In this document: positions 1 through 64,000 of the stretch, one piece after another
Position numbering within the stretch: position 1 is the first letter of the stretch
Layout of the letters: every line of letters starts with the position of its first letter
Assembly: GCA_023213395.1 (NCBI GenBank)
Contig: CM041465.1
Location: 166,663,741-166,727,740 of the forward strand
Length of the DNA stretch: 64,000 nucleotides
Source: Cycas panzhihuaensis
Lineage: Eukaryota; Plantae; Cycadophyta
Direction of reading: 5' to 3'
The notes under the pieces: model-generated
What the model was told of the DNA's origin: nothing
Database searches by the model: none
What the model saw: only the letters and a program-made list of their open reading frames with translations
Made by a program: the position numbers and the translations under genes

Positions 1-700
1 GGATATAGCTTGGCTGTTGCCATACTTCAAAGCCTAAGAAATAATGGAGAAGTCCAAGATCTGTCATCTCAAAACTCCTCTTCAAATCATCCTAGAGAAT
101 CTGTATCATCTTAGTGTCGTTGCCAGTGATCACTAAGTCATCTACATACAAGACAATGAAAATGGCATTATCTTTCCCAACTTTGATATATAAGTTAGGA
201 TCTGAAGTAGATCAATGAAACCCATGTCTGAGAAAGTAATCATCAATCTTTGAGTACCATGCTCTTGGAGCTTGTTTCAAGCCATATAATGCTTTTTTTA
301 GGCGACAAACTAAATGCTCCTTGCCTTGTACCTTGTAACCGGGAGGTTGTTCCAAGTATACCTCCTCTTGAAGATCGCCATTGAGAAAGGCGCTCTTCAC
401 GTCCATCTGAAAAAGTGACCACTTGCATTGAGCTGCTAAGGCCAAGATGAGTCTGATGGTGTTCATGTTAGCCACTGGTACAAAAGTCTCCTTGTAGTCT
501 ATGCCTTCCTTTTGTTTGAACCCTTTTGCCACAAGGCAGGCCTTCTAGTGCTTAAGTGTACCATCATAATGGAATTTGGTCTTGTAGACCCATTTGTAGC
601 TGATTGCCTGTTTGTGTTTAGGCAATTCGACCAAATCCCAAGTTCCATTTGTGTTTCTTCATCCATGGTAGCCTTCTAATTTTCATTTTTAGAAGCCTCC
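1..700 (-). pseudogene. copia #1 reverse transcriptase (partial)
   Basis: ORF 212-532 contains [18 protein letters not shown] and [16 protein letters not shown]; a YVDD codon run occurs near 140-150 on minus. Confidence 0.9.
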
Positions 701-813
701 TCAAAGGTGGAATGCTCATCAACACATAGCACTTCAACCATTAGTGCAAAATTGTTTTGTTGTCTGTATTTTGATGGATGTTTTCCTTCAATAATGTGGT
801 CGTCCTGCATTGT

Positions 814-1933
814 TTAAGTATACCATTTTGGTAACTTTTTAATTGATGTGACTTGAACCTCAAGATCTTTTGGTCTAAGTGGTTGATCAACAGAAGATGT
901 GCTAGGATCAAGTGGAGGTAAATCTGATGATGTGGACGGTCTAGTAGGTGTAGATGATGTACATGGAGTTGAAGATTGAGAGGGAAGGAAGGCATCAACA
1001 ATCTTTTTTCCTTTGTCAATGGGGGGTTGCATGGATGCTGTATGCAACTCCTTATGGTCTTCTTCAACAAAGATTACATCTCTTGAGAGATGCATTTTCT
1101 TTCCAATGGGATCATACAACTTGTAGGCTTTGCTATGAATGGCATAACCTACAAAGATGCAATTTAGACTATGCTTGTCTAATTTTGATTTTTGTTGATC
1201 GGGGATGTGCATATAAGCAGTGCACCTAAAAGTCCTCAAATGGATGACAGTTGGTTTTTTGCCAGACCATGCCTCATCTGGTGTGATGTCGGTGACTGTT
1301 GTTGTTGGACTTCGATTTGCCACATCGGCAGCTGTGTGGAATGCCTCTGCCCAGTAAGCTCGAGTGAGTCCTTTTGCATGCATCATTGCTTTGACTTTTA
1401 GCCAAAGTTCTATTCATTCTTTCGGAGACTCCATTTTGTTGAGGAGTGTGAGGAATAGTAAGTTGTTTCCGAATGCCATTATCCTTGCAGAATTGGGTGA
1501 ATTTGTTTGAAGTAAATTCAGCTCCATTGTCTATCCGTAGTGTTGTGATGGATTGGCCAGCCTCATTCTCCACTTCAAGCTTGAATTCTTTAAACTTTGA
1601 AAATGCTTCTAACTTATGCTAGATGAAGTAAATCCAGACTTTATGAGAGAAGTCGTCAATGAAGGAGATGTAGTACAAAGCTCCTCCAAAGGATGCGGTG
1701 GACATAGGTCCACACAAATCTGAGTGTACCAGCTGCAAAGGATGTGATGCACGCCAAGCTTTGCCTTTAGGGAAAGGCAAGCGATGTTGTGTCCCCATTA
1801 TGCACGCTTCACAAAGACATTTTGTGCCATATATCTTTGGAAGCCCATGTACTATATTTTTGTTCACCATCTGCTTAAGATTGTCTAAGCTCAAATGGCC
1901 TAGACGTTGATGCCAAAGTTGCATCTTGGACAA
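814..1933 (-). pseudogene. copia #1 integrase (GAG-pre-integrase + rve core), frameshifted
   Basis: ORFs 1619-1933, 1274-1573 and 814-1386 carry WHQRLGH, CEAC, HSDLCGPM, DNGAEF, QNGVSERMNRTL and WAEAF. Confidence 0.9.
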
Positions 1934-2573
1934 AGTTTAGGTGACAATGGAACCAGAGTAAGCAGAATCAAGTATTATGTTATTAGCATCCAATTTGTAG
2001 AGGCCATGATTTTCATATCCAACAGCTACTACTTGGTCATCTTTGTCAGTTATTACACATTTCCCATTTTTGAACAAAATGCTCATCTGTTGCTTGTCCA
2101 ATTTGCTAACAGATAGCAAACTCTTCTCCATGGAAGGTATAAAATAGGCATTGCCATTGGGAAATGAGGAGGAAGTGTTAAAGGTTCGCGATATCCTCTC
2201 CACTAATAGGGCGTCCTTTTGGTGTGACGCAAACTGTTCCTGTGGTGCACCCCGATCGTTGGGTCGAGTCCCCTCGAGGTCCTCCTAGAACCCGGGCCCG
2301 GTGCTCAATTCCCATGTGGTCAAGGAGTCGAGTTCTGTGGCGTTGTGGATCGTCACCGCGACGGGGCGTGTTAAAGGTTCGCGATATCCTCTCCACTAAT
2401 GGGGCGTCCTTTTGGTGTGACGGTAAACCGACTCTCCTGCCGTTCTGTATTCCACCCTTCGCGCCCCCGTGCCTGCCTGAAGTCCCTCCGTGGTCATGGC
2501 TGGGCCGGGCTATGTTGGAGCGTCGTGGTGTTCTGGCTGCCGGTACGGTGGAGCGGTTCACGTCACGGGGCGT

Positions 2574-2641
2574 TGTTAACAGCGTTCCCCTCTCCGTTGG
2601 AGGCTCGCCCGGGCCCCTTTTGACGTGATGCTAAGTTCACA
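2574..2641 (+). repeat. micro-LTR b (68 bp, TG...CA), followed directly by Met-type PBS
   Basis: TGTTAAC...TTCACA then TGGTATCGAGC (2642-2652; tRNA-iMet PBS TGGTATCAGAGC minus one A); preceded by CACGGGGCGT. Confidence 0.8.
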
Positions 2642-2871
2642 TGGTATCGAGCGGCCGGGTGCGACTCTGCTCGCTTACGTATTCCACCGGTGCGCCGTGC
2701 CAGGTGAATTCCTCGTGGTCATGCACGGCCGGGTTATACTGGAGTGCCGTGGTGTTCTGGCTGCCGTGCATGGTGGAGCGTTCTCCGCGACGGGGCGTGT
2801 TGAAGGTCTCGCCGAGCCCGCTCCCCCGAGGTTCACCCGGGTCCCTTTTGGGGTGATGGTAAAGCGTTTGT

Positions 2872-3171
2872 CTACGGTTTACCATACACCCAAAAGCCCC
2901 AGGGTGAGATAGGGAGAGGGCTCCGCGAACTTTAACGAGCCGTCACACGAGACCGCTCACGATACTCTCGGCAGTAACACCACGACGCTCCAACATAGCC
3001 CGGCCCAGCCATGACCACAGCGGGAATTCAGGCAGGCACGGGGGCGCGAAGGGTGGAATACCGACCGAGCACGAGAGTCGACCCGTGGCCGCGGCTCTGA
3101 TACCACTACGGTTTACCATACACCCAAAAGCCCCAGGGTGAGATGGGGAGAGGGCTCCGCGAACTTTAACA
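2872..3171 (-). mobile_element. complete 300-bp micro-element (LTR-PBS-internal-LTR), inverted
   Basis: LTRs 3106-3171 and 2872-2936 differ at 1 of 65 aligned positions; perfect PBS TGGTATCAGAGC at 3105-3094 (minus). Confidence 0.85.
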
Positions 3172-3484
3172 GGAAGGATTGGAAGGAGAATGGAATGGAG
3201 CGATTGTGCCTATACCAGAAATCTTGATAGATTCATTGTTGCTGAAGGTCAATGATTGACCTTTTCCTTGATGTCGCAGAGGAGTTCTTCACTCCTAGTC
3301 ATGTGTTGTGTAGCTCCAGAGTCAATGATCCAAGTTTGATCAACCTTGGATGAATGATAAGTACATAACAGTTTGTCCTCATCTGCAAACTGATTGAAGT
3401 GGCATTGATTGCCACCTCTAAACCCACCCCCCTTCCTCTTTGTTGTTGGAACTGCTGCTGTCTCTGACTTTGTTGACGTGGATG

Positions 3485-4309
3485 CTACTGTTGTTGTCGT
3501 GTGTGTTGTAGATCTGCTTGCTTCTTCCTACAATCAGGTGCTATGTGGCCAATTTTGCCACAATAATTACAAACAACATTGGTCTTTGAGGAACCAATGT
3601 TCATGTTCTCAAATTGCTTTGAAAGTGCAAGTTTGGGATTCAGCTTGGTCTTTGATTTGGCCGTGAATGCGCCTGATGTAGATGGTTTGTTCTCATTATC
3701 CTTGGTGTAAATTTGCTCCTCTTGAAGCAACAAGCTTTCAAGTTCATTAATTGACATTCGTTTGAGTGAACCATCTCGTGTGGTGGAAGAAATAAAGCCA
3801 TTGTAGCTCTTAGGCGAAACTTTGGTAATTGGTGTTATAAGCTCATCTCTAGTGGCAGGACTACCTAGTGTATTCAATTCATTACATACCTCCTTGATGG
3901 AGGAAAGGAAAACCAACATAGGCTTAACAAATTTTACAGAATAGAACTTGGCTTTTACCATCAATATGCGAGTTTCATCTCGCCTTTCATACAAAGAGGA
4001 TAAAATGTCCCATGCTTCCTTGGAAGTTTTTGCACACACTATATTTTGATCTATATGAACATCAACAATCATATTTAGGAATGCCAAAGCGATTTCATCT
4101 TTGGCTTTCCAAGTAGCAACAAGAGCATCATCAGGAGGAACAGTTACATCATCATTGATAACAGGTATAGGTTGGGGTATCCTTCCAGAAACATAACTCC
4201 AAAATTCATTCATTATCAAAAGATTTTGAGTGATCCTTTTCCATTCTTGATAGTTGTCTTGTCCTGTTAATCTGATGGTACATGCATTGAGCATATTAAT
4301 TGCAGCCAT
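3485..4309 (-). CDS. copia #1 gag (UBN2-type capsid + zinc knuckle)
   Basis: 274-aa ORF: LTGQDNYQEWK, AKTSKEAWDILSSLY, CNYCGKIGHIAPDC. Confidence 0.85.
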   Translation of the reverse strand: MAAINMLNACTIRLTGQDNYQEWKRITQNLLIMNEFWSYVSGRIPQPIPVINDDVTVPPDDALVATWKAKDEIALAFLNMIVDVHIDQNIVCAKTSKEAWDILSSLYERRDETRILMVKAKFYSVKFVKPMLVFLSSIKEVCNELNTLGSPATRDELITPITKVSPKSYNGFISSTTRDGSLKRMSINELESLLLQEEQIYTKDNENKPSTSGAFTAKSKTKLNPKLALSKQFENMNIGSSKTNVVCNYCGKIGHIAPDCRKKQADLQHTRQQQ

Positions 4310-6666
4310 GTTAAAGTTGTAAGGCTTGAAGTTAGCAGATAACTTGGAGACTCAAAGCTTTCGTCGCTTAAGTTCCACCTTCTAACGAAACCAACAGTTT
4401 TGATCTTACTAGAAGATCCAACAACTGAATGGAATGATGAGGGGTGGAGGACTAGGCTAAAGAGTTGGTCCAACCCTGATCTTTAGAGGAGATCTAATAG
4501 TTGGCCAAGTTAAATCTAGGACAAGGCAGGTAGGGTTGATCTGCATGGACGTATCATACTTTCCTTGGGATTCACAACCCCAATAACACCCTTTTCGAAC
4601 CTCGTTTCCTTCAAGCAACCTTAATTGTCGTGGCGGCACCGATCGGTTGGTCCCCTAGGGAATGCACCAAGCTTAAGGTTATTTCAGAGGCAAGGTTTGA
4701 ATCTTTTTCGGGTCTATCCAACAAGATTTTAAAGTCACTTTTTAAAGGATTAAAGTGGACTTAGGATTTATTTTACTTGGATGGTGTACTTATGAAAAAG
4801 TGTTTGATTAAGCTTATAATGAAAGAGGCTTCAAATGAAGCAATCTAGTACATCAAATGAACACTTAAAAGTGTTGTTACAATGAGCACTTAATGAAGTG
4901 AGAGTGCTATACAAATCCAAGTAAAAAAAAAAGAGATGCTTGAATACAATGAGTTTTGAAAGAAGAAGTACTTGAAAAAAATGCTAAGTACTCAATGAAG
5001 CAAAGCAAAACCTTGTGATGAAAGTACAAGTGGGTTCCTTTTAATGCTCAAGAGTGAAGAGAAGAGGACCACTTGCCAAATAAGAACACCAAGCACCAAG
5101 TGTTGGGACTTTAAAATAGTCTCAACGATTAACAAATGAAGCGATTTTATTAAGTAAGAAGTATTCTTGAGTCTTTGTTGTGACTAAGGGCAATAGGTCA
5201 CTATGCAAGGTGCCTTAAAAAGAGTGTTGAAATAGTGATAAATATCACTTTGACAAAGTATCATCACTTTAAAATCACTTTTAACAAGACTTTTTAACAT
5301 TTATAAACATGAAATAAGTGTAAAATAAAGCTTGAAATACATAAAAACAAAGGCTGAAATTCAATTTTTTTGCAATTTTGAGTAACAAGGACACCTCGCA
5401 GGGAGCCTTAATAAGCACCTTAATCAAGAATTTTTAATCTTCAAAGAAGAGAGAATGACTTTGTATCAACTTTTAATGAAGTTATTAAGAATCAATGAAG
5501 ATTTTAAACTCCAAAAGTACAAAAAAAAAAGTGATTTTTCTTTAAGAAAATGTAAGCTAAGGTCACCATGCAAGGTGCCTTGACTAAAAAATAGCTTTAA
5601 TGAAAGGGAAAAAATCACCTTTTGATGTGAAAAATCACTGAAAAGGCTTTAGTTTTGTCTTTCATTCACTAAAGTGAAGTCAAAGTGAATAAAAAACTAA
5701 AAATCATTAAGAAAACCTTTGAATTTGGCTTAAAAAGCGAATTTTTAATGATTAAAAAAAACTTGGTATAAACGTTGGACCAAGGAAAATTAGATAAAGA
5801 GGAATATTCTCAGAATATTTCAACATTGATAACCTAAGTTTGAAAAACAAAGGTTAAAAAGAGAAATTTTTTGAAATGAAAATCGATGGAGGAGTCGCCG
5901 CCGTCCGCGCGTCTGCGGAAATGAACAGATCGATCGATCTGTTTCTCTCTTGATCGGATTGTAGCCAAACTTCAGACGGAGAGGTGCAGTACTCGTACGG
6001 AGCAACCAATCAAATTTCACGAGTTGAGACTACTTGATAAGGGAGAACGGAGCAGTTGAGCCAAAACGGAGGGCGCACAAGCCAGTGAGAGAAAAGGACA
6101 GCTGTACGGCTATTTAGGGTTTGAAACCCTTCAACAATGCACCAAAAAATTTCTTTGAGGTTTGATACACCTGCATGTGAGTCAGTACGTGGACAACTAG
6201 TCTGATTTAAGAGAAAGAGCAAGAAAACTTCAATTTTTAAAGTAGAAATCACTGAAAACAGTGATAAATCAACCCATCTTTGTTAGAAAAAATGTAGGAT
6301 ATCAACTACAGATTAGAGATGTTAACCAAAGGATTGAAAAGACAACTGAATAACACAGATTTGCCCTTTTCCTTTTTTTTTGAAAAAATAATTTTTTCTT
6401 GAAGAAAAATTAAAGAAAAAACACTTTTTTTCTTTTTGAAAAAAATAGAGTTTTGCACCCTTGATAGAGGTTTGAAAAAATTTTAGAGCTGAAAGTAGCC
6501 TTGCTCCAGCTTTTAACACTGCTCCAGAAGCTTGAACCTGAAGAAAATAGGTCTCAACAAACCTTGGATCGCCTTCGGAGAGAGAAGGTCGTCACCAAGG
6601 GTTTGTAAACCTGCTTTGAATCTCCTTGAGCAGAAAAATCAGAACAGAGGGAACTATTCTCCTCTA

Positions 6667-6678
6667 GCTCTGATACCA
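6667..6678 (-). promoter_or_regulatory. primer binding site (tRNA-iMet) of copia #1
   Basis: GCTCTGATACCA = revcomp of TGGTATCAGAGC, 2 nt from the LTR end. Confidence 0.9.
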
Positions 6679-6680
6679 AA

Positions 6681-7227
6681 TGTGAAAATGGCCTAATGGC
6701 CTTACAATCCCAAGATCTAGAAGCTAGGTTCACTCTAGTTCTAGAAAGCAAATAAGTTAGACAAGAATGAAACTATAAGATCAAATATGAGCAAGATCAA
6801 GCATAAAGAGAAAGAGCAAGAAAATGATACCAAAGATGAGGAGTTGGAATTGGTCCAACCTCCAAATGAATAACAGTTTGATTAGCAAACTGGCAGCATA
6901 ACAATCTGACTCCAACTCTATGAGAACATTGAGTAGAGGTCTCATTATATAGAGTGAAAGGAGAGACCTAAGGCATTCGATGTTTGACAAGTGTCAAACA
7001 TGCAAGGTACATGCCTTGCATGTAGGACGTGTGCTTTTAGGGCTCTCAAGTGAGCAAAAGTGCATGGGGGTCCATTCGACCCTTTAGTGACAATGTTGTG
7101 TCACTAGGAAAGAATGTGGGTGTGCACTTTATCACTTAAGTGATAAGTCACCCCTAAAGTACAAAAGTACACATATTACATGAAAAATAAAGTACATTGG
7201 CTTAACATGTAAACATAAGGTTTAACA
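6681..7227 (-). repeat. 5' LTR of copia #1
   Basis: TG at 6681 next to the PBS; TTTAACA at ~7227. Right end is inferred because the partner LTR is outside the window. Confidence 0.65.
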
Positions 7228-7562
7228 CAATCTCTGCCCTTTCTACTTTGTATGATGCATTCTAGATACGAGGCATGTCATGCCTACAAATGAAACCCTT
7301 ATGAAGGCCAAACCTTTGGCTTTGAAGATCAAACCATAGGCTTTGACACCATGTTAGAAATATTTGAATGAAATGCTTTGGTATCATGTTGAAAATATTA
7401 TACAAGTAACCATGATACCATGATAAAGAAAGATGAAATGTGCACTAACTAAAATTACGAAAGAAATTGGAAGAACGATCAATTTTCATCTATTGCATTA
7501 GAATAGTCACATATTTATAGAAGTAATTTACCTCAGAGGTCTAATGAGATAAGAGAACTTCT

Positions 7563-10500
7563 TGTTAGAATATAATGTTTTATCCTAGGTTATAAACTAA
7601 TATATTTATGTACCCTAATGTAACCATGTGACACATGTCATCCATAGGTAATTCGGTTACAAGTTAGTTCCGGGGTGGTTACAAACTCTAATTGTATATA
7701 TGTACTTGCATCCTCAATAATGAATCACTTCATTCTCTCTTCATCATTGTGTAAGTTCAACATGGTATCAGAGCATGATACCTTGACCTATTGAAGAGGA
7801 AGATTGTCTTGAAGCTAGTCTAGATTGAGATGTCAGAGGATTTGAAAGAGAAGAAGAAGGCTGAAGAAGAGAAGTGCCAAGTCACTCAAAATTTTGAAAG
7901 AGGATCGGTTGAATCCGTACAGAGCCAGAGTACAGATCCGTACATCCGTACAAATATTATTTTCCAAGTTCTTAGCTCGAGACGAAATTTGGCCAGAATA
8001 TAAAGTGGGCCATTCTGACGAAGTTTCTCTTTTGCATTGAGTTAATTTGAGGTCATTTTCAACCTCTTTTTGGCCAAAAACGAGTTTGCACGGATTTGGA
8101 GTTGGACAGTGAAAATGTGATTTTTTTTGCGTAGTTCTCGTTGGTAATCAAGTTTAAAATCAGTGTTATGACATTTCAATCATATCTACAGTGATTTTTG
8201 AATTTTCTTGTGGAATTTTTTATCAATATAAGCGATTTTCTCTCAAAACCCTAATCGTAGATCGAGCATTTTGAGGTTGTTTTCTCTTTATTCTGAAGTC
8301 AGACTTGAAAAATAATTATAGATCCTAACTCACCTCTGCAAGAGCTTCCTTTTGAGGTATATTTTGTACTTGTCCATACAACTTTTGTACCGTATGAAAA
8401 TCCGTACAATTGTACGGCCTAGGGTTTCAAAAATTGTGTTTTTTGCTTGGAAATGTCTTCTTCCATCTTGGCCCTGTCTGATAATGACAAACTCACTGAA
8501 AACAACTATCACATATGGAAAATTAAAGTAGAAATTCTCCATGGAGCAAAAAATACATGGCAAATTGCTACAGGAGATGAAGTCAAGCCTAAAGATGCAG
8601 GGATTGCCCAAACTAATTGGGAAGAAAGGGACAACACTGGAGTCATCATATTAAAACTGTGAATATCTGATCCTTTACTCATTTATGTTGAGAATCTTCA
8701 CTCCACTACAAGTATTTGGAAGTATCTGGAGAATTTATATGGACAAAAGAATAGAGCTAAGATAATAGCTCTTAAAGAAGAATTGTTCAAACTCCACATG
8801 GTGTCTGAAACAATCACAAAATTTTTACATAAGGTGATTTTACTAAGAAATGATCTCTCCAATGTAGGTGATCCAATTTCAGATCATGCATTAGTAGAAC
8901 TCGTGGTTAGCAAATTGCCCAAGTCCTTTGATGTTACAATAAACACCATTACTAATGCAAATCAAATAGCAACTATGACAATGGACACGTTGATAGGGTT
9001 ACTACTATAACAAGAGCAAAGAATTTCAGATCATGCATTAGTAGAACTCGTGGTTAGCAAATTGCCCAAGTCCTTTGATGTTACAATAAACACCATTACT
9101 AATGCAAATCAAATAGCAACTATGACAATGGACACGTTGATAGGGTTACTACTATAACAAGAGCAAAGAAACAAACGATATGAAGATGTAGGAGAACTTG
9201 AAGACGCATTCACATCTAGATTGAAATTGGGATCTAGAGGACGAAACAGAGGAAGAGGAAAAACTCCTGAAAGTCGCACTCCATCACGTGGACGTTGGCA
9301 AGATTCAAGAGGACGAGGCCGCAACATGCCTTCAAGTTTCTATTATAGTTGTGGTAAGATTAGTCATTTTGCTAGTTCCTGTAAAACCTTTGATATATGT
9401 TATCATTGTGGCAAATCAGGACATTATCCATACCAGTGCAAGAGAGCAGATATCTAGAGAGGGAAGAGACCAATGGGGAACTACAATAAAGAATAGGACG
9501 GTGATGATGATCATGATGAAGAGGAAGAAATGACGTTCGTTGTTGCACTAATAATAAGCCTCCAAGACAAGGATATTTGATACATCAACTGAGGAGCATC
9601 GCGTCACATGACTAGTCGAGAAGAATGGTTCGAGAATCTACAACCATACATTGTTTATAAATTAGTAGAACTGGGAGACAAATACTCCCTTGAAATAAAA
9701 GGAGTTGGAACCATTGCTGTCAAGATAAAAGTCAGAGTTGAGAAAATTGAGAATGTACTTTTGGTGCCAGGTCTAAAAATGAATCTTTTATCTGTCTCCC
9801 AGTTTAAAAAGAAGGGGTTGAGCACTGTATTTGATGAAAAGGGTTTTTGTTATATTCTTGATATGAAGAACAATGGAAATGTAATCGCAAAACGGGTTGA
9901 AAGCAATGACCTATACAGGCTGCTGTCAACCCCATTTTGCCGGGTGTAAAAGTTTGTACTGCTGTAAGTCATAATGATAAAATGTGGCATTTGAAGTACA
10001 ATCATCTTCCCATAGAAAAACTAAAAAATATGGAGAAGAAAAGTTTAGTGATTGGTTTACCTCATATCACATCAAGCAATTTTCTATCTAAAAGTTGCCA
10101 ATTTGGCAAATAGCACAGACTGCCATTTCAAGAAAGCAAATGGCAAGTCCAAGAAAGATTAGAACTAGTACACACTGATCTATGTGGCTCTTTCGCTCTG
10201 CACTCCACCAATGGAAGTAGATACTTCCTTACCTTCATAGATGATTTGACCAGAAAAATTTGGGTTTATTTTTTGCATGCTAAATTAGAAGTTTTTGATG
10301 TATTCAAAGAATTTAAGGCTGAAACTGAATTAGAAACTAATGCCAAAATCAAATGTATAAAGTCTGATGGTGGGGGTGAATATATCTCCAAAGAATTTTT
10401 GGCGTATTGCAAAACCGGAGGAATATGAAGACAATTTACAACCCCTTGTACACCCCAATCCAATGGGGTTGCAGAAAGAAAGAATAGAGTTATCTTGGAA

Positions 10501-12878
10501 ATGGCTCGGAGCATGATGCATGGGAAAAATGTTCCAAGGTCATATTGGGTTGAAGCAATCAGCACAGCCTGTTACTTATTAAACGGAAGTCCAACAAAGG
10601 TAGCGGAACACCATACTCCAGAAGAATCATGGACGGGAAACTAAGCTTGACATAAGTCATGTAAAAGTATTTGGCAGCCAAGCCTTTGTTCATATTCTAG
10701 ATAAGAAAAGAACAAAGCTGGATTCGAAAAGTTTGGAATGTATTAAGGTTGGATATAACAAAAATTTGAAGGCATACAAGTGCATAGATCCAAAAACCAA
10801 CAAGTTATATGTAAGTCAAGATGATGTTTTCAATGAGGAAGACAAAGAGGAAAGTACAAGCCAAATTCAGGTGATTGAAAAGAGACCTCAAACAACTCCA
10901 CCGTACACTTCTATGGAAGAGGAGTCAGACATAACCTTAGAAGAAATTTTAGAAGAGTCTGCTTGACCTCAAGAATCTTACTTAGATTCCACTCTGGAAA
11001 TTGAATAAGGCTCCTCAGAAAAATCAAAGACTGAAGAAGAAAAGGAAAAGAAAATTCCCAAATGGTACCTCAAAACTATAGATGTAAGTAAAGGTTAAAT
11101 ACTTCCTCATAGAACAAGGAGTCAAAAGCCAAGAGCTTTGTTCAGTAATGTAGAGCCACAATCTTTCACTAAAGCCAAAGATCACATAGAATGGAAGAAA
11201 GCTATGGATGCAGTGCTGGATTCAATAAACAAAAACCAGACTTGGAAACTCATTGAGTTGCCATCAAACAAATCGGTTGTAAACTATAAATGGGACTATA
11301 AAATCAAAAGAGGACCTAATGGAAAGGTAGAAAAGTACAAGGCCAGACTAGTTGCAAAGGGATATACACAAACAACAGGTATAGAATATGAGGAAACTTT
11401 TTCTCTAGTGGCTAAGTTAAACATGGTTAGAATAGTTATAGCCTTAGTAGCACAGAAGAATTGGAAAATATATTAGTTAGATGTGAAAAGTGCTTTTTTG
11501 AATGGTGAGATTGAAGAAGAGGTATACATGTTTCAACCAGAGGGTTACATTAGACAAGGACAGGAGCATTTAGTGTGTAATCTAAAAAAGGCACTATATG
11601 GACTGAAATAGGCTCCCATGCATGGTATGCTAAATTAAATAGCCATCTTTGCAAAAATGGCTTCCAAAGAAGCATCTCAGACTCAAGTCTGTACATAAAA
11701 AGTAAAAATGGAGCAATTACTATAATAGAAGTTTATGCAGATGACATGATCTTCACAGGTGATGATGATGAATCAATATCCGATATAAAGAAGCAACTCG
11801 AAATCAAATTTGAAATGACTGACTTAGGACTCCTCAATTACTGCTTTAGGAATCCAAATCGAGCAGCAGACCGATTCAATTACTTTGTGATACATCAGAG
11901 ATTTGTTAACAAAGTTTATAATGGAAGAATGCAATTCTTGTTTCACTCCCATGGAAACAAACTGCAATTTGGCTTTAGGTGAAGGAGAAATTTACATTGA
12001 TGCAACTTTATATAGACAACTTGTTAGAAGTCTAATCTATCTCACGGCAACAAGACCTGACATCTTGTATGTCATGAGTTTAATATCCAGATACATGCAC
12101 GAGCCAAGAACAAGACATTGGAATGCTGCAAAAAGAATTTTAAGGTATCTCAAAGGAACAACCGAATTGAAGCTAATGTATCCAAAAGAGACATCGCATC
12201 AACTAACAGGATTCTGTGATTCAGACTGAGCAGGTGACAAGGAGTAAAGAAAATCAACCAGTGGGTATTGTTTCTTTCTAGGTGCCTCACCAATCTCTTG
12301 GAGTAGTAAAAAAATAGGCCACTGTAGCACTATCATCAATGCAGGCAGTACAAATCGGTGGTCGGTCACGATGGCAGCAGTTTGGCTCAGACAACTAATG
12401 AAAGATCTAAAAGCTCCTCAAAAGACAGCAACAACACTCTATTGCGACAATCAGAGTACAATCAAGCTCATCAAAAATCTAGTGTTTCATGCCAGAACCA
12501 AACACATTGAAGTTCAACATCATTTTATTAGGGAAAAGGTTCAAAACAGAGAAATAGATCTTGTCTACTGTCCCCCAAATGAACAAGTGGCTGATATATT
12601 GACCAAACCACTGGGAAAAGATAGATTTCAAATTCTTAGAGACAAAATAGGATTAGTTGGATAAAACATTAAGAGAGGGTGTTAGAATATAATGTTTTAT
12701 CCTAGGTTATAAACTAATATATTTATGTATCCTAATGTAACCTTGTGACACGTCATCCAGAGATAATTCAGGTACAAGTTAGTTTCAGGGTGGTTACAAA
12801 CCCTAATTGTATATATGTACTTGCATCCTCAATAATGAATTAATTCATTCTCTCTTCTATCATTGCGTAAGTTCAACA
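7563..12878 (+). mobile_element. full-length degenerate Ty1/copia #2
   Basis: LTRs 7563-7762 and 12680-12878 (about 12 substitutions and 2 small indels by eye); perfect TSD CTTCT; PBS TGGTATCAGAGC 7763-7774; PPT AAGAGAGGG 12671-12679; gag-PR-IN-RT-RH fragments. Confidence 0.97.
8453..12664 (+). pseudogene. copia #2 gag-pol polyprotein
   Basis: KLTENNYHIWK, CYHCGKSGHYPYQC, SDGGGEY, KYKARLVAKGY, TRPDI, YCDNQS, HARTKHIEV, ADILTKPL; many stops and frameshifts. Confidence 0.92.
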
Positions 12879-15486
12879 CTTCTTAGATGACTTATGAGAA
12901 TCTTCCCAATTGTGTACTTCTTAGTCAGCATTTGAGGGATAACTAACCAAATAATTAAAGTCACCATGGATTAATGATGGATTAAACATTATTTTCCAAC
13001 AACCTTGTATAATGAAGTTCTTGTTAAGTCTACCAAAGTTTACTCGTATTTACATTTACATGCCTCTTGGGTCCATTTGTGGATGAGTTTTATGGGATTG
13101 CACTTTGTCAATTCAAACTTTTAATAGTTAAGAACATTAAATATCTAAGAGGCAATGCATAACAATTGCACATATTGAGGGTGAGAGAGATACTCCATAA
13201 ATACTTTGTGTTAAATTATATAAAGTAATTACTAATATAATCAAAATATCCATTCACAACATATTTTTTTTGATGTACAGAATGAATTTTTAAATAATGA
13301 TGGAAAACAAGCTTTTATTAAGTGAAATGATCCATTCGAACAGATCATCTTTGGCTTTTGTAATATCACCAACACAATCATGGGTATTTTTATAATCAAA
13401 TATAACTTTTCCAATTTCAAAGTAAGATCAATTTCCCTAGTGTTGATGTTGTGGAGTATTCCTTTGACTAGAAAGGGTATTTTTGGCAAGACAATGGAAA
13501 TGGCTTTGTTTTGTTATATGGTGAACGAGACACTTGCCCTAATACAACCAATGTATTCTTGCTTTCACTTCCTTGGTTTAAAATGACCGCTTTTATCACA
13601 AGTAGCAACGTTTAGTGAGCCTCTCATAACGATCTGACAAATTTGGGCACTTTTCTTCATGATATTATGTCGAGAGTAGCTAGAATTTTGTTGCCTTAAT
13701 TGTACAATGCCTTTGCAATTGCTTGAAGTTTTTGCAACTTGTCAAAACATGACCAACACATTTTTATAGTAGGAAAATTAGGCACATCATTGTTAGCCTT
13801 ATGCCTCATTAAATACTTGTATAACTTCATAATGACTAGATAAGTGAGACTCATTATGGTTACAAGCATCTGAGCATGTATGAGACCACATCTAGGCATG
13901 ATGAGTTGTAATATACCTCACATGTTCTAAAATTAGTGTGTACTTGCCCAATGGATCAGTTTGGTCAATTTGGTGATGAGTTGTATAGGACTACGCTCAT
14001 TGATTCAACTCTCTAAGATCTAAGAACATTAAATATCCAATAAGCAATTCATAGCAATTCTACATATTGAGGATGAGGTAGATTCTCTATAAACGCTCAT
14101 GATAATTCATTTATCCACTCATCAATAGGAGTAAGAAGCTATTGAGAGAGTTAAGGCATCTAAAAAGTTTCTTTCAACAAGTAAGGGTCCATATTCTACT
14201 TCTAGTGGTGATGCATCTAATGCATTTGTGCCTATGATTGTTCAGGAAGATCGTAAATGGCAAAATTTGGGCTTACTTGGAAAGACACTTGATGTGAATG
14301 GAAGGGAGGAGGTGGATAGCAAGGTTCCACGTTGCTTTATGCATACAAACTCCTATTTTCTCTTGTTTGCTCTCCATATTGGTAGGATATGATGAGCTCA
14401 ATTACTGATTGGCCAAGGGGCTATAAGAGCCCTAGATATGAGAGATTGCATACTACCTTGCTTGCAAAGGAAGGGAAACTGGTGGAGTAGTTCATGGAGT
14501 CAATCTGCACAAGTTGAAACACAATAGGGGCTTCCACTATATTAGATTGATGGACAAACGTAACAAATAAACTTCCTATGAATCTCATTGCCAACTCTCC
14601 AAAGGGTGCATGCTTATTTAAGGCAATTGATTGCAGTGGAAAGGAGAAGAACACAATGTTTTACAAATGTTCTCATAAATGTATATGAAAAATGTTGCGA
14701 AATTTGGGTCCATTTGGAAAGATGCTTGATGCGAATGGAATAGAGGAGGTTGATAACAAGGTTGCATGTTGTATTTATGTGTGCAAACTCCCATTTTCTC
14801 TCATTCACTCTCCTTATTGGCAAGATATGATAAAAGCAATTAATGATGGGCGAAGGGGCTATAAGAGCCCTACTTATGAGAGATTGCATACCACCTTGCT
14901 TGGGAAGGAAGGGAAATTGGTGGAGTGGTGCATGGAGTCAATCCTTGCAAGTTGGAACACAATAGGGGTTTCTATTGTATTAGATGGGTGGACAGATGCA
15001 ACAATAGGCCTCTTATGAACCTCATCATCTACTGTTTAAGAGTGCATGCTTCTTTAATACAATTGATTGTACTAATAAGGAGAAGAACATAATTTGTTAC
15101 AAATGTGCTGAGAAATGCAATTGAAATCATGGGGCCATCAAATGTGATGCAAGTCATCATAGACGATTCATACATTTCTAAAGCAATTGGTTTGATTACG
15201 GAAATTAGATACAACCATATATTTTGGACTCCATATGTGGTTTACAACTTGAATTTGGCATTGAAGGTGATTAGGCCAATTCCTTAGATCTAGGAAATCT
15301 ATGATGCAAGGGAGAAAATTTAAGTGTTTGTGGTCAATAGTGAGCAAGCATATCTGATTTTCGAAGCACAGTCTTGCTTGGCAATCTTGAAGGGTGCAAA
15401 ACCATGATTTGCATTCCATTTTTTCATGCTCCGGAGATTATGTGTGGTTAAGGAGGCCTTGGGAAACATTGTGTTTTCAAAGGAAC

Positions 15487-18400
15487 TGATATACCTGCAT
15501 ACTCATGAAATTTTGATTGGGAAAATACCTTTAGGCCTTGTGTATGCACATGAATTTGGGACTTGAATTAGGTAAGAGGAATGGGAGGAATGAATGACTT
15601 TTCTCTTCATTGATTTCCTTGAAGAATGACTTGCATATTTATGTAAACCGAAGTTGGTTTGTTTGTAGGATTCATGTAAACCGAAGTTGGTTTGTTTGTA
15701 AGACACATATGGGTGCCTTGCATGACATGTGTCACCTATATACGTAATTACTCATTAAGTTCCTTAAGTACTTTTAAAATGATACTTTAAGAGTATTGTG
15801 AATATAAGGCTATACTTATACGTTAAGACTATACATAAATATTCATCATTTCTTCCTTGCTTAAAAAGAAATTGGCCCTAATTTTTGTTGAAGATGGGGA
15901 AAATGTTTTTGGAGAGCTGCTTCAGAGATCCATTTGGCCTTGGTGTGTAGAGTCCCTTTTCAACCAACGAGATAGGTGGTGGTAATTTGTTGCTTAGTTT
16001 GCTGTTGGCGAGTGTCGAGGATGGTGTTGGCTGAAAGTATAGGTTGAAAATCTATAATGGTATCAAAAGGATGAGAAATAAGAGGTTCAACTTCAATTTG
16101 TGGTGGCTCATATATCTTGAGTTGGTTGATATTGACAACATCATGAATACCCAGATGAACAGGTAAGGCGAGGCGAAAAGAATTTGGTCCTATAGCTTGA
16201 ATTATAGTATAACGACCAAAACAAATATGTTTAAACTTGTGGTGATGTTTAAACCATTTGCGATCCAGATGAAGCCAAACTTTGTTGTCGACTTGAAAGG
16301 AAGCTTTAGAGCTGATCTTGAGTTGTTTTATATTCGAGTTGAATCTGGTGGAAAATTTACTTGATTGTGGAATGTAGTTTATTCATGTGATCAATAAAAG
16401 ATCCAACTTTTTGTTGTTGTTTTTGCTTGTGCCTTGTGGTAGAAGAAGGAACAACAAGTAGAAGTTCATAAGGGGCAAGTGGTTGATATCCATAGTAAAC
16501 TTCAAAAGGAGATCGTCCAATGAAAACATGAGTTGCTCAATTATAACAATGCTATATATGATGGAGATGTAAATCCCATTGTTTAGTGTTGTGTTGGTAA
16601 ATGCAGAGTGCATGTACCAGTGTGTAATTAACCATCTCTATTTGACCATTAGTTTGGGGATGAAAAGAAGTTCAAAAATTGAGTTGGTAGCCAAGCATCT
16701 TACAGAGAGCTTGCCAAAAAAAAATCAGAAAATGACTCCTGTCAGAAACTATAGACAATGGAAGACCATAGTGAGTCCATGCATATTGAAAAAATAACTC
16801 AGAAACTCGAGAAGCAGAGATGTTCTTTGTGCAGGGAATGAAAATTGCCATTTTGAAAAATCAACAAACAATGCCAAATATATAGTCGTCGTCGCACTGA
16901 GTGGTGGGTAGCCTGCTTACAAAGTCCATCGAAATAGATTCCCATGACCGATTGGGGACAAGAAGTGGTTGATAAAGTCCTAGTTTGCAATTAGAGGGTC
17001 TGGATTGACTGTAGGGAGAGCAACACCGAATATAATCTTCAACTGACTTTTGCATGGAAGGCCAGTAAAAATAACACTGAAGGTGCTGAAGAGTTTTGTG
17101 CGTTCCAAAGTGTCCACTATATGTCGAAGAATGAGCCTCTTTGAGAAACTGTTGTCACGGAGCGCCAATAGGAACACACAGATGATTAACCTTATAGAGA
17201 AGACCATTTGTGAGGTGATAATCCAAAAAAGGTTCGAGATTAGTTTGGGTGGGCTGAGATAAAGTGGTTAGGATAGGTCCAACTTGGGAGGACAACTCAG
17301 AAAATCGTAGTAAGGTGGTTGAAAGTAGTATTGAGAAAGGTGGCTAAAGCTATAGGATGGGAGGACAACTCAGAAAATCGGCTACTTTATTAGAAACTCT
17401 TTTTTTGTATTTAATCAGGAGTTGAAATTATTGAATGTAAGAAGCCCATTTAAGATGTCAATATTTTTGGATTTTGGATTGGAAATTTAGAAATTGCAAA
17501 TGTTGGTGGTCGGTATGGACAATAGTTTTATTGCCAAGGGGAAAGTGTTGCCAATGATGGAGAGCTTGAACAAGGGCATAAAATTCTTTGTTATAAGTTC
17601 TATAATTGAGCTTGGCCTAAAAAAATGTTTCAGAATGATAAGCAATAGGATATTCTCCTTACTTAATAACAATGACAAGGGCAAATTGGGAAGCATCGAT
17701 TTCTAGTTCAAAGGGTTAAGTGAGATCAGAAAGATGAAGGACATGTGTGGTGTAGAGGGCAACTTTGAGTCTTTGAAAAGTGGATTTTACAGAAGAGTTT
17801 CATACAAAGGTTGTTGAATTTTTAGTAAGAATTTTGAGAGGATGTGCAAATGCTAGAAAAGTGGGAAATGAATTTTCTATAAAAGTTGACAATGCCAAGA
17901 GAACTTTTGAGCTTGGTGAGAGTAGAAGATGTTAGCCAATTTTGAATGATGCAGACTTTTTCTGGATTAACATGAACAACATTCTCGTCAATGATGAATC
18001 CAAGATAAAGGATAGATTTTTGTGTAAAGAAACATTTCTTGAACTTGGCTTTGAGTTGATGTTGTCGTAACAAAGCCATGGCAGTATCGACATGATGAAG
18101 ATGCTCCTCCAAATTGTTGCTGAAGACTAGTATATCATCAAGATAAGCAATGACAAATTTACCCAAGTGAGAGCGGAAAATATCATTAATAAGCCACATG
18201 AAAGTAGCAAGAGCGTTAGTCAAGCCAAAAGGCATGACTAACCATTCATAAAGGCCATTTTGAGTCTTGAAGGTTGTTTTCCAAGTGTCATGAGCTTGTA
18301 CTTGAACTTGTTGATATCTAGAGGCCAAATCAATTTTAGTTAAATATTTGGCTCCTTTGAGATGATCCAACAAGTCATCAATGCATGGAAGTGGGTACCA

Positions 18401-19946
18401 ATTTTTAACAGTGATTTTGTTAAGAGCTCGGTAATCAATACATATGCACCATTCTTTATTTTTTTTTGGAATGAGGATTGCAGGGGAGCCACAAGGAAAA
18501 AAACTTGGTTGAATTTTACCTTCTTCAATTAATTGAGGTAGTTGGCGCTCCAATTCAGCATGGATGAGAGGAGTAATGTGATATAGAGTTTGATTAGGAA
18601 GTGAGGAACTTGGAACAAGATCAATAGAATGTTGCACAACACATATTCGAGGAAGTCCCTTAGGTTTTGCAAAAACATTGGAGTACACATCTAAAAGAGC
18701 TTTTATTGCTTTGGGTGGCATCTTAGTATAATTTTTCTTTTCTACTTGATGAATGACACAAAGTACCATTTGTTTAGAGGTGTTGTTGGCAAGTTTGACT
18801 ACAGGGTTGTCGGTGATGAGATCTAAGGTTGGCTAAGCATTGATTGTAGAAGTAAGTTTATACGCTTTCCCATTTTTGTGAAGCATATAGGTATTATGAT
18901 ATCCATCATACAATGTTCGACGATCGTGCTAATATGGGTGTCCCAAGAGAACATCGCTGGAATCCATAGGGGTGACATCACAATCAACAGTGTCCAAGAA
19001 TGACAAAATGGCAAAAGTGGTAGTGCAAATTTTGTTGACCATTGTTGTGTGACCATTAGTCATTACCCATCCAAGAGTATAGGGTTTAGGATGTGGCTTG
19101 GTCGACAATTGTAGGGAATCCACTAATGTTTGTGAGATTAGATTCTTTATACTTCCATTATCAATGATACAGAGAGCTAAGCGATCCTTGATCTGACAAT
19201 TCTATGTGAAAAGTCGTTCTTTCTGAGAAGTAGAATATTCATTGGTCATCAACACAATATGCTGATATGGAGCATGCAAATTAGGGACATCAATGGTGTC
19301 ATTTGATTCCGGTGGTGCTTGATGTTCGGTGATTAGAGTGCGTAATTTATGTTGTACTCGATATTCATTGTTTGTATGGCTTGAGCATTTATGAAAAGAA
19401 CAATATTTCTGTGTATTAGCTAGTCGCGGCACATTGAATGTTTTGGAAGTTGAGGTAGATGCTAGAGGTGGCTGAGGTGTTGCAACTTGTTTTCAATTTT
19501 GTTACGGTGGTTGTATGGCTGTTCGTACACCTCTGCAGACCCTAAAAACTTAAAAAAATTAATCTTCATAGGCAATCGACCTCACTTTGATACCAAAAAA
19601 TGATATGCCTACAGATTTTTGCTTACTTGCTCCTCATGAAATTCTGACTAGGAAAATACCTTCAGGCCTCGTGTATGCATAGAAATTCGAGACCTGAATT
19701 AGGCAAGGGGAATGGGAGGGATGCATAACTTCTCTCTTCATTGATTTCCTTGAAGAATGGCGTACATATTTATACAAACTCAAGTTGGTTTGTATGTAGG
19801 ACACATATGTGTACCATGTAGAACATGTGTCATCTATATACCTAATTGGTAATTAAGTTCCTTAAGTACCTTTAAAATGATACTTAAAGAGTATTGTGAA
19901 TATAAGACTATACTTATACATTAAGACTATACATAAATATTCATCA
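15487..19946 (-). mobile_element. Ty3/gypsy chromovirus-like element, internally deleted
   Basis: LTRs 15487-15848 and 19601-19946 (TGATA...CATCA); PBS TGGTATCAAAGT ~19584-19595; decayed TSD GGAAC/GGCAT; protease IIDNGS, RT (CIDYRALN, MPFGL, YLDD), integrase (WESISMDFV), chromodomain-like tail. Confidence 0.92.
17822..18769 (-). pseudogene. gypsy reverse transcriptase
   Basis: 315-aa ORF with CIDYRALNKIT, YEWLVMPFGLTNA, AYLDDILVFS. Confidence 0.92.
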
Positions 19947-20873
19947 GGCATGGCATAAGCTGAGGGCTTCTAATAATGAAAAAGCATAGTAGATTATTGG
20001 CTACATCATTGATGATCAATGGTGGGAAAAGGTGAGTATATACTCCGATATTGAGTCCATTGTGGATATGATTCAAAGAGCTAACATAGATCGCCCTTCC
20101 ATGGGAGAAGTGTATGAAGGCATGGCTGGCATGATAGAAAAGATAGAAGATATCATTGTGAAAGAGAAGAATGACAAATCTTTCTTTCCAAAGATTCGTA
20201 CCATCATTGGTGATAGGTGGGACAAATTTAATATGCCTTTGCATACTTTAACATATGTATTGCCTCCCAAATACTATGATAATGCTTTGATTATGGAAAG
20301 TGGTGGTAGGAGGAAGGCACCCAAAAAAGATAAAGAGGTTATCGTGGGATACAAGGCTGCATTCAACAAAATTTCTTTAGATGAGGAACAAGCCCTTATT
20401 GGGCAATTTGTTAGTGAGAAGGATTCCTTTGGAGATCCACAAGCATTGAAGGACAAAGCAAAGATGGATCCTATTGAGTGGTGGGGTTATGGATTAAAAG
20501 CTAAAGAATTCTATTCCCTTGCCATATATATCCTTTCACAAGTGGCAAGCTCTTTGATAACTGAAAAGAATTGGAGCACCTATGGATTCATTGATTCGGT
20601 GAAAAGAAACAAGTTGGGATTGAAGAAGGTCAAAGATCTAGTTTATGCACACACAGATCTTTGCCTTCTGTCATGGGCAAAGAAAGAGTACATTAAAGGG
20701 CCTTCATATTTGTAGGATTTGAATCTTGAAGAGGGGTAGTTGGGTCTCCAAGACTTGGCTTTTAATAATTTGTTCTTGGATCCACTAGTTTTGCCACTAG
20801 AAGATTTCAAAGGTTTCCATGATAATGATCCTCTTCCTTTTGCTTCTGCTTCTTATGATGCATTATTGGTTTA

Positions 20874-20875
<2 letters not shown>

Positions 20876-20916
<41 letters not shown>
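20876..20916. repeat. (AT)n microsatellite
   Basis: about 20 AT units. Confidence 0.95.
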
Positions 20917-20918
<2 letters not shown>

Positions 20919-21735
20919 TATAGATATGGTGTTGTCACCATTGTAGAGTTTAATTAGTGAATGATGATGCTGTTCTAACTTTTAAGTGTGGTGTAAGAAT
21001 ATTTTGTGATGTATGAATGTTGAGTAATGAATATCTTTCTAACCTGATAATTGGTATCGCCTCCTCACCCAACTCTATCAATAGGCCCCTTCTTTATTTG
21101 TAAGAGACCGAATGTTTTTTACAGATTGGAGTGAATGATAGGGTAGATATCAAGACAGAAGCGATAGATGCATGGCCACTAGTTGGGCCAAGCCACTATT
21201 CTAAGATGGGTTTCTATCAGATCATAGATTGGATCCATACTATGCATTACTATTCTATTGGATTAAGGTGGTTGGCACTATCAGTAATCTTTATGAATGA
21301 TGATGTTTTAATTTTTAATTGTAGTGTATGAACATTGTGGGATGTATGGATGTTAAGTAATGAATATTGAGTCTTTATTTCAAATTTGTTGCAATTTGTT
21401 TCATCTATATTTTTATAATTTTGTATATATATTTATTGAAAACCCTAACTCGCTTTATCCTACTTGCTATATCCTTAAACTTTAGATTTTCAGAATTGCC
21501 ATACTTGTATCTGCTCCAACGTATTTCATTACTTTGTCAATTGTTAAAAATGCAGATGAGGGAAACAATTTACCTTAAAGCCATTTGTGTTATTATTTTG
21601 ATGATTTTTTGCCAATGATGCTTTCTCTTCTTTCCTCTTCAAAGCTTTTATCTAGTGGCCCTTTACATCATTCATTCTCTTCGATTCTATTTGTCCCAAG
21701 CATTTAATGACATTTGTTTCTTTCTTTTGTTCTAG

Positions 21736-21885
21736 ACTCCTAGGCCTTCAACTTTCAATGGAGATGGGAATGCACTAGTGAAAACACAGGGAGAAAGTGC
21801 AAAGGAAAACACTGAGCTTTTGATAGAGAAGAACATGCAGGAGGATTACGACGCTCAGAATGTAGTATTGACTGTTAGCCTTTAT
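21736..21885 (+). CDS. probable host exon (150 nt, phase 0/0), repeat module TPRPSTFNGDGNALVK...
   Basis: Polypyrimidine tract + TTCTAG acceptor; 50 open codons; GTATTT donor; homologous to the next exon. Confidence 0.6.
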
Positions 21886-21956
21886 GTATTTGTTCTCTTT
21901 GAGTCTCTTTGTCCCAAGCTTCTAATGGCATTTTTGTCTTCCTCTGTTTGTTCCAG

Positions 21957-22193
21957 GTTCCCAGGCCTACCTCTTTTAATGAAGAGGAAAACACACTAGT
22001 GAAAAAGCAAAAGGAAAATGTGGAGGAAAACACTGAATTTTCAGCGGAGAAGGAAATACAAGTGGATTACAAGTCTCACAATGTAGTCTCGACCAACCGT
22101 CAGGTTTTAGATTCAACTGCAGAACTGTCAATGGAGAAGAAAATGCATGAGAATTACAATATTGAGAATGCAGTTGCGTCTCTTAGCCTTCAG
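21957..22193 (+). CDS. probable host exon (237 nt, phase 0/0), repeat module VPRPTSFNEEENTLVK...
   Basis: TTCCAG acceptor after a 71-nt intron; 79 open codons; CAG|GT donor at 22193 (alternative at 22103). Confidence 0.6.
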
Positions 22194-24617
22194 GTTTCAG
22201 TTTACCATAAAACTTTGTTGATATGCTTGCATGCATATATTTTTTTCCTTTATTTTCTCAAAGATTTATAAACAAGTCTATGGATTTAGTTCTTTTTATT
22301 TTTTTCTTTTATTTAGGGTTTCAACCGAGATAGAGGTTGCGACATGTCCTTTTGAGATTTCCTTCATGCATAATTAATTCTTTTTGATTGGCAACTAAAT
22401 CTCTCATCATTTAATGAGTGTTCAGTTTTCCCTAGGCTGAAAAACAATTTTTTGCTTTGGGGTTAATATTGGTACTGTGTGTATAGTTAATACAAGAAAC
22501 TATGTTTAGTGAATGTCCTCCTCCTACAGAGGATTGCATTCAATAAGAAACCATATTTAGTGAAAGTGTTGAATTGTTAACTCCTATAGAGGACTATTCA
22601 AGTTTTGGACAAAAATCTTAAACGAGGGTTGTGAATCGCACTATTTCTTTTAGAATCTTATCACACGGCAGGAAATGTGCGTTGACACATGTTATTACTG
22701 AGCACTCAATGTGAAGGGCATTGGATGATATTTGGCGATTGAAGAATGCGGATTGAGTGTTATTGTAGCAGTCCTCCTTACATTGTGATAGAAGGAACTT
22801 AATTGAAATATCCAACCTATCAACATACTTAGCCCTTAAATTATTGAAGCAGTCATTAACAAAGGTTAAATTAAAAGCTTTCAAAAATTTGTGGCAAAAA
22901 TTGCACCAAAAGAACCCTTGTCCTAAGTGATCCATTACTGCTTTCTCCTTATTCTAGTTAACTGGACCACGATAACCCCCTTGTAAATTCCCAACTTAAG
23001 CAGAAATTGTGTAGCAAACTGCACATGATAATTGCTTTGCAAATGGACCCAACTTAAATAGGTAGGGCAATCATTAACAGAGGCTATGTGAAAAGAGTGA
23101 CTTTCAAAATTTTGTAGGAAAAACTGTGGTAAATGAACCTTAATACAATACCACTTTATCCTTATTGTGGTAAATTGGACCATGATAATACCCTTGTAAA
23201 TGGACCCAACTTGTATTGTTTCTCTAGGGAAGACTTTGTGGACAGATTCAATGCTTCAGGAAATAAAATTGCCCTTGCAGTGTACCATAGGCATTGCACA
23301 CATAACGATAATGGCCTCTTCGGAGAACTTATTTAAGTAGTCACTTGTGCAATTATCATTCCTCGCAATCATCTATCATATTTGTCAGGAAATTGTGCTA
23401 AATGAACATTGATTCAATACTACCGTCTTCTTATTGTAGTAAATTGGGTCATGATAAGCCCATTGTAAATGAACCTAATTTGCTTGCTCCTTTAAGGAGT
23501 TTATTAACAGATACAATGGCTTGGGAAGTAAAATTTCCCTTGCAATGTACCATAGGCATTCTGTACATGACTACCATGGCTTCTTCTAAGAACTTATTTA
23601 AGCAGTGATTTGTGCAATTCTCAAATTTCTTTCTTGCATATCCCCCCATGGGAATCCTCTATAAAATGATAATCATTGCCATCACTTGTGCAACTACAAA
23701 TGCCCCCTTTAATACCTTCTTAGGATCTGGTATTTTCTTGCCAGTGTTAACAACCCCTTTAACTTCTTTTTGGAGGAACTCTTATGAGGAGAAAGAATGC
23801 CATTTAGAATATCCAGAAAGAATGCCATTTAGAATATCCATTTACATGGGACAAGTGTTGGTGAACTCCTTTTGATTTTTTCCTTTCCCCTGAAGTTGCC
23901 GGAAGGGTGGGGTTTGATCTTTGACATTTTTCTTAGGGATTGGTTTATTAAGAGATATTCAGGCATAGCACATATCCAAGTGAGATCATTATTTATCATA
24001 TATAAATTCAATAGAAACAAATTATATGTCCATCTCCATGACCAAAGAAGCTCAACGAGACAGATGAAAAGCTGCACATGGCAGTATCTCCAAAAGCTTA
24101 CGTGGGATGAGTGTTGGCCAATCCCTTTGATTTCCCCTCTGAAGCTGCTCTATGGGGGAATTTGATCTTCAATATTGTTCTTTTAGGATTGGTCTATTGA
24201 GAGGAATTCAATCGTAGCACACAGCCAAGCTAGATCATTATTTATCATATATAAATTCACAAGAAACAAATAATCTTTTGTCCACATAATGACCAAAAGG
24301 GTTCAACAAGACTGGTAAAAAAACAGCACATGGCAGGTATATCCAAAACGAGTGTGTAAAGCATCTCCAATAAAAGCTTAACTAGGTGCAAGATAAAATA
24401 AAAATTAGCTTATGATATCATAGTGAAAAGGCTAGACAATGTAGATTGTATATCCAGATTAATAAGAATAGTCAAAAGCGTGTTCACATCTTAATATTTT
24501 ATGGTAAGTATTCACTAGCAGTTTTATTCAATTATAGGCCTTAATTATGGAATAGGCAGGAATGGGAAAAAGGAGTTACATGTCAGTTATTGAGTTTAAA
24601 TATCTTTTTGATTGCAG

Positions 24618-24672
24618 ACAAAGAATGGACATACATGTGAGGAGAAAAAATTGCACGTTGTTTTTGTATTAG
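24618..24672 (+). CDS. probable host micro-exon TKNGHTCEEKKLHVVFVL-G, like the start of a UMP-CMP/adenylate kinase domain
   Basis: TTTTTGATTGCAG acceptor; strong AG|GTAAGC donor; phase-0 start matches the previous exon; KK-x-x-VVFVLG is the beta-strand before GPGSGKGT in UMP-CMP kinases. Confidence 0.55.
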
Positions 24673-27129
24673 GTAAGCATTGTTGTACTCCATATTTGTG
24701 TTGTATGGATTCTGTTTTGGTTTCTTTGATGACATGGATGCCTAGTATTCCTTTATCTGCGTCTGATTCGACAATTGTTTTTCAATCTGAGTTATGGAGA
24801 TTTCTTCTTGTTTTTGTTAAATAGTTCTGCACATGCTACTGACTTCAGGATTTTATAGGTTTTAGCTGATGGTTTATTATTTCAAAAAGCACATAACATG
24901 TAAGTTCCTATTAACCAAGTCTGCAAGCAAATGACTCTTGACTTTTACTACCTTATGCTGCATAGAATGTGGCTATCCTATAAATTTGCATTAAGTGCTA
25001 GGTAAAGCCATGGTCCTCATTATTAGGCTGCTGTTTTATTTAGTTACAGCAAAGTCTGTTACAAGAACCCCCTTAACATGTTTTGTCCCTTGACATGCCC
25101 TTGTTTGAAATCTCAAAGCTTCTGAAAATTGGACTTAATTTCTTGTGGTGCTCTTTAATTGGAAGCTGACACTTGATCAAGTACTTTGGAAGAGTCTTGT
25201 TTCTGTCGTTTCTCCATGAAATAAAAGTTGGGCCAGAGTAATACATTTCCTCTGTCCCAAACCATGCTTCGGTCTGCTTGCTTTAGTTTGTAGTGTCTGG
25301 GGATGTTTCCTCCAAAAGCTGAACACTTTTCTTTTTTGTTTTGAAAGCTCCCATCTCACTAAATGGAAAAATTCATCTGCATTTATAACAAAGATGATAT
25401 CCATAAAACAATGTCCACTTAGTCTCACAGCAACATCAGGCTCTGCCCACGCGACCCCACAGAGCCAACCAAGCACTACCTGGTGCAGCCTGGTCAACAA
25501 GAAATCCTTCCTTCATATGAGATGAGAAAGCCAAGCCTATATGGGGCTATGTGAGGCCATAGCATGTTACCTCTAAGTCCAGCTGCAGGGTTGGCTGACA
25601 AGCAAGGCTGGCTAGAAGCTGCAGGGTTGCAGGGTTAATATTGTTGCCAACTTACAAAGCCTAGTCTTACCCTTGGCTTCTATGCACGGCCAGCCATAGG
25701 TCAGAGGCTTAAATCTTATGCCCATACAAGGACCAGACAATGCTAACTGTTTTACTTCAGCATTGGAACTTGGCCAGGTGCCCTGGTATGGCCAAGTTAC
25801 AGATGACTAACATGGCCAATAGAAAAAGCTAAGAGCTTTCATCTTATCTGGGGCATGACCAAAGAAGACTTCACAAGCTCAAATTACAGCAAAAGCAAAA
25901 TATCAGCCATGCAGGGCTGCTAACAGAGAGGCATTGGCTTTCTTATGCAATTTGTATCATTCTACAGACTTGAGAGGCAGCCCGATATGGGTGCATATTG
26001 AACCAAGAAGATGCTACATCACAGTCCTGCCACTCTGTGTGAAGTGAGAGAATACAGTCACCAAATCATCTCTGCGCAGCCCGTGGCTATACAGGGTTAA
26101 CTGAGTTTCTGCTGCGGTCAAATATACAAGAAAGAAACTATCATCTTCGCTCCACGATGCAGGTGCATTCCAAACACAAAACATACTCTCTGGCGAGAAT
26201 TCTGGCCTCTTGGGCCATAGGTTACCATATTGACATTACCATATTGAAGAAGAAAGAAGAACAGTGGCTTCATAGAAGGAGAGACAACCCGGTCCACATT
26301 GACTTCAGTCTTGAACCAAGTGATTTAAAGACTGGAAAAAATGGTTGCCCATTCATGTTGTATGTCGTCAACATTTCCATGTTGAATGTTACATTTAGGA
26401 CTGACATTGGTGCTGCAGTGAGGAGATACAGTTCACCCATGTTTCAGAGCTTCAGGTTTGTGAGTCACCCCACAAACCCCAGCTCCCAGATTTGAACTTC
26501 AAACATGCTTGGAGCAACGGGACCATGGCCTGGCAATTCTTCAAAAATCCTCCAACCCATACCACACCCTCATGACAATAATACGGATAGAACTTACTGA
26601 TCAGCAAAGCCTTTCTAGGTTGTAATCTATGAGACACAACAAGCTTCATAACACCCATAGAACTTGCTCCTAACTATTTTCTCAGAGCTAATAAGCTCAT
26701 CATACTAGGTTGCTAATAAGCTCATCATGCCAGGTTGCTAATAAGCTCATCATGCCAGGTTGCCACGAACTGTAGAACCCAACAGGTGTAGCAGGATAAT
26801 GCAACCCCCCAACATGATGTTCTACTTCTAGTTTTTGCAATGGGCCAGCCTATGGTACTTCACTGCAAACGTCTTAATCCTGCTATGGGGTCTTGTCCCA
26901 TAGTTGCACAAGTTTCATAAGATGCATTTTCACTCCTTAAAAATTCATGCAAAATGCATTTCTCAATTTTTTGGAACATTACAAGAATGAAATGTTGCTA
27001 ACTGCTCATAATACTGACAATAATAACTCGATAAAATATAAAAGTTGTAATATTACAATAAAATAGTAATACAAATACAATATGATAATAATAATAAAAT
27101 TGTAATACCTTATTTTGTTTTCATTACTT

Positions 27130-28270
27130 GAAGAACCCAAGACCTTCCATAGGAAGGGGAGGAGGAGCTTTTCGGTTCCCTCTCCTCTTCCTCCATTGCC
27201 TTCCTTTCCAGTTGGTATTCCCTCAGAGCTGCTATTTTGTCTGTGTGAGGAGGGGGTGCAAGCAATAGGGAGCATGGGAAGATGAATGGTGGGAGTGGAG
27301 GATTGCTTGGCTTTTTTCCATTTCTAAAGTGGTTAGTCTATTGGTGAGGCCAACTTCTGTTAATGTTTACCCCACAAATGGGGAGGGATGGTGCTTCTGG
27401 AAAGAGACTGTCCAACTTGTATTTATGATGTTGGGTCATAGCCTGATGGTTTCTGTGGGCATAGAATAGGGACTTTTGTGCACCCAGTTAATGGTTGGCC
27501 CTTTTATGCTTCACGAAGACTGCTGATATTTGCGTTCAAGACCATGATACAGGCATTTGCAGTTTGGTCTATGGATCTGGTTGCATGGTTTCTGCTCCGA
27601 ACTATGAATATCGAATCACCTTGTGTGTCACAGTGCAGCGTGGCTGTTTATATCGTTACCCACAAGCAGTTGTGCAAATGATGAAATCATTCGATGGCTA
27701 GAGACAAGGCTAAAAAAGGCTGGAGATCCATTATGGGGTTGAGCAATTTGCAATGGCCACACTCTGAGATGAGGATCTCTGCTAAGCACTTGGTCTTCAG
27801 CAACAGAGGGAACTCAATTCAATAGCAAGTGGCATAGTTGCAGAGAGCGGTGATGACGCCATAAATAATTTGATAAATTTTGCCTTGTTCTATATTTAGT
27901 GACAGATCTTTCTTAAGCCTTCTTTGTTGGGGAAGGAAGGCACTTTGCAAGGTGATTGAATGTATTGGGTGCCATGGTAATTTGGATTGAAAAGCTTCAT
28001 GGTCTTGAAGACCCATGTTGCTTGGATTGGGGTTGTTTTTAATACCCTGCATCGTGCTCAAATGTTTGGGATAAGTTTTATTAGGTTTTTTGTAATTTAG
28101 AGTTTATGTTTCAGCCTGGCATCCTCTGTGAAAGCTTGTGCAACTCTTATGCTAGTAGCCTGTTAGTGTGCAACCACCTCTAAAGGTGGCTCTAGCTGTT
28201 AGGGTAACCTGGAGTCTTTTTATATCTGCATCTTGATTTTGGGAGGAATGGTCTCTCATATGATGATCCT
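27130..28270 (+). mobile_element. possible degenerate L1-type LINE remnant (ORF1-like)
   Basis: Peptide VNGWPFYASRRLLIF...VAWFLLR loosely resembles the plant L1 ORF1 (DUF4283) GPW...VW pattern; boundaries guessed. Confidence 0.25.
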
Positions 28271-28466
28271 CTTTTTTTGTTTTTCCTCTCTATTGTTGCA
28301 AGCATGGTAGCCATGTTTGCAAAAAGCAAAAATTTGAAACACCAAAAAAAAAAAAATGATGTTTCACAAAGATTGAAAAAAAATCAATAAACAAATGACA
28401 AATTTTTAAATATGTATGTTCATGATTGTTAAAAAAATACAAACATTTTATATTGAAACGTAAAAC

Positions 28467-29560
28467 TTTTTTTTTTTTTTTTGATAGGTAAAATCCTTGT
28501 AAAGTGGGGTTGACTTTTTAGTGTAAGGCGCCATGGGATAGGGGGAACTATTTTTGTTAAAATTGCCCAGGACTTACACCTAGCCCCGCCTGCTTCAGAG
28601 AAAATGACAATACATATTTTCACGCCCTCTAATTACGTGAAGAGATATAATGGACTAGATTACATAATATTTGAGAACACAACTCTTAAAAAATTCACAC
28701 TATTACATCATGTCCGATTTGCCATAAACTCTATGAATTTTTGAGCTAAATGCCACAAAAGCTCCTTGAAATCTTGTGTCCTAAAAAACAACAAGATAGA
28801 ACGTGCCTCCATTCGAGGCATATGAGCGTCAAGAAAACACATGTTTTCAGAACAAGAGGATCTATCTTTCCATGCCACCTCATCACCAACACCTTGAGCG
28901 CATGTTTTCAGTTGGAAGTTTTACAACATGTTGCAAAACCTCCAATAAATGTCATGCTCTATGTTCAACACCACCATGCACACTTGGAACTCTGTTTATC
29001 ATGTGGCATGCCCTTGATAGTGGCGATATGCAAGTAACATAGGCCTTTGACAGTACCTTTGATGTAGCCCATTGTTCTGCACATCAATCTGAGGCACCAA
29101 TGAACCAACCACCATATGTACTCCTCAATCCCTTGCCATTGATTGAGGAAAGATCACCCAAGACATGTTCGACGATTCAATTAATGCTCTCTTGAGATGA
29201 CTTTGTATGAGCCTTGAATGCACTAGAGTCTAAAGGTTTCGACCTCAAACTAGAACTCCATCACTACCCTTGTTGAACCCCATTGATCCTCCCACCATTC
29301 TAACCAAAATAGTAGAAGCGGGAGCACCCCACACTAATAAGGCACGACTCAAGCACTTGATCTTGAAAGCTGCCCAATCATGGAGAGACTGTGCATAGTC
29401 ATTGCAGTCCATCAACTAGTTCATGACACAATATTGCTTACAATCACACCCAAAAGGGGAGTCAGTTCATTTTACCAGAACCCAATTACCACTACCACAT
29501 TGGTAAATGTACTAATCTTCCCACCAAACTTCCTCAATTCAATGTTAGCACCTCAATTCA
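28467..29560 (-). mobile_element. degenerate LINE remnant with poly(A) tail
   Basis: T16-GATAGGTAA = minus-strand TTACCTATC(A)16, a typical plant L1 3' end; body too decayed to translate confidently. Confidence 0.45.
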
Positions 29561-31832
29561 ATGTTAAGGGATGACAGAAACATCAATGCACTTTTGCCAA
29601 AATCTGCATAATATAACTTCAAAGTTAAATTGTTACCATAAATACTAAAATATGTTTTTTTACAAAATATGAGTATCTATAACTTATATATATTACATGT
29701 ATAAACATAAACCATAAAAATGAATGATACCACTATGGTTTATGTTTTAATAAAAAATAAAAAATAAAATATAAAAATAAAATCTATTGTTACAAGCGCA
29801 AAACATTAAACTTAAAATATAAAATATATATAAATATAAAACATTTATAAATAAAAGAAAAAATTCAGTATAGACATGAAAAACATATACAAACAAAAAA
29901 AAAGTTAGAATAAACATTTAAAAAACATATATAAACCAAAAAAACTAGGGTAAGGTAAGGGTGATGGATTTTTTAAAACTAACTTCGTTTAAAAAATGTT
30001 TGTCGTCTGAATTAGTGAACTAGTGCAATATGAAATTTGAAACTATCCTTATAACCCATGTTTTTGCTCAAAAATGTTTTGAAGGTAGCCATGGCAGGTG
30101 TGCTCTTGTTCGTAGACATTGAAGGTGCTGGAAAAAAGCATTGAAGAGCTTTTGATGCAAGCGTCTCGGAGTAAATATTCTCCATTGGTGGTTGGTTTCG
30201 TGGTGGCAAGAATGGGCCAATATTGTTGATTCCATGCAAATAGGGCTACTCACGTGTAGAAAAAATGTTTTTCTTCTACTTCTACGACTAAGAGTCCACT
30301 CCACACTTTGACTAAATAATTCTTCTTCTTTCAGGGTGTTTATTTTGTTTGGCATTCATTGTTTCTTTTCCATTGTAGTCAACGAGGGTCAAATCTTATA
30401 AACATGATGTCATGAATAATCGTTGTTTTAAACACTGGGTTTAAAAGAAAAAGCATTTAAAACACATTTTTTAAAAAAGTTCCCATGAATATTGCTAGTA
30501 TGGTTGCAAGTGATTCATTTCATTTAATGATAATGGAATAATCCTTTCAACATAAAATATAAAAAGAAAATTGTAAAATAACTAGATGAACCTAATTATG
30601 AGGAATTTGGTGGTAAAAGTTGGTTTTATATCATGGATCTTCATGAATTACACATAAGGTAAATTAATTCCTAACCTATTTGTGTATACCATTGTAATTT
30701 TAAGTAGTTTAATATTAGAGAAATAATATAATATAAGAGAATATAAGGCTGACTTTTGTAATAGTGAGGTGGATGTATGGGTTGTTTGTTTTTCCTTAAC
30801 ATAATATAATATAAGCCTTTTCATGGGCTTTTTCATTCTACATGACCATTGGTAAATGTGTTTTGCAGTAACTATGGTTCCTTTCCTTTTCACCTACCTT
30901 AGGACCTTTCTAAGAATGATTGCTTGGCCATTTCATGGACAAAGTGAAGTGGAGGTCTACAGATTAAGCTGCATATAAAAGACATGAGGTGATATATTTT
31001 GCAATAACCATGGTTCCTCTTCCTTCGACCTCCCGTAGGTCTTCTCTAACAATGTTCACTTAGCCACCTCATGGTTGAAGTGAAGTGAGGGTATCTGTAG
31101 ACCAAGTTGGGTACAAAGACCTTGGGGTCGCTTCACAGGTTTAGGGGGATTCATTGCTGCTAAGATCTCTCATACATCCTATAAGCTATAAACCATATTT
31201 GAGCTTACTAAAATCAAATACTAACATATGCTATCTTAAAATTGAAATGTTTGTGTTTAATGGGTCATTCTAGGTCAATTGGGGTTGTATTTAGGTTGTT
31301 TCAAGTTAATTTAGCTTCTTAGCCATTTTTGGCTATTCCATAGAGTTGTGTTAGATTATTTAAAGGATATTTTTATTATTTCATGGATATAAGTAAGAGA
31401 GTTTTTTTGGGTTTTTTCTTTGTAAGCTTTTTCAAACACCAAGCATTTGGCAATTCCATACATTGAAAATCCATTTTTTTCCTTCCTCCTATGTTTTTTC
31501 AATTTTTAGCTACTTATCTAAAGGTCATTCCAAATCTATGGGAGGCATCTTAAGTTGGGAAGTTTGCTGCTCTACTTTTGTTTTTAGGGTGAAAAATTTT
31601 ATGAAACACCTTTATGGACCTTAAGGTTGGTTGGCTGGACGATTTAGTGCACTTTGTTCTTTTGCATATTTGGCATGCCACCAACCTCTCTATTTTGGTT
31701 CCCTTAAAGGATGAATATGTCTATTGTTGCATCTAGATATAATTTAAATCTCAAACATTAAAATGTTCTATGATTCTTTATCTAATGCCATCTTGCTATC
31801 TCATATGCTTTTGGTGTGTCATCAAATCTTCC

Positions 31833-32116
31833 TCAAGTGCTAGCAGGATTGCTTAGGCTTAATAGAGTTCTCATTTTACCCCCAGAATACACAATGCTTC
31901 TTTTGCATGGTCCTTTTGGTGAGGGAGGAGCATATCCATATGTTGCCTTGAAAGAGGTATTTTGTGGTGTAATGGTTGTTGCATAGTTGCATTGATATTC
32001 ACTAAGTATAATCTTTTGGTCCAAAACATGATTTGCGAAATATAATGTGACATGCCTACCTGTGCATTTGTTGACCACACTATTTGCCCATTGATTTGGA
32101 ACTCACTGAGTGTCAT
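31833..32116 (-). pseudogene. gypsy integrase C-terminal remnant
   Basis: QINGQ, VNKC, WTKRL, YQCNY, FKATYGYAP resemble the PQTDGQ-EVVNKC...TPFKA.YG.PP pattern. Confidence 0.6.
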
Positions 32117-32742
32117 GTTTCAAGTTTGGTGAACTACAACATCTTTCTAAACTGTTACTTTATGTGCTTTGTACTTTATAGGGTCAAGCTTTAATGTTGT
32201 GGGTTTTAACACTTTGTGTGTCTTAGTTAATAGTCCCTGCATGGACAACGTGTGTCCAACCTACACATGCATGAGCCTATAGATATACATGTATATGCTG
32301 TGCCTGTCATTCATGGAGTATCAATCATTCTTTGGTTGGTAGACTAATTCTATCGTTCATATCTATGTCTTTCCTCTACTACATGCATTTTGTTCTTAGG
32401 CTCATTTTACTTTCATTTGGTATTAGAGCCCAAGTTTCATAAGGTCCCAAGTTGATCAAATAAGTAGGGCAAAGAAGCCTACTATATTGTGTGAAGAAAT
32501 GTGTGAAGATTATGTTTGTTATTGACTGAAGTAGATTTAAGGTTTTGGGAGAAATGTTGGAAGAGTGAGGGTGCATATTTGCTTTGAGCATGGATTGTGA
32601 GTAGATGTTGAACTATCTGTTAGATGTAGAGGCGTAATTTTCTCACCATTTCTACATTGAAACTTGCTAAGAGCAGCATAACATGAGGCATTTTCTATGT
32701 CATTCACTTGAGGGACGTTGAGGTTGAAGTAGAAGAGGTGTT

Positions 32743-35700
32743 TGTTAAAGTATTGATGTTTTATTCCTATGCTTTATTTTTTAAGGGATCCTAAGTAAAG
32801 TGAGGGTTATGTGTCGTAACCCCTCTTTATATTTGTTTGACACATGGCCTACATGCATTGGTCCATACTTGTGACTATTGTATATCTTGAGAGATTCTCT
32901 TCCCTATAATCAAGGAAGGATAGTTCTCTCTCCACATGTTCTCTTGTCTCAACATGGTATTGGAGCAGGTCATTTTGTGAAGGGAATCAAAGTAGGGTTA
33001 AAAGTTTTTTGAAGACAAATGTTAGAAGAAATAAAAGGGAATAAAGATCAAGTTTTTTTTTGAATAGTGGACAAGTTAAAATCACAATATGGGATTGTAC
33101 GAAACTGTATAGATGGATTTTTCAAAGTTCTCTATTTGTAATGAAATTTTACAAATAGGGGCGTCTCAGTACGAGGAATTGTTCATTCCAAAGGATGATC
33201 CTCAAAATCCTCTTCAATCAAAGGGAAATTAGGCTTTTATAGTGGCGAGGGTTTGAGATTTCTCTTAGATTTCATCATCTCAATAAGTGAGACTTGTCTT
33301 AAAATCTTTGTTTTGACATAAGCTTTCATTTGAATCCACTTTTGCAATTTTTTATTAAATATTTTCTAAGATCCAAGCAGAAATCACTTTTAAAGCCTAA
33401 GCGATTGTACAATTTTCAAGCCCTTTTTATGCTATTCTAGAAATCAGATAAACATAAAAACTATAGGTCTAGAAAGAGCACTTTAAAAGAAGTGTTGGGA
33501 GAGTTTCATAAAATCCCGTATACCTGTGTTTTTTTCCCTCGTACATTTGTATGGTGAGGCATTGTTTCATCTGTTTTAGTGTTTTATCTTTGTTCTACTA
33601 TGTTGAAATAAACAATTATGGCCTCAATCTACACATTCAATGATTTTGATAAGTTGACAGGGCAAAATTATAATGCTTGCAAGCTTAGAATGAGAGGTCT
33701 CCTTGCCAAAAATGTTTGGGGGATTGTAAGTGGAAAAGAGGCAAAACTTGGAGCCATTGATGCCACTTAATTAGCAAACTGGGAAGAAAGGGATAGGAAT
33801 GCCCATGCATCCATTATGTTATCAGTAGGAGAATTTGTCCTAACACACCTTAGTGAAATAGATTCCTTTGCTGAAGCCTGGAGAAAAAATTAAAAAAATG
33901 AAGCCCAAATCATTTCCCTCAGAGAACAATTGTGTCGAATTCATCTGAGAGGAGGAAAATGGGTTCAAAGTTTTATCACTAAAATAGTTGAAGTCAAAGA
34001 TAGTCTTGCATCTGCTAGTGAAACATTATCTGACACAGAAATTGTTTGGTTAATCCTCAACAAGTTGCTAAAATCCTATGACAATCTTGTCAATACTCTT
34101 ACTGTAGGAGGCTAGGCTACTAATATGTTTGTTGATACCTTGTGTGGACACTTATTACAGCAAGAACAAAGAACAAAAAGATATGAAGAGGAGACAAACA
34201 TTAAAGAAGTGTTTCTTTCAAGGTTACGATTAGATGGTAGAGGACAACCTAGTAGGACCTCAAGAGGAAGAGGAAGAGTTATGAGAGGAAGATTCAACGA
34301 TTTGTGAGAGGGATGATCTACATTAGCAGAAAGATTCAATGAGGCACTGGCTAGGTACACAACAATAGAATCTAGACCTTGTTATCATTACGACATAAGG
34401 ACATCTTCCTAGTAATTGTAGGTAGTATGATCCTTCAACTTGTTACCGTTGTGGAAGAGAAAGACCCTATGCTAATGGTTGTCCACAAAGAAGAGCTGAA
34501 ATCTATAGGGGAAAGAGAGAAGAAGGAAATTTTAGTAGTGAACCATACAAAGAAGAAGAAGAAGAAGAAGAAGAAGAAATTACTTTTCTCACTGTGTTGG
34601 CTTCATCTGCTCGAAATAATGATGATTGGTTTATAGACTCAAGAGCTTCAAATCAAATATGAGGAAGAAGGAATTGGTTCGAGCAGCAAAATTATGGAAC
34701 TTGATGACAATTTCCTTTACCAATTAACGGCGAAGGCACAATTGTTGTAAAAGTTAATGATAAAATTCAAAAAATTGGCAATGTTGTGTTTGTTCAAGTT
34801 TAAAGAAAAACCTGCTCTTGTATCACAACAGTAAAAGGAAACTTTGAACTATTTTTGATGAGAATCAAAATTGTTTCATATGTGATATGAAATAATTTGG
34901 AATTGTAATTGCAAGAGGAGTAGAGATTGACGACCTTTATAAATTGATCCCTACTCCTATCCCATGTTCTCTTGTACAAGCTTTTGATACTGGCAAATCT
35001 CATAATGAAATCTGGCATTCAAGATATGAACACATTGCCAACAGAAGATTAGAAATGTTGAAGAAATTTAATATGGTAGAAGGATTACCTAATATGGTAC
35101 TTGACTTATCTATTTGCAAAAGTTGCATGCTAGGAAAATAGAACATAGTTCAATTTTAAGAATGCACATGGAGAACAAGAGAAAGACTTGAATTAATTCA
35201 CTTAGACTTGTGTGGGCCAATTCACGCCAAACTCCATTAATGGTGCTTGTTATTTTCTTACATTTATTGATGACTTCTCTAGGAAAACATGGGTGTACTC
35301 CTTTTTCAACAAATCAGAAGTATTAGATGTGTTTAAAGAATTTAAAGCATAAGTGTTTGGAAGAATAGCTTATGTTTATATTCTAGATAAAAAGAGAACA
35401 AAACTAGATTTTAAAAGCATCTTGTGCATAATGGTCTGTTATAGCAACAAATCTAAAACTTATCCTTGCATAGATCCAAAAACAAACAAAATCTATATCA
35501 GTAGAGATGTAATCTTTGATGAAGGGTTTAATGAAGGATTAGCTGATGGTGATAAAGCTTAAAAAACAAAGATTATTCAAGAAGAAAATATTGAATAATT
35601 CCAATAGAATATTTTTCAAAGATAGTACTTCTAGTGAACACTAAGAAGAAGAGGAATCCAACAGTCAACTAATAGATACTGAGCAAACTAGGAATAATGA

Positions 35701-37581
35701 GCAAGAAGGATCAAGTCCAAATAGAAACAACTTACCAAAATGATATTTGAAGATTGTTCAAGAATCAAAGGGAAATCTCTTTGAACACATGACAAGATCC
35801 CAAAGACATCAAGAATTGATTTGTTATGTTGAACCACAAAGATATGACGAAGTTTGCAAAGAGTCAAAGTGGCAAAAACCATGGACACTAAAATGGGTGC
35901 CATAAAAGAAGTGAGACTTGGGAATTAGTCTCACCACCCAAAGGTAAGTCCATTGTTGGATGCAAATTTGTGTGTAAAATTAAAGAGAAATCTGATGGTA
36001 GCATTGAAAAATACAAAGTTAGATTAGTTGCAAAAGGATATAGTTAAACTGTTGGTATTCATTATGAAGAAACCTTTTTTCTAGTAGCAAAATTGATAAC
36101 TGTCAGGACAATCATTGCCATGGCAACACATTTTGGATGGGATATTATACAACTAGATGTGAAAAGTGCCTTTCTAAATGGGGATCTGGATGAAGAAGTG
36201 TATATGGAACAACCTCTTCGAGACATAAAAAGAAGTGAAGAACATCTTGGTTGTAGGTTAAAGAAGACAATATATGGACTCGAGTAGGCACCATGAGCAT
36301 GGTATGTAAGATTAGACTCACATTTCAAACAAAGGTTTTGTCAAGTGCAAATCAGATCTAAGCCCTTATATCAAGAAAAGGGGGAATGTCTTGATCAACA
36401 TAATTGTGGTTTATGTAGATGACGTGATAATTGCTGAAAGTGATCAAGACACAATCAGTTGGATAAAAGTTCTAATGAAAAATGTCTTCGAAATGATAGA
36501 CATGGGTGGATTACATTATTATCTTGAAATTGAAGTAGAGCAAAAAACAAACTCTATCTTTATTTCTTAGTTAAAATATGCAAAAAATCTTCTCAAAAAA
36601 TTCTGGATGGAAGATTGTAATACTACTGCCACTCCAATGGAAACAGAATATATGCTACCTGCAAATAAAGATGGACAAGAGGTAAATGAAACCTTGTATA
36701 GGCATCTTGTTGGTAGTCTTATTTATCTAACTACTACTAGACCTGATATCTCTTATTCAGTTGAGGTAATTTCAAAATATATGCATGCACCAAATTGGAA
36801 TGCAACAAAAGGGATACTGAGATATATCAAAGGTACTCCAACCCTAGGATTAAGCTATGCCAGGACAAGTTCTATTAAATTAACTAGATATAATGATTTA
36901 GACTAGGTTGGAGATCGATAAGAGAGAAAATCTACTTTAGGTTACTGTTTTTGTCTTGGATCAACTGTCACATCTTAGAGTAGCAAAGAATAGGCTACTA
37001 TCACCTTGTCATCTATAGAAGCGGAATACAAAGCAATAATAAGTGCTACTGATGAAACAATATGGATAAGACAATTTTTTAAAGATTTGAAACAAAATTA
37101 GTTGTAGGCCACTTCTATTTTTTGCGGTAACCAAAATGCTATCAAATTAACAAAAAATCCTATATTCCATGCAAGAACCAAACACATTGAAGTGCACCAC
37201 CATTTTATTAGAGAAAAAGTTTCAAACAAGGGAAATAAACTTATAGTATTGCACCAATGAGGAGCAACTTGCAGATATATTTATAGAACCCTTGACAAAA
37301 GCTAAGTTTCAATTTTTGAGAGAAAAGTTGGGGGAAAAAAAAACAAAGGATAAAACATTAAGTGGAGGGAGGGGCGGTGTTAAACTATTGATGTTTTATT
37401 TTTTTAAAGGGCCCTAAGTAAGATGAGAGTTATGTGTCGTAACTCCCCTTTGTATCTGTTTGACACATGGCCTACATGCATTGGCCCATACTTGTGACTC
37501 TATTGTATATACTGAGGGATTTTCTCCTCCCTATAATTAAGGAAGGACAACTTTCTCTCCACATGTTCTCTTGTCTTAACA
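32743..37581 (+). mobile_element. degenerate Ty1/copia #3
   Basis: LTRs 32743-32954 and 37378-37581; TSD GTGTT/ATGTT; PBS TGGTATTGGAGC 32955; PPT AGTGGAGGGAGGGGCGG; gag, PR, partial IN, RT ([18 protein letters not shown]), RH. Confidence 0.93.
34551..34578. repeat. (GAA)n microsatellite in copia #3 gag-PR linker
   Basis: about 9 GAA units. Confidence 0.9.
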
Positions 37582-39594
37582 ATGTTGTGTGATTGAGAAT
37601 CACACATTCTAGGTGAGGTTGGTGCATTTCGGCATTTCCATTGTGCTAAGGGAATTTGGTGGTTTTGAAGAAGGTAAATGCTTTGCAAATTTCGCTTTGG
37701 GTTTATCGACCCGTGGAAGATATGAATGCCCTAAAATCTCATTCTATTGTTTCACAGTCATCATGGAAATGAGTTGATGAAGAACACAGGCAATGTGAAT
37801 CTTGTTGTAGATATAGCAAGCAAATCAAATGGTGGCAGCTATGAAAAATGACAGATTTTTTCGAAAAAATTTCAAGTTTTTTTAGTGGTTGATTAAATCA
37901 AACTGAATTTTATTAAATTTGAAGTCCTCCCCCTTATGTTGTTAGCCCTCGGTAACTTTAGTATTTGCATGTGATCTTGTTATAATCATAAAAGGATCTA
38001 AACTTCTTTTATGCCTTTAAGCGATTTTTTTTCTTTTTTTCCATTTGTTTTTGGTGAAATTTCTATGTAAAGACCTTGTTGTCTTTGAGATTAGTTATGA
38101 ACTCATGCTTGTGGTCTTTTTTTAAGTTTTTTTTTTTGACTTGTTATATCTTGAAAAATTCAAAAAGGGTGTAATATAAACAATGGTGTTTTTTTTTTTT
38201 TTTTTCTATGTTGGGGCTAATCTAAGCTCTGTGTTGTGTTTGCACTTATATGTTTACCATTTTAAAGTTAGTCTCTACAAAAATGGTTGATGCTATTCTC
38301 ACTTCCCTCATAGTAAAATTATAGGGTGCTAATAACTACATAGCATGTAAATAGTAGACGAACAATTTGTTGACATTGAATGATTCTTGGAGTTTTGTAA
38401 ATGACATAGGGGTAAGAAATGCAATAGGCAACATTGTACAGGCTAAATATGATGTTAGAAATAGAATTGCACGTGAAATAACTAATTTGTCAATTGGAGG
38501 AAATTTAATGGAAAATGTGCAATATGCTACAACAACCAGGGAAGTGTGGGATTTAATAGTGTGTCCCTTTTATGACAACCAAAATGTTGCAAGAGCACTT
38601 ATTAGGAACTGATACCTCATTTTGTAGGGTTGGGGCCTATTCATTTGTATTTATGGTACTCTTGGCCAAGGGTTTAGCATCATTAGATTTACTTGGTTAA
38701 TTAGAAGTTAACCATAGGTAGCAACACTTACCTAAGAGGCATCCTCACCTTGAAGAGGGTTGAACACTCAACATTTATTCATTTCTTTTGCACTTTTAGA
38801 TTACTAATGTTAATATATTTGATATTTTCTATTTATTCTAGCTTGGAAGAGCTAAAAAATCCCTAGTTTGTAGTAAGTGGTATCAGAGCATGGGTGGGCA
38901 CCCATTTCATCCTAGAATTGTGTGTGCACCTTTGAAATGTCATTAGGTGTTGTAGGAAACCATTTGTTCTCTTTGGAAAAAACCACAGGCAATAGGGTTT
39001 GGTTTGGGATCATTGCGTGTTTTTTAAAGCCACCATTAGATCGCTATGGGCTTGGTGTCTCCTAGAATTTTGTGGGGAATCTCAAAGTCTTTTAATAGGC
39101 AAAGGTGTAGTAATAAGGACCCAATTGCAGTCGAGCGAGCTCAGACAGGAGGTGATATGGAGTAATTCTTGTGGAAAATATAGTACATAGGTGTGTAGGT
39201 TTGTCACCACCAACAATGGAAAAAATAAAATGAATTAAAAAAAAAAACTTTTGTAAGGTTTTGAAATAATAAAATTCAATTGAAAAGTGTTTTCAAGTCC
39301 ATCACCTACTAAGTATCTGTGATCCTATGCGCTTTCCCATGTGACTAGGTGCTTTTTTAATAGAGCTTGAGCAATTTTTAGTCTGATGTTTATTTTTGTA
39401 CTTCACTGCATTCTTGTTGCTATAATTTTCATCTAATGGGTCAGATTTAGTGCCGTTTGTTTTGTTGGAATCTACATTTTGATGCCTTTGAATTGGAGAT
39501 ATGTATGATTTGGTTTGGTGCTACATAGCCTTAGAATTTAATCTTTGAAGTTGATTTAAGGGTCTTAAGTATAACTTTTATGAGATTTTTTGTC

Positions 39595-42500
39595 TGTGTG
39601 CTTTTATGTATCTCACATCAATTTGTGTGCATTATTCTATTAAGTAGGCACAAGTTAAGCCAATGTGAATGCAAACCAAATCTTTATTTTGAATAAAGGG
39701 CCCTGCGTCTGGTTCTCTCACAACCAAACGTAGGTTGAACAATACAACCAATTTCTGTACAAACTGCAACTCAAGCTATTACAATAAAGAATACAAGAAA
39801 AGTCTTGGAATTATTACTTGCAACATCTATTACGTCCATCGGACTTATACAAGTATGATATTTTTCGTTACATCAATGGCCTTAGTCGTTCCAACTAACT
39901 TTAATCGTTACATAGTGTCCACATGGAAATAAGTCTTCATTCATCTTTTAATTATAATTTTGGATGTAGTCTGGGTCGTTCTTCAGTTGCAAATTTGTGA
40001 CCTAGTCACACAATATTTGCGATCTAGTCGTACTCCAAGTCACACTTGGTCGCACTTCAGGTTGTACCTAGTTGCACCTCGGGTTGTAGTTGGTTGTACT
40101 TGATCGCACTTGGTACTTGGTTGCTCTTTTGATTGCACTTGATTGTACTTAATATGCCTCTAGTTGTACTTTATCGCACCTGATTACATCTGGTTGCACT
40201 TAATTGTGCCTTGGTTGCATTTAGTTGTACCTAGTTGTAGTTTGAATTGCAACCCAAAATTGAAATTATACACTATTTACCTTAAAAAATCTTTTAGATC
40301 TTTTGTGACTTATTCCTTGCATACATCTACCCCATCACAAAACCGACGAGTGCCCTCACTTGCACAAAAATTTCAAAAATTTTCCCATTCCATCTATCCC
40401 TGCCTCCCCCAAATTTTGAAATCAGGATCATTGGGAGGATTGGCCTTGTTCGATATTTTCACGCACTTCCTTTTTGGTTTCTTTCAACTTGGCCATTTCT
40501 CTTTTAATGTACAAGGGATCTAATTGTACAATCATTGGAGGAAGCGACAATCCTTTAGACTTAATACAATTACACAAAATAATGGCATCATGAAGTGCAT
40601 CAAACTGCCTCATATTAGGTGATTCTCCTAATTGCAACTAGGCTATCTCCCTATATAATTCTTGATTAATAGTTTGCAGGGTTTGCAAGTTGTATTTGTA
40701 AGCGCACATCCAACTCCAATCTTTGTTGCATTGTTCAGATTCTTCGTCACTCTTTAATATCCAAGCTCCTACTTTATAAATTACGTCTGTGGGGATTTGC
40801 TCATTAAATTGCTCATTGAATTTTTTTAATTGAAGGGTTACCTCATTCACATCATCCACCCAATTTGCAATAAATTTCTTTAAGAATTCTAATTTCCCTT
40901 CTGTAGCTTGTGTTGACATCGTTTGTGTTTTGACTTCACGACCTCAGTATGCACTAGTGCAGGTTGTGGTTGTTTTTCTTATTCTGCAACTATTGGCAAC
41001 CCATGTTCTATCTTCTGTTTCCCTATTCTAATTTGTTTTCTTCTCTCTTTCTTCTTCTTTTCCTCTTGCTTCACTTCCTCTTCTTGCTGTTCATCTTTGA
41101 CCTGTGAGGATGCCTCTTCTTGCGGTCTTTCCTCTTCTTCTAAAATCACTATCCTAGTTGGAGATGGTTCTTGAGTTGCTTTTTTCCATTGCACAAGTAG
41201 CCAATTCTTCACTCACTCCTACACTTGATTTAGTAGTAGGTCTCGAGAATTATCCTTGCTAAGAGTCTTAGTCCATTTTGCCAGTGGATTTTGGCCATTT
41301 TTGGAGGTGGGTAAATGAACATCCGGACATTGTGAAAATAAAAGACCTTGTAGCAATGTTAGGTGAAAAAACATTACTGACTGTCCTGCATTTTTCACAC
41401 TCTCCAAATTTTTCTAGAGTCTTTTTAAGAATAAATCTGCCAGTTGAACTAAATTCCTTTTGCTACTCGCAACAATATTGAATAGAGATTAGTTGGTACA
41501 AACAAGTTTTTTTGGCTCAGAATGACCCTTGTAAAAAAAAAGAAAAGTGAGCGATCCACCTACGTTCCTTTGAATGGATTTGCTTGTCATGTGGAATATC
41601 CTATCCTTCATCAAACAAACTTATAAGTTGTGATTGCCCTTGCAAAGCAATGTAGAATGGAGGGGTGCGCAGCTACCAATGATAGTACAATCATTTAAAA
41701 GTTAAATGCAATTGGAAGTATGTCTACCATAATATATTTAGAAAATCTTGCATTTGTCAAAGCTTTCTTAGGAAAGTTGTTCATATGCATAGCTAACCAT
41801 TCAACACAAATTCTGGCGTCATCTGTCTCTTGAAAGTTGATGTTGATTTGTAAAAAATTGTTTCCCTCGGCTATGGTAACTGTTGAATTGCTTATTGTTC
41901 CTTTCAATTCACAAAGATGGATTGCATAATAATTCGCAACAAGCTATAGTCATTATTAGCTTCTGAACAAAAGGGAATGATTTTACCAATTCGATTAGGG
42001 GGTTTATAACCAAGTCTGTGATGGTTGTGATGTTATTTGGTGCTAGTCATTATAATTAACGACCTTCAATATCTTATCACATTGTCGGTCGTGTTTAAGT
42101 CATAATTATGATGTTGTCTACCACACGTTGCACTGCTTACTCACGTATCGTGATCATTGTATGCTTTTAATGATATCTTACTCACGTGTCGTGATCATTG
42201 TATGCTTTTAATGATATCTTATTATGAACAATCCAACTGTCCATTTTTGGCTACCAATTGTTGGAAGGCTTCTGTTAATGACTTTCTAGCTCTGATCCTT
42301 CACTGGATTGTGACCTCATCTAGTTTGCATTCTTTTTCTTTTTTTTATTTTTTTTAAACACACCTATATGGTTTGAGTCAACTACCATTTATAGGTTTAA
42401 CCATGGGTGAATTATCGAGTTATCTGAGTTGAACACCTCTTTTTTGCCCAATTTAGTCCACCTTGTTTGCACCTAATCATTTGAACTTCATCTTTCTCAA

Positions 42501-45500
42501 TTTAACTCAAAACTTGTTGTCATAAAGCAATACTAAATCACCAATCTGGAACTGGGGTGTTCTTAGATGTTTGTCATGCCAGGCCTTGTGATGGTTCTTT
42601 TCCATCCTAATTTCCCACAATGCTCTTGCTTGCCGTTCATTTAATTTCATCAGTTCTATGAACCATTGTTCTCTTGAATTCCCTTCCTCCATCCTTAGCT
42701 GGTTTGCTATTCACAAACTTTCTGCTTGGAATTCCAAGGGAATGATATCTTTCAGACCATACACCAATTGAAATGTTGTTTGCTTCCGGCGTCACTTTAT
42801 TGTCGTTCTATCTGCCCATAGAACCGAATGTAGTCATTTTGTCCAATTTATGCTACCTTCTCCACAAATCTATGCCAAGGCTAACTTTAAAATTTTATTT
42901 GTACTTTTCACTTGACCATTGGCCCTTGGGTAGTATGGCGAAGATTTTCTGTGTTGGATTAGGAATTCTGTAGTAAGATGTTGAATTGTATGATTTAGAA
43001 AGCTACTACCTTGATCTGATACAATTTTAAGTGGGCATCCAAAATAGACAATTATCATTTCTACAAAAAACGTGCAGTACTACGGGCATCATATGTCTTC
43101 ATAGGCTTCACTTTTGTCCATTTAGTGAGAAAATCAATAGCAACGAGAATATACTTGGCATTTGTTTTTTCTATAGGTGGGCTGATTGGTCCTATGAAAT
43201 CCAATCCCCACTTCTTGAATGGGGCCTGTATTAAAATCATACGTAAAGGCATGAAGTGAAGTTTACTTGGTTTGCCAAATCTTTGGCAAACATCACAAGC
43301 CTTGACCAATTTTTCCACATCTTCAAATAATGTGGGCCGCCATAATCCTACGAGCAAAATCTTTCTAGTAGTTATCTTTGTGCCTTGGTGCTTTGTTGCA
43401 ACTCCCTCATGACCTTCTCGTACCACGACTTCCACTTCATGTTCTAATGTACATTGTTCCAGGACTCTATTAGGTCCAAGTTTACACAATATGCCTTGGA
43501 TTAGTTGAAATGGAAATGCCTTTATAATAAAACTTTGTCATTTAGCTCATTCTAGTGCAATTAGTGTCCATCCTATTGATAGATATTATGCAATGCCTTT
43601 GTACCATGGTGGTATTGCTTTTACTGAAAATAATTTTGTATCAAGAAAGTTTTCTTGGATTTCGATGGCAACCTCTGTGTTCACATTTCTAGATAGTTTG
43701 ATTGGGCACAATATGTTTCTGCCCTTTCTTAACAATGATTTTGAAATTAAATTCTTGAAACAACATTAGTTATTTGCTAATCCTTCCTTGTAAGATTAGC
43801 TTGTTAATTAGATATTGCAAAGCTTGATGATCCACAAAGAATACACATGGGTTAGCTAGTAAATAATGCCTAAATTTTTATAGTGCATACACCATTTTGA
43901 GGCCTTCTCTTTTCGTTATTGAATAATTTTGCTCAGCCTGTGTCAATTTTTGACTAGCAAAATAGATTGGAAAATTTATATTGCAATCTCTTGGCTAAGC
44001 CAACATGCATCCTATCGCAAAGAGAGAGGCATCTACATGTACATGGAATGGTTTATTCTAGTAAGGAAATCTGAGGATTGGTGCTTGCACTACTTTTCTC
44101 TTCAACAAATCGAATGCTAATTGCTGTTGTAAATTCCATTGCCACATTATTCTTTTCTTTAGCAACATTTCGAGGGGATTTGCTATCTGGGTATATTCTT
44201 TGTTGAACTTCTTGTAATAACTTGTCATTTCCAGAAATCCTTTTAATTGCTTTACTGTCTTTAGCATTGGAAAGTTTAAGATGACAACCACTTTTTTTGG
44301 GTTTGTTAGCAAACATTCCTTGTTACTATATGCCCCAATAGAGATCCAAATGGAACCAAGAACGTGCACTTGTCTGTATTTAAGCACAGATTATTTCTCC
44401 TACAGGTTTCAAGCATTAACCTCAGATTGCCAAGATGTTTTTTTAGAAGGGTGTATAGAGTCTAGTCATCCAAAAACACCTCAATGGTTTTTCCAATCAT
44501 CTGTTGGAAAATATTTAAAATAACTCGTTGAAATGTGGCTAGTGCATTGGTCAAGCCAAAAGGCATGACCTTATAAGCATATGTACCCCATTCAGTCACA
44601 AAAGTTGTCTTTAATTAGTCTTCAAGAGCTATCCTTACTTGGTTATAGCCACTTAACCCATCTGTGAATGAATAAACCTCGTGACCTTCCACCTTCTCCA
44701 AAATGTCCTTAGTGAAGGGTATAGGAAAAAGGTCTTTTTTGTTGTAGCCTTGTTTAAGGCCCACACTGGCATGTAGTTTCCCATTTTTCTTGGGAAGTAT
44801 GATTGACCCATTCGCTATTGTTGACTTCAAAAATATATCCCGCTTCCAATAGCTTCTCTATTTTTGCCTTCACATTCTGTTTATAATTGGGGTTCGTCTT
44901 ATAGGGGTGTTGCTTCACTGGCTTTGCTCCCTCCACCAACTTTATCTGATGTTGTGCCAATTCCTGCAGAATGATCTTTAGGTCCTTCTAGGACCAAGCA
45001 AAGACATCTTTGTATTCTAAGAATAGAGTTGTTGCCTGGTTAACTATTTTGACATCCCAATAATCTCCCATGGTGATTAACTAGGGTTGTTATTTTGCCC
45101 CTACGTTGATTTGCTTTATCTTCAACTACTTCCCCTTCACTGATTTGCCATCTTGGTTCAAAATATATACTGGGGTTCTATCAATTATCTTGCCTCCAAA
45201 CTTTGTCATAGAGTATTTTAGAGGAAATTTTTTTGAACCATCTTGTGCTTCAATCTGAATTATTTTGCGACACAGAATATTGTTTTATCATTTTTATTTG
45301 AAAGCAATTTTCAGCTAGACTTATCATTTTCTATTTTAGAATGGACATGACATTCTGGATTTTATTATCTTTGTTGTGGTATGCGAAGGTGTGACAAAAG
45401 TTTTGCACTAATTCATCCCAGTCTACTAATTGTGATTTTTCATAGTATTGGTACCATACTAATCAAACTTCTTTCAAAGTATGTACTAATCGTTGGGTCC

Positions 45501-47248
45501 ATTCACTTTTAGGAACATGAGTTTTGTTCCATATATGAACACATCTTTGCACATGTATATGAGGATTATCCCTATTTTGAAAATTTGGAAGATTATTATC
45601 TTTCATATGGAATCTATTTAAAAAGTTGATTTATGTCATGCCAAGTTTTAAATTGCATACAATGAGTAGCATACCAATCTAAAGCTTGTCCTAGCAGGGA
45701 CATTGGAACAAATACCGCCAAAAATCTTCTTGCCATTCTTTATTTCTCAATATTTCAGTACATTGATTCAAATGATTTGATGCTTCATCTTCTTAGACCC
45801 CAAATTTGTGGAAAATTTTCAATAATTTCACTAAATTTTGGGTTACCTTGCACTATTTGCAAGTCTTGGATCTGGATTCCTTGTTCTCCTTTTCTGAACA
45901 TTTGGGACTGCTCTGTAATTGCCTCTGGATCAATGTTTTCTCCATCGTCCATGGAGGCTGGGCACATCTCCAATCTGTAGCAAGTCATTTGTTTAGTTCT
46001 TCCCATGCATTTTGAAGCTAGTTTAACATATGGGAAGAAGATGCATCACTGGGTATGGTAGAGTGCAATTTGTATGCTATTTTCAAGGAGGGGCTTACTG
46101 TTGATTCTATTTCCACTGTTGTGGATGAGGCTCTTTCAACATCCTCAAATTTTTCAACTTGAGCCCCATTTGAGCATAAGGGCAGGGTGATTACTTACTG
46201 CAGTGTAAATCTTATGGCATAATCTACTCCATTTTCTTTTATTGCATAATCTACTCCATTTTCTTTTATTGCTCTTAGCATAGGCTTTTCAATTTGATCT
46301 AGCATAATCTGCTTGAAATAGCTTGCCTCCCACCATCTAAAAACTACGACGATTGGAATTGAGACTCCTAATTCTATTAACAAATCCTTAGCGAACTAAA
46401 GTCTTTGCCAAAGTTTCATACCTTCCTTTGGTAGTGGAATTTTAGTAGGAGTTGATAGTCTTTTATATACTTCACTCTTGAATCTTTGCTCCCTGAGGTT
46501 CAATCGACAACGGAACCAATGTGTGGTTTTGCGTATCTCACATCAATCTATGTGCATTACTCTGATAGGCAGGTAGGAGTTAAGCCAATGTGAATGCAAA
46601 CCAAATCTTTATTATGAATAAAGGGCCCAATGTCTTTGGTCCTCTCACAACCTAATGCAGGTCGAATAGTACAACCAATTTCTGTACAAGCTGTGATTCG
46701 AGCTGTTACATTAAAGAATATAAGAAAAGTCCTAAAACTATTAATTGCCACATCATTATGTCAATCGAACTTATACAAGTATGATATTTTTCGTTACATC
46801 AACAACCTTGGCTGTTCCAACTAACTTTAACTATTACATAGTGTTCACATGGAAATTAGTCTTCAATTATCTTTTAATTACAATTTTGGTTGCAATTCGA
46901 GTCGTACTTCGGTTGCAACTTTGTGACCTGGTTGTACTCTAAGTTGCACCTGGTCATACTTCAGGTTGTACTTGGTTGCATTTCAGGTTGTACTTGATTA
47001 CACTTGGTCATGCTTGATCAGACCTCAAGTTGTACTTGGTCAGACTTGATTGCACCTTGCTATACTTGGTCACACTTGTACTTAATATGCCTCTAGTTGT
47101 ACCTGGTCGCACATGATTATATGTGATTGTGTTTAATTGTACCTTGGTTGCACTTAGTTACAGTTTGAATTGCAACCCAAAATTGAAATTATACACTATT
47201 TACCTTCAAAAATCCTTCAAATCTTTTGTGACTTATTCCCCACACACA
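39595..47248 (-). mobile_element. Ty3/gypsy element A (non-chromovirus, Athila-like), degenerate
   Basis: LTRs 39595-40325 and 46520-47248 (~730 bp); PBS TGGTTCCGTTGTCG (tRNA-Asp-like) 46505-46518; RT (DGLSGYNQV, MPFGL), IN (KWGLDFIGP, SDQGSSF, PRANGQV); decayed TSD TGTC/AGTC. Confidence 0.9.
40428..41950 (-). pseudogene. extra sense-strand ORF remnant between integrase and 3' LTR of element A
   Basis: Consecutive minus-strand ORF fragments 41695-41907, 40979-41212 (E/K-rich), 40638-40919, 40428-40637. Confidence 0.55.
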
Positions 47249-50200
47249 AGTCAACCTTCAAATGATGAAAACATTGCATATGAAACCTGATTGTTGTGAT
47301 TCTAATGTGAAATGATGGTGATTGTAACTTAGAGAGCGTTACCTGATTGTGGGATTGTTGGAGAGGGAGATGAAAAGACAATCTCTTCTATTATTTTTGG
47401 AATGATACAATCACTACACACTCATAATTAATTTACTCATTGATATTTCTCAATTTATATTGAGGATCGTGTACTTAATCATCTGGTTATTCAATTAATT
47501 ATCCCAATTAGTTTTACAAAGAATCAACTAATCTCTAACTATCTAACTAATTGATACCTACCATCTAACTATAATGTCTTTGCACATTGTTGTTGCATTG
47601 AGTAATTCTTGGTTCAAAGGTGGATGAGAATGGGTGGGCATTGGCATCCAATTTCTCATCATTTCTCCCTGCTTAGGAGGAAATTGTCCCCAATTTCACG
47701 TTCAATTGAAAATGAGGAAAGTCTCGATCAAAGATCACCTGTGAAATCCATTTAGCTTGAGTAGGTATGCTTCCTTGTTTGGCAACCAAATATGTTGTAG
47801 TTTTCTTGTGGCGAATGGTGCGTACCCTAGCATCCAAAGGAGTATCTATTGGAAGTGGGAGCTAGAAATTTGACATCATGTCTCTTGGATGTTGCACTTT
47901 TGGAATGTCTTCCAATACAGATGGCTCATATTTCTTGAGATTACTAACATTGGAAATATCCTGCATCCCAAGATGTGTTGGCAAATTGAGGCAAAAAGCA
48001 TTGGTTCTTATGGCCTCAGTAATTGTATAAGGTCCAAACCTTATAGGTTTGAGTTTGTGATGAGCTTGATATTTAAATCTTTGCTTCTCCAAGTGAAACC
48101 AAACCTAATCTCCGAGTTGGAGATTGTGCAAAATTTGATATCAATCTTGTTCAACTTTATACTTGGATTAAGATTGTATGAGTATCTCTTAGTTTTAGGT
48201 AAATCTTTGTGGAAGTTGTTCTTCGAAAGTTGATGCCTTTTGTTGTTCAGTTTGCCCATGTTAGTGATTGGAGTTGGCAATGTGACAGAGTTCATACAGG
48301 GCCACTGGTTGAAACTCATAACAAATTTCAAAAGGTTAATGCCCTGTTGAGCAATATACTGCTTGATTATATCCATGCTGGATCATGGAAAGGAATTGGT
48401 CCCATTGCTTAGTAGTGTGGTGATAAATATAAAGTGCATTAATTATAATGAGGGTATGATTTACCACTTTGGCCATCTATTTGAGGATGAAAAGTTGTGG
48501 AATATATGAGTTGAGTTCCTTGTCGTTTCCATAACGTTTTCCTAAGGAAACGACATCACGATCTAAGATGATAGAAATCAACAACCCATAATGTACCCAT
48601 ATATGTCGAAAAAAGAGTGTGGTTGTGTGTTGTGCATCTATTGTCTTAGTGCATGGAATAAAAATATCCATTTTAGTGAATTTACAAACAATAACCAAGA
48701 TGCAATCAAGCTTTTGTTGAGTCATTGGTAGGCCAAAAATGGACTCCATGGAAATAGATTCCCATGGTTGAGGTGCAACTAGTAATGGTTGGTACAATCC
48801 TCTCTTTCGATTGGCCAGTTTGGTTGTCTACATAAGACACAATGTTGAATGTAGGAATTGATGTGCTTATGCGTTGATGGTCAATAAAAATAACATTGTA
48901 GATGTTGTAGGGTTTTTGAAACCTCGAAGTGATCTCCATAGCTAGAATCATGGGCTTCCTTCAAGAGTTGCCCTTTGTTGCCTCTAGGTACATAAAGTTG
49001 TCCGAGTCAATACAACAAACCATCTTGGAGATGACCTAAAAATGATTGTTGATTCACTTCGTTGCGATGCTAAATGGCGGTATATGCGTTAGCAAAATCT
49101 GGGTTTGATGCATATTGATTTTGCCACTCTTTATAGGCTGCATACCTGATGTTGAGTATATTCAACATTGCACAAATTGGAGGCTTGCTGAAGAAGTTTG
49201 CTATTGTGTTTACCTTTCCTTTTTTGTGCTTGCTGGCCAAATGGAACCATTGTAAGTATGAGGCCCATTGCATATGGCAGTGCTCCTAATTGTGACTAAA
49301 TCTATAAAGATTGCAAGGGTTTGCGATTTGTATGTACAATAGTCTCCTTCCCTAGAAGATAATGATGCTAGTACTTGATTGCTTGGTCAAAGGCATAAAA
49401 GTCCCTGTTATAAGTATTGTAGTTTTGCTTTTCTATTGAAAATGTCTCTGAATGTTAAGCAATGGGATGTTCTCCTTGCTTAAGCAAGGCCCCCATAGCT
49501 ATTTGAGAAACATTTGTCTCTATCTCAAAAGGCTTTTGTATGTTTGGTAATGCAAGAATTGGGCCATGCATACGATGCTCTTCAACCTTTCAAAGGCGAT
49601 TGTCTGGGTAGGCGACTGCATGTGCTACATAAACATAATGGAGTATCAATCTTTTGTGAAAAATTGTATGCTCTAGGAAACTCCAAGGATCAATGAGATT
49701 TGTTGGTGGTGACCAATTGTGAATCATCTAGACCTTCGTAGGATCTATATGGATTCCTTTAAGCATTAATGACATACCCTAGATAAGTTACAAATTCTTG
49801 TACAAAGGAATATTTTCTGTTTCTTTTTTGGGGCCTGTAAATGATTTGCCTGAAGGGCATTCAACACTTGTTGCACATTCTGAAGGTGATGATTGCATGC
49901 TTGGCTATAGATTAGGATGTGATCAAAGGAAGACGATGATGAATTTGCCTCAGAAAGGACAAAGCACATCCTTCATTAATCACATGAAGGAGGTTGGCAC
50001 ATTTTTGAGGCCAAATGGCATGACTAGCCATTCAAACAATCCCAAATAGGTTTTGAATGTCGTCTCCCAAGTGCCACTAGGTTGCATCTTTACTTGATGG
50101 TAACCTGTTGCCAAAGCAATCTTCGTGAAATATTTGGCCCCTTGCATTTCATCTAAGAGATCATCAATGCACAACAATGGATATAACAATTCTGTCATAA

Positions 50201-50878
50201 TGCAGTTAAGACCTCTATAGTAAATACAAAGCCTCCAAGTGCCATCTCTCTTTGGCATGAGTATTACTGGTGATCCACAAGGAGAGGAACTTGGCTGGAT
50301 TCTTCCTTTGTCAATGAGTTCTGTAATTTGCCTTTTAAGTTTTGCCCCTTCTAAGGTTGAAATCTTATAGAGGAGTCCATTTGGCAAAGTAGATCTTGAC
50401 AGTAAATCAATGCTGTGTTGTCCTACATGAAAGGGTGGCAATTCCTTTGGTAGTTCAAAGACATTGGCTTATTCATCCATAAATTGTTGCATTTCTAGAT
50501 GTAGGACTTCAACTTTGGTCTATGGCAAAGTTTCAACTAGCCTAACAAGCAAGATAATGCCTCTTTTTGTAGTATTAGCAAATTTTCTGGCCTAAGAACT
50601 AGTTTTCAAGCTTATTGAGGGTGAAGAAGAATGAAGCTGATAAACAAGATTATCCTTATGCAACTTGTAGGTGTTTGCATCCCTATAATAAATAGCTCTT
50701 CTATCATATTCATAGGGATTGCTTGAAAGGATTTGGCAACAATCCATAGGAGTCACATCATAAGTGGCTATGTCAACAAAGGGTTTCATGGCAAATGTAA
50801 CGTGGTAAATTTTGTCTACTTTGGTAGCCATACCCCCTTTTTTATTGATAGCCCAAATAATAAGGTTGTGGGGAGGTT

Positions 50879-51075
50879 ATATGGTCTAGCGGTGGGCTAC
50901 TCCCATTCTCGGGTGCTTGGCTGCGGATTGATCCTGGGGGTTGTTGTAGTGGGTTCCAAGCGTATTCAACTGGAGGTTGCAGATGTTAAAAGTTGTCCCC
51001 CTAAGTACCGTGAGTGTGGTATAGGTGGGTGGGTGGGTGTGTCCAGATTCCCCCTCACACGAATTAAAAAAAAAA
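50879..51075 (+). mobile_element. tRNA-derived SINE (~200 bp)
   Basis: A box TGGTCTAGCGG 50882-50892; B-box-like GGATTGATCC 50925-50934; A10 tail; TSD GGGAGGTT (50871-50878, 51078-51085); interrupts the protease of element B. Confidence 0.75.
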
Positions 51076-52765
51076 TAGGGAGGTTCAATTCTTTAACCAA
51101 CTTATCAAAGACCAAAAATTTTATGTTTTCATTACAAATAATGCAAAGTACCACGTGATCCTTCACCTAACAGTTTCGGGTAAAAAGAACTTCCCTCTTT
51201 GAGGCAATGGAGTCTTGAGTTATCAAATCCAAGTTGGGAAAGTACCACACGATCCTTTACTTGATAATTTTGGGTAAAAAAAGCTTTCCTCTCTGAGGCA
51301 CTGAAGTTTTGGGTCATTAAAACCAAGTTGGGATCGACCACTAGCTGGTTGGTGACTAATGTTGTCGGTGCTTTGGTTGTTTCATTGGATGAGCTAGCTT
51401 CTTTAGTGATGAGAGTCCTTGCCTTTGCCTTGTACTATTGCTCTTGTTTTCTGCACTCTTCATTAGAGTGGTTGATAATTTTATGGAGTGTGCAAAACGT
51501 TTTTGCCAATCTATCTTTGGTTGTTGTTGTTGTTGTTGCAGTCATAGTCAGTGTGTGTTGTTGTCGATATGGCTTTGATGAGATTGCTTCATTTTTTTGA
51601 TGATATGGTTGTTTCTGATGGTGGTGTTGTCGCGATGGCTATTATAGTTGCTGTAGCTTAGGTCAAACTAGCCTCTTGTGTACTTTACTTTCAACTTTTA
51701 AAGCATATTGAAAGGTTTCATCGAGTGAAGTAATTTTGAACAGATCAAACTCTTGCTATAAAGAGGGGAAGAGTCCACTCAAAAACTTAAGTTTGAGTGT
51801 TTGTTCTATGTCTAGAGTTTCTACCATTATGGCTATTTCATTAAATATGCCTATATATTGCTGGACATATTGTCTACATTGTTGTTGTGGCCATTTCTTT
51901 ATTCGCTCTTTTGTGTACTCGAGTGGGTAAAATTGAGCTTGAAGAATTGCTTTGAATTTTTCCCATGTGGTGATGATTGGATGCATCCGTACATATGTCT
52001 GCCACTATACGAGTGCTTGCTTTGACATGTGTATTTCTATCATTGCGATCTTTTCTACTTCAGTCAAAGTTTGGCACTTAAAATATGTTTCGAGATTTCA
52101 AATCCAACTATCTAAAGCTTTGGCATTAATTGTGCCATAAAACTTTGGGATAGTTATGTGAGTGCCCAATTTAAACTGCAACTATTAGATGGAGATTGGT
52201 GTAGGGACCTATGCTTGTTGCGCTTGTTGACCTTGCAAAAGTTGTTGAGTCTATTGAGATTGATGAACCATTAGTTGTTGAAACATGGTCATCATGTTCT
52301 GCAAACTATGTTCCATCACTTGAGCAAAGGCTGGAGATGGTTTCTTTGATTCTTGCCTAGAATAAGGCTTGCTATTCACTGCTCAGTTCTCTCTATCGTT
52401 TCCTGTTTGAAGGAGACTTGTTTTCCTTTATGAGGCATTGTTAGGGTATATTTTGGCACATAATTTATGGGAAAGATGGAATCCAAGCATGTACTGACCA
52501 GAGGATTGTAGGTACGGGCCGTACAAAGGTACTCATAGTAGGAATTAATGAAATACATGTTGTCTGGGTACATATTATAGGTACGTATCTTTTTAGGTAC
52601 GCAATACAGGGTGCGTACCTTTTTGGGTACGCTAGCAGACGAAATAGTGTATGCATGATTAGAGCAAACCTAAAGGCGCCAAGATCTAATGATGTCGGCC
52701 TAGATGGAGATGCATACAGATAGAAAAGAGACCATTAAACTGAATTAATCATGTGATTAAATAAA

Positions 52766-55700
52766 TGTTAGCAATCTCAATTGAGATGAAGCAAAGAAAA
52801 CTTGTATTCCATGGAGATCTAATCTCCTTTAAATATACATCTTGAAAGATGACCATTACAAACTGAATTGTAATCGATCCATACATGACAGCCAAGTCTC
52901 ATTACCTTAGACTTAAAGTTACATTTAAGGGTGTCCCAACATGACCCCTTTTGCGCCTAGATAAAACATTACATCTCAACACCCTCTCTTAATGTTTTAT
53001 CTCTAACAAGCCTAATTTGTTTCTTAGGTATTGAAGTCTCTCTTTTCCAAGTGATTTTGTGGAGATCTGCAACTTGTTCAGAAGATGGGCAATATTCCAT
53101 GTCAATTTCCCTGTCCATGGATTTTTTCCCTATGTGCTTGGTTCTTGCATGAAGAACTGGATTTTTGGTCAACTTGATGGCGCTCTGAATGTCACACTTT
53201 AGAGGAGTTGCTTCATTCTGTCGTTGTTCTAGATCGGTCAGTAGCTGTCTCAACCAGATGGCTTTGCATGTTGCTGTCACAGTTGCTTTTTATTCGACCT
53301 CAGCGGAAGACAATGCAACAATAGCTTGTTTTTTGCTGCACCATGAAATTACTGAGGAACCTAGAATAAAACAATATCCACTAGTTGATTTCCTTTGTTC
53401 CTTGTCTCCTGCCCAGTTGGAATCGCAAAAGCCTGACAATTTAGTTGATCCTCCTTTGGGATATACCAGTTTTAGGTTTGCTGTTCCCTTTAGGTATCTT
53501 AAAATTCTCTTTGCGGCCTTCCAGTGTCTTACTTTAGGATTCTGCATATATCTGATACTAATTCCACTGAGTGAGATATATCAGGCCTAGTAGCTGTTAG
53601 ATAGACTAGACTTCCGATCATTTCTCTGTATAAGGTGATGTCTACTGCCTCCTCCGTATCATCTGCCATTAATTCACAATTTGTTTCCATGGGTGTGGCA
53701 CAAGAATTGTAATTTTTTATCTAAAACCTAGTTAACAGATCTCTGATGTATTTGCTCTGGGACAGAGTTACATAACCTTGTCGTTGATTTATTACTAATC
53801 CTAGGTAGTAGTTTAAGAGGCCCAAGTCTTTTATTTTAAATTCTTGCTTGAGTTCTTTTATGTCTTTAGTGGCTTCTTCATCATTTCCGGTGAGAAGCAT
53901 ATCATCGATATAAACAACAATTATTGTGATTTTGTCATCCTTTTTACTTATGTACAAGTTGGGGTCTGAATAACATCGTTTAAAATTGTTCTCGCATAGG
54001 TAATGATCTAATTTTGCGTACCAGAGTTACATAACCTTGTTGTTGATTTATTTCTAATCCTAGGTAGTAGTTTAAGAGGCCCAAGTCTGTTATTTCAAAT
54101 TCTTGATTGAGTTGTTCTTTTATGTCTTTAGTGGCTTCTTCATCATTCTCAGTGAGAAGCATATCATCGACATAAACAACAATTATTGTGATTTTGTCAT
54201 CCTTTTTACTTATGTTCAAGCTGGGGTTTGAATAACATCGTTTAAAACTGTTCTCGAGGAGCTTGCTTTAATCCATACAATGCCTTTTTTAGTTTGCATA
54301 CTAGATGCTCTTGTCCTTCTGTGACATATCCTTCGGGCTGTTTCATGCAAACTTCTTCTTCCAATTCTCCATTCAAAAAGGCACTTTTTACATCTAGTTG
54401 AGAGATTTTCCAATTCTGTGCAACAGCTAGTAGAATTATTGTCCTTACAATGTTCATCTTGGCCACAGGGGAGAAGGTTTCTTCAAAGTCTACTCCGACT
54501 GTTTGAGTGTATCCCTTCGCGACCAGTCGTGCTTTGTATTTCTGTATTTTGCCATTGGTTCCTTCCTTGACTTTATAGACCCGTTTGCAGCTGACAACAT
54601 ATTTGTTGGCAGGTAATTCTACCAATTCCCACGTCTGATTCTTCTTAATTGAATCCATTTCATTGTCCATGGTTGTCTTCCACACATGTTGATCTTTGGC
54701 TTCTTGGAAAGTCTGAGATTCGACTTTGCTTAGCAGGGCCTTTGGCTTTTGGCTTCTTGTTCTGTGTTCAAGCACATTGCCTTTTCCTTCCTCAATTGTT
54801 TTGATGAACCATCTAGGTAACTTCTTTTGTTTTTGTGTGCCTTTTTCAATGTCCGTCTCTTCCATTGGTTGTTCTATGACTGATTCTGCTTCATCTGTCA
54901 TTTCATTTTGGACTGACGAAGAGGAAGGGGATGATCCTGCAGAGGGTACTTCTTCTGGAGTGATTTTGGACACAGCTTCTTGTTTTGTCTCTTTCTCATT
55001 TTCTTCAATTATTCTAACTTGTGTAGTCTCATTTGAATTGTCTCCTTCATTGAAAACCACATCTCTACTTACATAGATTTTATTGGACTTAAGATCTATG
55101 CATTTGTAGGCCTTGGAGTTTTTACTATAGCTATCATAATACATTCTATGCTTTTTGCATCTATTTTAAACCTTTTTTGGTCAGGTATGTGAACAAAAGC
55201 TTGGCTACCAAAAACTTTAAGTGAACTCACATCAGGTTTCCTACCTGTCCAGGCTTCTTCTTGGGTGATGTCCTTCAAAGGTTTTGTTGGACTTCGGTTT
55301 ATCAGGTAGCAAGTAGTACTTATTGCCTCTGCCCAATAACATTTTGGCACATTCTTTTCATAAACCATACTTCTTGCCATCTCCATTAAAGTCCTGCTTT
55401 TCTTTTCTACGACTTTGTTCGACTGTGGTGTGTAAGGAGTTGTGATCTGTCTACGAATTCCCTGGAACTTGCAATAGTTTAAGAATTCCTTTGATATGTA
55501 TTCACCCCCTCCATCTGATCTGATGCATTTAATTTTTGTTCCTAACTCCATCTCTGCTTCTGCTTTAAATTCTTTGAACAATTCAAAAACTTATGATTTG
55601 TTATGGAGAAAGTATACCCACACTTTCCGAGTAAAATCATCAATAAAGGTTAGGAAATACTTGCAACCATTGATTGAAAGTGGTGTGATGGGACCACAAA

Positions 55701-58200
55701 GGTCCGTATGAATCAATTCTAACTTTGATTGCGCTCTCCAAGTGCTTTCTTTAAATGGATGTCGGTGCTGTTTGCCAAATTGGCAACCTTTGCAGACAAA
55801 GTTATCGGAAGAGATATGAGGCAGCCCATTTACTATTCTTGATTTTTCCATTGATTTTAGTGTCTCAATTGGGAGATGTCCATACTTCAAATGCCAAATT
55901 TTATTACTAGTTTTGACAATAGTACAAGCTTTCTCTTCCACATTGGGAAGTACAGGATCTGACAAGAGTTTGTACAGATCATTACATCTTATGCCTTTTG
56001 CAAGGATTTCTCCTTTATTCTTTATGTCTAGAATGTGATAATATCCTTCTTCATCAAAAATTGTTCTTAATCCCTTTTTACTAAGTTGTGAAATAGAAAG
56101 AAGATTCATTTTTAGTCCAGGGACTAGCAAAACATTTTCAATTTTCTTTATATTTCCCTGCAGATTGATGGCGATGGTTCCAACCCCTTTTATATCAAGT
56201 GGGTATTTATCTCCTAGTTCAACCGATTTGTCGAAGTTGCAGGGCTTTAGAGTCTCAAACCAATCTTCACGGTTGGTCATATGTCGTGAAGCTCCTGAAT
56301 CAACATACCATATGTCGTCGTCTTTTAGACTGGTAGCCAAGGCAACAATGAATGCAGTCTTTTCTTCCTCTTCTTCTGTTTTTTCCTTGCTATATCCTCC
56401 AACAGGTTGTTTCCCTTTCTGGATCTCACTCCTTCGTCATGGGCATTGATATGGATAATGCCTTGCACTTGCATGATGGTAGCAAATGTCAAAAATTATG
56501 CCATTCTTTGGAGATGTGCCCGATTTTACGCTTAAAGCAGTTACGGTATCTCTACTTCGTCCACGTCCTCTGGATTCTTGCCAACGTCCACGCCTTCTAA
56601 AGTCCGGTGTCGAGCCTCGTCCACGAGTCTGGTTTCTCTCACGTGGGCCTAGATTCAATCTAGATGCAAATGCATCTTCCAGTTTCGAAGAATCCTCATA
56701 CCTCTTGTTTCTCTGTTCCTCTCTTAACAGCAGCCCTGTTAATTCATCAAGAGTCATTTAATCAATTTGATCACTATTTGTGATAGTGTTAATGGTTATG
56801 TCGAAAGATTTTGGCAACTTGGTTGCTACCAGTTCCACCAACTCTTGTTTTGAGATCAAACCTCCTACACTCAATAGATTATTTCGAATTGAAATAACCT
56901 TGTGTATGAACTCTGTTACAGTCTCACTTTCTTTCATGTGCAGTCTATATAATTCTTCTTTAAGTGCAATTATCCTAGCTTTGTTCTTCTGCCCATACAA
57001 ATTCTCAAGACATTTCCAAATAGCAGAAGATGAATTCAGTTCTTCAACATATACCAAGATTGAGTCAGAAATTGACATTTTTAGGGTGAGCATTCCTATA
57101 TTATCTCTTTCCTCCTAATTTGCCAGCTTTGGATTTGAGCCATTTGGACGAATTTCAGTTCCATTTGCAATGTTCCAAGCATTTTTAACTCTCAAAATGG
57201 TTTCTACCTTAATCTTTCAGGCACGATAATTAGGATCAGTTAATTTTTCTTGTTCTGGCAAAGATATGAATGTAGAGGTCATTGAACTTGAGAAAATCTG
57301 AGATAACAGAGTCTGAGGCGTACACTTGTACGGATTTTCGTACAAAAATGAAGCTCTACAGATTTGGACAAAATGCATCTCAAAAGAAAGAGGGTGAAGA
57401 GAGGATCTCGAATCTGGTATTAGTTTTCCAAAATAGCTTTTAGATTATGAAAAAATTGGCTCGAAAGACGAGGAGGCACGGTTACGGTAAAACACGATTT
57501 AGCTTGTATCTTCAAGAAAACTCCACCAAATTCCTCAATATCGGTCACAATGTCTTCTTAATACTAGTATGTAGAGTTTATAACAGATTTGATCCAAAAA
57601 TCTGTGAAAATATGAAAGAAATCTGTGAATATACCTCAAAACCCATGCGGACTGGTAATGTGGCCAAAACCGCCTTCAAACTTGCTCGGATGACTTCGAC
57701 CCTGAAGAGAAAAATGACGGGGAGGTCGAGATCTACTTGCTGGTGAAATTTTGTCTCAATCTGAGACACTTGATTTTCCCTATCTGCATACCGCATTTGC
57801 CTCATACATAGGTCATACAATGCCTTTAATCGTCTCCAGATTTGCCCTTCTAGCAATCTTGACTCTCAGTCTGGCCTTTGTTGGCTTCTGCATTTGCTGG
57901 CTTCTCTGCCTGTCTTGCACTAGGACTGCCTTTTTCAAACCCCAAACCCTCTCTCAAATAGGCAGGGTGACCTGCTTTGATACCATGTTAGCAATCTCAA
58001 TTGAGATGAAGCAAAGAAAACTTGTATTCCATGGAGATCTAGTCTCCTTTAAATATACATCTTGAAAGATGACCGTTACAAACTAAATTGTAACTGATCC
58101 ATACATGACAGCCAAGTGTCATTACCTTAAACTTAAGTTACATTTAAAGGTGTCCCAACATGACCCCTTTTGCACCTAGTTAAAACATTACATCTCAACA
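52766..58200 (-). mobile_element. full-length degenerate Ty1/copia #4 (related to #2)
   Basis: LTRs 52766-52981 and 57986-58200; TSD ATAAA/ATGAA; PBS 57974-57985; PPT 52982-52990; WYVDSGASRHM, HTDLCGP, SDGGGEY, KYKARLVAKGY, YIDD, GFCDSNWAGD. Confidence 0.96.
52995..57282 (-). pseudogene. copia #4 gag-pol polyprotein
   Basis: ORFs 56758-57093, 55591-56340, 55096-55581, 54242-55144, 53290-53547, 52969-53280. Confidence 0.92.
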
Positions 58201-61200
58201 ATGAAAAGGTACATTGGTTACAAAAAGGTATGGTTATGACTTTGGGTCATAACCTTTCACTCAAAAGGCATCAAAAGGAGGTATTTAATGATACCTTGGG
58301 AATCAATTTAGGGGTGAGAGCCAAGATTCAATCCATGAGGCAGTAGAGGAGTACAGATACAAAGGAAGACAATATGGATTGAGGATTCAACAGATGCATT
58401 TCGTGATACATTCTGTTTTGGAATATATGTGATAGAATAGTGTGTATATGGCTAGAATGTATATAGGATACGTTCTAGAACCAAATGTACTGATCTTATT
58501 ACTTAATAAAGTGAAGAGTTACGTGAAAGATTGTGTATTAGGTGTGTCATGATGATTGCATAAGGAAAATATGTTGATTGATGTACTTCTGTGCTAAATT
58601 CATAATGACGTTGGGATGAATTAAGTGTGAATGTGTGATAATATTGTGTATGGAAGCCTTAATAATAGTTAACAGGAATATAAGCATGTTGATTGTATCT
58701 TAAGCTAGACTACCAACCAATGATCCCTTGACAAGCGAACCTATTTCAATAGGGAGATTGGAAAAGCCAATAGGCATATTGGACTTGAACAAAATGCAAA
58801 ACCTGATATTCAAAGATTAATTACTCCTTATTGGGAGATTTTATTTACCATGGGCTTGATTAAAATAGGGAGGAATGTGTTTTCTCTCATTAGCAGGTGG
58901 CTTTTTAATGTCTTTAAGTTGCTATATTGTCATTTGCCTCAAGCAATTTTGTCCAAAAATAATTAATTTTCACACTTGCCCTTTGCAAATTGAAAAAAAT
59001 GATTTTATCTACATGTAACCCCTACAATTTTGAAAAGAATGATGCTTTTTTTTTTGTTGTTGTTAAAGGCCTTATAGATGATGCAAAATGACATATTTGT
59101 GAATTGTTCCAATATTAAAGAGTATGCTAGGAATATGCTTTTTGAATATGCTAGGAATATACCAAAGCTAATATATAACTATAACTTTAGAAATCAAAAT
59201 TCTTTTTTATGCTTATAGCTCTCGTAATGATTTTCTTCACTACAATTTTTTTTCTTTTCAATTTCACCTCTTTCCCCCTGATTTTTGTGGCATTCGTGGG
59301 TGGATTAGTCTTGACTTTGCTTTGTGGCTATGTTTTTGAGTAGATGCGTGGCTTTGTGCTCTTAGATTTTTGGTGTCCAATTATGACAGTACTGGCATTT
59401 TCCCTCACACATTGCTTGGCAGGCATCTCACAAGTGAACAGACAATCCTCCTTCATTCTACTTCTAGGGCATCAAATTCTAGAGTCTTTTTTAGATTTTC
59501 TTGTTTAGGAATGGTGGTCTCTGGACTTCATGATCGTTTGTCATGATATTTTGCTTTGATACCATCTGATATAAAATGATGGTGATTGTAACTCAGAGAA
59601 TGTCTCTTGATTGTTGGATTGTTGAAGAGGGGGAGATGAAAAGACAATCTCTTCTATTATCTCTAGAATAATACAACCGCTAAACATTCATAATCAATCT
59701 GCACAATGATATGCCTCAATTTATATTACGGACCTTGTACCTAATCATCTAGTTATTCAATTAACTGTCTTAGTTAATTTTACAAACAATTAGCTAATCT
59801 CTAACTATCTAACTAATTAATACCTACCATCTAACTATAAATGCAAAGTCTTTATACACTTGTTACATTGAGTAATCCTTCGTTGAAAGGTGGATGAGAA
59901 TGGATATGCATTGGCATCTAATTTCTCATGAGATTTATTTTTTGATTTTGCATATTCTTTTTGAGATCTTTGCACCTGTATAAAAATTTATAGGAAAAAC
60001 ATATAACAAGAGGCCATTTTGGAGCTCCATTCAAGTTCTAGTACTCAAAAGGTGGAGACAACCCCACTTCGATGAAACGCAGAGCACACCTTTGTGAAAA
60101 GACATGGTGTAGAAATATGTCAAACTTTTTAAACAAATTAAGGAGCTCCAACATACCTCACATGTAGTAATGTTGCTTAGTGACTTCATAAGGACGTTAT
60201 AGGGCATAATGAAACAACTCATAGTGGACATTATTAGCCTAGTAGATGGTGTGGATAAAGCCCTTCACCTGAAAAGACAGGTAGGCATATCAGGTGGTGA
60301 CGAGACTATGAAAGAAAGGTTCTCACTTGAATCCAAAGGAGTAGAAGGCTCAATTATTAAGAAGATGAGGGTTCATCTAGAGTTCTTTGATCCAGACAAG
60401 AATCAATACGTATGTGCATGGTTAGCAAAGATGCAAACATATTTGACATGCAACCCTGTTTCGACAAGGGAAAAATCCTTTTTGCATCCTTGCATCTAAG
60501 CGATAGAGCATTACATTGGGTTGACATGGTGGCGCAACCATTATGAGAATACAACAAATTTCAATTGAGCTTTTTTCAAACAGGCAATTTGTGAGCAATA
60601 TGCAAATATATGGGACTGAGATTTTTATTCAAGACTCAATAGATTTCAACAAACGGGGATGGTACAACAATATACAGAGGAATTCTAGAACCTGTAGAGC
60701 ATGTTGCCTAATCAAATAAATGATAAGTTCCTATTGAAAACATATCTAGGAAGCTTAGAGGAAAGCATTTGATTTAGACTAGAGTCCTTAATAATCATCA
60801 ATTTCAGGCAAGTGATGGTTTAGGCCCGTAATGTTGAAGTTGAATTACAAGCAAACTTCACAATGTTGGAACCAAGAAGCAATCACAGTAATTATAAGGA
60901 TACGTTGCATGCGATCCCTATTTCATAGGTCTTAGGACCCATCTTGAATGCAATTGTTCATTGATAGCATAACACTTTAAACAAGGCATGTGTTTCAAAT
61001 GTGATAAAAAAATAGAGTAATGATCATTCATGTCTCTTTGGACAATCTACGCAAAAAATTATATGCAATGGAGAATGATAAGTCCATAATGGTGAGGAAA
61101 TACCAAACTCAACCATTGACAATGAACAAATCATTGAGGGCTTGGCTTTAGAGGAAGAAAATGACATCTTAGGCATGGAAATCTCTTTATAATCCATAAT

Positions 61201-64000
61201 AGGGGTCCTCACTTCATCCCTAACTTTACATCTTGAAGGAAAGATTAAAAACACCACCATAATAGTTATAATTGATGGTGGGACAACACATCATTTTATT
61301 AATCGACAGGTAGTTGAGAATGTGAAACTTCATGTTGCCCCACTTGAGTAGTTCCAGGTGGCCATAGCTAGAGGGAATACCATGCCAAGTGGTGGTGTGT
61401 GTCCAAAGGTCTCCCTATCAATGCTCAATTACATATTGTAGGCCTCGATGTTTGTAATGTTAGTAGGAGGGGTTATGTTGTATTAGGTGTGCAATGGTTA
61501 AGGATTTTGGGCTTGATTGTGATGAATTATGTAGCATTTCAAAATATGGTCAAAACTATACCATGTAACCGTTCAAATCAAAGGTCTTTGAACAAGGATT
61601 CCAACGGTTCAGATGAAAGTTAATTATGACATCTATATCAAAAGTTATGATCGTTTAAAGTTTTCAGCCTGCTAGTTTTTGGAGAAGTTCTGGTTGACTT
61701 TTATTTGAGCAGTATTAAGAAGAATATTGCCCAGTTTGGTTGACTTCTATTTGAGTAGTATTAAGAAGAGCATCACTCAGTTTGGCTGACTTCTATTCTT
61801 ACTATTTTGATCACTATAAATAGGAAATTTGGGCCACATTCCAAGCCATCATTTAGAGATTTCTTTGGCTGTATATTTTCAGTTTTGGGGCTGCAATTAG
61901 CTTGCCCATTTGGGTGTATATTTTCAATTTTGGGGCTGCAATTAGCTTGCCCCTTGAATAAGGCAACTATTAGAAACTACTTTCCTATCACACCCATAAA
62001 TGAACTCTTAGATGAGTTGTATGGAACCCATTTCTTTACGAAAATTGATTTGAGATTGGGACATTATCAAATCCATATTAGAGTGCATGACACAACAAAA
62101 ATGACGTTCCACACTCATGAGGGGTACAATGAGTTTAGAGTTATGTTGTTAAGATTGATGAATGCATTGGCTACTTCTCAATCCACCATGAAAAATAGAG
62201 TTTTGTTTTCTTTGATGATATCTTGATCTATAGCAAGTGTTGGGAAGAGCATTTACAACATGTTCAACAAGTACTATGAACTCTCCAAGACAATGCATTA
62301 TTTGCCAACAAGGCTAATTGTACCTTTGAGAGGTAAGAAATGAAATACCTTGGCCAAATTATCTTTAATGACAGAGCCAAGATGGATCTAAAGAAAAATA
62401 AAAGCAATATTAGATTGGGCCACTCCTCCACATGTAATGAAGGTGAAGGGATTTTTAAGAGCTGTAGAGTTCTACAAAAGGTTTACCAAAGGTTACGATT
62501 ATACAGCGATCCTCCTTTTAGACCTAATAAAAAAGGATGTGTTTAAATGAGATGATCGAGCTGATAAATCATTCAATGACCTTAAGAATATTATAACAGC
62601 TCTGCTTGCTCTTGTTATGCTTGATTTCAAACAACCATTTGTCTTACAATATGATGCATTAGGGAAATGATTGGGTGCCATCTTAATATAAAATGGTTTA
62701 TACCTATGAAGGTCGCAAATTCAAGGGGAAAGAGAAAGCATGGCATATCTACAAAAGGGAGATGTTGGCCATTATCCATGCAATTATGAAATGTTTGCAA
62801 TATTTACTGGGCAACAAATTCCAAGTTATGATAGATCATGATAGTTTTAAATATTTTTTAAAACAACCTACTTTGTTAGAATAACAACAGAGATGGGTAA
62901 GCAAATTACAAGCCTTTGATTTTGAAATAATTTATGAAGGGCAAAAGGAATGTTGTTCTAGATGCACTAGCATGAAAAGATGAAGGATTGTCATTAACTA
63001 CCCTGTTTGTAATAGCTCCCACATGGATCACCATAATACAATAGGAATATATTGACGATGTGTCAATCCAAGAACTTATTCAATAATTTGAAGACAATGC
63101 GTAGTTGTGGGGTAAGATATTCGAATGGGAAAACAACATGTTTTGGTGTAAGGATTGAATCTACTTAGCACCCAAGTCTACATTTAAGAATACAACATTT
63201 AGGAATGTCATTCCACCCCTACTGCGAGACATATTGGGATAGACGAGACCTACAAAAGCATTAAGTGATCCTTCTTTTGGAGGGGGTTGAACAAAGACAT
63301 TCATTAGTTCATAATAGAATGTGATGCCTATTAGAGAAACAAGTTGGAGAAGGTTAAGACCTTGGGTCTTTTGTAGACATTATATGTTCTTGAGAAGAAA
63401 TGGGAAGAAATATCTATGGACTTTGTCAGAAGTTTGCCAAACTCATAAGGCAAGAATGTGATAATGGGGGTCATTGATCAACTTAACAAGTATGTTTTCT
63501 TCAGGGAGAACAACCTATTTTAACACTAGCAAAATTGTAGACATTTTTATAAAAGAGATCCATTGACTACATAGATTCCCAAAAATCATTGTGATTGATT
63601 AAGACATGAAATTCACAAGTGATTTTTAGAGAGAAACTTCCAATTTAATAGGAATTGAATTAAATATGAGCATTGCATACCATCCTCAAAGAGATGGTCA
63701 AACTAAAGTAGCGTGAATAAAAGTTTGGAAGAACACCTTGAGTGTTTCACATTAGATAAATGGTGACACTGGCGCAAGTGTTTACATTTGGACAAATGGT
63801 GGTATAATACTATATATCACATGACAATGCAAATGGCATCTTTTAAAATACTCTATGGTTATGACCCACCATTCCTAGTCCATGTTGTTACCAAGCCAAA
63901 AGTTCCAGTAGTGAAGGAGTAGATGGAAAAGATGGAGAGTATTCTTTGTAGTCTCAAGGATAATTTAATATCACAAGAAAGGGGATGAAGCAACTAAAGG

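Follow-up and report, generated by a model that had tools for sequence, protein, structure and literature searches.

The window analysed here (the whole stretch of Cycas panzhihuaensis DNA, 64 kb) contains at its start a decayed copia retrotransposon of the minus strand, whose protease region, located between gag and the pre-integrase domain, carries a block of 996 bp (2176-3171) composed of short LTR-type units. The features of the host element and of the block are as follows.

1-6690, minus strand: host, a decayed copia element (Pfam matches, reading frame across the joint, primer site)
212-532, minus strand: reverse transcriptase of the host copia (Pfam)
814-1933, minus strand: integrase region of the host copia (Pfam), with the pre-integrase domain at 1619-1933
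3485-4309, minus strand: gag of the host copia (Pfam)
6667-6678, minus strand: iMet primer site of the host copia; the 5' LTR lies beyond 6678
2171-2175: left copy of the target-site duplication, GGAAG (5 bp, identical to 3172-3176)
2176-2242, plus strand: LTR1, type a; the 5' part (2176-2229) ends in CTTTTGGTGTGACG and the 3' tail (2230-2242) is CAAACTGTTCCTG
2243-2368, plus strand: internal domain 1, the most diverged interior
2243-2251, plus strand: primer-site-like TGGTGCACC of internal domain 1, starting with TGG and unlike the Met site
2261-2271, plus strand: B-box-like GGGTCGAGTCC of internal domain 1
2361-2368, plus strand: polypurine-like ACGGGGCG of internal domain 1
2369-2430, plus strand: LTR2, chimeric; type a up to 2422, then the 3' tail GTAAACCG
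2431-2573, plus strand: internal domain 2, without a primer site
2565-2573, plus strand: polypurine-like ACGGGGCG(T) of internal domain 2, with one extra T before LTR3
2574-2641, plus strand: LTR3, type b; the sole LTR of the block with a canonical ...CACA 3' end abutting a primer site
2642-2797, plus strand: internal domain 3
2642-2652, plus strand: primer site TGGTATCGAGC of internal domain 3 (the iMet site minus one base)
2657-2668, plus strand: B-box-like GGGTGCGACTCT of internal domain 3
2790-2797, plus strand: ACGGGGCG of internal domain 3, directly before LTR4
2798-2871, plus strand: LTR4, type c, the final LTR of the direct array; ends in ...GGTAAAGCGTTTGT, with no CA
2868-2873: tail-to-tail joint TTGTCT, where the 3' end of LTR4 meets the 3' end of the inverted LTR
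2872-3171, minus strand: complete inverted element, type d (300 bp; 66-bp LTRs, 97-98% identical)
2872-2937, minus strand: 3' LTR of the inverted element, starting with CG, not TG
2938-3093, minus strand: interior of the inverted element, with B-box-like GGGTCGACTCT at 3074-3084
3094-3105, minus strand: primer site TGGTATCAGAGC of the inverted element, a perfect tRNA-iMet site abutting the LTR
3106-3171, minus strand: 5' LTR of the inverted element
3172-3176: right copy of the target-site duplication, GGAAG (identical to 2171-2175)

The GC content of the block is 0.605 and its CpG observed/expected ratio 1.01 (approximately 1.0), against 0.40 and 0.37 (GC) and 0.26 and 0.44 (CpG) in the two flanks, which agrees with the GC- and CpG-rich island described in an earlier, sequence-only reading of this DNA. 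The same reading held that the island interrupts the protease of the host (copia #1), has a perfect 5-bp duplication and LTR-type ends, and entered as one block, and each of these statements was corroborated. The block begins with TGTTAAAG and terminates with CTTTAACA, both outer ends being the 5' ends of LTRs. When the block and one GGAAG are removed, the minus-strand frame runs uninterrupted across the joint. Moreover, the empty-site form was found in paralogous copia contigs of four public runs, which skip exactly 1001 bases (2169 to 3171, with 6 shared letters). Neither GGAAG nor CTTCC occurs within 2176-3171, including every LTR boundary and the tail-to-tail joint. The single 5-bp duplication, the lack of a duplication copy at the inner joints and the restoration of the frame upon removal support the conclusion that the block is a single insertion of a non-coding concatemer of LTR-type retroelements. 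Self-BLAST of the block (word size 7) revealed no further family copies within the 64-kb window and no similarity to any copia leader in it.

The left part of the block (2176-2871) is a direct array on the plus strand, with the layout LTR1-int1-LTR2-int2-LTR3-int3-LTR4, in which four LTRs (starting at 2176, 2369, 2574 and 2798) alternate with three interiors and the inner LTRs are shared, as in tandem-array TRIMs (TA-TRIMs). The single GGAAG duplication does not flank this array by itself but surrounds it and the inverted element jointly. Self-comparison confirmed the parsing into LTRs and interiors proposed earlier, as well as the unit periods of 193, 205, 224 and 234 nt (193-224 for the direct units). 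It recovered the segment pairs 2175-2229 and 2368-2422 (98%, spacing 193) and 2872-2936 and 3106-3170 (98%, spacing 234), weaker LTR and internal matches at spacings of 224-228, and an inverted match of 134 nt (81%) between int2 and the inverted unit. In the alignment the six LTRs of the block (62-74 bp) have a conserved core in common, and each contains a T-run. ACGGGGCG adjoins the start of LTR2 and that of LTR4, and is separated from LTR3 by a single base.

The units are homologous yet clearly different, as the sequence-only reading had stated: they are roughly 7-30% apart and represent four or five diverged types. LTR1 matches LTR2 in 53 of its first 54 nt (98%), up to ...GTGTGACG, beyond which the 3' tails of the two are unlike. 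The tail of LTR2, GTAAACCG, is identical to the LTR tail of the inverted unit, and a d-like interior follows it (2429-2532, 93% identical to that of the inverted unit); LTR2 is thus a chimeric inner LTR, with 54 nt of type a at its 5' side and a d-type tail. The 3' end of int2 is nearer to unit 3. Int2 is also approximately 30 nt shorter than the inverted unit at a deletion, the edges of which have the dinucleotide CG in common. The tail of LTR3 differs from that of LTR4, and the two outermost LTRs of the direct array, LTR1 (a) and LTR4 (c), are about 80% identical in the columns that align, but differ by indels and in their tails. LTR4 and the inverted LTR are about 90% identical, and their interiors about 70-80%. 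Between LTR types the identical runs in the alignment reach only about 8-14 nt. For the four interiors, RNAalifold predicted a weak consensus structure (-16.65 kcal/mol, with a covariation term of -0.75).

The right part of the block is the complete inverted element. With its short direct repeats, an interior and a total length of 300 bp, it lies within the size range of TRIMs (below 1,500 bp). Primer-site and polypurine motifs of the TRIM type are present in the block, with unit 2 lacking a primer site and unit 1 having an atypical one. The block is of the TRIM type and non-coding. It had been claimed that a Met primer site abuts the LTR; this holds perfectly for the inverted unit only, while the site is one base short in unit 3, different in unit 1 and absent from unit 2. 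The members of the LTR pairs are not fully identical, but 97-98% so. The two pairs carry differences at 3 of approximately 120 positions, and the claim of a recent insertion is uncertain and overstated; the insertion may have had time to undergo local rearrangement or gene conversion afterwards. Both LTRs of the inverted element end in ...CCGTAG rather than CA, and this end is exactly the base before the primer site in the 5' copy. At the joint, inverted arms (2845-2867 and 2874-2896) are separated by 6 nt. Since two whole LTRs abut here, this is certainly an end-to-end DNA joint.

The two GC-driven ORFs of the block (134 and 127 aa) contain no Pfam domain at E<=0.1. A permissive Rfam search of both strands of 2000-3400 gave no match at E<=1, and ARAGORN found no tRNA in the whole 64-kb window. 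Several readings were dropped on these grounds: a retrozyme (no hammerhead match in that Rfam search), a Cassandra element (no 5S match in Rfam, and LTRs of just 62-74 bp), and a tRNA-SINE or snRNA (Rfam without a match at E<=1). A Helenus-like or tRNA-derived LTR was also set aside, since neither ARAGORN nor Rfam detected a tRNA and the B-box-like motif is situated in the interior, after the primer site. For comparison of the B box, we note that the contig of a relative carries a perfect GGTTCGACTCC. A metagenome scan with a 15-base degenerate LTR motif, which is too short for the purpose, returned at least 120 loci, and among the matches listed none was BLAST-similar to the block; a scan of viral contigs with a pattern of U5 plus primer site gave no match.

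Arrays of this kind are known, and the novelty attributed to the block was overstated, since tandem and inverted TRIM arrays under one duplication have been published (Gao 2016; Yin 2014). In maize, Gao et al. 2016 (PMC4717578, Fig. 3; preprint 10.1101/010850) described PCR-validated tandem TRIMs with up to five LTRs and one duplication, as well as a PCR-validated inverted pair of SMART elements of about 280 bp, also with one duplication (AC220956:117725-118283). Compared by description, the Zma-SMART TA-TRIMs resemble the block in being non-coding, with units of about 280-290 bp, three to five LTRs, shared inner LTRs and one 5-bp duplication. However, they were described within one subfamily and were attributed to recombination, whereas the types in the block, four or five in number, have diverged, one unit is without a primer site and the outer LTRs are unlike; moreover, the block combines a direct array with an inverted element in a single insertion. 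Multi-LTR Cassandra elements (Yin et al. 2014, PMC4079214; Kalendar et al. 2020, PMC7215508) also have three to five LTRs and mostly 5-bp duplications, each inner LTR being accompanied by a primer site and a polypurine tract, and both recombination and template switching have been proposed for them (PMC4079214; PMC7215508). Their LTRs are about 270 bp long with a 5S rRNA-derived Pol III promoter, and their units are near-identical, in contrast to the 62-74-bp LTRs, the lack of a 5S match and the unlike units observed here. The complex elements of Sabot & Schulman 2007 (PMC1950507) share with the block one duplication, the order LTR-int-LTR-int-LTR and a chimeric inner LTR, explained by an LTR hop between two co-packaged RNAs. 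They consist of two full-size units with highly similar outer LTRs, whereas the block has three units plus an inverted fourth, and its outer LTRs are different.

In size, the inverted element (300 bp, 66-bp LTRs) may be compared with SMART/FRetro129 (292 bp, 85-bp LTRs, 122-bp interior; Gao et al. 2012, PMC3281118), which also has a 5-bp duplication and for which a copia-like helper was inferred from short end, primer-site and polypurine motifs; it is a family of grasses, and the likeness noted here is one of size class and layout. The inverted element is not below the published size minimum, the 233 bp of CcaRetroS9 (52-bp LTRs; 10.1101/010850). RNA polymerase III transcription has been proposed for the TRIMp3 group, Cassandra, Helenus and Ajax (Kojima 2024, PMC10886601). 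The block may offer a parallel in the B-box-like motif that follows the primer site in three units and in the T-run of each LTR. In Helenus, however, a whole tRNA-like sequence lies inside the LTR, whereas the candidate motifs of the block would be divided among the LTR, the primer site and the interior. Retrozymes (Cervera et al. 2016, PMC4918200) are also small non-autonomous LTR-type elements of plants with an iMet primer site, but carry hammerhead ribozymes in LTRs of about 350 bp, for which the block gave no match at E<=1.

The 5-bp duplication, the TGTTAAAG end, the polypurine junction GGGGCG(G)/TGTT and the iMet primer site make a copia-type helper plausible, as had been suggested before, since these traits recur among the copias of the window. 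Copia #3 (32743-37581) has both the TGTTAAAG end and the polypurine junction in common with the block. The 5-bp duplication is present in copia #2 and near-perfect (one mismatch) in copia #3; the iMet primer site directly follows the LTR in perfect form in copia #2 and is diverged in copia #3. The latter, the in-window copia with matching ends, is old, its LTRs being 82% identical.

How did several unlike units come to be inserted together? We lean, with some reserve, towards the view that the block represents one integrase-mediated insertion of a composite DNA, made from several unlike mini-TRIMs by joining during reverse transcription and by U5-U5 end-joining, and mobilised in trans, most likely by a copia-type element; this proposal draws on one locus. 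In the first step, several unlike mini-TRIM RNAs of about 200-230 nt would have shared a virus-like particle. Minus-strand synthesis, once primed on one of them, would have reached the 5' end of that RNA and hopped to the 3' end of another, and repetition of such hops would yield LTR-int-LTR-int-LTR-int-LTR, with each inner LTR composed of the U3 of the upstream RNA and the U5 tail of the downstream RNA. The unit without a primer site would have been carried as a passenger, and the usual final plus-strand transfer, which makes the outer LTRs identical, would not have taken its normal course. In the second step, the free U5 end of the array may have been ligated, bluntly or nearly so, to the U5 end of an ordinary 300-bp TRIM DNA, in what would be the intermolecular counterpart of 2-LTR-circle formation by end-joining; alternatively, integrase might have synapsed two U3 ends, with the free ends sealed later. 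The last step can be read from the structure itself: two outward U3 ends, ...CTTTAACA-3', were inserted 5 bp apart in the old copia protease region, with duplication of GGAAG.

For the direct array, joining at the stage of reverse transcription is suggested by the single shared LTRs, the chimeric LTR2 and the unit without a primer site, which could not have been copied on its own. The tail-to-tail joint points to end-joining, because two full LTRs abut and the LTR ends at the base before the primer site. The earlier claim that the units were joined during reverse transcription fits the four-LTR direct array but not the tail-to-tail joint, which is a DNA joint; the array also departs from the published template-switch model in its outer LTRs, which are not identical. 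Both proposed steps are allowed by published models (Sabot & Schulman 2007, PMC1950507; Kalendar 2020, PMC7215508). Some observations speak against the proposal. The outer LTRs, LTR1 (a) and LTR4 (c), are unlike, whereas the template-switch model gives identical ones; a non-standard completion has therefore to be assumed, and the left end as a clean integrase substrate is left unexplained. Moreover, the switch point in LTR2 may be placed at 2422/2423 or at 2430/2431, so that the RNA ends are not fixed. The differences within the LTR pairs, the age of copia #3 and the sparse coverage of the block in the public runs weigh against it as well.

Another view, which we regard as unlikely, is that complete mini-TRIM DNA copies were joined before integration, by single-strand annealing or microhomology in the LTR core for the direct units and by blunt joining of the inverted one, and were then integrated via two free U3 ends. 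Outer LTRs may differ under this scheme, as LTR1 and LTR4 do, the tail-to-tail joint is of the very type that it envisages, the conserved motifs CTTTTGG and GGTAAA are potential annealing sites, and CG microhomology flanks the deletion of the unit 2 primer site. However, each partner needs an identical pair of LTRs, and since the tails of LTR1 and LTR2 differ, as do those of LTR3 and LTR4, at least two further hidden partners or truncations would be required. Unit 2, in turn, would have no DNA copy of its own unless its deletion arose at joining.

An ordinary tandem TRIM, generated by unequal or ectopic chromosomal recombination or by gene conversion between LTRs, either here after insertion or at a master locus, appears to us quite improbable, although this is the usual explanation for multi-LTR TRIMs and LTR retrotransposons (PMC4717578; PMC4079214; PMC5932611). 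It too predicts a chimeric inner LTR (PMC1950507), and the non-identical LTR pairs indicate that some time has elapsed. Nevertheless, recombination between independent insertions leaves no single shared duplication (PMC1950507), and the one found here is perfect, with the host frame intact. Sister or allelic unequal exchange produces near-identical units, not units that are roughly 7-30% apart, and LTR types of 62-74 bp which share only 8-14-nt identical runs are poor partners for homologous recombination. Unequal exchange does not yield a terminal element in inverted orientation whose breakpoints fall exactly at element ends, and a master locus with an inverted end would not be re-copied by normal retrotransposition. 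The heterogeneity of the units favours joining by reverse transcriptase, followed by U5-to-U5 end-joining, over genomic recombination.

There is little to suggest that the block is an artefact of assembly, i.e. a chimeric or mis-joined repeat, and we give this a small chance. The four public runs were compared as contigs only, mostly of about 100 nt. Among all public runs searched, the best contains 24% of the sampled words of the block, and none is recorded as RNA. No contig spans the unit boundaries of the block except at 2727-2826, and the assembly of the block is therefore without independent confirmation. At 2727-2826, however, an independent contig of run X17 (which we guess to be RNA) matches at 100 of 100 positions. 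The target-site duplication is free of mismatches, removal of the block restores the host frame, and every boundary coincides with a functional landmark (an LTR start after a polypurine tract, or an LTR end before a primer site). Given the divergence of their LTRs and interiors, the inverted part did not arise by copying of the direct part beside it, so a palindromic-read artefact can be rejected. Internal domain 1 is nearly absent from the four runs (depth 0-11), and a related contig tracks LTR4 to 2869 and diverges beyond. In contigs of related plants the units follow one another differently and LTRs are combined with other interiors (joints 2869 to 2441 and 2401 to 2846); the family is thus mosaic, which is a further point for joining at the stage of reverse transcription.

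Double or nested insertion, in which two or more elements independently enter the same or an adjacent target, is known to generate tandem and inverted transposon dimers (PMC5932611), but would leave a copy of the target duplication at the joint. Both GGAAG and CTTCC are absent from 2868-2873 and from the LTR boundaries, and the flanks mismatch both for the array alone (GGAAG vs CTACG) and for the inverted element alone (TTTGT vs GGAAG), which makes this origin very improbable. A fold-back or terminal-inverted-repeat DNA transposon resembling LTR elements, suggested by the two ends being inverted copies of a sequence of about 66 bp that starts with TGTTAAAG, is scarcely credible in view of the periodic internal layout of LTRs, primer sites and polypurine tracts, the perfect iMet primer site, and the same ends in copia LTRs of the window. 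In-place inversion was rejected on the flank and joint sequences.

Returning to the composite insertion of unlike mini-TRIMs, a wider and more speculative scenario can be considered, which we rate as possible at best. Mini-TRIM RNAs of about 200 nt, with almost no terminal redundancy and perhaps transcribed by Pol III, might be packaged in large numbers per copia particle, and reverse transcriptase, on leaving an RNA at its 5' end, might routinely continue at the 3' end of another. The heteropolymeric copies that could result in every cycle would reshuffle U3, interior and U5 and would rescue RNAs without a primer site. DNA lacking the CA signal in U5 (...GTAG, ...TTGT) would then reach the chromosome only after U5-U5 ligation, via two U3 ends.

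To conclude, the kind of array described here is known, and its unusual part is the mix of unlike units, which looks like a record of reverse transcriptase hopping between RNAs. The origin of tandem LTR retrotransposons has been stated to be open, with either recombination or concatenation during retrotransposition as the source (Morales-Diaz et al. 2025, PMC11899658). Homogeneous arrays cannot separate recombination from joining during retrotransposition, whereas one made of unlike units does allow the distinction: homologous recombination would hardly yield a chimeric LTR, a passenger without a primer site and two U3 ends used for integration, all of which follow readily from template hopping and end-joining of DNA copies. 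If the wider scenario is true, the block would preserve, as a fossil, a population of RNA parasites undergoing recombination, and would show directly that tandem LTR elements can originate at the stage of reverse transcription. If the predicted linkage of modules is not borne out genome-wide, the block amounts to a further complex TRIM insertion, without consequence for any host gene, as the copia in which it lies is dead. If this linkage is confirmed, the family would provide a natural system for the co-packaging and recombination of non-autonomous retroelement RNAs.

The 996-bp block at 2176-3171, which interrupts the host (a decayed minus-strand copia element, positions 1 to 6690), is a sharply bounded island with a GC content of 0.605 and a CpG o/e of 1.01 (flanks: 0.40/0.37 and 0.26/0.44, respectively). 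It begins with TGTTAAAG, ends with CTTTAACA and lies within a perfect GGAAG duplication, as the sequence-only reading had recognized. Deletion of the block and one GGAAG copy in silico gave a single uninterrupted minus-strand frame over the joint, downstream of the protease motif. Moreover, contigs of paralogous copia elements in four public sequencing runs represent the empty-site form, skipping 1001 bases (2169 to 3171) with six letters common to both sides. The GGAAG copies, the regained frame and these contigs show that, in the assembled sequence, both the insertion and its 5-bp duplication are genuine. The relevant features are as follows.

2171-2175 and 3172-3176: GGAAG duplication (5 bp), either side of the block
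2176-2242, plus strand: LTR1
2369-2430, plus strand: LTR2
2574-2641, plus strand: LTR3
2798-2871, plus strand: LTR4
2872-3171, minus strand: complete inverted element, 66-bp LTRs with two differences between them
3094-3105, minus strand: perfect tRNA-iMet primer site, inverted unit
2261-2271: B-box-like motif GGGTCGAGTCC, past the primer-site position
2657-2668: B-box-like motif GGGTGCGACTCT, past the primer-site position
3074-3084, minus strand: B-box-like motif GGGTCGACTCT, past the primer-site position
212-532, minus strand: host copia RVT_2 (Pfam)
within 814-1386, minus strand: host copia SH3-like domain (Pfam)
1619-1933, minus strand: host copia pre-integrase and integrase domains (Pfam)
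3485-4309, minus strand: host copia gag and zinc knuckle (Pfam)
7563-12878, plus strand: copia #2, LTRs of ~200 bp, 92.5% identical, ends TGTTAG...TTCAACA, duplication CTTCT
32743-37581: copia #3, LTRs 82% identical

Repeat finding and alignment bore out the proposed coordinates and unit periods (193, 205, 224 and 234 nt): three interiors lie between the four LTRs of a direct array, which is followed by the inverted element. All six LTRs share the core TGTTAAAG..TCGCG..CTCTCC..CTTTTGG.GTGA.GGTAAA, and ACGGGGCG lies upstream of LTR2, LTR3 and LTR4. The block's GC-driven ORFs contain no Pfam domains, no Rfam match was found in it at E<=1 (no hammerhead, 5S or tRNA-like RNA), and ARAGORN reported no tRNA. 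Structurally, the block is a TRIM (a miniature non-coding LTR retrotransposon) and its direct part a tandemly arrayed TRIM (TA-TRIM).

The composite entered as one piece, its termini being two LTR 5' ends, and both reactive 3' ends read ...TTTAACA; the earlier claim of integration as one block thus holds, given the GGAAG pair, the restored frame and joints free of target copies. Taken separately, the direct array and the inverted element each lack matching flanks. An in-place inversion is disfavoured, as both breakpoints would have to fall exactly on element ends. Double insertion leaves a target copy in the joint (PMC5932611), and is ruled out because GGAAG/CTTCC occurs neither at the tail-to-tail joint (2868-2873, TTGTCT) nor at any inner LTR boundary. 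Nor is the inverted part a palindromic-read artefact, since its sequence is not that of the direct part beside it.

Within the direct array, each pair of adjoining interiors has one LTR in common. LTR1 matches LTR2 at 53 of 54 positions as far as ...GTGTGACG, beyond which LTR1 goes on with CAAACTGTTCCTG and LTR2 with GTAAACCG. The latter sequence also forms the tail of the LTR in the inverted unit, and the interior adjoining it in the array is 93% identical to that of the inverted unit. LTR2 is therefore a chimera, whose 5' part belongs with the left interior and whose 3' tail belongs with the right one. Such an LTR would arise if the minus strand, on reaching one RNA's 5' end, hopped to another RNA's 3' end, and successive hops could generate the whole direct array. 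Unit 2 would then have been carried as a passenger, having no primer site of its own (~30 nt including this site are absent relative to the inverted unit). The Met primer sites claimed earlier proved variable: only the inverted unit of the block has a perfect one, that of unit 3 is one base short, and unit 1 has TGGTGCACC at this position (2243-2251), which may resemble the plant tRNA-Gly(GCC) 3' terminus. Contigs from related plants carry other combinations (an int2-like interior after either a b-type LTR or a c-type LTR end, and an a/c LTR chimera), so that the mini-TRIM family is a mosaic; no further copy was found elsewhere in the 64-kb window.

The published template-switch model predicts identical outer LTRs (PMC1950507), which does not fit the difference between LTR1 and LTR4. 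The plus strand may have been primed at the last-copied polypurine tract after several minus-strand hops, the standard second transfer being omitted, although hopping does not explain the left array end as a clean integrase substrate. Alternatively, complete DNA copies may have annealed within their LTRs, which avoids the problem of the unlike outer LTRs and the left end, but accounts neither for the tail differences (LTR1 versus LTR2, LTR3 versus LTR4) nor for the unit without a primer site. Chromosomal homologous recombination is unlikely, because the LTR types share identical runs of only 8-14 nt, the units differ by roughly 7-30%, and a single duplication surrounds the entire block.

The joint at 2871/2872 is of a different kind, since two whole LTRs (LTR4 and that of the inverted unit) meet there 3' end to 3' end. 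The last base of the inverted unit's LTR is precisely the one that, in the 5' copy, stands immediately before the primer site, which makes this side of the joint an intact DNA-copy terminus that was ligated with at most slight loss. Two linear copies could have been end-joined, as an intermolecular analogue of a 2-LTR circle; equally, integrase could have synapsed the U3 ends of different molecules, with the free ends sealed later. Both U5 ends at the joint lack the terminal CA (...GTAG, ...TTGT), whereas the internal LTR3 ends in ...CACA, hinting that copies whose U5 end is defective might need U3-U3 integration (n=2 ends). The proposal of joining during reverse transcription thus suits the direct array (shared LTRs, chimeric LTR2, primer-less unit), but not the tail-to-tail abutment or the unlike outer LTRs.

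Every LTR of the block contains a CTTTTG run, and a perfect GGTTCGACTCC occurs, at the place matching the B-box-like motifs, in a related contig of run X17. These motifs and runs would be compatible with Pol III transcription; neither a tRNA-like fold nor a transcript was seen.

We infer a copia-type helper, as had been proposed from the 5-bp duplication, the ends and the Met site. Copia #2 has a 5-bp duplication, and its LTR is followed without a gap by a perfect iMet primer site (7763). Copia #3 has a 5-bp duplication with one mismatch and a diverged primer site, TGGTATTGGAGC, and shares with the mini elements the start TGTTAAAG and the ...GGGGCGG|TGTT polypurine junction at its 3' LTR. The copia #3 copy is itself old. 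A recent insertion, suggested earlier from the intact CpGs and the perfect duplication, is uncertain: between them, the block's two LTR pairs show 3 differences in ~120 positions. All are transitions, one changing the inner LTR start of the inverted unit to CG. This points either to an insertion of some age or to LTR copies derived from different RNAs, as hopping allows; the CpG content does not discriminate between the two.

Self-BLAST also revealed three short tandem duplications, 75-93% identical (14255-15126, period ~436 nt; 23842-24348, ~256 nt; 53763-54256, ~259 nt). Three long direct repeat pairs in the right half of the window (39595-40316 and 46520-47239; 47301-47659 and 59565-59929; 52765-52981 and 57985-58200), 79-95% identical, suggest at least two further, partly nested LTR elements there.

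Independent support for the assembly of the block is limited. The four runs compared with it consist of short contigs, at least some of them from other organisms, and match it exactly only at 2727-2826; they contain next to nothing of interior 1 (2218-2343) or of 2932-2973. At most 24% of sampled words of the block occur in any public run, and the metagenome and viral scans yielded no usable relatives. The host copia family (2050-2175, 3172-3300) reaches very high abundance in each of the four runs, in several differently coded organisms, with summed contig depths of 10^4-10^5 against 10-10^3 for mini-element pieces.

Multi-LTR TRIMs within one duplication are common, three to five LTRs occurring in ~18% of intact TSD-flanked copies of pear Cassandra (PMC4079214), and a survey of 43 plant genomes found TA-TRIMs in 35 (10.1101/010850). 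The maize SMART family (~280 bp) forms a five-LTR array and an inverted pair under one duplication, both PCR-confirmed (PMC4717578, Fig. 3); the published minimum size for a TRIM is 233 bp. The kind, size class and inverted arrangement of the block are therefore already known. We found no published description of an array of clearly different family members that has module-swapped LTRs, a primer-less passenger unit and non-identical outer LTRs, together with the fusion, within a single insertion, of a direct array and an inverted element. To conclude, the original observation is confirmed and its interpretation partly supported, and the block is a candidate natural record of tandem TRIMs forming during reverse transcription.
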